In this document: positions 1-64,000 of the stretch, piece after piece
How the letters are laid out: every line of letters begins with the position of its first letter
How positions within the stretch are numbered: position 1 is the first letter of the stretch
DNA from: Amphiscolops sp. MND2022
Taxonomy: Eukaryota
Direction of reading: 5' to 3'
Length of the DNA: 64,000 bases
NCBI GenBank assembly: GCA_964187785.1
Contig: OZ076415.1
Location: forward strand, 43,586,001 to 43,650,000
The notes under the pieces: generated by a model
What the model saw: the letters and a program-made list of their open reading frames with translations, nothing else
What the model was told of the DNA's origin: nothing
Database searches by the model: none
Translations under genes and position numbers: made by a program

Positions 1-2
1 CT

Positions 3-3000
3 TGCCAGGAGGATCATCGCCTTTATGCTTGTTCACAATTCAAAGGAATGTGTCTTGCTGATAGACATAAGTTCATAAAAGACAAAAAGCTCTGTTTCAA
101 CTGCTTCCAATCGGGACACTCGTCTAATGCGTGCCCATCAAAGTTCACTTGTCGTGAGTGCAAAATGAAACATCACACCTTGCTTCATCGACCTCAGAAA
201 CAGCTCCCTGATCAACGCACCTCTACAAAGACTTATTCAAGTATGAATTCGACTTCCAACAAAATGGAGTCTACAAAGCAATTCACCACATGGCACTTTA
301 GTGCTGACAATGAAATAAATACTGTTCTTCTTTCTACATCTCTTGTAACAATTCGGAATTCATCGGGAGACGCGATCAAGCTGCGGGCTCTCTTAGATTC
401 TGGTTCACAAGCCAGTTTCGTAACAGAAGATGTTGCAAAGGCGCTCATGCTGCCAACTCAGCGCAGCCAAATAAATGTTTCTACAATGGGTTCTTCCCAT
501 TTCCAAAAAACTCGAGGCTTATTGCCTGTGAAGTTGAATGATACTATCGAAGTTAATCTTCATCTCATACCAAAAATCTCCAATACCATTCCTGATAAAG
601 AAATTGACGTTTCGACTATGCGCCATGTGAAAAATCTTAACTTAGCTGATCCAATTTTCAACGTTCCTAATAAGGTTGATCTCTTGCTAGGTGCAGATGT
701 TATAGAAGACATTATGCTTGATAATAAAATAAAGGACAACGGCTTGTGCATTCGGGATTCCGTATTCGGTTGGGTTGTGTCTGGTCCTGTGTATTCGTCT
801 GGCAGCAACAACGTTGTGTCCCACATGACTACCACTCCGAATTGTGACTCTGACCAACTCCTTTTGAAATTTTGGGAAATAGAAAGTGTCCCCGAAACTA
901 GACATTTAACTTTGGATGAGCGTCGTTGTGAAGAGCACTTCGATAGCACCACAAAACGCAATGAAGACGGCCGTTTTGTAGTACAGATGCCATTTAAAGA
1001 TGGACCCCACAATTTAGGACTTTCGAAAGCGAACGCATTGAAGCGTTTCATTCGTCTCGAATACACTTTGCGCCATAATGTCGATCTTTTTCGAAAGTAT
1101 TCAGCTTTTATTCAAGAATTCATTGACCTTGGACACTTGGAGAAGGTCCAACCCGGGGAGATTAATAATTCTCCGAACTTCTACTTGCCTCATCATTGCG
1201 TGCTGAAAGAAGATAGTACAACCACCAAGTTGCGTGTTGTATTTGACGCTAGTGCTAAAACGAAAACTGGTTTTTCACTTAATGATTGTTTGCTAGTTGG
1301 TCCCAAACTTCAAGATGATTTGTTTAATATTCTCGTACGATTCCGTTTCTTCAAGATTGCTTTATCAGCTGATGTAGCGAAGATGTATCGGCAAGTTGAG
1401 CTGGATAAAGCCGATCGAGACTTTCATCGGATCCTCTGGAGATTTACAGCTGATGGTCCGGTTGAAACCTTACGCATGACCCGAGTTACATATGGCGTAG
1501 CTTCCTCATCGTATCATTCAATCCGATCTTTGCGAGAATGTGCCAATTTGTCGGAAGTATCCACTGAGGTTCAAAGAGCTATATTGAGAGATTTTTATGT
1601 TGATGACATTCTCACTGGAGCCAATTCGATCGATGAAGCTCGAATACTCCAAAAGCAATTAGTAGAAACTCTTAAACGAGGAAGATTCGATCTCCGCAAG
1701 TGGACTTCGAACGAATCCAGCATTATCTTAGACCTTCCGCCCGAGTATCGCGAAGCAAATGATAACTTGGAGTTTTTAGACAAAGACCATACAATAAAAA
1801 CGCTCGGTATTGTTTGGCAACACAGCGAAGATCGCTTCGTTTTTAAGGTTTCCCAAATCGAAAAGGAAAACTTTAAAGCAAAGGTCTTGACCAAAAGACA
1901 AATGCTCAGTGACATTTCAAAGACTTTCGACCCATTGGGTTGGTTGTCATCAGTTACCATTTTCTTGAAACAGTTAATGCAAAGGGCTTGGGAAGCAAAA
2001 ATTTCATGGGATGATCACCTCCCTTCCGAACTTGCCGACCAATATTTGAAGTGGAGGACGAAATTGATCTCTTTAAAGGATGTGGAATTGCAACGATTCG
2101 TATTACTTGATGGATTCTCGGACAAGATTGAGTTGCATCTCTTCTGTGATGCATCAGAAAGGGCTTATGCTGCTTGTATTTATATTGTTGCCACAGATTC
2201 TCATGGTAGGCGGAAGTCATCCCTGCTTGTTGCCAAAACCAAGGTAGCCCCCGTGAAAACACAATCTGTTCCGAGATCAGAATTATGTGCTGCTTTGCTA
2301 GACACTAGGTTATATCAATCTGTCATCAAGTCTATTGGTCAAACGCCAGTTGTTATTGAGAAAACCTTCGCGTGGACTGATTCAACACTAGTTCTGTGTT
2401 GGTTGTCAAAAGAACCATCTCGCTGGTCAACTTTTGTTTCAAACAGAATTAGTGAAATTCAAGGTGAAAACAAATTGAATTGGAATCATGTGTGTTCCGA
2501 GGAGAATCCTGCGGATCCTGCATCTCGAGGAATTAACCCTGACGAAATAAACCAACATGACCTATGGTGGAATGGTCCGAAGTGGTTACTAACAGGGGCA
2601 TTTCCGAAAACATTGTCAATTGTTGAAACATCTGAAGAGTTGAAAAAGTCGACTCTAACAACAGGAATTACCAGTCTTCAAACCTCTGTGGCTCACAGGG
2701 ATACCAAAAAGGATGTTATTGATTTGTCGAGGTTTAACTCCTTATACAAAGTCCTCCGAATTCTTGCTTACGCCAGACGTTTTATTGACAAACTGAAGAA
2801 GAACTTGGTTGTTTTACCAAGTTACATTACTGCCCCAGAGTTAACAGAGTCAATCATAATTTTGATTCGCCAAGAACAAATGAATCGATATTCGGAAGAA
2901 ATCCGAACTCTAGAAATTGCACAACAAGTTAAGCCCAAGAGTCAAATCTGCAAAGTATACCCGTTTCTCGATAATGGCATTCTTTGTGTCGGAGGAAGAT

Positions 3001-4226
3001 TAGTACATGCAAAGTTGCCCGAAGAAAGCAAGTTTCAAAGACTAATTCCTCAAGACAGTCACCTCGCACGTCTAATTGTATTGAATTCTCACCAGCTGAC
3101 ACTCCATGGTGGGACTAGTCAAACAATTGCTCATATTAGAACTCGTTTCTGGATTCCCAGTTGTAGAAATTTGGTTCGAAAAATGATAAGGAATTGTGTC
3201 AATTGTAATCGCTTCAACTCGAAGCCAGTTTTCCCCTTGATGGGAGATCTTCCAAAGACAAGAGTTGACCCTCCTATAAAAGCCTTTGAGGACGTGGGCC
3301 TAGACTTTGCTGGTCCTTTCTTTTGTAGGAAATCTCCGAATTCTCTTGAGAAATCCTACCTAGCACTTTTTGTGTGCTTTGCCAGTAAAGCAGTTCACCT
3401 GGAACTAGTCTCCGATCTTAGTACAGCAGCATGTATTGCAGCCATTAGAAGATTCGTTTCTCGCAGAGGTTGTCCTAAAAATCTTTATAGTGATAATGGG
3501 AAACATTTTGTTGGTTCGGATAAAGAAATAGCAGACCTTCAAAAGATATTAAGGAATGAACACTGTGACTCCTTGCAGGCTGAAGCAGCAGGCTTGCACA
3601 TCAAGTGGTTCTTCATCCCTCCAAGAGCTCCTCACTTTGGTGGCCCATGGGAATCAGCAATCAAGTGTGCAAAGATACATCTCCGAAAAGTTATGGGAAA
3701 CAAAGTTCTGTCCTTTGAAGAACTATGTACTCTACTTTGTCAAATTGAAATGATTTTGAATTCAAGACCAATCTGCCCATTATCAGAAGATCCAAATGAC
3801 GAGTTTTTCTTAACTCCTGCTCACTTCTGCTTGGGTGGAAAGTTGGAGAATCTACCTTTGAGCCAAACTACCGATGATTTGAAAAACCCTGACAGTACAC
3901 ATTCACCCACAAAAAGATGGATACAAATACAGAAAATGGTCTCTCATTTTTGGAAAAGATGGGTCAAAGAATATGTACTCTCCCTGCAAGAAAGAAATAA
4001 ATGGAAACTAGAAACTTCTAATTTGAAAGTTGGTGATATTGTTTTTGTAATTGATGACAATGTTCCCCCACTACAGTGGCCTTTGGCTAAAATCCAACAT
4101 GTCTACACCGGCCCAGACAAGTTTGTGAGAGTCGTAAAAATAAAAACCGCTACAGGAATCTACAATCGACCGGTGCATAAATTGAAGAAAATGTTTGATG
4201 CTAATTTCAATGATGAATTCAAATGA
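3..4226 (+). CDS. BEL/Pao gag-pol polyprotein (open from the window start)
   Basis: Three Gag Cys-His knuckles (C..DHRLYAC, CFNCFQSGHSSNAC, CRECKMKHHTLLH). Protease LLDSGS, RT FYVDD, RNase H LHLFCDAS. Integrase HHCC plus GLDFAGP/SDNG/WESAIK, and the Pao C-terminal WPLAKI...RPVHKL. Confidence 0.95.
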   Translation, partial: CQEDHRLYACSQFKGMCLADRHKFIKDKKLCFNCFQSGHSSNACPSKFTCRECKMKHHTLLHRPQKQLPDQRTSTKTYSSMNSTSNKMESTKQFTTWHFSADNEINTVLLSTSLVTIRNSSGDAIKLRALLDSGSQASFVTEDVAKALMLPTQRSQINVSTMGSSHFQKTRGLLPVKLNDTIEVNLHLIPKISNTIPDKEIDVSTMRHVKNLNLADPIFNVPNKVDLLLGADVIEDIMLDNKIKDNGLCIRDSVFGWVVSGPVYSSGSNNVVSHMTTTPNCDSDQLLLKFWEIESVPETRHLTLDERRCEEHFDSTTKRNEDGRFVVQMPFKDGPHNLGLSKANALKRFIRLEYTLRHNVDLFRKYSAFIQEFIDLGHLEKVQPGEINNSPNFYLPHHCVLKEDSTTTKLRVVFDASAKTKTGFSLNDCLLVGPKLQDDLFNILVRFRFFKIALSADVAKMYRQVELDKADRDFHRILWRFTADGPVETLRMTRVTYGVASSSYHSIRSLRECANLSEVSTEVQRAILRDFYVDDILTGANSIDEARILQKQLVETLKRGRFDLRKWTSNESSIILDLPPEYREANDNLEFLDKDHTIKTLGIVWQHSEDRFVFKVSQIEKENFKAKVLTKRQMLSDISKTFDPLGWLSSVTIFLKQLMQRAWEAKISWDDHLPSELADQYLKWRTKLISLKDVELQRFVLLDGFSDKIELHLFCDASERAYAACIYIVATDSHGRRKSSLLVAKTKVAPVKTQSVPRSELCAALLDTRLYQSVIKSIGQTPVVIEKTFAWTDSTLVLCWLSKEPSRWSTFVSNRISEIQGENKLNWNHVCSEENPADPASRGINPDEINQHDLWWNGPKWLLTGAFPKTLSIVETSEELKKSTLTTGITSLQTSVAHRDTKKDVIDLSRFNSLYKVLRILAYARRFIDKLKKNLVVLPSYITAPELTESIIILIRQEQMNRYSEEIRTLEIAQQVKPKSQICKVYPFLDNGILCVGGRLVHAKLPEESKFQRLIPQDSHLARLIVLNSHQLTLHGGTSQTIAHIRTRFWIPSCRNLVRKMIRNCVNCNRFNSKPVFPLMGDLPKTRVDPPIKAFEDVGLDFAGPFFCRKSPNSLEKSYLALFVCFASKAVHLELVSDLSTAACIAAIRRFVSRRGCPKNLYSDNGKHFVGSDKEIADLQKILRNEHCDSLQAEAAGLHIKWFFIPPRAPHFGGPWESAIKCAKIHLRKVMGNKVLSFEELCTLLCQIEMILNSRPICPLSEDPNDEFFLTPAHFCLGGKLENLPLSQTTDDLKNPDSTHSPTKRWIQIQKMVSHFWKRWVKEYVLSLQERNKWKLETSNLKVGDIVFVIDDNVPPLQWPLAKIQHVYTGPDKFVRVVKIKTATGIYNRPVHKLKKMFDANFNDEFK

Positions 4227-4329
4227 CTTTGTTCCCTAACCTTATATATCTTTTACTGTGCCTTATTTTATTGCGCTTGCGTGTTCAACGCTCTTGTTAA
4301 TTTCTTCCCTGCGAAATCAAGGCAGGCGG

Positions 4330-4738
4330 TGTTATGTTCTGAATGGAATTTTATTTGGAATCGATGAATCATTCCTTCAAATAATTGACTTCAAACAAAT
4401 TATAGTTCAAAATTGTAAAGCATACATGTATCTTGGATGAATATTTCCCTCGGCATTTTGTAAATATCTTCACATGTGTTTTTTGTTTTCCCGCATCCTG
4501 TGTGTTTTAATTGCTAGACACAAATCTTCCGGAAATAATAATTTTTCCTTTTTTAATCATTTTTTGGCTGATGGAGCGGCCTGGTCCGCCATTAGAAAAG
4601 TAGGGCTATCGGTGAGACACAGTATTAAAAAATCGCAGTCACTGAGACGCTTGTTTCAAGTTAGTCTCAATTGTGTTTTGTCAGACCTGGGGCCAGATTC
4701 AGAAACCTCTGGTATGGTAATTCGGGACGAGAGCAACA
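4330..4738 (+). repeat. 3' LTR of the BEL/Pao element
   Basis: Starts TGTT right after a PPT-like tract and ends ...gggacgagagcAACA. The partner LTR is outside the window, so the boundaries are inferred. Confidence 0.65.
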
Positions 4739-6259
4739 CTTCGTGTCTTTTACACCAGACAATCAAAACTGTTTTCGACTAAAGTTTTGTCTTGATTTTT
4801 CCATTGAGCCTTTTAGATGTTAAAAGTGTTAATACAACAAAGAGAACGGATCGTATCAACAACCCATGGAGCACAATCTGAAAGGAGAAGAAAGGTAAGC
4901 GTGATTTTTTAAACTGAATTTGAATGCGACGAGAGGTCATTTCTGCTGCGATACAGTTGACATAACAGTTATTACATTCAACATCTTCGACGCTGCAACG
5001 AGAATTAAACGAAAAAATTTGAACCCGTTGTAAAATTACGAACTGATAATGATTAATAACTAGTCCCAGCAAGATCCTTTTAGAAAACTTGTATTGTTTA
5101 AATGGTGCTACAGCTAATATAGATGTGCTGAAAACAAAAATTTGTTCTATAAGACTACTACCATTGCCTACTGATAGTTCAACAATGTTTTGAGTAGAAG
5201 TAGTTACAACGATGTTAGTTCCAGCGCAACAAGTTATCCGGTGCAACTCCGTGGTGTTCGTGTTTCCATGCATGCAACTGTATGGAATCGCATGGTTCAT
5301 GGTTCAAACTAGAAAGGAATGGAATCATGGCATAACTTTTATAATTTTTTAAAGAAAAGTGCGCTTGTACCAGACAAGGCATTGTGTTTATATATATCGA
5401 AATGATGGCTTGACAAATTTTAAATACCGAAAAGATGGCAAAAAGCAACAACAAAGTTACAGATGCCTCAATTTCGTCAATTAAATATTGGTTTATTGGA
5501 GAAAAATAAACAGATGCAGTGTATTGGCACCCTCTGGAACACAAATTCTTTTGATATTGGAATTGGAAAATTTTTCGGAATTGGTACAAGCGGAGTTTTT
5601 GCTGTTTCCGCCGTTTTGCGAAACAAAGACGATAGTAGACAGCTCGTAGAGACTGTGAAATTTTCCAGAAAGGCTCTTGTTTAGGTGCTAACATTCGCTT
5701 TTCATTGATTTTTGGCAATATGTAACCTTAGAGGCGAAAACCGGAAAAATCAGTCTTTTTGCCTAAAAGTCTTCGTTTGGTACCTGATATGCCAGCTTGT
5801 AGCTATGTGGTTGACCATTTTGATGCGTGCTTTGATGTATTTGCACTGTTATTAGCTGTATTTTCTAGCTCGAGAGCTACTTTTGACAATTTTATACGTT
5901 ATTCTCATGTCACCCTGGAAATAGAAACTTATCTTATTCTTGGCATTGTTATTATATGCTAGTTAAACGGTGGTCTTTGGAGAGTCAGAACGATGCCTGT
6001 CTTTATTAGCAATCAAAGACTGGAACCGGTTGGTAGGTTTCGTCAAAGCACCCACAGCGTCGGGACGTATATCACTCTGGGGCAGAATGGACATGTGACG
6101 CTGGGCGCCTGTCCCCAGCGACGCACCTTTTCTGCAAATTCCCCCACCTTTGTAAATAGAATTGTAGTTTCAGTTAAGCTGCTCAGAAGCTCAATACTGG
6201 TATGAGTGAACGGACATTTGAAGCACGGCACCGATGGTTATTGAAAACAATTAGGCCTG

Positions 6260-8106
6260 TGTCGCCGGCTTACCCGTGCGAGATGTCCGGAGTGCAACAT
6301 CGATGACACAGTCAACGCTGCTTACCCATCATGATGGCTGTCTACCCGAATATGGACAAGAACTTGATAAACATTTCAGACTGTAAACTTAAACAATGCT
6401 TGTTGTTGTTCGTTTATTAAAATGTTGCTTTTAGTTGTACATTTCATCTAAAATGATGATTGTTGAATGTCGTTATTGTTGTTACTGTTTCACCCATAGG
6501 GTGCGTTGATCAATTGAAAAACAACTGGAAAGGTAACGCCAAAGTTACCTAAACAGTGCTAAATCTTTGTTTTGTCGTCTTAAATCATAGGAAAGAATTA
6601 AATTCAATGGTCCTATATATCTTTCCTACATTAAATCATTTGTAGTCCAATCATGAGGAAAACAATCAAAAACAGTATGACGATCCATTTAAAATCAGCA
6701 TAATGATTTCGTGCGTTTATTTAATACTGATTATGCGGTCTTATGCAGTTTTCACAAAACAGCATATGCGGTTTTGTTAAAGAAACAGCATAATGGTTAT
6801 GTACGCAATATAGTTTATACTTTGTATTGCATTATGCGGAAATTCAGCAGAAATAGCATGATGACTTCAGTTAAAAACAGCATATGCGGAAATTTAGTAG
6901 AAACAGCATGATGACTTGAGTTAAAAACAGCATATGCGGAAATAGAGCAGAAACAGCATGATTTTTCAGATTGGAAACAGCATATGCGGAAACCCCGTGG
7001 AAACAGTATGACGTTTCAATGTAGGAACAGCATATGCGGAAATTTGACAGAAACATTTTGACGTTTTAACTTGAAAACAGTATAAAGATTCTTATTGCAG
7101 TTGATAAAATTATTCTGAATTAAGAGGTTTTCATGAGACAGTAATATACTGCATTATGATGTAAAACAGTATAATTTGCAGCATTTTCAGTGTTACGACG
7201 TTGTAAGTCCCAGTGCTATATTTAGACCTTCCAGGAGTCTGACGTAATATCATACTTTTAACATTTAACCCTAGAAACATGACGTTATGATGATTTGCAT
7301 AAAATTGAAAGTCATGTAACTAAAAAATCACATAATAAAATCAGTTGAAGAAAGACCATCAAAAAATCATTTTTCTAACGATCATTCGAGAAATATCGCA
7401 CATTCAGAGCAGTCACTCAATTTCACAAACAACTCGAAATCCACAAACTTCGCAGTTTCTTTTCTCTGTAAAAATAACTTCCAAAGTTTCATTTTGCCAA
7501 AATATCTTTGTAATTCAAAGATTTTCGCGCCTAACATTGTTTCCATCATGGGAAACAAGAGAAATAGACGATCAAGGAGAATAGAATCTCAATCATCAGA
7601 CAGAGACGAAATTTCTTCGGAAACAAGCTTCACTCAAGGTAATGCTACTTTAGTTGGTGTTTCTGAAAATGTTATCACTACTCTTGACAGGAACTTAGGC
7701 AGCGAACTAACAGTACCTTCTCAAATAAGCAATGAGATAGAAGTTATTTCACAAAGACTAACAGAACAGAATAACTACAAGATGTCACAGATCGAAGAGC
7801 AACTAAATAACAAATTCGAAGAGATACTTAAGGAGATTAGAACAAACAAAAACTACATTGTAATAACTGATGAAGAGGATGCCGAGAACAATCAGCCCGG
7901 TCCTTCTAACTATAGAAATAAGGGTCTCAGGAACAAACACGCATCAAGTTCAACATCAGATAAAATTAGGAATCAAGATGACCGATTCTATCCGTCTGAA
8001 ATGAGTGAATTGAGACAACCGTACACTCCCCTTGGGATTGCTGAACACACTTTAGACGAAACCATCATCATAAATGAAAACAGACAGGAAAGGGCCGATC
8101 ATCACA
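6260..8106 (+). repeat. 5' LTR of Gypsy A (1847 bp)
   Basis: tgtcgccggc...gatcatcaca; direct repeat of 22323-24170 with scattered substitutions. Confidence 0.95.
6750..7060. repeat. About 50-bp tandem array (about 25-bp half units) inside the Gypsy A LTR
   Basis: Repeated aaacagcatatgcggaaa...aaacagcatgatg units. Also present in the 3' LTR copies (about 21440-21740 and 22810-23110). Confidence 0.85.
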
Positions 8107-9191
8107 TGGTGACCGGACCTACAAAGAACATCCTGAGACAAAGTTCGACTAACTCCAACACCACAAATACACAAGGACCACACGCACAAACTCCTCTCGA
8201 GCATCCTGAACCAACAGATCCTGTCAGTCAAATTGTTATAGCAATCAAAAATCTCCCACGAAGAAATACCGAACCACCCGACAAACACACTTACTTTCAA
8301 CGGGAAACTAGAAAAAATTGAAAATTTCGAGTATTTTGAAAATCTTTTCCACACAACACTCAAAATGCAACCACCCCTCACGGAGGACATGAAAATCAAC
8401 AATTTTCATGCCCATCTAAGAAGACTAGCATTGAAAACTTTTAAAAACATCCAAAGAACTTCGACAACAACACTTGAAGATATTTTAGTAGTCTTCAGAA
8501 GGAAATATGTTAAGCCTGAATCCAGTGACTCTGCAAAACACAGATTTACCCGGCTCATGTTCCAACCAGAAAATCAAAAACTACCCGACTTTCTTGAAGA
8601 CCTCCAAGAAAGCGCTGAAAAGCATTTGGTGAAGCAGCACCACAGATGATTGAGTGCCTGATATATGCAAAAATGCCCTCTCATCTCAAAAAAATCAATC
8701 AACCAGGCTTACCTCGAAAACGGTACCTATGAACAAATCGTGAAACATCTAGAAAGAGAGATGGAGCTCAATGGACTCGAAGCAGATGAGCCCCTAGTGA
8801 AAACTCAATTAACTGCAGTCAAACAACAAACCAACACACAAAACACTAAAACACCCCCACAAAACACAAAAACAAAAACAAAAATTCCAAACACAGTACC
8901 CAACAACACACTTCAAGATAACCAATGCCGATATTGCAAGGATGAAGGCCACATAGCAAAAGAGTGCCCAAAACTTGCAAAACGACAGAAAATTTATCAA
9001 AACACAAATGCACAAAGATGTTCCCATTGTAACACCCCTGGTCATGAAGAACCAAACTGTTACTTCAGAGCAAACATGGAAAATCGTCCACCTAAATGGA
9101 CACTTACTGAAACCCAGAAAAAACTAATCGAAGAATATAAAAAATCAAACAAAACACTCTCAAACTTTCAACATCGAAGAATTTAAACTAA
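7548..9191 (+). pseudogene. gag: gag of Gypsy A, frameshifted; the ATG lies inside the LTR
   Basis: MGNKRNRRSRR start at 7548. Fragments 7494-8321, 8365-8649 and 8665-9186 align with the intact gag of B. Two CCHC knuckles (CRYCKDEGHIAKEC, CSHCNTPGHEEPNC). Confidence 0.9.
8107..8120 (+). promoter_or_regulatory. Primer binding site of Gypsy A
   Basis: TGGTGACCGGACCT directly after the LTR-terminal CA. TGG complements tRNA CCA; the cognate tRNA is uncertain (the first 8 nt match the tRNA-Trp-type PBS). Confidence 0.7.
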
Positions 9192-9261
9192 TAAAGCCAC
9201 GCCTTCAAACAACAACACCCCAAAAACAATGCTCAGCTGATGACTGGCAGCATCCGCCGAG
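9182..9261 (+). promoter_or_regulatory. -1 ribosomal frameshift signal of Gypsy A
   Basis: T TTA AAC heptamer just before the gag stop, followed by GCCACGCC and a hairpin at 9232-9261. The same arrangement occurs in B. Confidence 0.75.
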
Positions 9262-12200
9262 CCCCAAACCTAAAAAAATCACAACCTACAATCACAACTT
9301 GACAAACAAAAGTGACACTCCGACTGCAAACACTCAAACTACACCACCCGACCAGCTTCAAGAGGACCTTAATGACTTACTCAAAGATGCCCCAGATAAT
9401 TACCTACTACGGCCTATGTTTGAACCTGAAATTGAACCCGAAACACAAAATCAGCAACCCACAATCTTGCGACCTCAACAAACACAAACTGACCAATTAA
9501 ACGTACAATCCACATCGACAACCCAAACTGACGATGACACTACATCGGAATTAACCAAAACTCTCTTCAGTGCGTCTCCTGGAAAACAACCTCTCATTGA
9601 TGCTAACGTTTTTAATCACCTCACAACAGACGAAGGTAATAACGTCGCATACCTAAAATTTTCCACAAACCTTACCCTCAAAAAAAAGCGTCATATGTAC
9701 TATTTCCCAATGGATTTTGAAAAGTTAACTCTGGATGGACTCATTGATACTGGCGCCCTTACAAGAAGATCTCAACAAAATAAAACTCCTTTCAAACGAA
9801 GCCATAAAAAATATTGGTCTAGCACCCAATTTTCAAATCATGGTGGCAAATGGTCAACTTGAGCGACCCATCGGCACCGTCTTACTTCAATTTGAAGTAG
9901 CAGACTTCCAATTTCAAGAGAACTTCATTGTCATGAAGGTACTACCCAACCCATTATTCGGACTGTGTTTTTTTACAAAGACACAATGCCATGTTTGACA
10001 TTCGACAAGGGATTATTACTTTCCCTTACCTGTCGATGCAACTACGTCCAGACCACACAACAAATACCCGAACAGCAACACCCCTTCTAACAGAAACTTC
10101 ATACACCCTACAACCCGGAGAAACCCTCGCAATCTCCAGCAAAATGCCACACCTGATAGATCACAATGCCACAGGTATTGTCACTCCGTCGTCACATATG
10201 GAAGATCACGAAAGTATTTTCATTACATCTTCCCTGAATACGGTTAATAACAATGCAGTGGGCTACCAAGTGATCAATTTTTCGGGTATGCCTTACACTC
10301 TTCCTGTAGATACACACATGGCAGACATCCGAGTTCTTACGCCCGAACAGATTAAACACATCAAACCTGTTGATCCATCAACCCTCACAATCATGATGCA
10401 TCAACACATGGAAAACACGGATCTATACCTCAACCAATTGATGAAAACAAATCAATCATCAGATGAACCAGAAACTTACTGGTTCCCAACACCTGAGGAA
10501 CCTGGGGATCCAGATACATACACTCCAATACAACAACACATATATGGTGAACTACTAGAACTCAAACAGCTAGAACAATTAAACCCAAACGACAACGACG
10601 AGTCAAGTATGAAATTTCTCAGTCACTTCGACTGGACAGACACTACCCTAAGCCCGTTCGAAAAACAACATATAGAAGACATTCTAGTACAATATCACAT
10701 CTTCGCAAGACATTGTTTCGATATAGGTACCAATAGAGAATTCAAGGTCAAACTGACTCCGAATGATGACAGACCAGCCTACAGTCAAAGTCTTCCTACA
10801 CCCATCAACCTCAAGGACGACATAACTGTTGAACTGGCCCTTCTTCAACGTTATGGAATCATCACCACCCTACCGTTCTCTAAATACGCAAGCCCTATTT
10901 TTGCCCAGAGGAAACCAAACGACGGAGGCCTTCGACTTTTGGCGGATCTGCGCAAAATCAACAACTTCATCACTCAAGACTACGTGAACAACAATCACCC
11001 AGTTAGCACGTTGTCAGATGCAGCACAGCATATGGCCGGAAAAACTTTTTTACAAACTTGATTGCTCTCAAGCATATCATTGCTTGCAAATGGCAGACTA
11101 TCAGTCCATACAGATGTTAGCCTTTAATTTTGCGAGTCGAACATTTGCATATCGCCGCCTTGCACAAGGTCTCAGCCGATCACTGTCTGCTTTCTCATCC
11201 TTCATGAGAGAATATTTGGATAAAGCAATCAAAGCTGATCAGTGCGCTCAATATGTCGATGACATCGGCATCGCTGCGAACGATTCTACCCAACTTTGCA
11301 TCAACATCAAGACAGTCTTTGAATGCATATGCAAAGCAGTACTCAAACTTACGATGGCCAAATGCCATTTTGGATTCAAACAAGTTGACTTCTTGGGTCG
11401 GACAATTACCCCAGAAGGAGTCTCGCCACAAACTGAAAAAGTCAAACAATTCCTTCAAAAACTCAAATTTCCGAAATCCGAAAAAGCACTTCAGAGATAA
11501 ATTGGGTTTCTCAACTACTACAGAAACTACATCCCTCGCTTATCAGAAAAACTAACACCCTTTTTCAAATTGCTCAAACAAACATCACAATTCTCCATTC
11601 CGGATACAATTCTTGAAGCATTCAAAAATCTCAACCAGCAACTGCATTAATCATGCAAACTTGCTCTCAAACAACCGATCAAAAACAAACAACTCATTTT
11701 TTTGACCGACGCTAGCTTTACAGCGGCAGGATATGCCCTCATGATTGAGGATGATCCCGACCAAAAGCTCCAATCTAGAAGGAAAACCTATGCTCCAATA
11801 GCCTTTGGTTCAAAAACTTTTAATCCAACCCAATTGAAAATGTCCATATACGCAAAAGAGTTCCTAGCAATCTTTGCGTTTTCTGAATTTGGACGCTTAA
11901 TGTGGGGCAGCGTTTTTCCTGTTATCGTCTTCACAGATAACAGATCTGTAACACGCTTTTTTCAAACCAAAATCAGCCCTCCGGCTCTTTGGAATGCATG
12001 CGAATACGTCCATCAATACAATATCGTCATTGCACATGTTGCCGGGGCCATGAATACGGCTGCAGACTTCCTATCGCGAACTGAATCGAACCCCACAGAA
12101 AAACTTGAAATGAACATCCGCAATGATGTCAATACAAAAGCAATTGAAGTTAACATACAGTCCACTGGGGTCGCCGAAGAGGAACTCCTTTACATACTTC

Positions 12201-14150
12201 CTGGTGAATGCCCCACAGAACAACAGTTGTGGGAAGAAAAAGAAGCAACTCGACAATCAGCTAAAACTGAAACCCACAACGAACCGGAAAATGAAGTGTT
12301 CGAACTACAAACTTTCCACAAACCCACAGCGGGAACCATCAACTATAGGGAGGGCCACTTCAAAGACAACGCAAAAATCCGCTTAGAACAAAACAATGAT
12401 GAAGTTCTACGTAACTTGAGAGCCAAAATTGAAGGCGAACCCTACGACGAAACAGAATTCACACAAGACTACCGATACAAACATTATTTACAAAACATCA
12501 CGAGGATTGAAATCAAGCAAGATGTCCTAACAAAAGGATACTACAATGACACTGGGATGATATCCCATTACCAAATTCTTCTACCTAAACAACTCCTAGA
12601 TGAATTCTTTCATGCCCTTCATGGTCATAAGGCAAATCATCCGGGAAAACTAAAATGATCCAAGAAGCACGACAATAATACTACTACCCGTGCATTGCCA
12701 AATATATCCGGAATTGGGTGACAAAATGTCAAATGTGCATCCAAAACAAACGGATCAACAATGACCTACTTAAAACGGAACTACTAAACTGTCCCGAATG
12801 GGATTTGGGCCCAGAGGACATTCTACAAATGGACATCCTTCTCAATCTCCCACCAAGTGGAGGACATGACAATATCATCACTGCAATAGACGTGTTCTCA
12901 CGCTATTTGTTTGCCCATCCAGTCACGAGAATCACTGCTCCAGCAGTGGCAAAAATCATCATGGACATTTTGTGTAAACACACATAACTACCCACAACAA
13001 TCATTACCGACATGGACACTCAATTTAATTCTCAGGTTACAAAAGAAGTAGACGCAGTCCTGAGCATAGAACTGAAACATGCAATGACAAAACACGCCCA
13101 AACAATTGGACTGTTAGAACGTACTCATGCATCAGTCAAAGCGCACCTTAAGGCAGCCACTGGAGAATTTAGAAATAATTGGCACAAGTTTCTACCATTG
13201 GCAGTCTCAAACCACAATACAACCTATCATGCAACACTCGGATATGAACCTACACGGGTCTTCCATGGAAGAATTCCACACAATATGTTAGATTTCAAAC
13301 TTGGATACAACCCAAATCCTCGCTTCCAACCCCAAACTGAGGTAGCAGAGGAAATACAAAGAAGGATTGCTTTACTTCATGATCAAACGAAGAAAAATAT
13401 CATGCAATCTTACCTCAAATATAAAGCATATTACGACAGAAAAGCAAAGGCCTCACCTCTAACGACAGAGGATTATGGCTTTATCCTGAATCCAAAGGCC
13501 GACACGAATTTCGTTGGGTTGGTCCCTATAAAGTTGAAAAAGTCCTACCGAACAATAATTGTCCGAACAATAATATATATTGTTCGCAGATTGGGCACAA
13601 ATAAAACCCAACTACTCCACCGCATTTGACTACGAAAATACACTCCAGAGGCTCCTCTTGCAGATAATTTTGTCTGAGAAGCCAAATGGCAGAAAGAGGA
13701 TACACTTGTCTCTCAAGATGATCTATATGCCCATGCTTGGGACAGCAATTTTGGCAGCAGTCTATTCGATCCTGACCACGAAAATTGTGATCAACAAGAA
13801 GACACAGTGGAATATGAACCTACTTCTCAACCAAAAATATACCACCATCCCTCCCTCGATAATTCAAGAAATAATGGGGGGATCCCAGCAAGACAACCTG
13901 CTGTGAACGACAAAGAACCTCAAATAACCGAAAACACTTCTTCAGCAAATGAAAATCATGAGCCCATTCCAGAAACTTCCAGAAATCCAGAAGATATTCA
14001 AGAAAATCCTACCCAAAATTCCCAAAAACTCCCGAAATCAACCCAGGAAATGACGCACAAGAAGCTGAAGAAAAAGTTAACACAAGAGGCGAAAAATATA
14101 ACCTACGCCCAAACCCTAACCCAAACAACTCAGACTCATACAGATATTAA
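9182..14150 (+). pseudogene. pol: pol of Gypsy A (PR, dUTPase-like, RT, RNase H, IN), disrupted
   Basis: LIDTGA, YVDD, TDAS...TDNRS...ADFLSR, HHCC and QMDIL...TDMD...LLERTH motifs are spread across several frames with stops and indels. Ends KYNLRPNPNPNNSDSYRY*. Confidence 0.92.
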
Positions 14151-14424
14151 AAGACAAATCAAGAGACTCAGACACTTGAATTATATGTTATGGTCTCCTT
14201 CGTCATTCTTTTTCTCATGTTTTTTATTCATTCTTTATCTCACTTCCAGTCAAAATTGGAAGCTATCAATTTTTTCTCTCCAAACTGGAGGTAGACATCA
14301 AATGAGGCGTAATCAGTCGAAAAAGAGAAAATAACCATACAAACACAACAGACATCAAATCAGCCAAAGTATAGAAAATTCGAGAGTCAAGATGAAACAT
14401 CAATGATCAATTCCAGTCAATTCT

Positions 14425-17400
14425 TCAATTCTTATCTCCTTTTTTCCTTCGGACAACTAACTTCTTAGCCCCAACGGGCTGGGACTCGCGCAAAATCAGC
14501 ACGTCCACTCTATAACGCGATCTCGAAAGGGCAGATGTTGCAAGCACAGGAGACCTTCGGGTGATATTGCCTGTTGCCCCAGTTCAGTTGGCTGTGGCCC
14601 GCTCTGAATTGGAGTAGGAGCAACAATTTTGGAAGGCCTAGGGGTCTTAGGAGATTGAGTGGGGCTTGAACTAGCTGATTGAGGCTTATCATGAAGCGCA
14701 ACCAAAGATTTCTCTTCATCGGAAATAGTACAAGTGTACCGAGAATCGAAATGGTTAGATATACGTCGCCGACGGGATGAACATGACGAAGTAAGTTCCC
14801 AGACTGACAGATAAGCGTCTTCTAATAGAGCCCGCCCTTTTTCCGAGCAAAGAGAAAACAGAAGAAACAGTTCTCGGGTTGGCATACAATTCAGACACAT
14901 TGGGTACCCCAACTAAAGAAGACTGAATGCTCTTAACACAGGACTGGAATTCACGGGAATCAGATGCAAGTTCGGGTAGCTCAAAAGTAAAAACAGAAGG
15001 GATAACGTGGACCCCTGACAAATTCAGAGTACATAGCTTGAAGACTGTAAATAAATTCTCCCGACACTGGAGTTCATAATAATTCGAGATAAAGCTGATC
15101 CATTCTCCCTCATGAGAAATGCTATGGGATCTGAATTTCTCCACAAACGCTCCATACTCACTCAGGACCAATGGTTTAATCGTGTGGGATATCCATTTTT
15201 GCTGGACCAAGTAGTCACAAAGTAACTCGGATTCATGTGTATAGTCCACCTCTTCCCCGTATCGGACAACGGCTTCATCGAACACAGAAAATCCTCGGAC
15301 AAGCTTAGACTTAGAGACTCAATGCCTCAGAAGAAGGATGCAGAGGTTTTTATAAAAACATATTGCTTGTTCGACAAATTGAGTGGGGGTGGGCAAATCC
15401 CTTTCTGCAACAAGCTTGGCAAAGTCCTTGTTTTGCATGAAATCTGCAACAGATTTTATAGGAAGATCTGGAGAAGTGAGATCAATGGACATAAAATGAT
15501 CCCAATGGGAGATGTTGCCAAGAAAAGAGTCAGGTAATATAATATAGAGCTGACTGTAAACAAATGTAGTAAAGGCGCTGTATACTCGGAAAACGTCAGG
15601 AGGGGAAACTCCATTCACCCCTTTAAAAGCATAGTTGTCTGAACACAAGTAATGATTAAAAACAACCTGAGTAACAGTATCAAATACCGACCAAAATAAG
15701 CTACCGTGAAAAGAGAACTAACAGTGTAGAAACACATTTCGGATCAAGAATAACTCGACTGCTAATGAGTTATCATTGAAGAAAGTTTCATCAAGAATCT
15801 TGGGCTGGGAAAGAAATAAAAATTGAAAACCAAATGGAAAAGAGAAAGCAAAATGGAAGAAACAATTTAATAATTACCTCTTTCATGTGGTATTTAAATG
15901 CTTTTAATCGGCCGGCGAGTCGGAGATGGGAGATGATTCCAATTTCGGCAAAACTGATCAAGAACCACAACTGACTCAACAAGACTGTACTTGAGGCTGG
16001 AGATGGCCTAAAACAACAATGTTACAATGATACTATGATAACGCATTGAAATACGGATTAAAATCTGTAATTCTGATCCATTATGCGGTTTTCCGAACAC
16101 CGCATAAGATGCCAATCGGTACACAGCATAGACAATGCTGTTTATGCGGATTTCAGAAGAAAACAGCAAGAGAAGAAACCAGTATGCGGTTTTCAGAAGA
16201 AAACAGCATAAGAAGAAATCAGTATGCGGTTTTCAGAAGAAAACAGCATAAGGAGAAATCGGCATGCGGCTTTCACGAGAAAACGGCATGAAAAAACAAA
16301 CTATATCGTCTATACCGTTTTCAGGAGAAAACGGCATAGAAGGATGCCTTACGGGACTCAGAAGAAAACAGCATAAGAAGAATTCGGTATGCGGTGTTCA
16401 GAAGAAAACAGCATAAGAAGAAACCAGTATGCGGTTTTCAGAAGAAAACAGCATAAGAAGAACCAGTATGCGGTTTTCAGAAGAAAACAGCATAAGAAGA
16501 AACCATTATGCGGTTTTTGAAAGAAACTGCATAAAAGAAACCATTATGCGGTTTTAAAAGAAAACTGCATAAAAGAAATCAGTATGCGGTTTTGGAAGAA
16601 ATCAGCATAAAAGAAACCAGTATGTCGCTTTCGCGATAAATCAGCCTAAAAAGTGACGTACACTACGTAGAAGAAAATGATATGCGGCAAAGCATAAAAA
16701 CAGTATGAAGGAATACATTACAATCAAACTGGCCGCAGGATGAGAGCACTTAAATCTTCATAAAATTTGTCCATTCGTTATGCTGCTTTATGCGGTTGTC
16801 AGAGCGCAGCATAAGAACAAAACATACTATATTACATGAATCCCCCGACAGTGATAAAACGGCTGAATTAGTATTATGAATGGTCTACAACGTGGAATTT
16901 TATGTAAAACATCCATGAAACAAAGCTCAAAGAGGTAATTGAGAAAAATTACTTTACGGAGTTCAGGAAGGTCGTTCAACCAAGTAGACCCAGAAGCGGT
17001 TCGAAACTTCATCAGAAAAGACTGTAGTACGCTGTGATAGTCATAACGGTCCAGAATCTTGACAGTGGGTCCCGCTAACAACTTGTCCAAATCTTCGTGT
17101 GAAAAGGTAGGCACCACGCACATCGAAGGCACTTGAACGGATTCGGTAATGATTGTTTTGGTGGTACGACCATCGAAGCCAAGGAATGAATAAAGAGGAG
17201 GTACACTCGGGAATGCAGCAATAAAAGAACTGACGACCTGAAGAACTTCTTTCGCGATCATGAGACTGTTTGGGATTTCGGCTAGTAAAAGATTGTTGAA
17301 TACGTTTCCAGACCAGAAAGTTAAGACCACTTGGAAATTATCCTGATTGGTGTGAAATTGGAGTGAGAATTGACCCGACTGACCAATTGCAGTAACTGAG

Positions 17401-18870
17401 TAAGACAGTAAAGTGCGGAACATGTTGACCAAGATTCCCTGCAAAAGCAAAATGTGGTTAACTAAAAGAATGGTGATTAAAAAGACACTCAAAAAGATAG
17501 GAAAATACTTACAAAAACACGATCTTTATCCCAGCTGTATTGAGGCACCTTAATTGGTCCTCTGACATCGAGCCCGAGGTTCCCCCAGAGGGAGGTGAGA
17601 GTATCTAAGTCACCGCCATACTTCAACCCAGTCAACAGAATTCGTAATTGGCAGCAAATTGGGGTGCTTGGGTCTAATTCATCAGTTGGCACAGGAAGTT
17701 TGCGTTGTAACATTCCCCGAGAATAGGAGCAATGGGAATTTCCAGTTCAGCTTTCTCTCGTGCTGCAGCTAAATCGGCCCCAGTGAGCTCCAACTCATTT
17801 TTTCCGTAGAGGGGCATTCCAGGAGTTTCCATCCTGATGCGGTTTTCGCGGACTAAATGGGCGTCAGGTCTATAATGGGAGAGAATTTCAAGAGAACCTT
17901 TGGTCTTCAATGACCACTCAATGTGGCAAACTCTGCAACGCCACTTATGAGGGTTGTTGGTGGAATCAATTGGTCAGTTACGAAGAACTTGAAGATGGGA
18001 TGTTTCCTGTACATAATCCCGGTCAACTGCATTCTTGGTCGCGCCCCCTAGAAACTGAGTGTTGATCACCTGGGTTAATGCGGACTGTACTTTTTTCCCT
18101 TACTCTTGTCTGCCTTCTCCCTTTGCGAGAATGTCCTGCGGGGGGTATGATTTGACCTCCTGTTGTACTGGCGGGCGACACCATCAAGGATGATTCCATA
18201 TTCGTCACACTGGTTTCCGTCCCTGTTGAGGTCCCAGGAGCCTGCGACACGGGCATTGCAAATTGCTCTATCAATCTTGAACTGATAGTGGTGGTTAATT
18301 CAGAAACCATAGTTCGCATGCGTTGCTCTAACGCCAACAAGTCCAGACTGGTAACATAGTTACTTGAGGAAGTAAGTTGACCAGCTTCTGTTGCAGTGGA
18401 TGTTTGAGCGATTGGGGATATAGCTCTTGGAGTAATGGCCTGAGGGGTCCGATTGAGGAAACTGGAAAATGGAGAAAGACAAGTTTTACCCATTTGTGGA
18501 GTTGACCCTGAAGAACCACTTGGTCCGACTCTACGATCGTTCTTCTCTGAATGACCAGTAGCATGTAAGAAAGGTTGTTCAATGTCATCTTTGGATTGGG
18601 GATTAGTGTCGTGAAGCAGGGATTTCCGTGAAGCAGATGCAAGAAAGCTAACAGTGGTTTCTGTACGAGGTCCATCAGAATTTGAAGCATGGATGCTTTT
18701 ATCGAAGGAATGTCTTATACCGTATACATCGACAGAAGAATTTGAACCTTCATTGCACTCCATTCGATGATCAGGTGTCGAATGATGAGTTGGATTACCA
18801 AAGGGAAGTAAAGGGGTTAAATCGACAGTGGAAGACGGATCCTGTGCCGGGAAAGCAGAATTGAGTGTAG
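14425..18870 (-). pseudogene. Antisense multi-exon gene of Gypsy A (zinc-finger, hAT-transposase-like), frameshifted
   Basis: Predicted exons 17513-18870, 16953-17438, 15878-16008, 15723-15804 and about 14425-15638, each bounded by GT/AG. The translations align with the B antisense gene (HKWRCRVC...SHYRPDAHL, GILV..., PKILDETF...). Confidence 0.85.
16080..16700. repeat. About 40-bp tandem array inside an intron of the Gypsy A antisense gene
   Basis: Units such as aaacagcataagaagaaaccagtatgcggttttcagaaga, repeated more than 10 times. Shares AAACAGCAT and TATGCGG with the LTR array. Confidence 0.9.
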
Positions 18871-20046
18871 CTGAAACAAATACGAAATCAGCAAATATAG
18901 AAAATTGGGACAGCCAAAGAATTGACTGTTTAAGATAGTAAAGCCTGATCAACTCTCACTTTAAACAAACAGGACTAGCTAGTTCGAAAAATTATTCACG
19001 ACTTGAAACAGGAAATCCGGATTTCAACCTGCGAATAGTTGGTGAAAACTGAAATTTGTTCAACAATCGGAACGGGATGTTCGAAAGAACCTTCGATGAT
19101 TGTTTGAAATCAAATCTTCGCTCCATTTTAATTAAATTGGACGAAAAGAAATTCGAAAAAACAGACCTTGTGTTGGCTCTTCGCTTTTTTCTTGGCCAGT
19201 TTTTTCCCTTCCATTGTAGAGTAGATTCCCACAGAGTAGAAATTGAAATTCCTTCATGGTAGATGCAAATTTCAAAAATGAGACGCAATAAGACTCAAGA
19301 AGTGATTGTAACTGGTAAATGAAGAAGAATAGAGATTTGGAAAGGACGAAACCGTAAATGAATCTGACAAACTATGGAAACTGAACGAAATAAAGGAAGT
19401 AGAAGATCAGTGTGAAAACTCTTGGGGGACTGTTAAACGACGAAGGAAAGACTATGAAAAGACAAAGACTTGGAAACTTGAGATAGTATGTAAATTCGAA
19501 GAAGAAACAATCTTGAAAGGCGTGGCAAATTTGCTTATTGCTTTTATATCATTTGTCATAGGCTGATAAAAAAACGAATCACGTTGTTACGTCAGAAGTG
19601 AATGATGCTACAAAGGTGTGAAAACCTTCACTTTGATGAACCTGAATGAACCTACGATATATTAAATTATGAGCAATTAAAACTAGTCAGACGGAATAAG
19701 AAGACGACAACCGAAACATAAAAGAAATTGAAAAAAAAATTTCAGGTTTTGATGATTGTTTATATGACATTAACAATTTGACCGGTGCTATTCCCCCATT
19801 TCTCATGATAAATTACCTGACAACCCGGGAAATGGGTAATTCGAGATATGTTTTGATGCTATTTGTAAGAAAAACCCCGTAACCCAATAAAAAACTATAA
19901 AATCCTATCATTCTGATCATAAATCTCCAAAAAATTGCCGCTTATTTTCCTCCCTCTTTTTGACAAATTCCTTGAGAATTTAATAATCATATTGTGTTAA
20001 ATCTTCTTGAAACTTGACGGGAATCGAATAAACCCATAGTCAAACA

Positions 20047-20996
20047 ATGGAGAGTACACCACGAAACTCGATACTTAATAGAACTGATTCAATGAACCGC
20101 GCATTGGACCGAATCAACACCTCAAGTAGTTCGGGGGAAGAACTCATGATGGAGCCCCTCTTAGTGAACGATCTCGATGAAAGGTTTAGATCTGCCCCAT
20201 ACCCTCTGACAGACATGTCCACAGCCTTTATGGGGGCAGCAGGAGCAGTATTATTCCCTAACAGTGCCGATCCAAAAGCAGGAGATGGCCAACAAATTGA
20301 AACTAGGAACTCCCGTATCGAGATAATGAACTAATGGACTTCATGGATGACGTATCTAATATATCCTCCCTGACCTTCATCGGATCATCAGAAGAAAAAG
20401 ACAACCGGTTCGTTGGTTCCAATTTCGCTAATGTGGATCAGGCTGAAAGAAACAGCTATGGTCGACCAGTCCAAAGGGTACAACCTATGGTCGGAACCTC
20501 GCGTGTAACAAGAGCAACAGTGAATCCCCCGCTCGTACCAAGTAGCAGGAGCGCTTTCTCAGTAGTAATACCCGAACAACGAAGAGCTCCAGAAATACAA
20601 GCACACCCACTTATGCAAGCTAATTACTTGCCTATGCCCGTTCCATTTTACCCCAATAATTGGAACAATATTACACATCCTCAACAAAACTTTAATGGTC
20701 AAGCTCAATTTCAGCCTCAGGGACCACCTAATGGGCCCATATTGCAGTTGAACCCTCCAGTAATGCCTGAAGTGGCAGGGTTTTGTGCTGGCTCTTCCAA
20801 AACTTATGACCAAATTGCTATCGAGACGCTCACCCACTATGTTGCGTGGTCCGAATATCCAGAGGAAACAATTCGCGATCGCAATGTGAGGTCAAGAGCA
20901 TTCGTTAATGGGTTTGGAGCAGCGCTGATCTGCTTCAAAAATGCTGGACTGTCGCCGGCTTACCCGTGCGAGATGTCCGGAGTGCAACATCGATAA
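20047..20996 (+). pseudogene. Sense ORF3 of Gypsy A (frameshifted), ending inside the LTR
   Basis: ORFs 20047-20334 and 20334-20996 align with B ORF3 (TAFMGAA..LFPN, NSYGRPV, DQIAIETL...VRSRAF.NGF.AAL..FKNAG). Confidence 0.8.
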
Positions 20997-22122
20997 AACA
21001 GTCAACGCTGCTTACCCATCATGATGGCTGTCTACCCGAATATGGACAAGAACTTGATAAACATTTCAGACTTTAAACTTAAACAATGCTTGTTGTTGTT
21101 CGTTTATTAAAATGTTGCTTTTAGTTGTACATTTCATCTAAAATGATGATTGTTGAATGTCGTTATTGTTGTCATTGTTTCACCCATAGGGTGCGTTGAT
21201 CAATTGAAAAACAACTGGGAAGGTAATGCCAAAGCTACCTAAACAGTGCTAAATCTTTGTTTTGTCGTCTTAAATCATAGGGAGGAATTAAATTCAATGG
21301 TCCTATATATCTTTGCTACATTAAATCATTTGTAGTCCAATCATGAGGAAAACAAACCAAAAGAGTATGACGATCCATTTAAAAACAGCATAATGATTTC
21401 GTGCGTTTACATAATACTGATTATGCGGTATTATGCAGTTTTCACAAAACAGCATATGCGGTTTTGTTAAAGAAACAGCATAATGATTATGAACGCAGTA
21501 TAATTTATACTTTGTATTCCATTAAGCGGAAATTCAGCAGAGACAGCATGATGACTTGAGTTAAAAACAGCATATGCGGAAATTCAGTAGAAACAGCATG
21601 ATGACTTGAGTTAAAAACAGCATATGCGGAAATCTAGAAGAAACAGCATGATGGTTCAGATTGGAAACAGCATATGCGGAAACCCCGTGGAAACAGTATG
21701 ACGTTTCAATGTAGGAACAGCATATGCGGAAATTTGAGAGAAACATTTTGACGTTTTAACTTGAAAACAGTATAAAGATTCTTATTGCAGTTGATAAAAT
21801 TATACTGAATTATGAGGTTTTCATGAGACAGTAATATACTGCATTATGATGTAAAACAGTATAATTTGCAGGATTTTCAATGTTACGACGTTGTAAGTCC
21901 CAGTGCTATATTTAGACCTTCCAGGAGTCTGACGTAATATCATATTTTTAACATTTAACCCTAGAAACATGACGTTATGATGATTTGCATAAAATTGAAA
22001 GTCATGTAACTTAAAAAATCACCCAATAAAATCAGTTGAAGAAAGACCATCAAAAAATCATTTTTCTAACGATCATTCGAGAAATATCGCACATTCAGAG
22101 CAGTCACTCAATTTCACAAACA
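20950..22122 (+). repeat. Truncated extra LTR copy made by a 1373-bp tandem duplication
   Basis: The LTR start tgtcgccggc occurs at 20950 and again at 22323. The first copy breaks off at atttcacaaaca (22122) and sequence from about 20758 resumes at 22132. Confidence 0.9.
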
Positions 22123-22322
22123 GTAATGCTACAGTAATGCCTGAAGTGGCAGGTTTTGTGCTGGCTCTTCCAAAGCTTATGACCAAATTGCTGTCGAGAC
22201 GCTCACCCACTATGTTGCGTGATCCGAATAACCAGAGGAAACAATTCGCGATCGCAATGTGAGGTCAAGAGCATTCGTTGATGGGTTTGGAGCAGCGCTG
22301 ATCTGCTTCAAAAATGCTGGAC

Positions 22323-24170
22323 TGTCGCCGGCTTACCCGTGCGAGATGTCCGGAGTGCAACATCGATAAAACAGTCAACGCTGCCTACCCATCATGATGG
22401 CTGTCTACCCGAATATGGACAAGAACTTGATAAACATTTCAGACTTTAAACTTAAACAATGCTTGTTGTTGTTCGTTTATTAAAATGTTGCTTTTAGTTG
22501 TACATTTCATCTAAAATGATGATTGTTGAATGTCGTTATTGTTGTCATTGTTTCACCCATAGGGTGCGTTGATCAATTGAAAAACAACTGGGAAGGTAAT
22601 GCCAAAGCTACCTAAACAGTGCTGAATCTTTGTTTTGTCGTCTTAAATCATAGGGAGAAATTAAATTCAATGGTCCTATATATCTTTGCTACATTAAATC
22701 ATTTGTAGTCCAATCATGAGGAAAACAAACAAAAACAGTATGACGATCCATTTAAAAACAGCATAATGATTTCGTGCGTTTACTTAATACTGATTTTGCG
22801 GTATTATGCAGTTTTCACAAAACAGCATATGCGGTTTTGTTAAAGAAACAGCATAATGATTATGAACGCAGTATAATTTATACTTTGTATTCCATTAAGC
22901 GGAAATTCAGCAGAGACAGCATGATGACTTGAGTTAAAAACAGCATATGCGGAAATTCAGTAGAAACAGCATGATGACTTGAGTTAAAAACAGCATATGC
23001 GGAAATCTAGAAGAAACAGCATGATGGTTCAGATTGGAAACAGCATATGCGGAAACCCCGTGGAAACAGTATGACGTTTCAATGTAGGAACAGCATATGC
23101 GGAAATTTGAGAGAAACATTTTGACGTTTTAACTTGAAAACAGTATAAAGATTCTTATTGCAGTTGATAAAATTATACTGAATTATGAGGTTTTCATGAG
23201 ACAGTAATATACTGCATTATGTTGTAAAACAGTATAATTTGCAGGATTTTCAATGTTACGACGTTGTAAGTCCCAGTGCTATATTTAGACCTTCCAGGAG
23301 TCTGACGTAATATCATATTTTTAACATTTAACCCTAGAAACATGACGTTATGATGATTTGCATAAAAATGAAAGTCATGTAACTAAAAAAATCACCCAAT
23401 AAAATCAGTTGAAGAAAGACCATCAAAAAATCATTTTTCTAACGATCATTCGAGAAATATCGCACATTCAGAGCAGTCACTCAATTTCACAAACAACTCA
23501 CAATCCACAAACTTCGCAGTTTCCTTTCTCTGTAAAAATAACTTCCAAAGTTTCATTTTGCCAAAATATCTTTGTAATTCAAAGATTTTCGCACCTAACA
23601 TTGTTTTCATCATAAGAAACAAGAGAAATAGACGATCAAGGAGAATAGAATCTCAATCATCAGACAGAGACAAAATTTCTTCGGAAACAAGCTTCACTCA
23701 AGGTAATGCGACTTTAGTTGGTGTTTCTGAAAATGATATTACTACTCTTGACAGGAACTTAGGCAGCGAACTAACAGAACCTTCTCAAATAAGCAATGAG
23801 ATAGAAGTTATTTCACAAAGACTAACAGAACAGAATAACGACAAGATGTCACAGATCGAAGAGCAACTAAATAACAAATTCGAAGAGATACTTAAGGAGA
23901 TTAGAACAAACAAAAAGTACATTGTAATAACTGATGAAGAGGATGCCGAGAACAATCAGCCCGGTCATTCTAACTATAGAAATGAGGGTCTCAGGAACAA
24001 ACACGCATCAAGTTCAACATCAGATAAAATTAAGAATCAGGGTGACCGGTTCTATCCGTCTGAAATGAGTGAATTGAGACAACCGTACACTTCCCTTGGG
24101 ATTGCTGAAGACACTTTAGACGAAACCATCATCATAAATGAAAACAGACAGGCAAGGGCCGATCATCACA
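22323..24170 (+). repeat. 3' LTR of Gypsy A (1848 bp)
   Basis: Matches 6260-8106; followed by TSD GCCTG. Confidence 0.95.
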
Positions 24171-24329
24171 GCCTGTCATATGCCCTTTTGATCAAACTCA
24201 TACTTTGTTTTGACAACAAAAGCCCGATAAAAACAAAACAAAAATGATATTTTGTAGCATTAGGTGCAGTGTTTGACTACGTTAACATAGGTATCATCTA
24301 ACGATTGTGGCAGGTTCATATGGTTCCTA

Positions 24330-24860
24330 ACGCACCATATGTGTCCACACGTTTCCATGCATAGCACAATACCATCCATGCATGGGAACTATGGAAACGC
24401 TTGGAAAGCATGCATGTCATGGTTCCATGAAAGAGATCGCCAAAAATGTGTTGATCTTTATGTTCGATGTATGGAAATGCATGGAAGCTTCATGAGTTCG
24501 GATTCAATTTCTTACGTTGTAACCACCGTATCATAGAACCATTCACCGTTGAAGCTATTGCTATTTTGCTTTTCCACAGTACTTGACTAATGAAGGCACA
24601 ATCGTGCAAACTGGAATCGTGCAAACTTGATAAAAGGCATCCCCCAGATTAACCATCATGATTCATTTTCCGCTTTTCATCCATGATCATGGCTTTTTCA
24701 TAGTATTACGTTCGAATTATGGCAAGTCAACCATGGTTATTTTCATTACATTCGAATCATCGATAATCAACTATAATCATGGCTCAGGTGAGAACCCATG
24801 AATTATCCATGAAGATCCGTGACAAAAAGCTACATGTGATGTTATCATGGAAACTTTCAG
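24330..24860. repeat. CATG-rich dispersed repeat
   Basis: Dense catg/ccatgg motifs; similar patches occur at about 5260-5310, 30560-30690 and 30990-31210. Confidence 0.45.
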
Positions 24861-25832
24861 CAAGACTGATAATTTACGCATTTCAGCAACAACAAATCAG
24901 GAGCGTTAAAATGCAATGAAATGGGAAATCAGCGAACAATGACGTCTAGAAAACGTTCAAAGTGTTTTCAAGTGCATTACTGATTCCGAAATGAAAGAAA
25001 GTTAATTCCTTTTTTAGGAATAAACTCAACAAACATTATAAAACTATGCCACATCTCTAATGTAGATTGAATTAATGCTCGTCCCGTTTTTGGGAACTGT
25101 CTTCTCAATAACCATAGGCCAATTTATGGATAATGTGCCTCTGGGAGAATGTGAAATTTACTATGTGGAATCGATAATGCAATCTTGATTGACTAGATAT
25201 TTTTCCAAAGTAATTGACTGTGTAACTAACGAAAATTGCCAAAGTTTGTGAAAGATCCACTGCTCTATATCCCAACCATGTTCCAGGAATTGACAAAAAA
25301 GTACTCCGTGGAAAAGATATTATATCCCATTGAGCTTCCAGCATTTTTCGCTGAACAAGTAGGACTTTTCTGACTCTTTGAAATTCAATTAATAATGATA
25401 GAATTTGTACGCTTTCTGTAGTGATGAACCTTCTGTTTGTCCTTAAGTTCGATGTGTATAATTGTTGAAGCACCGAAGAACATTTGTGATTTTAATTGTA
25501 TTGTGCAGGCAGATAATGTCTCAATGATTAACTGTCATGATTCAGGTCATGAAGGTCGCAAGATGGTTTTGAATCACACAAATATTTCAAATTGGTTTTT
25601 CATTATCATTGAGCAAACAAAGACGTGGTACCCACCTGAGCCGCTGGTGAAAGCTAGAAAGCAAGGCGAATTTGTTAAAGCATTCTTTTTACGTCTTTCG
25701 TTTTTTTCCTTGGTTTTCACTAGGTGGTGAGAGATGTCTTGGTTAGGGAACTATATTCTGACGACTTTTAAGACACAGTCTAAAAGAATTCTCCATTTAT
25801 CAGTGCAAGAAATAAACTGTACCTTTATTTGT

Positions 25833-26389
25833 AAAAACAAGAAGGGAACGTCTAAAGTCGGCGCTATATCTAAGGCTCAAAAAGCGCACTTGAAGTTTTT
25901 TGATTTCCAAACATGAATTCTGTTGCAAAATAACAAAAAACTCAAAAGGGGGACCCTTTGGGGACATTAAAAAATTTTCGAAAAAAAAGACGCACAGTGC
26001 CGAAAAAAAACAAAAGGGGGACCCTTTAGCATCGGCCGGTTTTGTAGGTTACGTTAAAAAAGTAAAAAATGAAAGGAGGGACCCTTTGGAGACAACAAAA
26101 TTTTCGAAAAAAAGTCGCACAGTGCCGAAAAAAAACGAAAAAAAAATCGAAAGGGGGACTTTTTAGTCCCGTCCTGTTTTGTAGGTTACCTTGAAAAAGT
26201 AAAAAATGAAAGGGGGGACCCTTTGCACTAAGTTTGCCTATCCCCTTTGCCGGACTGGGCGCCTTAGGTGGTTTCAGGATTGTTTCTAAAAAGTGGACCG
26301 ATCAGTGTGAGAATTGTAGTCTGAAGAAAAAAACAGTCACTGCTATAGTCGGGCATTTTTCCCTTAATTGAAAAGCGCCGATTAAAAAA
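25833..26389 (+). mobile_element. Non-autonomous repeat with subterminal inverted repeats (HINE/DINE-like or MITE)
   Basis: 5' AGTCGGCGC (25856), 3' GCGCCGATT (26375) and an internal AGTCGGGC (26347) that can form a 3' hairpin. Internal gggacccttt and gtcgcacagtgccgaaaaa repeats. Relatives at 33025-33683 (-), about 37280-37420 and about 41100-42200. Confidence 0.6.
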
Positions 26390-29300
26390 GATGTCTCGCG
26401 ACCCGCTCCCGGTCGCGGTTTCTCGTGTTGCTCCGCCATACTAGGATTCGGGAGAGGACGTGGCCATAGATACAGCAAGTATCTTTGAACGAATTCAAAT
26501 TAGCAAACTCTACTTACAGTACAGCTAAGTTGTTTGCAGAAAATTTTTCCGAATAACAAAATTTACGTAAGCGTTACGAAACCAAGGTAAAACTTCCGGT
26601 GATTTAACATTAGATCATTTTACACGTGATTAGTTTTAATTCCTGTCTATCTTCTGGAAATCACATGCTAATCTAAATAACAAAACAGAAACAAATTACG
26701 TAACAGGAAATTAACTCCTCCTTTCCACCCTGGAAACAAAAAATCAAAGATAAAATTTAACTCCGTAATCTCAAGGGAATTCATACAATCTAAAATGAAA
26801 AATATACACAGAAGTGTAGTGGTTGTTTTCCAACAATAAAGTAGCTGTCGAAATTCACTTCAATTACAGTCAAATAAGTTAGAAGAATAATCACAACGCT
26901 ATGACAACGTCACTCAGAGGAACTAGTTACTGGTGTTTCTTTTTATACGGACCAATTGCGTCGCTCCCTTAGCTGAAATATTTGCGCTCAGTCCAATAAG
27001 AATGATTTTCCCGTGACGCCATTGCCTCTGAGAATAAGAATGAACGCCTACGCTCTCCGTTTTCTCTCCGCGAGCCGCCGTTCACCTATATCTAATCGCT
27101 AAAACGTACGGAGACGTTACGGAACGAATTGTGAGATTATAACAGCGGGTTCACACTTTAAGCTAGTTTTGAAAGGATTTCTTAAAAGGAATGATGCACT
27201 AAGTGATTTTCGAGAATCGAAATTACATAAAAAAAACTGTATTGTAGGGCGGAATTGCGAAATTATGTTAATAACCATGAATGGTGTTTTTTTTACTAAG
27301 ATGATTGGAAGTGAAATCACGTTTACCTTACGTTGCAAACAAATTATTTTTAGAAGATCACTGCTGAACATTCAACTCATATCTTTGAACTGTAATTTAG
27401 TAGTTGGTCCGAGGATGCAATGTAAGGCCATTGTCTCCCTAACCTGATAAACTAGAACTGTTTCTTGCAAGTCGGAGCGATCTGATTTAAACATTTTTTT
27501 TGAGTTTTATTTTTGTGCTACGCTGTACAATAGTGACCATTGTAGCTAGGTTAGTATTTGATTCCAATCTAATCACTGTTCAAATTGTGCACTATTTTTG
27601 CAAAAACGGGTTATGTTGGCTTTTGTGTTGAACCTACAATATAAACAAATAAGCCATGCAGTTTGTTAATGTTTCCTAATCAGAGTTTATACTGGTGTAG
27701 ATTTCAGCAAAGTTTATGCTTGTACGGGTAACCAGGGAGTGTTATTCCTGCATCATTTGTTAAATTGTCAGCATTTAGGTTATCCTACGCTCTCAAAGTA
27801 TTTACTCCGTTTCAACTGCGTCGTGATTTTTGAGTGTCATACTTTTGGCTTGAAATTCAAAATTTTGAAATCGGAAATTGACTAATTGATCACGCCGGCG
27901 TACCGGCGTACTTCCGTCGATAGAAATATTGAGCACACCTTCATTATTGCCGCCATTTCAAGACTAAACACAGGAAATGTACTAGAATGAACAACAATGA
28001 TTTCCACAAATGTTACGGTATGGTGACGGAACTAGAAATTTTCGATACCTAATTCTTTGACGTGGGACTGGAATGATTTCAATTCTTAAGAACTTTTAGT
28101 GGACAAACCCAATTTTTACGATACCTAGAAGTTTTTTGATGAGGAACATTGATGCTAGAATAGTAAATGTTGCTAGAAAGTACATGTACATTTAGTCAGT
28201 TCTATTATTGTTGTGCCTAATAGAAATCATCGATGACCTTTCTTCGACGAATTCATAAACTCTAAAGATCTTTTTCCAACTGAAAATGACTACTGGAAGC
28301 CTGAAAAAGAAACCTGTAGCTGAGTTAGTCTCGAGGGAATTTGAAGCTTCAACTTCTGAAAGCAACCTAGTTGAATACTGCGTAGCAGGTCCGAGTAAGT
28401 TCCGAAAAATCCAGTCTCAGATTACCAACGAGGACATATGTCTGACCTCACCAAGATCCTTGCTTAAAACCAAAGGAGATACTAAAATTAATACCACCAG
28501 TTGTTAAAAAACTTACATCTGTCCAAAACCTGGAAACTTCTGATTCTGGAAACTCCGGAAAAGGTTCTTCCAAATACAACATCAACCCCAATTAAAACAG
28601 AATCAAAACAATTCCGGTGAATAGTCGTAACAAAAAAATGTATCAAAGCAAAACTTTAATTCTTTCGATTACGTTACAGACGTTGTGTGTAGTGAATGTT
28701 TCAAAAATTGTCCCCTCCTGAATTTCGTTCTCAAAAATATCTTCCAAGAACACTGAACTGAAAACACTCGTGAAAATTTTTTCTAAATTTCAATTCCAAA
28801 ATATCGTTTACACATGCAGTTCATATCATGGAATTACGTTTTAATCTAATTTTCAAGAAATATATGGCTCACAAAACAACAACAACATAAAAAGTATTGA
28901 TAATGATTCGGTCAATAGAGGTTCCGAAATTTCCAAATAAAGCATGGTTATCTTCACCTACAAAAAAAAAACACGAAAAGACTATACATTACTGCAAGAT
29001 CACTGAATTATGAACGATTAAATGTACATATATTGAAAGTGATGAAATTTCGTTATTGCAAGCTTGACATTAAACAACAAAAATTAATTCGTTTTTCTAA
29101 ACTCACTGGTTGAAAAATCAGTTGTAGATATCAATAGAGAAAACTTGGAATTTCACTTTTCACTTTTAACAATAACCTAATTTGGCAAAAATTTCTAATG
29201 ATTTTCGTCCGTTGATGTCATATCTGCATTTATAAAATTTCGATTAGACAAGATCTCGTAAAGGAAATATTTTTCAATCAAATTCAACATAATTAAGAAT

Positions 29301-30989
29301 AATGAAGAACATTTTGGAACAATCATAAAGGATTTTCGCCCAAAACTTTCATCATTTAACATCAGAACAGAAAAACCTTTGGCATTCCGAATAATTTCGT
29401 CCATGTAGTTAAAGCATTGCCAATATTCGAATGTTCCTTTTGTTAATCAATTTTCAATAAATTGAAAAAGGAAAAAGGCTCCTTTTGTATACATCTTTTT
29501 TGTTAACAGCTATAGCCACAAAATTTTGAAATGTTATCGATTAAAGTTTAATATATAATCATACATGTTCGCTATTTAGGTTATTAACAGTAACACTAAA
29601 ACCATCTATTAATATTAAGAATTCCTGCATCGAAAAACTCTCTAAACTTTCCTGCTCTATGGATCATTGGGAATTATCTGTAAGATATGGGCACATAATA
29701 GCAGTTTCGAAAGTATCTGTCCATTAATGATAATGGTAGTAGTACCGATACCTTGTACCGATCGGTTCCTGATTGATGATGAAATAGTATGCACAAAAAC
29801 ATTTGAGGTAGTAATGGTTTTATCCACAGTTTTTTCAGTGACTGTTAAAGACCCCAAAATGAACATTATAATTAATCACCAATGGGTAGGTTCTTATTGC
29901 ACTGCAGTTTATCCAGGGACTCCGTAAAAATAACGGTGTTTTATGGACGAAAAGCCGCAATACGTGAAGGTTAATACTTCGCAAAAAATAAACCATTTCC
30001 CTAACTTTCTTTAAAAGTGAATAATGGAAATAAAGGTGAATTTTCAAAACAATTTGAATAAAAAGTCAAATTAGGTTATGCTGGCAATCAATGCTGGCAG
30101 AATTTTTTATTAACCGATAAGAACAACTCAACAGTTCGCAGTGCGTTGGTGTGACGTTGTGCCTTGAGTACCCAATATTGAGCTTGGCGCGGCTAAATAC
30201 ACGTTCACAGATTTTTGCTTTCCACATGCGTTGGCGCCAAAATTATCTTGAATTCTTTTAGGTATGTGAAATGAATTATTTCCCTAAGCTGTACCTTAGA
30301 AAAAAAATATTTTCGCGATGAAAAATAAATAATTTAGAACCATAATTTTCATGAAAATTATTTTTTCGGAGTCCCTGAGTTTATCACAGCTGAAATGAAT
30401 GAATTGTCATTATCTGCACAAAAACTATCGGATATTCTTTTCCGATAGATATTACTTTACTATACTAAATATGGTATAGGTTATAGATTTGATGATAGTC
30501 AATGGCAATATGTTAGCATCAAAAACATGAAAAAATGAACATGTCTGGCGGTTAAGAACACAAATTACATGAGTGCATGAAACTCCATGGTTCAACTGCT
30601 GACTTCTGAACTTGTCTCTCTTCTGTGTTGACCAAGAACATGCATGTAAACTCCATGCCTGCCATGCATGACCATGCACGGACATATAAAAACCGAAAAA
30701 AAAACATTTTAAACTTTTTTGCGCTCCGAAAAGTAAGCAAACTTCTCAAAAAACATTCGAAAGTCAAAAATTCGATTTAAGCGCAATGCATCTCAAATTT
30801 TATTTCAGTTTAGTTGCGGTGTAAGTGCAGAAAAGTCTAGCCGTTCCGCTGGTTTCCAAGGAAATTATTCGCTAGCGATGTTATAGCTGTTTTTATATAT
30901 TTTCATTTTCTAAAAAGTTTTTCTCCATTTTTCACGTTTTGGGACTTTTTAGCGACGATTAAATGCGGGGAAAATAAGGTCAAGTTAGA

Positions 30990-31215
30990 TGGACCATGAA
31001 TGGAAAACACATGGACCGTGCATGGAAGTCTTATGTAGGCATACGTTGGCCATGCTTGAAAGCACATGATTGTCAACATTGGGTTCCCAGTGTTCGAAGC
31101 CATGGCATCCTTGCCAAGATCCATGGCAAGCTCCTTGGTAGCCTTGCCAAGATCTTGCCATGATCTTGGCAAGGACGCCATGGCCATGCAAGATCTTGGC
31201 AAGGGTTCCATGGTA
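30990..31215. repeat. CATG-rich palindromic repeat with a nested hairpin
   Basis: ccttgccaagatc-ttgccat-gatcttggcaagg (31142-31174) is a perfect 13-bp stem, inside a near-perfect outer inverted repeat (31101-31121 versus 31162-31182). Confidence 0.7.
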
Positions 31216-32113
31216 ACATTAGCGAAATTTTTGGAAAATTCAGAGCTCTTATTCTCAAATTGTAGCTTCGAAGTATCTAAAAATTTATTGGGACCAAAAA
31301 ACAGACATGTATAGGGTTAAACAGAAGAAAAATTGGCAGTCAAGACATTAAAGGAAAAATGTTTTTGCTTCGACCATTTTGAGTTTTTATTGCATTCTCG
31401 AACTTCAGTAATTAGGGCCCGTTACCTCAATAGATCAGGTAATAGCATGATTTGCATAATTCTAAACAAATCGTAGCTAGAAAAGTTGGTTTTCACACCG
31501 ATATCGCAAACCCGCAAGTTGCAATAACTTGATTCGGAGTTTGCTTGGTATGATAAGTCATGTTTGTAAGCTTGGTATGACAATTGTCAATTATAATCAT
31601 ATGTGATTGATCATGACCGATTTGATTGTAAAACTAGATTTGAACTTCAGCTATACATTTTTTGCCGGTTAGAATATTTTATATTTTGAACCAAGGGATT
31701 ATTTAGGGTTTAGAAAACAGTTATCTATCTATCTATCTGTATATTCGAACAAACACAAAATTAATTTACACATAATATCAAACACTGCTCAAAGTTACCG
31801 CATTCAAAAGAATACATCTTCTACAGCCCTTCTACAACCCCAACTCAACTCTTTTGGCTATCAGCCTGCTGGTTACCTGATTTAAAAAAGCAAAAACGTT
31901 GCCCTCAAGTTACCAAGATTCGAAGAAAATTGTAACTTGAAGAGCTCATAAGCTGATATTGATAAGCCTAATGGACTTTCATACTTCATGGAAAAGTCGC
32001 TTTCTAAAAATCTCATCGCGGTGATCTGCAAAAATGATTGAAACTTGATTCCGCGTTTAACCGAAAAATAATTTCTGGTAGTTTTTTATTATAGCCAATT
32101 ACGCACTTTCCCG

Positions 32114-32568
32114 TCACACCATCCCGGATGAGGAAGGTCCTTGTGGAAAAGGACTGGTGCCATCGCTCCCCTTCATCAATTTGGACGAATCTTTCTTGAC
32201 CATGTGGACTCGTTGGCCCATCATCAGGGTTTTCTGGAACTCTTTTTTCCGGTCGTTCTGTTTGCGCGGCAGGTGTACCAACCCGTACACAATGGGGTTC
32301 CAGAAAGCGCAGCTCTGGGAGAAGAGATAAGCAATAGTCTGGAACAATCTGGAGGGTTCATGACCGAAAATGACCACCATAACGCATACTACATTGTAGG
32401 GCATCCAAGCGATGGAAAAAGCAACGACTATGACGGTTGCCATGATCAGCGCCCTTCGTCTAGCCTTGTCTATGAAGTTCTTGCGCTTGTTCTCATTGGC
32501 TACGACAGCCGCGCTTCTGTTCATGCCCAATTTTCTGGCTGCTGACTCATGCTGCACTCCGTTTGAAG
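32114..32568 (-). CDS. Class A GPCR (GnRH/AKH-receptor-like), last coding exon: ICL3-TM6-TM7-C tail
   Basis: KARRRALIMATVIVVAFSIAWMPY (TM6) and FWNPIVYG (NPxxY). Acceptor ttttgttttcag at 32569, phase 1. Confidence 0.85.
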
Positions 32569-33024
32569 CTGAAAACAAAACAATTTTGAAATTGTCTCCA
32601 CGAGTTTTATGCTTACGCATCGAATGGTTTTTTGTGTTGTTAAACTATACGCGGTGAGCCATATCTGTAAGGTTCAACCTGGTTTCAGCTATTTTTGGAG
32701 AAGAACGCAGCTAAGGGATTAATTTTTTATCCTCAAGTACCTTCCATGTACATTTCACGCATGAGACGAATGTAATAAGTGAACTCCAGTTGTTATTTTT
32801 CGCCCGTATTTCATATGGGAAAGAAAAATATTTAAATCAAACGGGTTTTTTTTTACAAAATTTGCCAAGCACCAAATTTATATTTAACTTCAAGGGTGTT
32901 ACCCATAGAAATCAACTCAGATATATTTGCGATTTGTATTTGTGGAGATTTCTGGACTTTTTTTAGATGACTCCAAGGACCGCAGACTGACCCAAAAATG
33001 ACCCCAAAATGAGAAAATTTCCGA

Positions 33025-33683
33025 TTTTTTAGTCGGCGCATTTTAGTAGAAAATGTGTCCGACTTTTACAGTGGGTACTTTTTTACTCGCGTAAGGTCCA
33101 CTTTTTTGTTTATTTGATCAACAACTTGAACCATGGAGGTTCAAAACACTCGAACCAAAATGAAAGAAAAAAAACACGTCCAGAATTTCGAAAGCACTCT
33201 TAGGATCCCCCTTAGCCCCACTGTTTTTAGCACTATGCGCCTTTGTATTTTTTTGTTTCAACAAAGGCTCCTCTTCATATTTTGACATTTCCTCTGCTTC
33301 CAATTCTTTCTTTTTCAGGTACGTTCTTTGTTTTTCTGCCCGAAGCCTGTCAGGTAAATTTGGTTGAGTTTTCATTGTTATTGATTGTGACTGATTACTT
33401 TTTTTGACTGCTATGATTGTTCATGGACTGCTCTTGTTTTTCGATACACTTGAAGTGACCACGATAGTTCTACCAAACTTCTACAAAATTATCAATTGCC
33501 CCTGTTGGACCAGGCAACTGAACCAAAAAGATTTCCCGCGTAACATACAATACCAAAGGTCCCCCTTTCAGTTTTTTTCGGCATTGCTGTGAAAGAGAAT
33601 ACTTTGACACGTTGAAGTCCTTTTGCTTTTTTTGAGCCTTAGTTATGGCGCCGGCTTGGACCGATCCCGTCTTGTTACGTTTT
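33025..33683 (-). mobile_element. Second copy of the subterminal-IR non-autonomous family
   Basis: The reverse complement has the 5' ccaagccggcgccataactaaggctcaaaa end and the 3' agtcggacac...gcgccgactaaaaa end. Confidence 0.55.
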
Positions 33684-33809
33684 AAGGCAATTTTGTTGTG
33701 TTTTTGACAATTTTTTGATAGACATCGTACATTAGAATGTTGAAAAAACGTTCAACAAGGCACAAACGCGTTGTCCAATAGTCTTCTAAGTCTCCAGAAG
33801 AAAAAGGTA

Positions 33810-35660
33810 TCAAATTGACACCGAAAATGACAAAAAACCAAAAATTTCCCGATTTTCAAAGTTTTTATGCAAATTTTGTCAAATATTCGATACACTTCGT
33901 GGACTATAAAGTGGAAAAGGCTCAACATGGCACTACTTCGTTGTTCAGTAGGCTTTTCCGAAGACTCCGAAGAGATAATTGCTGTTTTCCAAATGAAAAA
34001 AATCTCAAATTGACACCGAAAACGACAAAAATCCAATTTTCAAATTTTCAAACAATTTATGCATTTTTTTTCCAAATTTTTGATAGACTTTGTAGATTGG
34101 GACATTGCAAATGGTCAACAAGGAAAAAATGTGTCGTCCAGTTGGTTTTCCCGAACAGTTTATTAGTTTATTGCAGTTTTCGAAGTGAAAATGTCTCAAA
34201 TTGACATCGAAAACGACGAAAAACCCAAAATTTTCTAATTTTCAAAGTTTTTATGCAGTTTTTGTCAAAGTTTCGACAGACTTCGGGGATTGGAATGTTT
34301 TAAAGGGTCAACGACGAAAAGGTTAGTTGTCCAGTTGACTTTTAGGAAGAGTTTATTGCGGTTTGCAAATTGAAAGTGTCTCAAATTGACACCGAAAGTG
34401 ACAAAACAGTCAAAACTTCACTGTTTTCAAAGTTTTCATGCATTTTGTTGACGTTTCGACGGTTTCCGTGGATTGGAATATTTTAAAGGGTTAAAAAGTA
34501 CAGGGTTGGTTGTCCAGTAGTCTTTTATGAAGGGATAACTGCAACGTTCTGAATAAAACATTCTCAAATTGACAACGAAAATGACAAAAATCCCCAAATT
34601 GTCCAATTTTCAAAACAACTTTTATGCATTTTTTCTTTCAAAATTTTTGACCAACTTTGTGGATTGGGTCTTTGGAAAGGGTCAACAAGGAGAGAATGTG
34701 TTGTCCAGTAGGCTTTCCGAAGAGTTTATTGCAGTTTTTTACGTGAGAAGTTCTCAAATTGACACCGAAAACGACAAAAAACCCAGTTTCGACCGTTCGC
34801 GTGGATTGAAAACTTTTAAAGGGTCAACAAGGAAAAAGTGGGTTGTCGAGTAGTCTTTAATGAAGAGATAATTTCAATGCTCTGAATGAAATGGCTGAAA
34901 ATGACACCAAAAATGACAAAAACCCAAAAAATTTTCAATTTTCAAAGATTTATTGTATTTTTTCCAATTATTCCACAGACTTCGTCAATTGAATCGTTGA
35001 AAAGGGTCAACAAGCAAACAATGTGTTGTCGAGTTTGCTTTACTGAAGAATTTATTGCAGTTTTTTAACTGAAAGAAGTCTCAAATTGACACCAATAATA
35101 ACAAAAAACTCTAAGGTTTTCCAATTTTCAAAGTTTTTATACAATTTTTGTTAAAGTTTCGACAGACGTCATGGATTGGAATGTTTTTGAGAGTCAACAA
35201 GGAAAAAGTTGGCTGTCTAAGGGTCTTTTTTAGGAGATAAATGCAATGTTCTGATTGAAAATTGACACCTAAAGTAACAAAATTCCTAAATTTCCCTTTT
35301 TCAAAGATTTTGACAGACTTCGTTAATTGTAACGTTGAAACGGGTCAACAAGGAAAAAATGTGTTGTCCCTTATGCTTAGAAAAGGGATAAGTGCAGTTT
35401 TCCAATCAAAAAATGTCCAGAATTGTCATCGAAAAGGACAATATTTTTACGATTTTCACTGTTTTTGTTCACTTTTTGTCAAAATATCGATAGACTTCGC
35501 GGACTAAAAAGACAAAACGCCAAAAACCTGGGCATATTTGTTGTTTCGGTGAGTTTCCGTTGCAAAATAAGGTCAATTTGTAAAAAAATTCCCCAAATTG
35601 ACCCTGACTTGTCGAAAAAATTGAAGTTTTTGTCGTTTCTGATGCAATTTCTGTACAATT
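33810..35660. repeat. Degenerate tandem satellite, about 185-190-bp unit, about 10 copies
   Basis: tcaaattgacaccgaaa recurs near 33812, 34005, 34197, 34381, 34564, 34754, 35082 and 35260, with shared ttttcaaag, gggtcaacaagg and ttgtccag blocks. Confidence 0.85.
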
Positions 35661-38188
35661 TCCGATAGATTTTATGCTAAGTTCCAATACAATCAACTAA
35701 ACAACAAAAAAACCAGCTATGCAATACAATTGTTGAAGAAAAAGTTGCATCGTTTTGCTTCAAAAATACTTCAGAATGACTCCAAAGCAGTAGAAAAAAT
35801 TCAACATAGTTGTTTTTGTGCAACTAGTGTACTTCTTGAAATAATTGGGGTCAGAATGCTGGCAAATTTTCAACAAAGATTAAACTCATAATACAAAAGG
35901 CTTTTAAAGAAATAATTGCAGACTTCGGTTGAAAAATGGCTCTAAGATGACCGCAAAATGTCGAAATTGTCGGAATTTTTGTCAATTTCTGACACTGTCA
36001 GTGAATATTTATTTGATATTGGAAAATTTCGGAAAAGTAGAAGCTTCCAAAAACTCCAGATGATAAAGCTAGGCCCGAAGCACGTTTGTCAATGAAATTG
36101 CTTGATTTATGATTGAAATTTACCTCATCATGACCCAATTAAAGTTTTTTCCACAATTTTAGGCCTTTTTGTTTACTTCTTGATTTACTGCCTTGCATAA
36201 AATATTTTGAAAAACTCAGAATTGACAATCTCTAGTAGACCATTTGGAAGAGATAACAGCCTGTTTTTGTTGGAATTGGTCTCAAAAACACCCAAAAAAC
36301 CATGAAACAACAGAAGGCACTTTGTTTGACGAACTAATCCCATTTTTCGTTCCAACCACGAACGTTTTGGAAGAATAGAACTTCCAAAGTCCAGAGCGTT
36401 GAAAAAAAAGGATATTGCAAACGCATTTGGGGAGAAAAGTGGGATGAGTTTTCAACAATTGTGTCAAAGTTTTCGAACTTTTGTTTTCGACAACATAGTC
36501 CCAATTTTGGACCCATTTCGAAAATTTACTTCAATCAGAAATGTCATACGCTCAGGATGGACACGTGTAGCTACAGGTAGCGTTTCGAGAAGACATCAGA
36601 CAAGTTTATTTGCTCAACTTTCAAAAAGTTTACTTGAAAGCGCAAATTTCGACCTCATTTGTCCAATATTTAATTTTCAAAACCTTCAAGCAAAATCATT
36701 AGCTATAGAGTACACCTTCCAAAGGAAAATGTTTCCAGCTACTTCGTGGGTTAGAATGGTGTAAACATTCAACAACAACTAAACCCGGTGTCCAGTAGGC
36801 TTTTTCCGAATAGACATCTGTAGATTCATGTTAGAAAGATAAGTTCCTCAAGTTGATCCCAAAGTTGTCCAACCTATTTCCAATTTTTGACATTTCTGGT
36901 GAAACAATGTGAGATTTTATAACAAACTGGCATCGCTCAACTTCCCTAAAATGGCAAAGGACCTAGTTTCAAGCTTTCACCATTTTATCAGTGTCAAAAG
37001 TTAGCTCAAGAAATACAACTCAATCAGGAGTTTTTATTTGATTTTTTTTCCGGTAAAGTTCTGTGATGGCGTCACAAGTTTCAGCTCGCAAAACTAGTAT
37101 TCTCAAGCCGAAATCAGCTATAAAAGCAAGGGGTACTCTTTGACCAAGTTAATGTTTCGGAAAGACGCATAGAGCCGAAAAAATTGGAATGAGGTAATTT
37201 TCACAATCAATAAGAAACCTCGTCAGTTCCATATGATCAGAAGTAACAAAGAAGTCACCTTTAAGACTCGGGAAACTCATTTCCTTTACAGAAAACCTCA
37301 AAACTACAAATTGCTAAAAAATGTTTTTCGAGAACTATTTTCAAAAAAATTATCGAAAATTTTTTCTTATTTCGGTAAGTCGCATAGTGCCGAAAAATCG
37401 AAAAGTGATCAGTTATCGCAGAAATAATAAATTAGGTGTTTTCTTTAAAATGGGCTAAAATGAATCAAAGCTTGCTTTTCTTCGAACTTCTTTGCGTTTT
37501 TTAGTGCATTGGCTATTCTTGACGCCTCAAGTTTATGTAGTTGTAGAACAGTTTGGGGCGGAAATTATCTCGCTGCTCAGCGGGCGTCTTGTTTTTATTT
37601 CTTTTAGGTTTGATCTCTAGGTAAAACGTCTCTGCAAGCATTTGTATTTGTTGTTTTAATGATATCATGAAAATTATTTGGGAAATTTTTAAGAACTCGG
37701 ATCCAATCTCTGAGTTGCAATGAAAACTATATACTTAAGGCTCTTGCATAAGTTTTCCATTTGAAAAGGCATCTGTCTTCCACGAAATTTACGAAGATGA
37801 CCATTATCGTTTCTCGTCATCAGTTCTATAACTGCCTGGTTGATTTTGTATCTGCGCTACTTACTTAGAAATCTTTTCGCATAACTCAAAAAACGTCAGA
37901 TCAAGGAAATCGAAATCAATTTTCTCTAAAATCACAGAAGTTCAATTTTTCCTGTCGTATATCTTGGAAAAGCAATAACAGCTATCCTGTTCTCCAAAAA
38001 TATCCTACCCTATGTGTATATATACACTTGATTTTGCTGGTCGTTTCATAAAGTTTCAAGAAAGGACCAACTGCATTGATCGGCGGTCGTATGTCGAGTG
38101 ATGAGACTCCCCTCGTATCCATGGCCCCCCGCCGATGTCCCGGGCGCACAAGACGCTGGACCCCCGCAACTGTGGAGGATGGAGGTAC

Positions 38189-38378
38189 CTGCCTGTTTGG
38201 ACAGGAAGAAGAATATGTAGAAGTACACTCCAACGAAGTAGATCAGGGGTATGAAGGACATTATCAGGTTGGCCAAGATGTTGTACACTTTGCGCACAGT
38301 CGGGTTGTACTTGCGCTCCCAACAACGGAAGTCGTTGGCCCCTGGAAACGACTCCGTGCTCTCCTCGAACACCCAAAT
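38189..38378 (-). CDS. GPCR exon: ECL2-TM5
   Basis: IWVFEE...FRCWERKYNPTVRKVYNILANLIMSFIPLIYFVGVY. Acceptor ttgttacag (phase 0). Phase-1 donor G|GTACCT at 38188; an alternative donor at 38070 is possible. Confidence 0.8.
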
Positions 38379-40606
38379 CTGTAACAAAAATCAAGATAAG
38401 AAATTACATTTACACTCATCTACAAACAGCTTACAAATTTTACAAAGTTTTTCCATGCATGTTCGCTGAATTGTCCATTTCAGTGTTTGTCCATTCCATT
38501 GTTTAATGTTCTTTTAGAAGCTTTGCCCATTCCATGCTATCACAACTTGACTCTTTGGCACTCTCATAACGAAACATTTCTTTGAGAGTTCTATTTTTTT
38601 CTGATTTTACGAGCAAACATGGCGTTCGCTGAGCACCGCTACAAGATTATTTACCCCTGCTATATTTCAACAACGTACTTGAAGAATTTCGGTGATGAAT
38701 TACATTGGCTTTGAAAAGTTTGAATTACAAGTTTGAAAAGTGAAGTGAAAGCTGATGTTTTAAATTCCCTAGACGCGCTATTTTATTAACGCTAGTTGAA
38801 AGTGCTCAAAAGTGTTTATATGTTTTTATCGGTTTATAGGCTGCAAATTAAATTTATTAGGTTTTTGCGATCTCCTTGGTGAAGTTTTTATGCTGTGTCA
38901 CTAAATTTTCATGTATTAATCAGGATTTCTCTGCAATTTTGCGGGTTTTCAGAGCAACATCAAGGAAATTAAAGACAAACTTCTCGCAAAATTTTGAATT
39001 TTTTCCATTGAATTGATTTTTGATGAAGTACATTAGGTTTTAAGACAAAGACAAAAGCGTTTGAATAAGTTTTCGAAGTTTTTTTGGAGGTTTAAGATCA
39101 CTCGGAGCCTTCGTTTTTTTGCCTCATTACTTTAAAAGAAATTCTGTGAACTGATTGGAAGTTTTATTCAAAGTTCATGGATAAGCTTTGAGCTTTTAAT
39201 AAACTGCCTGGAAGTTTTGCAAAAATTTTTCATGCAGGGTCCCTGAATTTTCCATGTTTTGTAAAAAAAAATGCAGCATGGAACACGTTCCAGCTGATTC
39301 GACTAGGGGCAGCATTCAAAAAATGGCTCAAAGCTTGCACATACGTTAAGCAAATTAGTCTGGTATATCATTGGCTGATACCGGCTGATTTTGGAAAGAT
39401 TTTTACTGGGAAACAGAAAGTTTTTGAAAACAACACTCACAGTAATAGGGTACTTTTAAGTGTTTTAAAACGAGGAGGGGCAATAATTGACATGAGCGCT
39501 TAGCGAGCAGAAGTTTCGATTATACAGAAGGCGGTTTGGTTTGAATAGAATCAAACTGGGGTGATGTCTCAACCCTAAATGGACCAAGCAATTTCAGGAG
39601 TCATTCAAACATTTGGTACTTAAACTTTAAACCGCAATATCTTCTCAACCATTCAAGTTCCACAAAACGATTCATAGCGCGTTCGAAAGAAGATAATCAG
39701 GGTTTTTAATTTTATTCCTGAACTGCTGGATTGAGGGGGCTGTTGGCTTCGCCGCACTGGTTCCCAACTTTGCACCAAAAAAAACTTGCACGCTTCCTGC
39801 CTCTGATTGCAATTCAGCATGTTTCAAAACATGCAAGGGTCGCTTCAACCCAACCTTGATGCCACAAACAGCAACTGGAGGAACAGAAAATCTGAACTGT
39901 TTCAATTCGATTTTTTGGTTGCGGTATCTCGATTTCAGCGACATCAAATCAACATTTCGTGAAAATACGTGCAATACTCTGTAATATCGTCTAAAAATCT
40001 TATTCAAGAGTTTTCTTTTCAATACGTTCAGCTACTGCTATGAGAAGTTTGCAGAAAGTGTCTACCATGTTACCATGCAAAATCGTACCATGTTCCATTT
40101 AGGGTCAACATTACGTGTTCTCATTCAAACATCTTCCAGCTATATGCTTCATCTTTATATATCCTCTCTTCGCGTAATTTTCAAATCATATACACCATCG
40201 TTTTTTAAAGTTCTCTGTGAGCCGTCTCGTAAGGCCTTCTCGAAAATCTTTTTATCACAAATGACAAATCTTTTGAGATCTACAAATGTCAAAGCAGAAA
40301 AAAGTATAGTATTCAAATTTGAAGCGTTGAATTAAAATCGTCTGACTCTTTTTAAATTTTGTCTTCATGATGTTGGCATGCTATTCTATCGGACACCCTG
40401 ATTGAAGCCTAGCCTCTAGCGGCGCTGACCTGTACAATCTTCCACGAATTTGGCTACGAAAACATGCCGATATAAAACTTTCTGTCATACAGTGGCATTA
40501 ACAAACGTACGCTTCAGGGAAGGTTGTTATTAGGGATTTTGCAATCAGTAACAAGCTTTGTCCAATTTTGGATTTTTGAATACACGTAGAGCAGCGAGAA
40601 CTTTTT

Positions 40607-40745
40607 NNNNNNNNNNNNNNNNNNNNNNNNNNNNNNNNNNNNNNNNNNNNNNNNNNNNNNNNNNNNNNNNNNNNNNNNNNNNNNNNNNNNNNNNNNNNNN
40701 NNNNNNNNNNNNNNNNNNNNNNNNNNNNNNNNNNNNNNNNNNNNN
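40607..40745. other. Assembly gap
   Basis: Run of N. Confidence 1.
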
Positions 40746-41764
40746 CTGACTCGTTTTTGCTAATTTCATTATTCATTGCATTCAATGCTTTCTTGTATTG
40801 AGTACAATTTCCCAGGAACTGCTTTCACTTTTTTGGTATTCAAGAGTCACAGTTAACAGTTGGTACATGCATAGTAAAGAGATACAAGAGTACAATTAAG
40901 TTTTGTAGCCACGCTTTCTGAAATTTCAAATAAAATTCCAACAACATTAGATTGTTTTCTAATTATCGCAATTGCCAATGCCCAAAAGCCATGAAAATTG
41001 ATATTGCAATTTTTGCAACTAAACTAATCTTACTGAAGCCAAAAAGTGAAAAGGTGCCCTTTCATCAAATAGATTTTTTTTCGAGAAAAAGTCGCACAAT
41101 GCCAAAACAAGCCGGGAACGGCCCAAGTCGGTGTCAAATCTAAGGCTTTAAAAAAACAAAAGGACTACAAAGTGTCAAGTAATCTCTTCTACAGTACGAA
41201 TGTAGGAAAAAATTGAAGTTTTCCGAAACATTTTTCGAATTTTTTTTGAAGTCTCCGGTAAGTCGCATAGTGCCGAAAAATTTGAAAGGGACCCTTTGGG
41301 ATTTTTTGAAAATCCATTCTGTTGCAAAGTAGAAAAAAATGAAGCAGGACCCTTTGGAGACATTAAAAAAATTGCGAAAAAAAATCTCACAAAGCCGAAA
41401 TAACCAAAAAAATTTCGGTCAAGGACGAGGCCCGAACCCGTCCCTTCTGCTTGGTAGACCTCAAAAAATCCTAATTAACTTCTATGCCAAGTGAAGTTGG
41501 AAGTAAGTAACTGAGGTAAGTAGAAGTTACATTAGTGTGGCAGTTAGTGGAAGCAACCGCTTCAGCTTATAAAGCCTATTAAATCTTTCACTTCGTTGGT
41601 TTTTTAAAAAAAGAAAAGTCAATGCAATAGTTTGCGTTTTCTACGATCTTTTCCTCAATTATTGACAAAACTCTCATCAATCCCAAGGACCAAAAAATAA
41701 TCAAAGAGGCCACCCTTAAGATTCGGTTTTATTTAACTGAAAGTCTCAAGAAATCAAAAATAGT

Positions 41765-41964
41765 NNNNNNNNNNNNNNNNNNNNNNNNNNNNNNNNNNNN
41801 NNNNNNNNNNNNNNNNNNNNNNNNNNNNNNNNNNNNNNNNNNNNNNNNNNNNNNNNNNNNNNNNNNNNNNNNNNNNNNNNNNNNNNNNNNNNNNNNNNNN
41901 NNNNNNNNNNNNNNNNNNNNNNNNNNNNNNNNNNNNNNNNNNNNNNNNNNNNNNNNNNNNNNNN
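41765..41964. other. Assembly gap
   Basis: Run of 200 N. Confidence 1.
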
Positions 41965-44329
41965 GCGAAAAAAATTCCGAAACATTTTTTTGAAAAATTT
42001 TTAGAAATATTTTTTCGCTAGAATTTTTATCGAATAGTTTCATAATACCGAAAAACCTCAAGGTTGCCTCTATGCTCGCTAAACGTTTTTTGTTTACTAA
42101 AAGTAGAAGGGGGGCTTTGGTAAAAAAAATCAAAGAAGCTCGTCTAGTATCTAAAAAAACTAAACCATTTGGTCTTTTCCACCTCTGCAAGCATTAAAAT
42201 TTTGGTTTAGCTAGTGACTCGAACCCACGTTAGTCTGAAATGATCCGATAAAATGGTTTGTTGGTCATCCACGGTATGAATAGAATAAGAATATAAAACG
42301 TAAATTTGATTGGAAAGCAAAATTTCTTGAAAATAGCTGGATAAATCATTGTACAAAACAGTCGTTTACAATGGGGATGAAAAAAAATAAAAGCTCAAAT
42401 CTTTGCCCAGGTTAACCATTTTTTCTTCATTAATCTATCTTCTAGGATTATATATAGGATTTATCTATAGAAACTCCATTTTTATGCCGCAGCCTAAAAT
42501 AGAAGTATTTATTTACACAAAAATATATGGTATAAAATTCTCTTCTAAGCTAAAAATAGGAATGATGGCAGACAAAGATTTAATGCCTCGAGAGCTCAAT
42601 AATTTAGTGTCTTGAGATTTCTTTTGACAGCTTCATTTTCAAGGTAGATACACTTTCGATATTTCCCAGTATTCCAAGGTGGAATATCTCGCTCTTTTTT
42701 CAGAAATTGTCACTTCGTCAACCACACTTAGCGCAACTGAAGAATTATCTATTATTAGGTACCTCGTTTTGCTTGCATTCAGTTGCTTTGGCAAAAGAGA
42801 AATTGTTTGAAGAGTTAGACGGTTTTCTCCAATCTGATGTAATAATATCATGTTAATTGGAAACCAAATAGGAAATTACACATTTGGTTAACTCATGTTA
42901 TTTCAATAATAGGCAAACCCCTACTTTAGCATACAATTTCCTCTTACAATACCCTTTTAGCATACAATTTCTTGTTATGCTTAGAATTAGAAATTGTGTG
43001 ATAATAAATATTGCTTGCCCATTATTTTCATACGACTTTTAAAACGCAGCAAATTATCTAGATAATTTGCTGGGTTCTAAAAGTCGTAAGAAAATAATGG
43101 TAGATAGCTACTATTCGGAGTTTCTGGAGGAGCTCAATTGATTTTTAAAATATATGGAAGTAAAGAAACCTCAGCCACGCAACAGTTTTTGAACTGAAAT
43201 TTTGGCACAAAGTGACTGAATAACATTTATATTTTAATCGCAGACTGATCAAGTTGACAAAAACGACATCTTTGCCACTCAAGGTATCTGAGAAATTTAC
43301 CCGTGCTGACACTCTAGGGCACTACAGCGATGGCTACCGATTAGCCATCGATTGCCACTGGTGTACACAAACTTGACTCAATTGAAAAAATTTACAACAC
43401 TTGTAACTGATTGACCACCGGTTGGTTAACCGTCGGTTGAAAAACTTCACAAGTCAAACTTTCATTTTCATCTCGGAACTACCAAGGTTAATGGTGAATC
43501 ACGAGCAAAATCTCAACTGTTAGACTCGCATTTTATTGTCTCAGGGTACCATGATGATCGGGAATAGCGAATAGCTCTCTCAAACCACAATGGTTTTGCT
43601 AAGGGTCATTTTTTCAGTAGTTATCAATGGTCAAACACACAGGTTCAAATAGAAAACCTTGTTGCTGTTGGTTTTTGTCTCAAGCATTAATCATGATAAT
43701 TTGTCTCTTAGTTTTTTGGGAAAACTTTCATCTTGTGCTCTTGACTCAGCAAAAACGTGGAAACGATGATGGAATTGAGTTGTCAGAATTGCCATCAATT
43801 TCAATTATCATTACCAATAACTGAAAACCAAATTATTAAAATTTGAAAATTTAATTTGAAATTTATTCCTGAATAATAATTTTTTTCAGCCGAAACTGTT
43901 GCAAATACATACATTTGGTTGCTTTTCAGAGTTCCTATTGACATTATTCGATTGGACGTCGTTCACACGGAGATGATTTTGCGTCGCCATCACTAGATTG
44001 GCTAATGGAAATTTAACCACAAAATGTAAAGGTCAGTGTCGCGTCCCCAAAGGTGCGATGGGTCCGGTGTGCAACTTTAAGAAGATAAACAACGTCTACA
44101 ATGTTGTGTCAAACTCTAAAAACTCATCCACTAGTCATGTAAGTTATGTAAATATATTACTTCTAATCAGGGTCTCTTAATTGTTTTACTTTGTAAAAGT
44201 AACACCTGGATGTACTTTGGGCAAATTCAAAAGCCTTAATGATGATTTTATTAGTCCAAATAACACATGTGCAGTGCTACTATTTCATTCTGAACAAATG
44301 ATATTAATTGGATACGTCATCATACAATA

Positions 44330-44560
44330 TGATTACTATTGAATATGCATCACTGCGCGCATTTGTAATTCTCAGTATACGTCATTATACGTTTCAACCA
44401 TTAATGAGTATACGTCACTATACGTATTTGTGATTTTCATTATGCGCCATTATGCGGTTTGTGCAGTGATGAATATACGTCAATATGCGTATTTTCTCAT
44501 CCAAGTTTATATGCGTCATCCCGCGGTTCAAGGAGTAGCGAGTACTCGGCATTGTGCGTT
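44330..44560. repeat. TATACGTCA/TATGCG degenerate array in the LTR of B
   Basis: Repeated tatacgtca(c/t)tat(a/g)cg units. Confidence 0.7.
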
Positions 44561-44708
44561 TCTCGCTATGTTCCTTTTAATTTGAAGGATTAACTTTATG
44601 TTTCCATATATAGTGATAAAAGTCCATAAAATATCGTTGTTTAATACCTTTCTAGGGTCCTTTAGACAGCGGAATCGTTTCTGTATGTCATGATATGATG
44701 AATCATAA

Positions 44709-44718
44709 TATATAAATA
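44709..44718 (+). promoter_or_regulatory. Candidate TATA box in the LTR of B
   Basis: TATATAAATA about 300 nt upstream of the gag ATG; mirrored at 58988. Confidence 0.45.
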
Positions 44719-45007
44719 GGATGACGACATTCTGACGAGGCGCTATTATTAGGTTTTCCTGGGAATGATGCTAGTAAAATTGCGTGTCATCCTTTTGTAA
44801 TTTTTGGGTTTTCTTTAGAAATAGAAGGAGCTAACACAAGTTGAATAACTTTCCTCAAGTTCAGTTGGTTTTACTGGACCATAAAGCAATCATTGTAAAT
44901 CATCTTCATTTTTGGACATCCTAAACAACACCGCCTATTTTCATACAAACTTTCATTTCAAATTCAAATTCTTGACCCTGCAAACTGATCGTTTTCACTT
45001 GAGAAAG

Positions 45008-46702
45008 ATGGGGAATAAGAGAAACAGGAGATCTAGAAGACTAGAAACACCGTCTCCAGACAGAAACCCGATTGAGGCACAAGTAGATACGTCAACTCAA
45101 GGTAATGAGACTTTGAATAATTTTAACTCAGTTTTACAAGAGAATTTAGGTGAAAACGTCTCAGAAAATCCAATGGTTGAACCAAGCCAAATTAGTAACG
45201 AAATCCAAGTTTGGACCCAGATTATAGAACAAAAGAATAATGATAGAATCGAGAGAATGAGAGAAGAAATAGACAACAAGTTCGAAGCAATTCTGAAAGA
45301 AATCAAGTCAAATAAAAGTGCATCAACAGTAACAAATCCGAGATCAGAGCTCAATGAAAATCAGGAACCACAAGCGTCGGGGTCCAAAACTAACAAGCCT
45401 ATAGGAGTTCACGCATCTCTAAATGAAAATTCAGATTCGGAAGATGAAGATTATCCTTTAAGGGCTTCAAAAATGAAAGATCTTAGACATCCTGCAAAGC
45501 CTTTGTTTCGAGCTGAATCAGATGTAGATGTAACTATACATTCAGACGAAGAGTCTGATGCTGAACCCCTAAGAGAGGATTATCACATGGTGACAGGAGC
45601 CAACCGACAACTCCATAGGCAAAGTTCACAAAATCCTCTAAACGACACAACAGGATCCCACGCAAACCAAAATGCATCAAATTCAACAACAACACCACTT
45701 GATCCAGTCAATCAAATCGCACTTGCCATAGAAAAACTGGCGAACAAAAACTCACCACAATCACTGTTTCATCCTAAAAATACACTCACCTTCAACGGAA
45801 AAAACGAGAAAAACGAAAAATTTGAATACTTCGAAGACTTGTTTCACACAACACTCCGAATGCAACCAAACCTAACAGAGGACATGAAAATCAATCATTT
45901 TCACGCCCATCTCAGAGGTTTGGCCCTCAAAACCTTCAAAAATATACAGCGAACTCCAAATACCACCTTAGAAGACATTCTGAAAGTCTTTCGCAGAAAA
46001 TATGTAAAACCGGAGTCTAGTGCATCTGCAAAACACAGATTTAACAGACTCTCATTTGACCCAGAACACCAAAAACTCCCGGATTTTCTAGAAGAACTCC
46101 AGGAAAGTGCCGAAAAAGCGTTCGGGGAGAACGCCCACCAAATGATAGAGAATCTACTCTATGCCAAAATGCCTCCCCACCTTAAAAAATCCATTAATCA
46201 AGCTTATCTTGAAAATGGAACATACGACCAAATCGTCAAACATCTCGAAAGAGAGATGGAGCTAAATGGTTTGGAAGCTGATGAACCCCTGGTGAAAACC
46301 CAGATGTCGGCCACGAAAAAAGAACAAAACGCTGAAAAAACCAACAAAAAACAAAATGAAAAAGCCAAAACACAAACACCAAAAACAGTACCGAATAAAA
46401 CCCTCAAAAACGATCAATGCCGCTACTGCAAAGAGACAGGGCACATGATGGCTGAATGCCCCAAATTAACCAAACGACGTAAACTTGAGGAAGACCCAGA
46501 TGCTGAAAAATGCCAAAATTGCAATACACCGGGCCATAACGAAGAAAATTGCTACTTTGGCGCAAACATGGAAAATAGACCACCTAAATGGACTCTCACT
46601 GAAGCCCAGAAAAAGGTGATCGAAAACTATAAACAAGCTAAAAAACCAATCAAACCACGAATGGAACGACAACAACAATCCTCGTCGAAGGATTTAAACT
46701 AG
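45008..46702 (+). CDS. gag: Gag of Gypsy B (intact; N-terminal about 193 codons lie in the LTR)
   Basis: ATG MGNKRNRRSRR at 45008, capsid-like region, two CX2CX4HX4C knuckles (CRYCKETGHMMAEC, CQNCNTPGHNEENC). Confidence 0.93.
   Translation: MGNKRNRRSRRLETPSPDRNPIEAQVDTSTQGNETLNNFNSVLQENLGENVSENPMVEPSQISNEIQVWTQIIEQKNNDRIERMREEIDNKFEAILKEIKSNKSASTVTNPRSELNENQEPQASGSKTNKPIGVHASLNENSDSEDEDYPLRASKMKDLRHPAKPLFRAESDVDVTIHSDEESDAEPLREDYHMVTGANRQLHRQSSQNPLNDTTGSHANQNASNSTTTPLDPVNQIALAIEKLANKNSPQSLFHPKNTLTFNGKNEKNEKFEYFEDLFHTTLRMQPNLTEDMKINHFHAHLRGLALKTFKNIQRTPNTTLEDILKVFRRKYVKPESSASAKHRFNRLSFDPEHQKLPDFLEELQESAEKAFGENAHQMIENLLYAKMPPHLKKSINQAYLENGTYDQIVKHLEREMELNGLEADEPLVKTQMSATKKEQNAEKTNKKQNEKAKTQTPKTVPNKTLKNDQCRYCKETGHMMAECPKLTKRRKLEEDPDAEKCQNCNTPGHNEENCYFGANMENRPPKWTLTEAQKKVIENYKQAKKPIKPRMERQQQSSSKDLN
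45588..45601 (+). promoter_or_regulatory. Primer binding site of Gypsy B (inside the gag frame)
   Basis: TGGTGACAGGAGCC immediately after the LTR; tRNA identity uncertain. Confidence 0.7.
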
Positions 46703-46772
46703 AAACGCCACGCCTTTACACAAAATCACCACAAAAACAAAACTTAGCAGATGACTGGCAGCATCCGCTGAG
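46693..46772 (+). promoter_or_regulatory. -1 programmed ribosomal frameshift signal
   Basis: T TTA AAC in the correct phase before the gag TAG. The -1 frame is open without stops into the pol ORF. Downstream hairpin at 46743-46772. Confidence 0.85.
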
Positions 46773-49700
46773 CCCAAAACCCACAAAAACAACAGTTTGC
46801 GAAACTGAACAAACGACACAAACTCCGCAGCAATCGACCTTAGAAACTCAAACTGCAGACTTATACGAACTTTTACATGATGCACCAGACAACTACTTCC
46901 CAAAACAACAAACCCATCCTAATACTGACCCAGACTCCAATATTCACCACGATTCACCTCTTAAAAATCATGTCACTATCAAAACTTCTTGCAATGATCA
47001 AAAACAGCCCCTTCTAAATGAAGACCTAGCTGAACACCTACAATTTGACAAAGAACGCAACTTGTCATACCTACCAATTTCAACATCCTTGACATTGAAG
47101 CGCAAACGACACATGTACTACATTCCAATGGACTTCCAAAACCTCACACTTGATGGTCTTATTGACACAGGAGCTCTCACAAGTGCAATCTCCGAACAAG
47201 ACCTCAACAAAATCAAATTACTCGCAAACGATGCGATAAAAGAAACTGGTCCTCCACCAAACTTCCAAATTATGGTGGCAAATGGACAACTAGAAGTCCC
47301 CATTGGTACAGTACTACTAGAGTTCGAAGTCGCAGACTTCATGTTAAAGGAAAACTTCATCATCATGAAAACCCTACCAAACCCGCTCATCGGATTGTGT
47401 TTCCTTCGCCGAAACAACGCAATTTTCGATGTCACACAAGGAATCTTAACCTTTCCTTACCTCTCGATGCAACTGAAACCCGATACCCAAACAGCAATAC
47501 GGCAAGCAACACCATTGTTTGCAGAAAATACCTACACACTCAGGCCAGGCGAAACACTTGCTATAGCAAGCAAAATGCCTCACCTGATGGACCATAACGC
47601 AACCGGAATAGTCACTCCATCACAACAATTTGAAAACCACGATAGTATTTTTATTACAGCATCACTTAGCACAGTTAATAATAATGCCATCGGCTACCAG
47701 ATCATCAATTTTTCAGAATTGCCATATACAATAACCATTGACATTTTCGCCAGACATCGCTTTGACATCGGTATAAACCGCGAATTCAAAGTCAAATTAA
47801 CACCCAACGACGACAGGCCAGCTTACAGCCAGAGTCTGCCAACTCCAATCAACCTCAAAGACGACATCACAGTAGAACTTGCGCTTCTACACAAGTACGG
47901 TATAATCACTACTCTACCGTTTTCCAAATATGCAAGCCCGATTTTTGCACAACGCAAACCAAACGGGCGCCTTAGACTCTTAGTTGACCTCCGGAAAATC
48001 AATAATCTTATCACTGAGGATTACGCCAATAATAACCACCCGGTAAGCACCTTATCTGATGCAGCCCAACACATGGCAGGGAAAAAGATTTTCTGCAAAC
48101 TGGATTGCTCCCAGGCTTACCACTGCCTCCAAATGGCTGACTACCAATCTATCCAGATGCTCGCGTTTAACTTTGCAAGCAGAACATTTGCTTATCGACG
48201 CCTCGCCCAAGGTCTCAGTCGATCTCTCTCCGCATTTTCAAGCTTCATGAGAGAATACCTAGACAGAGCAATTAAAGCAGATCAATGTGCCCAATATGTC
48301 GATGATATCGGCATAGCAGCAAACGACACAAGACAATTGTGTATAAACATCAAAACTGTTTTTGAATGCATCCGCAATGCCGGACTGAAACTCTCCATGT
48401 CGAAATGTCATTTCGGAGTTAAACAAGTCGACTTTTTGGGACGCACAATCACACCAGACGGAGTTGCCCCTCAAGCCGACAAAGTGAAAGATTTTTTGGC
48501 AAAACTCAAATTCCCAAAATCGAAAAAGGCACTTCAAAGGTATATCGGATTCTTGAATTATTACCGAAACTATATACCTCGCCTTTCAGAACGACTCACC
48601 CCGTTTTTCAAACTCCTCAAAGAAACCTCCAAATTTTATGTCCCTACAAACTTGGTCGAAGACTTTACAAACCTCAATCAACTTTTAGAAAACTCTTGCC
48701 AACTCGCACTCAAACAACCCTTGAAAGACAAACAACTCATAGTCATGTCCGATGCAAGCTTCACAGCTGCAGGATATGCCATCATGATTGAAGACGATCC
48801 CAATCAGAAGCTCCAATCCAAACGAAAAACCTACGCACCCATTGCGTTTGGATCAAAAACATTCAATCCAACACAAACGAAAATGTCCATCTATGCAAAA
48901 GAATTCCTCTCAATATATTTTGCATTCGTGGAGTTTGGACACCTCATGTGGGGGAGTACCTTCCCTGTCATCGTGTTCACGGATAATCGGTCTGTCACCC
49001 GGTTTTTCCAAACGAAAATGATTCCTCCAGCGCTTTGGAATGCATGCGATTATGTACTACAATACAATTTTGTAATCGCCCATGTAGCTGGATCGATGAA
49101 CACAGCCGCCGATTTCTTATCTAGAACCGAAAGTAACCCAACCGAGAAGCTCGAAATGACCATTCGCAACGATATTCACACAAAAGCAATCGAAGTGAAT
49201 ATACAATCAACTGGAATTGTCGAAGAAGAACAAATTTATATCCTTCCTGATGAAGAAATCGATGAAAATCAACTTTGGGAAGAAAAACAACACACTCGCA
49301 ATCAAGCACAAAACGAAACTCACAATGACCCAGAGAACGACCTCTCTGAACTACAGCAATTTCATAAACCCACATCCGGATTGATCTCCTACTCCTCTGG
49401 ACACTTCAAGGACAATGCGAGGATACGCCTTGAACAGAACAATGACATAGTCCTTCGAAACCTGAGAGCCAAAATAGAAGGCGAACCGTTTGATGAAAAC
49501 GAACTAGCTTCCGATTTCAGATATCAACATTACTTACAAAACATAACACGAATCGAGATTAAACACGAAGTTCTCACACGCAAATACTATACAGATACAG
49601 GAATGATCTCGCATTATCAAATCCTCTTACCAATCCAACTTCTTGAAGAACTACTTCAAGCCCTCCATGGACATAACTCAAACCATCCAGGAATTACCAA

Positions 49701-51200
49701 GATGATTCAAGAAACACGTCAAAAATATTACTACCCATGTATGGCCAAATACATAAAGAAATGGGTCAGTAATTGTCAGATTTGTATACAAACAAAACGT
49801 ATCAACAATGATCTCCTCAGAACCGAACTCCTTAATTGTCCCGAATGGGACCTTGGTCCGGAAGACATCTTACAGATGGATATTTTGCCAAACCTCCCCC
49901 CAAGCGGAGGCTACGATCACATCATCACAGCAATAGATGTCTTCTCACGATATTTGTTTGCCTATCCTGTGACTCGAATTACCGCAACAGCAGTTTCAAA
50001 AGTCATAATGGATATCTTATGCAAACATACCTACCTTCCAACAACTATAATCACGGATCTAGGCACTCAATTCAACGCACAAGTCACTCATGAAATTGCG
50101 GCAGTGCTTGGAATCGAACTGAAACATGCCACAATGAAACATGCACAAACCATAGGACTATTAGAAAGAACTCATGCCTCAGTTAAAACACACCTAAAAG
50201 CTGCCACGGGCGAATTCAGGAACAACTGGCATAAATATCTTCCTCTAGCAGTCCTCAATCACAACACCACATACCATGCATCACTCGGTTGTGAACCTTC
50301 ACGAGTTTTCCATGGCAGGATACCACACAATATTTTAGACTATAAACTTGGATACAACCCTAATCCGAGATATCAACCTCAAACCGACATAGCTGAAGAA
50401 ATCCATAAAAGGATGAAAATTCTGCTAGACCAGACAAAGAAGAATATCATGCAATCTTATCTCAAGTACAAGGCGTACTACGATAGGAAAGCAAAAGCAG
50501 CTCCACTCGAAACGACGGACTACTGCTATATTCTTAACCCAAAGGCTGACACTCAAGCAACGAAAATACCATTCCGAGAATTCAGATGGTGTGGACCTTA
50601 TAAAGTTGAAAAAGTGCTCCCTAACAATAACTATATTGTGAGGAGACTTGGCACAAATAAAACCCAACTACTACATCGGATTCGTTTGCGGAAATTCACA
50701 CCGCAAGCCCCTTTAGCAGACATTTTTGTTCGCGAAACCGACTGGCAAAAAGATGATCAAATGACTATAGCAAATGATGATCTATATGCCCAATCATGGA
50801 ACACGAATTTTGGAGCAAATCCATTTGATGACATTCCCTCAGATGCAATACACAATACTGAGGATACCGAATATGTCCCAATTCAAATACCCGACAATAG
50901 CCGCCCACCCTCCCCAGTATCTTCAAAAAATAGCGGGGGGAGCCCAGTGGATCAGACCACTGAACCAGATCAAAATCACGGAAATCATGCTGATGAAATT
51001 CCACAACAATCAAATGATGATGATAACAATACCCAAAAAACCCAAAAAGATACATATATTTCAACAGAAGATGATACTCAAAAACTCCAGAAAATCCCCA
51101 AAATACCCCATTGCAAGAAGAACCCATAAATACCCGTGGTGAAAAATACAACTTACGCCCTAACCCCAACCCAAACTACTCTGACACATATAGATATTAA
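46693..51200 (+). CDS. pol: Pol of Gypsy B (PR, dUTPase-like, RT, RNase H, IN); has an in-frame internal deletion and a 1-nt frameshift near the C terminus
   Basis: LIDTGA, YVDD, MSDAS/TDNRS/ADFLSR, HGHNSNH...CQIC, QMDIL/TDLG/LLERTH. The ORF-track stop is 51129, but the tail homologous to A (EKYNLRPNPNPNYSDTYRY*) ends at 51200 in another frame. Confidence 0.93.
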
Positions 51201-51431
51201 AACAACTTCTAAACTTTGACTCATACAATCACTAAGAAAAGAATTGCAGAGGAAAATTTTCTTTGAACTCCTTCTCTCTTGACCGCACTTTAGTGCGTAG
51301 CTTGACTTTTCCTCGTTTTCTTCTATACTAAAATCTGCGCTCCACCCAAATAAATACAAGGATGCACAGCTTTACAACACAAATGAAACAAAAGATGAGC
51401 ATAAGACTAAATAAAGAGAAACAGTCAACAA

Positions 51432-54400
51432 CTAGTTTTTCTTCGACTTTGGCGCTTTTGCACTCGCTTTCTTTGGAACAGCTTGCTCGGCTCCGCTTGA
51501 ACACCGGTTTAGTGGAATACTAGCACGACTCAATGAAGGATCCGGTGAGGGACTACTTCCCACGCTGCTGGTCCTGCTCACACTCGGAGTAGTGGCACTA
51601 GAAGATACAGAAGGCTTATCATGACGTAGAACAGCTTTCCTGTAATTAGTTTCCATTTTCCCAAGCAAGACTGATCTTCGGGAACCACTCCCTTTAAGGA
51701 AATTCCATACAGAAAACTTTTTGTCACCTATCAAGTCTACCCCCCTCCCTAACAAACGAAAGACTCGTCCGACGGCTTTTGGATCTCTAAATAAACTTGA
51801 AACATGTGGCACTGTCTGATAAGAAATCTGGAGACTCCGAATACAAGACTGAAATACATCCTTATCAGATTCCAAATTTGGGATGGGCACTATGAAGGGT
51901 GACGGCAACTCCACAATTGGTGCCAGACAGAGGCAAGAGTGTTTGAACAAACGGAATAACTCTGGTCGACACTGAAGTTCATAGTATGATGACATAAAAT
52001 GAATCCAATCGCTGTACTCAGGAACGGAACCAACACGTAACTTGGTCACAAGGGAGCGGTATTGGCTAACAGCCTTCACCTTATCGCTGGAGGAAAATAA
52101 CCCGGCCGATACAAAATGAGAAGTCAACTTGTCGATCGCAGTAACATAATGCTCTTCAGAATTTTCAAAAATAACGGCAGGGTCAAAAGCAGAAAGCCCC
52201 CTGAGCAAATTCGATTGAACAAAATCATGAGCCAACAATTGCCTGCAGAAAGCTTTACAGAAGCTGATTGATTGTTCCACGAATTTACTTGGCCGAGGTA
52301 ACTTGCTAGCTATCACAAGTCGGTGAAAGTCTTCATTCAATATGAACTCATCAGGAGACTTGTACGGTAATGCGGTAGAATCCAAATCTAGATGAAGGAA
52401 GCCGTCCCAGTTCGAAATGTTGCCCAAGATACTATCGGGCAAGATGCTCTGCAATTGACTGTAGGCAAAGACTGTAAACTGGTTGAACAAACGAAAACCG
52501 CCTTCCACCTGTTTTTGGACCTCTGCGAATGATGAATTGTCTGAAACAAAACACAACATCCAAAATTACAACTATAAAGTGAGAAATCATAAAAATTAAC
52601 GTGTTAAAACTCTGAATGGGATTAACTAATATAACACGTGAAGAAACAAGCTGCGCCAACTATTTCAATACGAAGTATTGCGAGAATTATGCGTCATTAT
52701 GCGGTTCAAGATGTGACGATTATACGTCACTATGCGGCTTGAGCTGTGACGATTACTCGACACTATGCGGAAATAGTGAAGGGTGACGATTATACGTCAC
52801 TATGCGGCTTGAGCTGTGACGATTACTCGACACTATGCGGAAATAGTAAAGGATGACGACTACACGTCACTATACGGTCCAAACAGTGATGTCAGTGCGT
52901 CACTATACGGTTTGAGCTGTGGAGAGCGATCGCCACTATGCTGAAATGGTATTATATGGTGACGATGCGACAATACACGTCTTGAGATGTACCGAATACT
53001 TGTCATGATATGTATGTATCATAAAACAACGCAATGCAAATCAGAAAACAGTGACCAGGGACAATTATGAGCTATTATGAGAAACAAGCCAAGTAACTAT
53101 TTGTCTTGATATGAAAAGATGAATTATATACCTGAATTTTTTACACCGAACAAAAGGAAACAACCAACTAACAGTGATCGAGGACGCATCTAATGATGAA
53201 CAGTCTGGCCAAGTAGGCCGTGTCCAGGCGGAAACATTCGTCCAAAGTGCTTGGCTGAAAGAAAATTAGGAAATAAGATGAGGTCAGTCCTGACTAAAGA
53301 CAAATCGAGAAAACTGAAAATAACCTCTCTCATGTGGAAGCGGTAAGCAGGGAGTCGAGCCACTTGATTCAAATGATTCTGGACATGATTCCAGTTGCTG
53401 GACAGGATCTCAATCAAATCTGACGCTTCGACAAGTGAATACTCCAATTGGGTAACACACTACAACATTAAAAAATCGAAATTGGCGAGAAGAAGTCTTT
53501 TATCAAAGAACAAAGTGACTTATGATTGGGATTTTACCTTATGCAAGAGAGGTAATTGTTGCAACCAATCCCGGTCGAGGGCAGTCCTAAGTTTCATCAT
53601 CAGGAAATCCAGAATTGTCCTGTAGTCATGCCTCTCGATTATCTGTACAGTTGGGGTAGCCAAACTGCGTTCAAACTCCTTAGGGCCAAAGGTGTGGACT
53701 ATTGTGGGGTGGTGCGATCCAGGCAAGGAAGCAGTCAGGCAGTCACTAAGTTTGTCATCAAAATCAATAAGAGCCACACATGTCGGGTAAGTCTCGAAAA
53801 GACCGAGGAAAGAGGATACCAGGGTGATAACCTTCCTTGGGAGTAACAGTCCTCGAGGTGCCCCACCAAGGCAAACTCGGTGGTAAACATTGCCAGCCCA
53901 GAAGCAAAGCATGACGAAAGATACGGTGCTGGTATGTTGAATGGCCAAAGAATAATGTCCAGAAGTAGCGATCATCGAGACACAGTGGCTTACCAATTCC
54001 CGAAACATGTAGACCAGGATACCCTGTAACATGAAATCCTTTCAGTATACAAAAGAACTGAAGTGGGTATTTGTGCGCGGACATCGCGTAAAATGGTATA
54101 AGTGATACCTAGTATATCAAAAAGATAACGAAAATAAACCTAGAGAGAAGGAAAGAAGAGACTTACAAAGAGACGTTCGGGACCCCAATTTTGCATTGAC
54201 AACCGGTCGCTGGACGTTAAGCGCACAAGCTCGTCATACATTCCAGTTAAACTGGAAATGTGCCCACCATGCTTCAAACCGAACTCAAGGATACTGATTT
54301 GAGATAACACTTTGTCTGTAGGACTACTGGTAGCGGTAAAATCTGGAATTGACTCTTGTCCCACGAGAGGCCGACAAGAATCGAGTTGGGGAGCAATAGG

Positions 54401-55871
54401 ATAAGTGTCTTTAGCTTTCCTCTTCGCTTCTTGGAGAGCAACCCCTAACAGTTCGGTCTGGTCCTTGTCGAAGAGAGGCATCCCTGGCACCTCCATGCGG
54501 ATTCGATGCTCCTTGACCAGGTGAGCTTCTGAGCGGTAGTGCGAGATCAGTTCAAGACTCCCTCTACTCATGAGAGACAGCTCTACTTTGCAGACTCTGC
54601 ACCACCATTTATGGGGGGACTTGTCCTTATCTAATGGTCCAGTGGCAGAGAATTTTAGGACGGGATGTTTCTTGAGCATTCCGCCGGTCAGAGAATACCG
54701 GGCTCGACGTCGTTTCCCCCGCGCCAAAGTGACGCTCTGGCTCGTCCCTTGATGAGTTGTTCCAGAATCAGTTTGCATTGTTAGCTCTTCCTGGCTAGAC
54801 GTGGCAGGAACTACAGCCGGCACAAGATCGTCTACGATTGTCAATCCCATGGGATGATGAATGCCAATTTCTTCACTAGTAAGGAATGCGGGAGGTATTC
54901 TATCAAGCACACTCGACAAAACGAGGATCTCCTGTCGTGTAATGCTAAGGCTTGGGAGGGTTGTATTCTGAAGAGTGGATTCTTCTCCTGCATGAACGAT
55001 ATCCTCCTGCAGACGAATATCTTCGGGGTTCAGTTCTGTGTCCAATCCAATCACAGCAGGATTTTGGGGAACGTCATCATTGTTTCCAGTTTGTGGAAGA
55101 AATTGATCAAATCGTGGGGATTCCATTTGGGAACTACATTGTGGAATCAAGTCCTGGTACACACTCTGAGTGAAATTACCCGCCAATGCATCCATGCTTT
55201 TGACAGGGGTAGTATCAGGAGTTGAAGCAACAACAGTTTCGCTGGAAAGATCCTGGGTCTGACCCTGAACCGTGTCGGAAGATGGGTCTGTAATTTTCAA
55301 GGCTGAAGGATTAGTGTGGGTCTCGACCGTTATCCCTTCATCAATTTGTAAAGGTGGCTCACTGGGTGTTCCCACCTCAGCCGCTAGACCGCGGGATTGG
55401 GGTGTTGCGACTTTCAGTGCAGCATAAACTTTCGTCGGTGAATTAGAAGGAGCAACTTGAGCCTTGTCTTGTTCAGCTAAAACAATCGGTCTATTACTAA
55501 AATAAAAAGGAAGTGGACCACGCAAGCCTTTTCTGTTCAAAAATCAACTGGAACCGGACGCGGGGACAGGAAATGAAAGAGGAACGGAAATCGCTTAGAA
55601 GTCAGAAACGGAAACGTTTCGAAAAAATTCTGAATCTGATCTAGAAGTTGTTCTGATCATTTTCATTTTTGCGAGCCTGGCCAGCTTAGCAGAAAGCATA
55701 AACCTTTGGAACAGAACTAAAATGAACCTGAACTAGAATAAAATTGTTGAACTTACATGGCATTGGCTCAGGAGGCAAATCACAATTCCAGAAATCATCC
55801 TGGTGGTGCAAGGGGTAACCTTTTCGAGATCTTCTTTTCCCGGGTGAACTCGTTTCTCGTTGGGAATCCAT
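51432..55871 (-). CDS. Antisense spliced gene of Gypsy B, about 1078 aa; zinc finger plus hAT-transposase-like region
   Basis: Predicted exons 55757-55871 (tentative), 54167-55476, 53538-54023, 53325-53459, 53173-53254 and 51432-52540. All introns are GT-AG and the exons sum to 3237 nt in one open frame. Junctions of exons 2-6 are conserved in A. Confidence 0.85.
52680..52990. repeat. Tandem array (about 70-bp unit) in the last intron of the B antisense gene
   Basis: gtgacgattatacgtcactatgcggcttgagctgtgacgattactcgacactatgcggaaatag repeated. Confidence 0.85.
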
Positions 55872-56284
55872 TTATTAACAGAGGCGATTCGTTGAAGAAC
55901 ACAAGTCAACAATAAATTGGGAACAACAGGGTAATAACCAGAGAGTAAACGGAGTAACACTTGCAGTGTTGGGAAGAAGCAGTCGACAGGTGAAGGAGGA
56001 AAAGAAAACGAACTCTGTAAATACTGAGACTTTGAACTTTGACTATGAATTTTACTTGATAAACGTAAGCAATGTTAATAGAACAGGACAAAAGGCGTGA
56101 CGTTAATGTAACAAAAGAAGGCAAAAGAGCAAATGAAATGATTGAGCGCAAATATGCGTGGAGAATGCTGCAATTTGATTGGCTGTCCACATGTCAATTA
56201 CGTCTGCCAGCGTGATTGATTGACTCATTACGACATCTGAAAGCAATAAAGACTCATTCTCATCACAACCGTGCCGTTTGGAAT

Positions 56285-56520
56285 GATTTAATATGCGGCA
56301 GTATGCGGATTTGCCAATAACGAGTATACAGCAGTATGCGCTTTGTCGACTTGAATTATGCGGCAGTATGCGGATTTGCCAATAACGAGTATGCGGCAGT
56401 ATGCGGAATTGCAAGGACGAGTACGCGGCAGTGTGCGGAATTGTCAGCTGGAGACTATGCGGCACTATACGGATTGAGCAGTGACGTATACTCGTCACCC
56501 TGCGGTTTACGCTGCATACA
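56285..56520. repeat. TATGCGG tandem array upstream of the antisense gene
   Basis: gagtatgcggcagtatgcggatttgccaataac-type units. Confidence 0.85.
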
Positions 56521-57303
56521 TTCAAAGGAACGGATTAATGTTACTAATGCTTGAAATTGAATGAAAAGACAATATTACATAATACTGTGATGTAATTACG
56601 GCTTGCAAATATCAATCATGTGTGATTTTACTGATGTTTAGCCAGATACCAGTGCAGTTTTGAACCAAATATATGTATAACAGCTTAGTCTGGTGACGCT
56701 TTTCAAACCCTTAAATGAAGTTACTGGTAGCGATGAAATCCATGTATTAGATCATAAACTACATTTATATCCTTTAAAATACAGGACAGGAGTCGACTGA
56801 TGTTTTCTTTAAAAGTCATATGACCTTTGGAAGTAGGATAGGAAACGCTTCTTAGCTTTCCCTATTTTTTACAAACAGTCATGTAGCTTGAATATATTTG
56901 ATTGTAGTTTGTTTTATTGAAGAATATTGTCATGAAGAGTTTTAGTTCATTTTCACTCACATCGAATTGAATTTGTTTACGAATCATTAAAAGTAGATCG
57001 AATGCTGTGAAGGATGATGATCAAGGGAAATCAGTTGAAGTGCTTAACATCACACCTTTTATGGAAAATGTTTATGATAAATTGTGGATGATGCTTGTGA
57101 TATGAATCTAGACAGGAACCCATATAAGGTGGTGTAAGAACCTAAAAAGCCATGACACTCAACTTTTTCGCGGGTTTTCCATCGAAAACGAAAGGTATAA
57201 AAGAATCCATCATAATATGGTCTATAACAATCTGAAATTCAGTTGCTATTAATATCAAAATTCTGCTTTAAATAGTCTGATTTTAAATACAAATCAAAAG
57301 AAA

Positions 57304-58359
57304 ATGAACCCCCTGCAATTTAACCTGGACGAAGATTTGGGCTACTCGCCTATTTCACCTGATGTCATCGACATCTCCAGTGGTTCGGGGGACGAGTTCG
57401 TGGTAGAAGCTGGCAACATCCCCCAGTTGCACGAGAAATTCAGGATCAACACGACGGGGACAAACATGATGACAGCCTTCATGGGTGCGGCAACAGCGTC
57501 ACTATTTCCTAATACTGACCATGTTGACCAATCGGGATCTATAGATACGGCTGGAACTCATATTGAGAGGGAAATCATGGATCTAATAGAAGAGGGCCCT
57601 TCCTCCTCTCCTGAATCTCCGCTGTCTTTCATAGATTCGGAATTTGAAGAGGTTGGAATGACCCCAGTTAATGTTAATGCAGAACCCAGGATCCAACTGA
57701 ACAGCTATGGGCGTCCAGTCGCAGCAATATTGCCTACACCAAGAGCCACAATACAACAGTCGAATGAGATCGCCAGGCCAGTGCCCACTTACCCCCCAAA
57801 TTTTTCACGTGGGACACATGATTCACACCAACTTCAAGCAATTAATTCAGACGCTCAAGAAACTGTGAACCTGCCGGTTCATCAACCAGAAGGGGTTTAC
57901 CCTCAAACAACTTTTGTCCCAGAGGGAATAGCATACCCGGCCGTCAATGACATCACTCCAGTAGTGATACATCTACCCCCTAGAAACATGGGTAATCCTC
58001 AAGTCAACTTCAACGATCAATTTCAACAAGTAGTCCAAGCTGGGTTCCCGTTCAATGTTCTACACAGCACCAACATCTTACTGATGCCGATTAATGAACG
58101 ACAGAATTTCAGACTGTTCCCGACGGTCATGCCCAACGTCTCTGGGTATTGCGATTGGTGTGGACGCACTTTTGATCAAGTGGCTCTAGAAACGTTGGGT
58201 GACTATCTTGGGGCGACAGCTTATAATGAAGAAACAGTCAGAGACCGTGGAGTCAGATCCAGAGCCTTCATAGACGGATTTGAAGCCGCGTTGTTTATCT
58301 TCAAGAACGCGGGACTGTCGCGTCCCCAAAGGTGCGATGGGTCCGGTGTGCAACTTTAA
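57304..58359 (+). CDS. Sense ORF3 of Gypsy B, 351 aa, unknown function; stop lies in the 3' LTR
   Basis: Intact ATG-to-TAA ORF homologous to A 20047-20996. The last 44 nt come from the LTR. No signal peptide or TM segment is evident. Confidence 0.85.
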   Translation: MNPLQFNLDEDLGYSPISPDVIDISSGSGDEFVVEAGNIPQLHEKFRINTTGTNMMTAFMGAATASLFPNTDHVDQSGSIDTAGTHIEREIMDLIEEGPSSSPESPLSFIDSEFEEVGMTPVNVNAEPRIQLNSYGRPVAAILPTPRATIQQSNEIARPVPTYPPNFSRGTHDSHQLQAINSDAQETVNLPVHQPEGVYPQTTFVPEGIAYPAVNDITPVVIHLPPRNMGNPQVNFNDQFQQVVQAGFPFNVLHSTNILLMPINERQNFRLFPTVMPNVSGYCDWCGRTFDQVALETLGDYLGATAYNEETVRDRGVRSRAFIDGFEAALFIFKNAGLSRPQRCDGSGVQL

Positions 58360-59866
58360 GAAGATAAACAACGTCTACAATGTTGTGTCAAACTCTAAAA
58401 ACTCATCCACTAGTCATGTAAGTTATGTAAATATATTACTTCTAATCAGGGTCTCTTAATTGTTTTACTTTGTAAAAGTAACACCTGGATGTACTTTGGG
58501 CAAATTCAAAAGCCTTAATGATGATTTTATTAGTCCAAATAACACATGTGCAGTGCTACTATTTCATTCTGAACAAATGATATTAATTGGATACGTCATC
58601 ATACAATATGATTACTATTGAATATGCATCACTGCGCGCATTTGTAATTCTCAGTATACGTCATTATACGTTTCAACCATTAATGAGTATACGTCACTAT
58701 ACGTATTTGTGATTTTCATTATGCGCCATTATGCGGTTTGTGCAGTGATGAATATACGTCAATATGCGTATTTTCTCATCCAAGTTTATATGCGTCATCC
58801 CGCGGTTCAAGGAGTAGCGAGTACTCGGCATTGTGCGTTTCTCGCTATGTTCCTTTTAATTTGAAGGATTAACTTTATGTTTCCATATATAGTGATAAAA
58901 GTCCATAAAATATCGTTGTTTAATACCTTTCTAGGGTCCTTTAGACAGCGGAATCGTTTCTGTATGTCATGATATGATGAATCATAATATATAAATAGGA
59001 TGACGACATTCTGACGAGGCGCTATTATTAGGTTTTCCTGGGAATGATGCTAGTAAAATTGCGTGTCATCCTTTTGTAATTTTTGGGTTTTCTTTAGAAA
59101 TAGAAGGAGCTAACACAAGTTGAATAACTTTCCTCAAGTTCAGTTGGTTTTACTGGACCATAAAGCAATCATTGTAAATCATCTTCATTTTTGGACATCC
59201 TAAACAACACCGCCTATTTTCATACAAACTTTCATTTCAAATTCAAATTCTTGACCCTGCAAACTGATCGTTTTCACTTGAGAAAGATGGGGAATAAGAG
59301 AAACAGGAGATCTAGAAGACTAGAAACACCGTCTCCAGACAGAAACCCGATTGAGGCACAAGTAGATACGTCAACTCAAGGTAATGAGACTTTGAATAAT
59401 TTTAACTCAGTTTTACAAGAGAATTTAGGTGAAAACGTCTCAGAAAATCCAATGGTTGAACCAAGCCAAATTAGTAACGAAATCCAAGTTTGGACCCAGA
59501 TTATAGAACAAAAGAATAATGATAGAATCGAGAGAATGAGAGAAGAAATAGACAACAAGTTCGAAGCAATTCTGAAAGAAATCAAGTCAAATAAAAGTGC
59601 ATCAACAGTAACAAATCCGAGATCAGAGCTCAATGAAAATCAGGAACCACAAGCGTCGGGGTCCAAAACTAACAAGCCTATAGGAGTTCACGCATCTCTA
59701 AATGAAAATTCAGATTCGGAAGATGAAGATTATCCTTTAAGGGCTTCAAAAATGAAAGATCTTAGACATCCTGCAAAGCCTTTGTTTCGAGCTGAATCAG
59801 ATGTAGATGTAACTATACATTCAGACGAAGAGTCTGATGCTGAACCCCTAAGAGAGGATTATCACA
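58316..59866 (+). repeat. 3' LTR of Gypsy B
   Basis: Direct repeat of 44037-45587; followed by TSD GTCAG. Confidence 0.97.
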
Positions 59867-62800
59867 GTCAGTCAATGGAGCACTTCAGTAGAACTTTTTC
59901 CCACCAAAATGGGAAAAGTTCCAAGAAATAGTTTTTAGCAATCTTGGTTTGGAAACAAAATTTAAATTTAATTACTAATCTAGGCAGGCTGCTTTCAATT
60001 TTGTTTCCGAACCAAAATCGCTAAAAACTCCTTCTTGGAACTTTCCCATTTTGGTAGGAGAAATTTCTAGTCAAGTGTTCCATTGAGTAACCTTTACATT
60101 TTGTGGTTAAATTTCCATTAACCACTCTAGAGACGTCACAATCATCAGCTGGAAAATTTTTATTCAGAAATAAAATTTCCAATTCAGTTTTCAAAGTTTA
60201 ATATTTTGATTTTCATTTATTGGGCAGGATAATTGAAATTATTGGCAATTCTGATATTCTGATAACTCAATTCCATCATCGTTTCCACGTTTCTGCTGAG
60301 AAAAGAGCACAAGATGTAAGTTTTCCCAAAAAAACTAAGAGACAAGTCATCAAGATTGATGCTTGAAACAAAAATTAACTGCAACCAGCTTTTCTACACG
60401 AACTTGTTTGTTTGACCATTGTTAACTATTGAAAAAATGACTGTTAGCAAGCCCATTGTGGCTTGAAAAAAGCCATTCCCGATAATCAATGTACCTTGAG
60501 ACAATATTATGCGAATCTAACAATTGAGTTTTGCTCGTGATTTTTCATCAACCTTGGTAGTTCCAAAATGAAAATGAAAGTGATTCATGAAGTGTTTCAA
60601 CCAACGATTTTTTTCTCTCTAATTCTGAGGATTATTATGGTAATTGAACAAAATTCAAACTCTATTTTTTTCAGAATCCATGATAGGAAACATTTTTGTT
60701 AAGGGAAATCAACGTTAGTATGACTTTTGATTCTGCGAAATGAAGTTTAGTGTCTGATTATAGAGTTGGTGTTGAAAAAACGTAGCAAAATAACTCAATG
60801 TTCTGCCCTGAATTGATTGGGCAACACACATAATTATGAATCAGCCATTATTTTCATGCAAACAAACAAAAATTTAAGAAAATGTTCCAACCCAAGTTCG
60901 TAGCTTGAAGCCATTTCGGCACTTTTCCAAAAAATATTACGGACATAAATAATGAAATAGAAATTGGGGAAGCCGTACCAAGGAACTTTTTTGCCAATAG
61001 TTCTAACCACCCTGCATCCCTCACATAATACACTGCTACATAACTACCTGATTCAAGTTCTTATTGAATTTTCAACAGAAACCAATTATGATAAAATGGC
61101 CCACGCGGCAAGATAAATGGTTCAATTGAGCAGTTTCTTGGGAAACGGATAAAATTTTGTTCGAAACCGAAGAGTACAAAAGTAACTGATACCAAGCTCA
61201 AAAGAACAAAAAACGGCATGTACGCCAATTAAATGGTAGGACTCAGCTTACATGTTTTAAAAGCACCATCGTTAAAGCGTTCAACAGGACCAAAGATAAC
61301 AGCGTCTTTAGAAGCTCAACAGTGAACAGTCTCCCTATCAAAAGAAAATAGTATTATCGAGGCATCCGGTAAAAAAATAATGAGTGACAGGATGACAGGA
61401 TGAACTTCTGGTCAATCTGAATCAAGGAGCCTCTTACGTATCAAATAGAGGAATCCAATTGAAGACCTTGACAAGTAATAACTAACTGAATGCTTCAAAA
61501 ACTTGAAAACTTGTCTGTTATTTCAATTTTGAAAATGAAAGCTCACCGATGACATTGAATTAGCAAATTGAATCAGTTAGTTTGATATTGCAACCTGGCT
61601 CTCACAACTAAAAACTACATTCGGCAGTGATATTAAAAAACCGCCGGGAAAAACTGACGAAGCGTTGACAGCTATTGAATGACCACCAGGAAACAAAACT
61701 CGTAACCTTGTACAGTTGGAACAATCAAGAATTCAAAAACTACATGTAATTGTCCCTAATATAGTAAAAAGAAACAGCTAAAGCTTTATAAACTCTTACT
61801 AAACTCACTTCATAAATTTCCGTTATTATTGTACGTTTCAGCATTATCTAAGGCAGAAGCGCTACAAAAACTACAAACGAGCAAGCTTGTTTGGAGTGAA
61901 AAAGGGAAGCAAAAGGAATCCACAGCCGATGATTTCAAGCGTTTGGTAAATGTGAATAAAATTGCGAAATTGAAACCGGCTGAAAAAACGACAACAAATA
62001 TTCCATTTTCAATGGAAGAATCAATTTGAGATTGGAAGCTGAAGAAAAAGTGTCTTATGGCTATTTGAGCAGTTACAAAACTTTATGTGTAAGATGAACG
62101 AAACTTCCAATTCGGTTATTGAACCCGAAATGAATCACGTAGCTGTGCGAAAACTGTAAGCAAGTCGCAAAAGAACTGGGCATCCTGAAAGTTTGCCGTG
62201 CCCAGAAACACGACTACTGGATACTATAGACAAAATTACATAATTGAACACGTGATAATCCATTCTACGTGACGTCACCAGTGGATCATAACCGACCAAT
62301 CAACTTTTCGATCGTCAGAGGATCACCGATCACACTGATTGCGAAATTTGAATTCAATAACATTTTTCCAATAAAGCTTATCGAAAACGAACACACAAGG
62401 GCAACAAAAACAATTTAAAGCAAAGACGACGACAAAAGGAACTTCCGATTAAGAAGAATGCAATATGCAGCTTCTAGTTACAACAAGAAACAATGATTCC
62501 TTATTGGGCTCATGTTGGATGAGGAACCAGTCACCAATCAAGCAGTACTAACCAAGATACAGTTATCCCGACGAAGACAGTCGAGGCCCTAGAGAAAAGA
62601 TTCCACCAACTATTCGAAAGAAACGGAAAAGTGAATATGTCGAAGACAACTTGTTTTAGGGCCAAACTATTTCAGAGTGCCCTTAACTCATATACCTACT
62701 ATCGGAGGTGGAAAACAACCAGTTGATGAAATTCGATCGAAGTTTAGACATTTTACATTTTAGCTATTTCTTTTGAAATTTTTACGTACTTTAGAATTAT

Positions 62801-63007
62801 TTATTAACTACAAAATTAAATGTAGGCCGGGTAAATTTCAGCGGAAAGACTTTTATTTTTTAGGTTAAAAACGAGAGTCTGGAAAACTTTTACAAAAAAC
62901 ACGGCTGAGACATTGAAATTTCATTGCAAATTTCAGAATTCTAAATATAGGCGGAAAATGAGAGGGAGGAATCATATGGTCGGAAAAGGGTGATATAATT
63001 GGGTAAC

Positions 63008-63212
63008 CTGGGGGAGGGCGAATATGAAGCCACAGACCCAGCTGGCCACGAGGGAGCGGTACATGGTGTTGCGTCTCAGCTGGCTCCGCAGTGGCAGCCG
63101 GATGGCCAGCAGTCTGTCCAGGGCAAATCAGCATGGTCAAAAGGGTGGACGTGTACAGAACCACAACAGTTCAAGTACTTGTACACTTTTGCACGCAATG
63201 TTACCCAGGTAC
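63008..63212 (-). CDS. GPCR exon: ECL1-TM3-ICL2-TM4, with three apparent 1-nt insertions
   Basis: After removing 3 extra bases it reads YLGNIACKVYKYLNCVVLYTSTLLTMLIALDRLLAIRLPL...SWVCGFIFALPQ. Acceptor ttctacag; phase-0 donor after PQ. Confidence 0.75.
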
Positions 63213-63349
63213 CTGTAGAAACGAATCTCTGTTGGTTTTTTGTGTCAAAAATCTGAGCCAATTGGTCATCGAGGCTCATCAATGGAATGAAACAGATTTT
63301 TCTATGATGAATGCACTGGAAGTTTTTCGACTTCTAGTTTCAATCGATA

Positions 63350-63549
63350 NNNNNNNNNNNNNNNNNNNNNNNNNNNNNNNNNNNNNNNNNNNNNNNNNNN
63401 NNNNNNNNNNNNNNNNNNNNNNNNNNNNNNNNNNNNNNNNNNNNNNNNNNNNNNNNNNNNNNNNNNNNNNNNNNNNNNNNNNNNNNNNNNNNNNNNNNNN
63501 NNNNNNNNNNNNNNNNNNNNNNNNNNNNNNNNNNNNNNNNNNNNNNNNN
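63350..63549. other. Assembly gap
   Basis: Run of 200 N. Confidence 1.
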
Positions 63550-64000
63550 AAATATTTTCATTTCGACAAATTGGAATCCATTAGCCACTCCATAATAAAT
63601 TTTTCTCGAATCCAAAGACTTTTTAAAACCCTGTTTGAACTTTCATCTTACTTTCTATTTACAGGAAAGATAGGTTGATGGAAATTGGATTATTAATGGA
63701 AATTAAGTAAACTTCGAGTAGACAGTTCTCTCTTGATTGCTGTCTAATCTAAAGCGGAAAACAATATTGTACCTACTTGTCTATTTCACATTTAATCATT
63801 TCTGATCGCAATTTCGTCTTGGTTGAGTTTATAGCTTTTATCGACAAAACATTCAAAAAGCATCATTAGATATGGCTCATTTTAGTAAAAAAGCTCATGT
63901 TAATTTATTTGGCATTAAATGCAATCATTTTTAATCTTCGACCCTGACATATGCGTACTGGATTCTTCGAACGAAACAAATTACCTCGTATGTATCCTCC

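Follow-up and report, generated by a model that had tools for sequence, protein, structure and literature searches.

A Ty3/Gypsy retrotransposon clade with a conserved six-exon antisense gene that is likely spliced, likely hAT-derived, and likely encodes an element-specific DNA-binding regulator

Introduction

Retroelements are expected to shed introns, yet an LTR element of Amphiscolops sp. MND2022 keeps five or six of them by means of a gene on the opposite strand. Two copies, elements A and B, lie in the stretch of 64,000 nucleotides analyzed here (contig OZ076415.1, positions 43,586,001 to 43,650,000; the window). A preliminary description had proposed that A and B independently conserve the exon-intron structure of this antisense gene under selection on a spliced mRNA. 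What is this gene, how do its introns survive, and what might its protein do for the element? The reading that we favor, with a probability of about 0.55, is a Ty3/Gypsy clade with a conserved six-exon antisense gene that is likely spliced, likely hAT-derived, and likely encodes an element-specific DNA-binding regulator.

Results

Architecture of elements A and B

Elements A and B are Ty3/Gypsy LTR retrotransposons, in which gag is followed by PR-RT-RNaseH-IN (in B), with TG..CA LTRs, 5-bp TSDs (GCCTG in A and GTCAG in B), and a PBS-like TGGTGAC directly after the 5' LTR in both (Table 1). The gag ATG of B (position 45008) is inside the 5' LTR. The full 3' LTR of A diverges from its 5' LTR by 3.6%, and the partial LTR of A is the product of a 1373-nt tandem duplication. 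No purine run was found as a polypurine tract before the 3' LTR, where ORF3 coding sequence occupies the stretch, and a Pfam search with ORF3 of A gave no match. The element family is very abundant, with thousands of unscored first-look candidates.

The antisense gene is located between pol and the 3' LTR, on the strand opposite to gag-pol, and the antisense orientation beside pol was found in 39 of 40 A/B loci. Its ATG and the LTR are ~1.7-2.4 kb apart with a sense ORF between them, an arrangement suggesting that the gene has an internal promoter.

Table 1. Features of elements A and B (window positions; exons and introns are those of the antisense gene)
Element	Feature	Position	Strand	Remarks
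A	5' LTR	6260..8106	+	1847 nt, TGT..ACA; contains 50-nt dyad array and start of gag
A	pol	9128..14331	+	frameshifted
A	Exon 5	14425..15638	-	helical domain, then disordered basic tail; stop and frameshifts in A
A	Intron 4	15639..15722	-	84 nt, phase 1
A	Exon 4	15723..15804	-	82 nt; same length in 42/42 A/B copies and 20/20 clade C copies
A	Intron 3	15805..15877	-	73 nt, phase 0
A	Exon 3	15878..16007	-	130 nt in A; 135 nt in the other 41/42 copies
A	Intron 2	16008..16952	-	945 nt; ~40-nt tandem array at about 16080-16790 with inverted dyad ATGCKG-N14-CMGCAT
A	Exon 2	16953..17438	-	486 nt, open
A	Intron 1	17439..17512	-	74 nt, phase 0
A	Exon 1	17513..18870	-	1358 nt; S/T/P-rich N-terminal part, basic patch, C2H2 (BED-like) finger; frameshifted
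A	Intron 0	18871..19166	-	296 nt; sequence blocks conserved among A-lineage families
A	Exon 0	19167..19214	-	ATG 19214; phase-1 donor GTCTGT after 19167; frameshifted in A
A	Sense ORF3	20047..20993	+	head-to-head with antisense gene; 3' end within LTR
A	3' end	20950..24170	+	partial LTR 20950-22122, then full 3' LTR 22323-24170
B	5' LTR	44037..45587	+	1551 nt; identical to 3' LTR 58316-59866
B	gag and pol	44885..51126	+	open; domain order PR-RT-RNaseH-IN
B	Antisense gene	51432..55871	-	every frame open
B	Exon 5	51432..52540	-	
B	Exon 4	53173..53254	-	
B	Exon 3	53325..53459	-	
B	Exon 2	53538..54023	-	
B	Exon 1	54167..55476	-	
B	Exon 0	55757..55871	-	
B	Dyad cluster	56292..56504	+	upstream of antisense start codon
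B	Sense ORF3	57304..58356	+	

Exon-intron structure and selection

All nine splice sites previously listed for A are present on the minus strand, eight of them at the base given, and the acceptor G of TTAG|GCC is at 16008 rather than 16009. The intron lengths reported for A and B (74/143, 73/70, and 84/632 nt) were reproduced, except that intron 2 is 945/78 nt and not 944 nt in A, and the equal lengths of two exons (486 and 82 nt) were confirmed. An upstream coding exon of phase 1, exon 0, had been overlooked; it exists in both A and B, and its donor context is aligned in 9/9 A-lineage sequences. The introns had been said to differ freely. Their lengths do vary, but a conserved motif array is present in each lineage's long intron, and conserved blocks occur in intron 0. 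The structure common to A and B is shared by descent.

Relatives of A keep this structure across the clade. In 42 A/B-type copies, exons 2, 3, and 4 are 486, 135, and 82 nt long (exon 3 in 41 of 42), and GT-AG sites are at fixed codon positions with compatible phases. Loss of splice dinucleotides in most other copies had been named as evidence against splicing; we found GT/AG at 328 of 336 sites, each of the eight misses being confined to a single copy, a figure that is biased toward young copies because the set was drawn from top-scoring matches, most with long open frames. A drop in conservation at the intron boundaries, which had been suggested as a check, was observed: across 12 families, identity was 0.48-0.68 in exon flanks and 0.36-0.51 at third codon positions, a codon-periodic pattern, and 0.33-0.38 in intron interiors, which is background. 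When DNA alignments of A and B were compared with shuffles, z was 1.5 for the 5' part and 13.2 for the 3' part of exon 1; 6.4, 4.8, 2.6, and 12.2 for the exons that follow; and -0.3 to 1.4 for trimmed introns. The antisense protein is under purifying selection, with dN/dS of 0.08-0.10 (0.081 and 0.099 in two unsaturated pairs). In 11 further within-lineage pairs, synonymous sites were saturated and amino acid identity was still 63-78%. Unspliced reading breaks the frame in 154 of 164 intron instances, including intron 2 in 41/41.

The more distant clade C, with a pol ~50-60% identical to that of B, has the gene antisense beside pol in 20/20 loci. The gene of this clade lacks intron 2, exons 2 and 3 forming one stretch of 621 nt (486 + 135) in 16 of these 20, and intron 4 is absent exactly at the predicted junction in 4/20 copies. 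The deep splits match between the exon-5 tree and the integrase tree. Canonical sites, codon-periodic exons, low dN/dS, frame-breaking introns, and in-register intron-less junctions support the proposed selection on a spliced mRNA for the lineage of A; A itself is a dead copy, broken by frameshifts near 19200, 18055, 17975, 17709, 15939, 14843, and 14592 and by an in-frame stop at 15321-15319. Judged from these sequence patterns, the antisense gene is almost certainly a spliced protein-coding gene.

On the gag-pol strand, the intron ends read CT..AC in 47 of 48 introns. Enrichment of a branch-point-like motif was not seen (present in 22 of 48 introns, with 19.1 ± 3.4 expected). AATAAA was absent within 330 nt after the stop in 16/16 cases, and a variant poly(A) hexamer was present in 7/16. 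A search for processed (intron-less) copies turned up eight loci in which the frame extends unusually far across exon 2, and each of them retains an in-frame intron 1. A shadow of sense-strand coding was also considered and rejected, the sense frames being full of stops.

Dyad arrays

The inverted dyad ATGCKG-N14-CMGCAT occurs in 11/11 A-lineage elements, in both the intron and the LTR in 10 of them. Pooling gave 147 dyads, and 100 of these have a spacer of 14. The intron and LTR arrays differ in their spacer letters and in their repeat periods. Within the 632-nt intron 4 of B is a ~33-nt array that carries the direct dyad TATRCG-N4-TATRCG; this type was found in 5/5 B-lineage elements in each of three places (LTR, region upstream of the gene, and long intron). 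Both dyad types are absent from 150 kb of background. In lineages A and B, non-coding regions of each family contain amplified copies of its short motif in the same orientation, and the geometry switches together with the gene, A-lineage elements having inverted dyads and B-lineage elements direct ones; because dyad type and gene are physically linked, this co-variation is not independent evidence. Clade C has no dyad arrays of the A/B kind (0/6 elements) and retains the gene, indicating that the arrays are not required for its upkeep. The B-type repeats contain the word TGACGT, which we take to be CRE-like.

Relationship of the antisense protein to hAT transposases

The finger has the form C-x2-C..H-x5-H, with C, C, H, and H invariant in 17/17 sequences and a weak Pfam zf-BED match in 2/16 (best E 0.049). 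Basic patches are located before the finger and at the C-terminus. The model of B exon 5 had a pLDDT of 85.9, and single-sequence folding of exon 5 gave 40. In a VIA search with the B exon-5 model, the Hermes hAT transposase 8edg_A ranked first among 48,161 chains, with 178 residues aligned versus at most 110 in the other 49 rows listed. The match is weak (Z 5.2, rmsd 6.3, Hermes 368-609), its Z being within 1 of unrelated helical proteins and under the tool's typical chance best. With exon 5, Atlas, which uses language-model features, returned Dimer_Tnp_hAT in 24 of 30 matches (score 0.93-0.94); these share 163-164 features, compared with typically 170 for family members, and the neighbors include FAM200/GTF2IRD2-like clusters. 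With exon 2 as the query, the Atlas matches were bacterial and unrelated.

Foldseek searches of PDB and viral libraries gave no match at E <= 0.001, PF05699 (Pfam) was found in none of 74 sequences, and Pfam and PDB sequence searches returned nothing credible. The host genome has many hATs; profile comparisons with host hATs were negative, and none of the 20 loci compared as possible donors, out of 150 host PF05699 loci, matched the profiles. DUF4371 gave no match in a search in which the positive control was likewise silent. The finger profile had 96 matches in ENA (351-718 aa) resembling exon-1 ORFs of the same family, the exon-5 profile search gave one chance match, JGI metagenomes gave none, and a search for full-length homologues with a single exon as the query found none.

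Domain order and spacing are hAT-compatible: a finger, a beta/alpha segment, an invariant W, a helical insertion, and C-terminal helices. Judged by eye from its strand/helix pattern, exon 2 is likely what remains of an RNase H-like catalytic core, and it lacks conserved acidic residues; profile tests of exon 2 for an RNase H-like domain were negative. No conserved D/E or CxxH was found at the inferred catalytic positions (strand ends and after the last helix), and the protein is very probably catalytically dead. No terminal inverted repeats (TIRs) around the gene were shared, among the five longest pairs listed for each of six elements. Although weak in every test, a hAT transposase origin of the antisense protein is probable.

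Discussion

It is possible, though somewhat less likely than not, that a clade of LTR retrotransposons captured a whole intron-containing hAT transposase gene, disarmed it, and made it a sequence-specific transactivator or anti-silencing factor of its own, whose evolution is coupled to that of the dyad arrays found in the LTR and in the gene's intron. Families would then be defined by a swappable gene-plus-LTR module and not by pol, with introns gained and exactly lost within the retroelement. That the protein binds the A/B dyads to regulate the element has, we judge, an even chance or slightly less. Its targets would be the paired motifs found at the LTR, ahead of the gene, and within the gene's long intron; the zinc finger would read a TATGCG-type half-site, and the transposase body would set the dimer geometry of each lineage (inverted for A, direct for B). 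The outcome might be trans activation of the cognate family or protection from silencing, by analogy with VANC or TnpA. The replicated RNA is the opposite strand, on which the introns read CT..AC; they would therefore not be spliced out before reverse transcription, which may explain how they persist. The rare exact intron losses could be due to recombination in which a cDNA copied from spliced antisense mRNA took part, and intron gain or exact loss along the element tree provides a natural test of cDNA-mediated intron loss. The two lineages with different dyad geometry offer a direct cross-binding test.

It is rather unlikely that the protein, with the same gene and origin, instead has the cDNA or the particle as its target (through binding of the ends, nuclear import, or integration-target tethering) and that the dyads are host transcription factor sites. 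Such a role would be consistent with clade C, which has the gene without arrays, with the TGACGT word in B-type repeats, with basic patches that could serve as nuclear signals, and with the nuclear or transposition role proposed for plant antisense ORFs (PMC7264820). However, the dyad geometry switches with the gene and is maintained in three separate non-coding places. Integrase is also nearly identical where antisense genes are saturated at synonymous sites (pol dS 0.009 for L017/L024 and 0.155 for winB/L038), a pattern that agrees more with a partner in linked DNA than with one in pol. It seems improbable that the gene is a self-limiting brake comparable to HTLV-1 hbz, with either the protein or its antisense RNA repressing the element, or keeping out rival families or hAT transposons by way of a dominant-negative dimer. 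Convergent overlap with genomic RNA is built in, and dead transposases can poison active ones. Spliced antisense repressors are also present in deltaretroviruses (PMC10186651). Nevertheless, purifying selection acts on the protein and not solely on RNA, the family is very abundant, and no similarity to the sampled host hATs, the would-be dimer partners, was detectable.

The hAT-like remote matches and the many hATs in the host would fit a nested DNA transposon, either still mobile or a mere hitch-hiker, but this reading is largely refuted and very improbable: there is no conserved DDE, there are no shared TIRs among the pairs listed, the gene keeps its antisense position beside pol throughout clade C (20/20) and in 39 of 40 A/B loci, the exon-5 and integrase trees agree on deep splits, and frames are retained at saturated synonymous divergence. 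All sequence-level hAT tests were negative, which would fit a protein that is not hAT-derived but encoded by a zinc-finger gene, either unknown or captured from the host, that includes a helical domain. We consider this unlikely, since language-model features and structural alignment each rank hAT first for exon 5 and the domain order and spacing fit hAT.

None of the literature titles and abstract beginnings searched describes this gene; Repbase/Dfam, subscription journals, and genome-paper supplements are outside this scope and may do so. The hbz and aph genes are retroviral, driven from the 3' LTR, and bZIP-type, with few exons. In HTLV-1 (hbz) and HTLV-2/3/4 (aph), they are spliced antisense protein genes that regulate transcription of their own LTR element (PMC10186651). 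The gene described here resembles them as an antisense protein gene, inferred to be spliced, inside an LTR element, and differs in that its start is ~1.7-2.4 kb from the LTR. In the plant Ty3/Gypsy elements Retand/Tat, Grande, and RIRE2, a conserved antisense ORF and family-specific tandem repeats are located between pol and the 3' LTR, and a DNA-binding regulatory role has been proposed, the function of both being called unknown in these sources (PMC11963269; PMC7264820). The present elements share the Ty3/Gypsy class, the antisense ORF in this position, and tandem repeats there. Unlike the plant TRP28 ORFs, the antisense gene gave no PF04195 match in Pfam searches; it has 5-6 introns, whereas the word intron is absent from the main text of PMC11963269 and PMC7264820, and it combines a C2H2 finger with a likely hAT body, next to a second, sense ORF.

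The TnpA protein of Spm has a transposase as its ancestor, and regulators of such origin lose the DDE (bioRxiv 10.64898/2026.08.24.746577). Arabidopsis VANDAL/VANC and Spm TnpA are, however, DNA transposon systems using their own protein class, whereas the element here is an LTR retrotransposon; binding is demonstrated there and predicted here, where clade C lacks arrays. As in Hermes and ZBED/GTF2IRD2/FAM200, a C2H2 finger is N-terminal, and the exon-5 model aligns to Hermes 368-609. Of the key hAT residues D180, D248, R318, W319, and E572 given in PMC6027215, only a likely equivalent of the W is invariant here, and unlike in hAT transposases, no TIRs were seen around the gene among the pairs listed, and ~100 additional conserved residues follow the dimer region. 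In contrast to ZBED/GTF2IRD2/FAM200, co-option here would be by another transposon and not by the host; if the hAT origin is true, one transposon class has domesticated the enzyme of another.

Layout of the two elements

LTR elements lie nested in the window, which comes from a host genome of 1.07 Gb. The pol of element B has the PR-RT-RNaseH-IN order of Ty3/Gypsy elements, and in both A and B a minus-strand gene sits between pol and the 3' LTR, head-to-head with a sense ORF (ORF3) that has no Pfam match in either element. ORF3 encodes about 310-355 aa, acidic and disordered with a basic C-terminus; it adjoins the antisense gene on one side and the 3' LTR on the other, and its end overlaps the LTR start. 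An ORF of like composition occupies this place in clade C, a more distant retrotransposon clade with the same gene. The LTRs, in clade C loci too, include the first ~190 gag codons, so that the PBS falls within the gag ORF and each 3' LTR bears a truncated gag start. No polypurine tract was evident in A, B, or the clade C loci.

Features of the window, in window coordinates
Feature	Position	Strand	Remarks
BEL/Pao polyprotein	3-4223		Peptidase_A17, DUF5641; open, 1407 aa; extends beyond window start
Element A	6260-24170		LTRs 1847 nt, 3.6% diverged; TSD GCCTG; 1373-nt internal duplication
LTR of A	6260-8106		
Conserved word	about 14300-14315	minus	
Intron 0 of A	18871-19166		
ORF3 of A	20047-20993	sense	
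Tandem duplication, 1373 nt	20755-23495		covers ORF3 end and most of A's 3' LTR
Degenerate tandem array	33780-35560		~190-nt unit
ORF piece	38049-38390	minus	resembles membrane receptor exon (by eye)
Inverted repeat pair, 466 nt	43428-43883 with 60153-60609		on either side of element B
Element B	44037-59866		LTRs 1551 nt, identical to each other; TSD GTCAG
LTR of B	44037-45587		
Intron 0 of B	55477-55756		
ORF3 of B	57304-58356	sense	

Predicted splicing and selection in A and B types

All nine splice sites named for A in the preliminary description were found in the sequence, one of them shifted by a base: eight lie as stated, and the acceptor of exon 3 has its last base at 16008, making intron 2 945 nt and exon 3 130 nt long. 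Both A and B have an additional first exon, in phase 1, farther upstream, which brings the gene to six coding exons. Copy A itself is dead, with several frameshifts and one stop. When A and B were aligned and compared with shuffles, the conserved parts of the exons stood out, with z 2.6-13.2. Neither the trimmed introns (z -0.3 to 1.4) nor the 5' part of exon 1 (z 1.5) did so.

We fetched 30 of the 151 matches to A's last exon and 10 of the 111 to B's, and added the two window copies. The fetched copies were picked to span families, and most of them have long open frames, which biases the sample towards young copies. Splice dinucleotides have not been lost in most other copies: 328 of 336 were canonical (42 copies, mostly open-frame, ten frameshifted copies being hand-corrected). 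Exon 2 measured 486 nt in 36 copies out of 42, exon 3 135 nt in 41/42, and exon 4 82 nt in 42/42. The drop in conservation at the intron boundaries is present as well, the 30 exon bases flanking each site showing codon periodicity and an identity of 0.48-0.68, against 0.33-0.38 in intron interiors (12 families). Left unspliced, the introns would break the frame in 154 of 164 instances, and intron 2 in 41/41; L023, a copy with an internal duplication, was excluded from this count. The two unsaturated pairs gave dN/dS of 0.081 and 0.099. Synonymous sites were saturated in 11 other within-lineage pairs, at 63-78% amino-acid identity, and A-type and B antisense proteins compared at 44%. The low-complexity N-terminal part was stop-free with pN < pS in 8/8 pairs. 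Relatives of A with open frames were found, the five checked exon frames all being fully open in 5 of 10 close relatives. These results support the earlier proposal of selection on a spliced mRNA, with the qualification that intron content is not free.

In some families (L013, L014, L016, L027, L101-L108) the length of intron 1 is divisible by three and no stop interrupts it; a retained-intron isoform is therefore possible there. Sequence blocks in intron 0 are kept across families (TTTCCTGT and CTTCCG; ETS-like); this intron could contribute to a promoter that is internal and bidirectional, serving the antisense gene and ORF3. In the window and in A-type loci, a word of the type CTGATTAC..CTG is conserved ~90-115 nt past the antisense stop codon, between gene and pol end.

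Probable intron loss in clade C

Clade C was reached through distant proteins from a representative search (best 150 of 326 matches) and sampled as 20 loci drawn from 96 and 100 matches. In all 20 the antisense gene adjoins pol, whose identity to the pol of B is about 50-60%. Introns 1 and 3 occupy the same places, with 72 of 80 sites canonical under automatic, uncorrected placement. Intron 2 is lacking, and 16/20 loci have a fused exon of 621 nt (486 + 135); exon 4 is 82 nt in 20/20. Intron 4 is exactly absent from four of the 20 loci (L071, L076-L078), the junction being in the register that splicing predicts. Because L071 and L077 belong to different subgroups whose remaining members retain this intron, two exact losses are likely, which points indirectly to the former existence of a spliced RNA. 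By eye, locus L061 has two additional introns in exon 1, making seven exons. For three representative proteins the match to G000 is no better than 29-35%, so relatives probably exist in other genomes.

On the gag-pol strand the introns read CT..AC in 47 of 48 cases. Under the established LTR cycle, the spliceosome would leave introns so oriented in the RNA that is reverse transcribed, which could explain their survival.

Dyad arrays and probable module exchange

Intron lengths had been described as differing freely; in content the long introns are not free, as these carry lineage-specific dyad arrays. A types have a single long intron, intron 2 (638-1300 nt), and so do B types, where it is intron 4 (547-672 nt). 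Each of these introns contains a tandem array, and the core motif of the array is found again in the LTR and upstream of the gene. A types have the inverted dyad ATGCKG-N14-CMGCAT in 11/11 elements, and of 147 pooled dyads 100 have spacer 14. Intron and LTR differ in the letters of the spacer and in the repeat period (40 vs 50 nt). B types have the direct dyad TATRCG-N4-TATRCG in all three places (5/5 elements). Both dyads were absent from 150 kb of background and from six clade C elements. TATGCGG runs in the sense direction in 30/31 places in A and 14/14 in B.

Half-sites fixed at fixed spacing suggest, from the motifs themselves, a dimeric protein as candidate binder. Two points speak against the element's own protein in this role: clade C lacks the arrays, and a host factor may bind them.

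Trees were built from 26 of 28 copies, L022 and L036 being left out for their short integrase pieces. In the exon-5 tree A, B, and C were strongly supported groups; a quick integrase tree supported C and B and left A unresolved. Between copies L017 and L024, pol dS was 0.009 and the antisense gene was saturated; between winB, the window copy of B, and L034, the values were 1.7 and 0.31. Divergence was likewise uncoupled in L002/L014, winB/L038, and L061/L077. Such uncoupling within lineages points to frequent recombination between families, swapping modules.

An antisense protein of probable hAT origin

The protein has a variable S/T/P-rich N-terminus, then a basic patch, then a finger whose C, C, H, and H are invariant in 17/17 sequences from all clades. 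The exon 5 model (pLDDT 85.9; 74-row alignment) was searched against 48,161 chains, and the Hermes hAT transposase (8edg_A) ranked first (Z 5.2, rmsd 6.3). The alignment takes in 178 residues, placing positions 1-245 of the model on Hermes 368-609, and is by far the longest; in Z it is tied with unrelated helical proteins. The Atlas search pointed separately to Dimer_Tnp_hAT clusters. Foldseek, Pfam, and profile comparison with host hATs gave no match. No acidic residue is conserved at the positions expected for the D, D, E triad, one W is invariant in 21/21 sequences, and no terminal inverted repeats are shared around the gene among the five longest listed repeat pairs of each of 6 elements. 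We consider the protein a dead hAT derivative, outside the active family, with a probability of about three in four.

Comparison with known systems

In the literature searched, no LTR retrotransposon is described with an antisense gene that is hAT-like and has multiple introns, though Repbase/Dfam, subscription journals, or supplements may hold one; term look-ups in PMC5408684 and PMC13524379 returned none. Plant Retand and Grande elements are described as carrying antisense ORFs and tandem repeats of unknown function between pol and the 3' LTR (PMC11963269; PMC7264820), and deltaretroviruses as having spliced antisense regulators (PMC10186651). Regulators derived from transposases that lost their DDE are reported in plant DNA transposons (bioRxiv 10.64898/2026.08.24.746577). 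The target arrays of VANC, the Arabidopsis VANDAL anti-silencing protein, include the VANC intron (PMC5735166), an arrangement like that of the dyads seen here at the sequence level.

Follow-up and report, generated by a model that had tools for sequence, protein, structure and literature searches.

Clade-specific two-part motifs and a hAT-like antisense gene in a Ty3/Gypsy retrotransposon family of Amphiscolops sp.: a candidate self-regulatory system

Regulators that are encoded by a transposon and specific to its own family are established for plant DNA transposons, as presented in the main statements of two reports (PMC5735166; bioRxiv 10.64898/2026.08.24.746577). In the VANDAL/VANC system, an accessory protein binds family-specific motifs that are dense in introns and upstream regions, and the motif arrays are described there as gained and lost through tandem repeat formation (Hosaka et al., 2017, PMC5735166). 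Spm TnpA is reported as a transposase-derived regulator that binds family-specific motifs occurring in clusters; the motifs diversify along with the lineages, and the loss of catalytic residues is put forward as a route to a transcription factor (bioRxiv 10.64898/2026.08.24.746577). The BED domains of the hAT transposase Hermes are reported to bind cooperatively, in pairs, to short subterminal repeats (PMC10368747). Among LTR elements, the plant Retand/Tat lineage of Gypsy carries an antisense TRP28 ORF between pol and the 3' LTR, which is a predicted DNA binder, together with family-specific tandem arrays, and the passages of that report on antisense accessory ORFs and adjoining repeat arrays describe their role as unknown (PMC11963269).

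The window, i.e., the whole 64-kb stretch of Amphiscolops sp. MND2022 DNA that was analyzed, contains two elements of one LTR retrotransposon family, both on the forward strand. Element B (44037-59866) is assigned to Ty3/Gypsy by its LTRs, target duplication, primer site, and pol order of protease, RT, RNase H, and integrase, all of which are present. Its LTRs (44037-45587 and 58316-59866) are identical, and the 5-bp target duplication is GTCAG. The forward-strand gag (45008-46702) starts within the LTR and encodes a CCHC knuckle, and pol (46642-51129) is an open frame encoding the four enzymes. Beyond pol lies a cargo gene on the reverse strand, with an exon-intron structure inferred from the sequence alone: a finger exon (54167-55540) with a low-complexity N-terminal part and a BED-like finger (C-x2-C...H-x5-H), a middle exon (53538-54023), two short exons placed by GT-AG sites and frame (53325-53459 and 53173-53254), and a helical last exon (51432-52540). 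The GT-AG model of the last intron (52541-53172) leaves the frame unbroken. A second conserved accessory gene, ORF3 (57304-58359, forward strand), encodes a C-terminal CxxC domain and extends into U3. Element A (6260-24170) is an older, degraded copy with LTRs that are ~96% identical, a duplicated 3' end, and the target duplication GCCTG. The family is a large one: 5 of 20 random 10-kb stretches touch it, and a first look yielded ~6,000-7,000 finger-exon candidates, which are not copy numbers.

The word TATGCGG occurs 45 times in the window, compared with an average of 2.74 and no more than 9 in 100 dinucleotide shuffles, and is divided into 31 occurrences in element A, 14 in element B, and none in the remaining 29,720 bases. 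This bears out the arrays reported in a preliminary description of the locus. AAACAGCAT is found 30 times in element A and never in element B, and TATACGTCA is found nine times in the window, always within element B. The motifs had been called element-specific; they are confined to the elements, but each marks a whole clade, and A and B have TATGCGG in common.

All arrays are given on the forward strand. In element A, the 5' LTR array (6732-7084, with copies at ~21383-21774 and ~22756-23147) consists of TATGCGG and inverted CAGCATA half-sites, and the intronic array (16082-16795) consists of inverted pairs, TATGC(G/T)G-N14-C(A/C)GCAT, with a period of 38-40, between predicted exons at 16950-17450 and 15930-16004. 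In element B, the 5' LTR array (44376-44520) has TATRCG half-sites at 10 bp, with a TATA-like word downstream at 44709, and the 3' LTR array (58655-58795) is identical. TATGCGG was among the words placed in this LTR by the preliminary description; the LTR has nine TATRCG, of which just one is TATGCGG. The intronic array of element B (52686-52910), inside the predicted last intron, contains 10 TATRCG and three full dyads, and the spacer array (56292-56500) contains seven TATGCGG with a period of 32-33, flanked by the divergent cargo gene and ORF3. Tandem Repeats Finder recovered arrays in the LTR (6833-7084, period 50) and intron (16143-16624, period 40) of element A, and at 44361-44494 (period 65), 52686-52877 (period 33/37/70), and 56292-56443 (period 32) in element B. 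The places named earlier stand. A further one, a spacer array, occurs in the A clade (three or more sites in 30 of 37 copies); the window copy lacks it because of a ~515 bp deletion at 19530. The two intronic arrays lie in different introns, in agreement with the separate expansion proposed before: the clade B counterpart of the A-array intron is 68 bp long and free of sites, while clade D has one site in that intron, on the strand opposite to its LTR site. The intronic site has moved between clades.

The antisense protein is conserved and under purifying selection, with dN/dS of 0.02-0.14 where measurable (one to three pairs per exon, other pairs being saturated). The C, C, H, and H of the finger are invariant or nearly so, and four of the 37 relatives gave zf-BED matches (best E 1.6e-4), while the protein of the window itself gave none. 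The best Foldseek matches of the middle exon, which has an RNase H-like fold, were to Hermes (ranks 1-2, weak at E 2.5e-3 and 3.7e-3), and VIA placed Hermes at Z 6.2 (rmsd 3.4, 104 residues), tied with integrases and others. The last exon, compared with the helical insertion and C-terminal dimerisation region of hAT transposases, resembled Hermes and the hAT C-terminal clusters weakly; Hermes ranked first in VIA (Z 5.2, rmsd 4.3, 143 residues), again tied, and Atlas returned 0.91-0.92 with low recognition, while Pfam gave no match and Foldseek nothing at E 0.001 or better. The D-D-E triad is not conserved, as the first column holds Q in 19 and E in 11 of 49 sequences and other residues in the rest, and the second holds G in 40 of 49. 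These columns were placed by offset from the Hermes acid positions. A conserved glutamate motif was sought beyond the last matched helix and was not found. Pfam and solved-structure profile searches with the window cargo exons and ORF3 yielded nothing useful, and TRP28 (PF04195) had no match in element B or its cargo. Searches of the same genome with P0059, P0145, P0141, and P0137 at strict cut-offs gave no matches; the cut-off for P0145 was too strict, as its relative P0133 is present. Longer, spliced homologues were not found by search, which is weak evidence. The cargo is predicted to be a hAT derivative that has probably lost catalysis, and because of this hAT-derived look, the zinc-finger protein is a plausible binder of the sites. 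The position of its gene inside the LTR elements is fixed.

The 134 scored copies fall into five clades, each with its own two-part motif of fixed spacing and variable linker. Tandem arrays in LTR, intron, and spacer are a trait of clades A and B, clade D has single sites, and clades C and E have dispersed palindromes. In non-coding DNA, the inverted pair of clade A was counted 573 times (36 of 37 copies) and the dyad of clade B 292 times (39 of 39), with 64 counts of GGCC-N6-GGCC in clade C (19 of 19), 28 of the dyad in clade D (18 of 20), and 63 of GGAC-N5-GTCC in clade E (18 of 19), where the C, D, and E motifs were discovered in the same sequences as those counted. The only non-coding matches to the motif of another clade are 11 B-type dyads in clade A, and 190 kb of random DNA contained 0, 0, 2, 0, and 3 of the A to E motifs. 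Inside coding stretches, the C word occurs 16 times in clade C and 23 times in clade E, and the E word 33 times in clade E. The 21-bp inverted pair of clade A recurs in places that are not homologous (introns, 30 of 35; spacers, 29 of 37; LTRs, 26 of 37), with a linker similarity of 0.40-0.48 (0.33-0.35 when shuffled); in clade B, the most frequent distance is 10 bp in LTR, intron, and spacer alike; and in clades C and E the motif is found nearly exclusively at one gap. The clade D sites are related to those of A and B and are often without CpG (often TATGCTG), so that CpG, part of the motif as first described, is neither constant nor essential. A universal 10-bp dyad was also rejected: the dyad predicted for clade E failed when checked, clade E having a 9-bp offset palindrome and clade A mostly the 21-bp inverted pair. 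In a sixth clade, represented by two copies, no clear motif was seen.

Beyond the window, too, the sites appear confined to the family. The 17-bp dyad of clade B has 2,960 exact genome-wide matches compared with 0 for the reversed control, and nine of nine clusters inspected fall in family DNA. The half-sites change ~3-8 times more slowly than adjacent bases. Between disjoint pairs of relatives, the half-site and flank differences were 0.037 and 0.121 in clade A, 0.032 and 0.119 in B, 0.016 and 0.126 in C, 0 and 0.061 in D, and 0.017 and 0.114 in E. This slow change bears on whether the arrays are neutral minisatellites that slippage, template switching, and conversion have carried between LTR, spacer, and intron, a situation like that of the unexplained arrays of plant Retand elements. 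Array copy number differs widely among copies, the linkers of the 33-bp B units are somewhat more similar between places than shuffled ones (0.32-0.39 vs 0.25-0.29), and clades C, D, and E replicate without arrays. However, neutral spread is very unlikely given half-sites that are several times slower than linkers and flanks, lone non-tandem dyads kept in C, D, and E, and the absence of sites from the region after pol in every clade.

Fixed spacing and purifying selection would likewise result if the sites served host transcription factors as enhancers or insulators, with a different factor or arrangement recruited in each clade. Repeated sites in retroviral U3 regions and the Su(Hw) sites of Drosophila gypsy have such roles. 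The arrays here are close to a TATA-like word and CCAAT/CRE-like words, and the TATGCGG core common to A and B could be read by a single host factor. On the other hand, host DNA shows no enrichment of TATGCGG (2 observed vs 5.9-8.6 expected in 189.5 kb), and five different dyads shift together with the element lineage. The base following TATGCGG is free, with G rare, a pattern that matches neither consensus, RUNX or GCM. Recruitment of host factors is, on this evidence, unlikely.

In all five clades, the motif type tracks the lineage of the zinc-finger gene. The underlying tree was built by a quick method from 117 rows, excluding the window A copy and frame-broken rows, and it gives clade A no clear resolution, for which reason we propose no sequence of events. 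Inside each clade the finger residues hardly vary, and they differ between clades; however, clades A and D, which lay out their sites differently, nearly agree in these residues (LSLKTKG). The five clades are few, and they are related. No recombinant was found in which the cargo is uncoupled from ORF3, gag, or pol, and all element genes co-vary; the co-variation of cargo and motif may therefore reflect shared ancestry alone, and ORF3 or host factors stay as alternative binders. The earlier interpretation is upheld in that the motif follows the finger-gene lineage and weakened in that ORF3 co-varies equally well. Another protein of the element might instead bind the sites, with the sense-strand ORF3 and its CxxC domain as the likeliest candidate, or they might be used in integration, packaging, or looping and not in transcription. 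ORF3 is found in all five clades with dN/dS of 0.03-0.06, and the spacer array is flanked by both accessory genes. Yet ORF3 matches no known DNA-binding family, whereas the cargo finger belongs to a type known for binding short repeats, and RNA stems are a poor account of the sites, as those of B and D are repeated directly and the usual A pair is imperfect as a hairpin. This set of alternatives is quite improbable.

The reading preferred here, with a probability of roughly 55%, is that the cargo protein binds the sites of its own clade and regulates the element, by analogy with plant VANC and TnpA. The arrays and dyads in LTR, spacer, and intron would be docking sites for the antisense protein of the same Gypsy element, a predicted catalytically dead derivative of a hAT transposase. 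Binding to the dyads may be multimeric, via the BED-like finger, and array growth by slippage would raise site density. The protein would probably act by activating transcription or by countering silencing in its own lineage, so that each lineage could turn on the copies belonging to it. The excess of CpG transitions over the GpC control is just 1.2-1.7-fold, a weak CpG-decay signal, and the silencing mark that is opposed may therefore be something other than DNA methylation. The presumed activating direction could also be reversed, with the cargo repressing or insulating the element and capping its copy number. Sites in the cargo's own intron and beside its own promoter resemble those of an autorepressor, and a weak methylation signal is in line with this; that arrays grew in two abundant clades is, however, simpler to explain if extra sites benefit the element, and the plant precedents described as tested activate (PMC5735166; bioRxiv 10.64898/2026.08.24.746577), making repression highly improbable.

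A broader scenario is more tentative and falls a little short of even odds: a radiation of animal LTR retrotransposons with a private transcription-factor code, in which a captured hAT transposase became a catalytically dead, sequence-specific regulator with one finger and operator dyad per lineage. If true, a class I element would have anti-silencing of the VANC/TnpA kind, and a single genome would contain five or more natural pairs of protein and site. No description of such a system was found in the literature titles and abstract openings searched. The family offers candidate sites that can be named, together with five natural pairs of finger and motif, which make it testable whether a retrotransposon regulates itself via a captured transposase and would reveal how BED-type fingers shift specificity.

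Among the known systems, Retand/Tat shares with this family the tandem arrays and an antisense ORF that follows pol and precedes the 3' LTR. In the passages of PMC11963269 on these arrays, they are not linked to TRP28 as its sites; the family described here differs in having no TRP28 and in a motif that recurs in the LTR at fixed geometry. The cargo protein is Hermes-like, by weak matches, in its N-terminal finger, RNase H-like core, and helical C-terminal part. Unlike Hermes, as characterized in the cited work, it has no conserved catalytic acids and its gene is antisense within an LTR element; its candidate sites are located in U3, the spacer, and an intron, not at the ends of a transposon. 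The parallel with VANDAL/VANC drawn in the preliminary description is sound for an element-encoded accessory protein and for short, family-specific motifs that are dense in non-coding DNA (introns and upstream regions) and rare elsewhere, which is seen here at the clade level. It does not extend to the carrier: a Mutator-like element with a VANC gene is absent, the carrier is a Gypsy element, and the structure matches point to hAT. VANDAL is, as reported, a plant Mutator-like DNA transposon with demonstrated binding, whereas the present sites are candidates in an LTR retrotransposon, in the form of spaced dyads that are amplified as tandem repeats only in clades A and B and are single or dispersed in the other three of five clades. 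TnpA, in the account given of Spm, stays in its source DNA transposon and binds the ends by a helix-turn-helix; in the family described here, a class I element would hold a class II enzyme.

[quoted passage not shown] Element A is an older copy: its LTRs are ~96% alike, its frames are interrupted, and its 3' end is duplicated, the end of ORF3 and most of the LTR being doubled head to tail (20755-22122 and 22129-23495, 98.8% identity). In element B, both LTR ends overlap coding frames because gag starts ~580 bp within the LTR (45008-45587) and ORF3 ends 44 bp within U3 (58316-58359). Element B is flanked by ~460-bp inverted repeats (43428-43883 and 60153-60609, 82% alike), which suggests insertion into a foldback or MITE-like element. 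The window also contains a degenerate satellite (33800-35500, period ~183-195 bp) and a minus-strand exon of a host rhodopsin-family GPCR (32114-32644; 7tm_1, E 3.4e-9), with further GPCR exons probably near 38050-38400.

The motif arrays are a real feature and lie in the LTR, intron, and spacer positions that the preliminary description had given them; the intronic array of element B is predicted by the gene model to fall in the last intron (52541-53172). The window holds 45 copies of TATGCGG versus a shuffle mean of 2.74: 31 are in element A, 14 in element B, and none in the 29,720 bases outside. The 17-bp B dyad (two half-sites at fixed spacing) has 2,960 exact matches genome-wide versus 0 for the reversed control, and 30 loci inspected out of these matches formed nine clusters, all nine within family DNA. 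For TATGCGG, 20 random stretches yielded seven occurrences inside family DNA and three outside, and 189.5 kb of element-free DNA held 2 versus 5.9-8.6 expected.

The cargo finger exon gave thousands of first-look candidates in the Amphiscolops genome. We sampled 140 ten-kb stretches around selected matches (40 B-like, 40 A-like, and 20 each of clades C, D, and E), chosen non-randomly from the top lists for diversity; 2 of the 40 A-like stretches turned out to be clade D. A common layout was found in all 140, and the finger-exon tree separated B (40 rows), D (22), and C (20) while leaving an A group (35) unresolved. At two places (L174 on G000:C11, ~10.23-10.27 Mb; G000:C12, 14.85-14.87 Mb) cargo matches lie ~12-15 kb apart, a spacing that suggests complete elements arranged in tandem or nested within one another.

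Motifs were counted by clade in 134 copies, after exclusion of the six of 140 that lack an LTR segment, and they follow the clade rather than the single element as first proposed, with five clades each having their own dyad. Clade B has TATRCG half-sites at a 10-bp distance, repeated every 32-33 bp in the last intron, spacer, and LTR (one intronic array, L121 at G000:C1:2557110-2557372, has an 82-bp period of 33 plus 49), and clade A has inverted pairs at 21 bp in the LTR, spacer, and a different intron from that of B. The proposed tandem arrays with a CpG core hold for A and B and fail for clade D, which lacks arrays; its dyad, related and also at 10 bp, frequently has no CpG, and a site match is present in the intron (22/22 copies) and on the opposite strand in the LTR (17/20). 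An unbiased scan over all GC-containing 4-mer pairs gave GGCC-N6-GGCC for clade C. A 10-bp dyad had been expected in clade E before its copies were fetched, and this prediction failed; a palindrome of another kind, GGAC-N5-GTCC, marks clade E and lies mainly in the LTR. The non-coding matrix of motif by clade (134 copies) is diagonal with the sole exception of 11 B-type dyads in A, and C-type and E-type words are present in coding stretches too. Clades C and E (L081-L100, L171-L190) also share recurring AAATGGC/CGCCATTTT words in the spacer and LTR, which we take to be YY1-like, and in 17 of 19 clade C copies CAGACTAA appears once in the spacer and once more, on the opposite strand, in the LTR. 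No clear motif was seen in two copies of a sixth clade, F; beside one such element, a 22-bp unit forms two arrays in inverted orientation (~12 copies each; L191, ~7525-8892, reverse strand), possibly the ends of another transposon.

Half-site spacing is constant across non-homologous places, with linker likeness barely above shuffled. Across 50 disjoint pairs formed from related copies, clades A, B, C, and E show ~3-8 times fewer differences at half-sites than in flanks, and clade D has 0 differences in 90 half-site positions. This test is partly circular for C, D, and E since their motifs were picked from the same copies; the window supplied those of A and B. The intron after the RNase H-like exon has a median of 887 bp and at least three sites in 35/35 clade A copies, 521 bp and one site in clade D, and 68 bp and no site in clade B; the last intron is ~610 bp with at least three sites in 36/39 clade B copies, and short and siteless in A and D. 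As judged by this sequence comparison, the intronic site has moved between introns, and the separate expansion proposed for A and B is borne out, each array occupying an intron whose counterpart in the other is siteless. None of the clades examined has a site in the non-coding DNA that follows pol.

The cargo finger (C-x2-C...H-x5-H) matches zf-BED in 4 of 37 relatives. The middle exon has a predicted RNase H-like fold (pLDDT 82) with Hermes transposase as its two best, weak Foldseek matches (VIA Z 6.2), and the last exon has Hermes as its best VIA match (Z 5.2, weak) and Atlas matches to hAT C-terminal clusters; because these individually weak matches agree in order along the protein, the cargo appears hAT-like. 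Columns mapping by Hermes numbering to the catalytic acids lack conservation. Most pairs are saturated at synonymous sites, and the few that allow measurement give a cargo dN/dS of 0.02-0.14. Residues between the zinc ligands are nearly fixed within each clade: LSLMSRGSLE in B, LSLKTKGSLE in A, LSL(K/M)TKGPLE in D, (F/I)S(I/V)(R/K)(S/T)KG in C, and VSI(Y/F)(S/T)KGARE in E. Similar fingers go with similar half-sites, with a TATRC core in A, B, and D and GG(C/A)C in C and E. ORF3, gag, and pol track the same clades, and no recombinant separating the cargo from them was found apart from one marginal pol case; the cargo is therefore not singled out as the binder. Clade D copies (L101-L120) share 93-97% identity in ORF3 and at the gag start versus 68-76% in cargo exons, which suggests cargo exchange between near-identical LTRs.

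The sites very likely bind some protein, and we put the probability that this is the cargo at about 0.6. On the most likely reading, the cargo would be a former hAT transposase that no longer cuts DNA but has kept the parts that bind repeats and form multimers. Its targets would be the dyads of its own clade in U3, in its own intron, and in the spacer between the two divergent accessory genes. A and B would each have raised site density separately, by expanding tandem copies in different introns. By analogy with VANC and TnpA, the cargo probably activates the element or shields it from silencing; binding by the cargo and activation together have roughly even odds. The link to methylation is weak: transitions at CpG exceed the GpC control by a factor of 1.2-1.7, although CpGs inside the motifs change more slowly than the rest (B, 14/481 versus 336/4,340; A, 63/552 versus 700/4,029). 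The preliminary description finds partial support, and the reading now goes beyond it: a clade-specific, operator-like code would span at least five lineages.

A literature search at title and abstract level found no description of such a system. Hermes BED domains bind cooperatively to short repeats (PMC10368747), and Retand elements combine an antisense ORF with arrays whose role is given as unknown (PMC11963269). The proposed parallel with VANDAL/VANC stands for the working of the candidate system: the proposed model would work like both VANDAL/VANC (PMC5735166) and Spm TnpA (bioRxiv 10.64898/2026.08.24.746577), whereas the Amphiscolops family is a member of neither.
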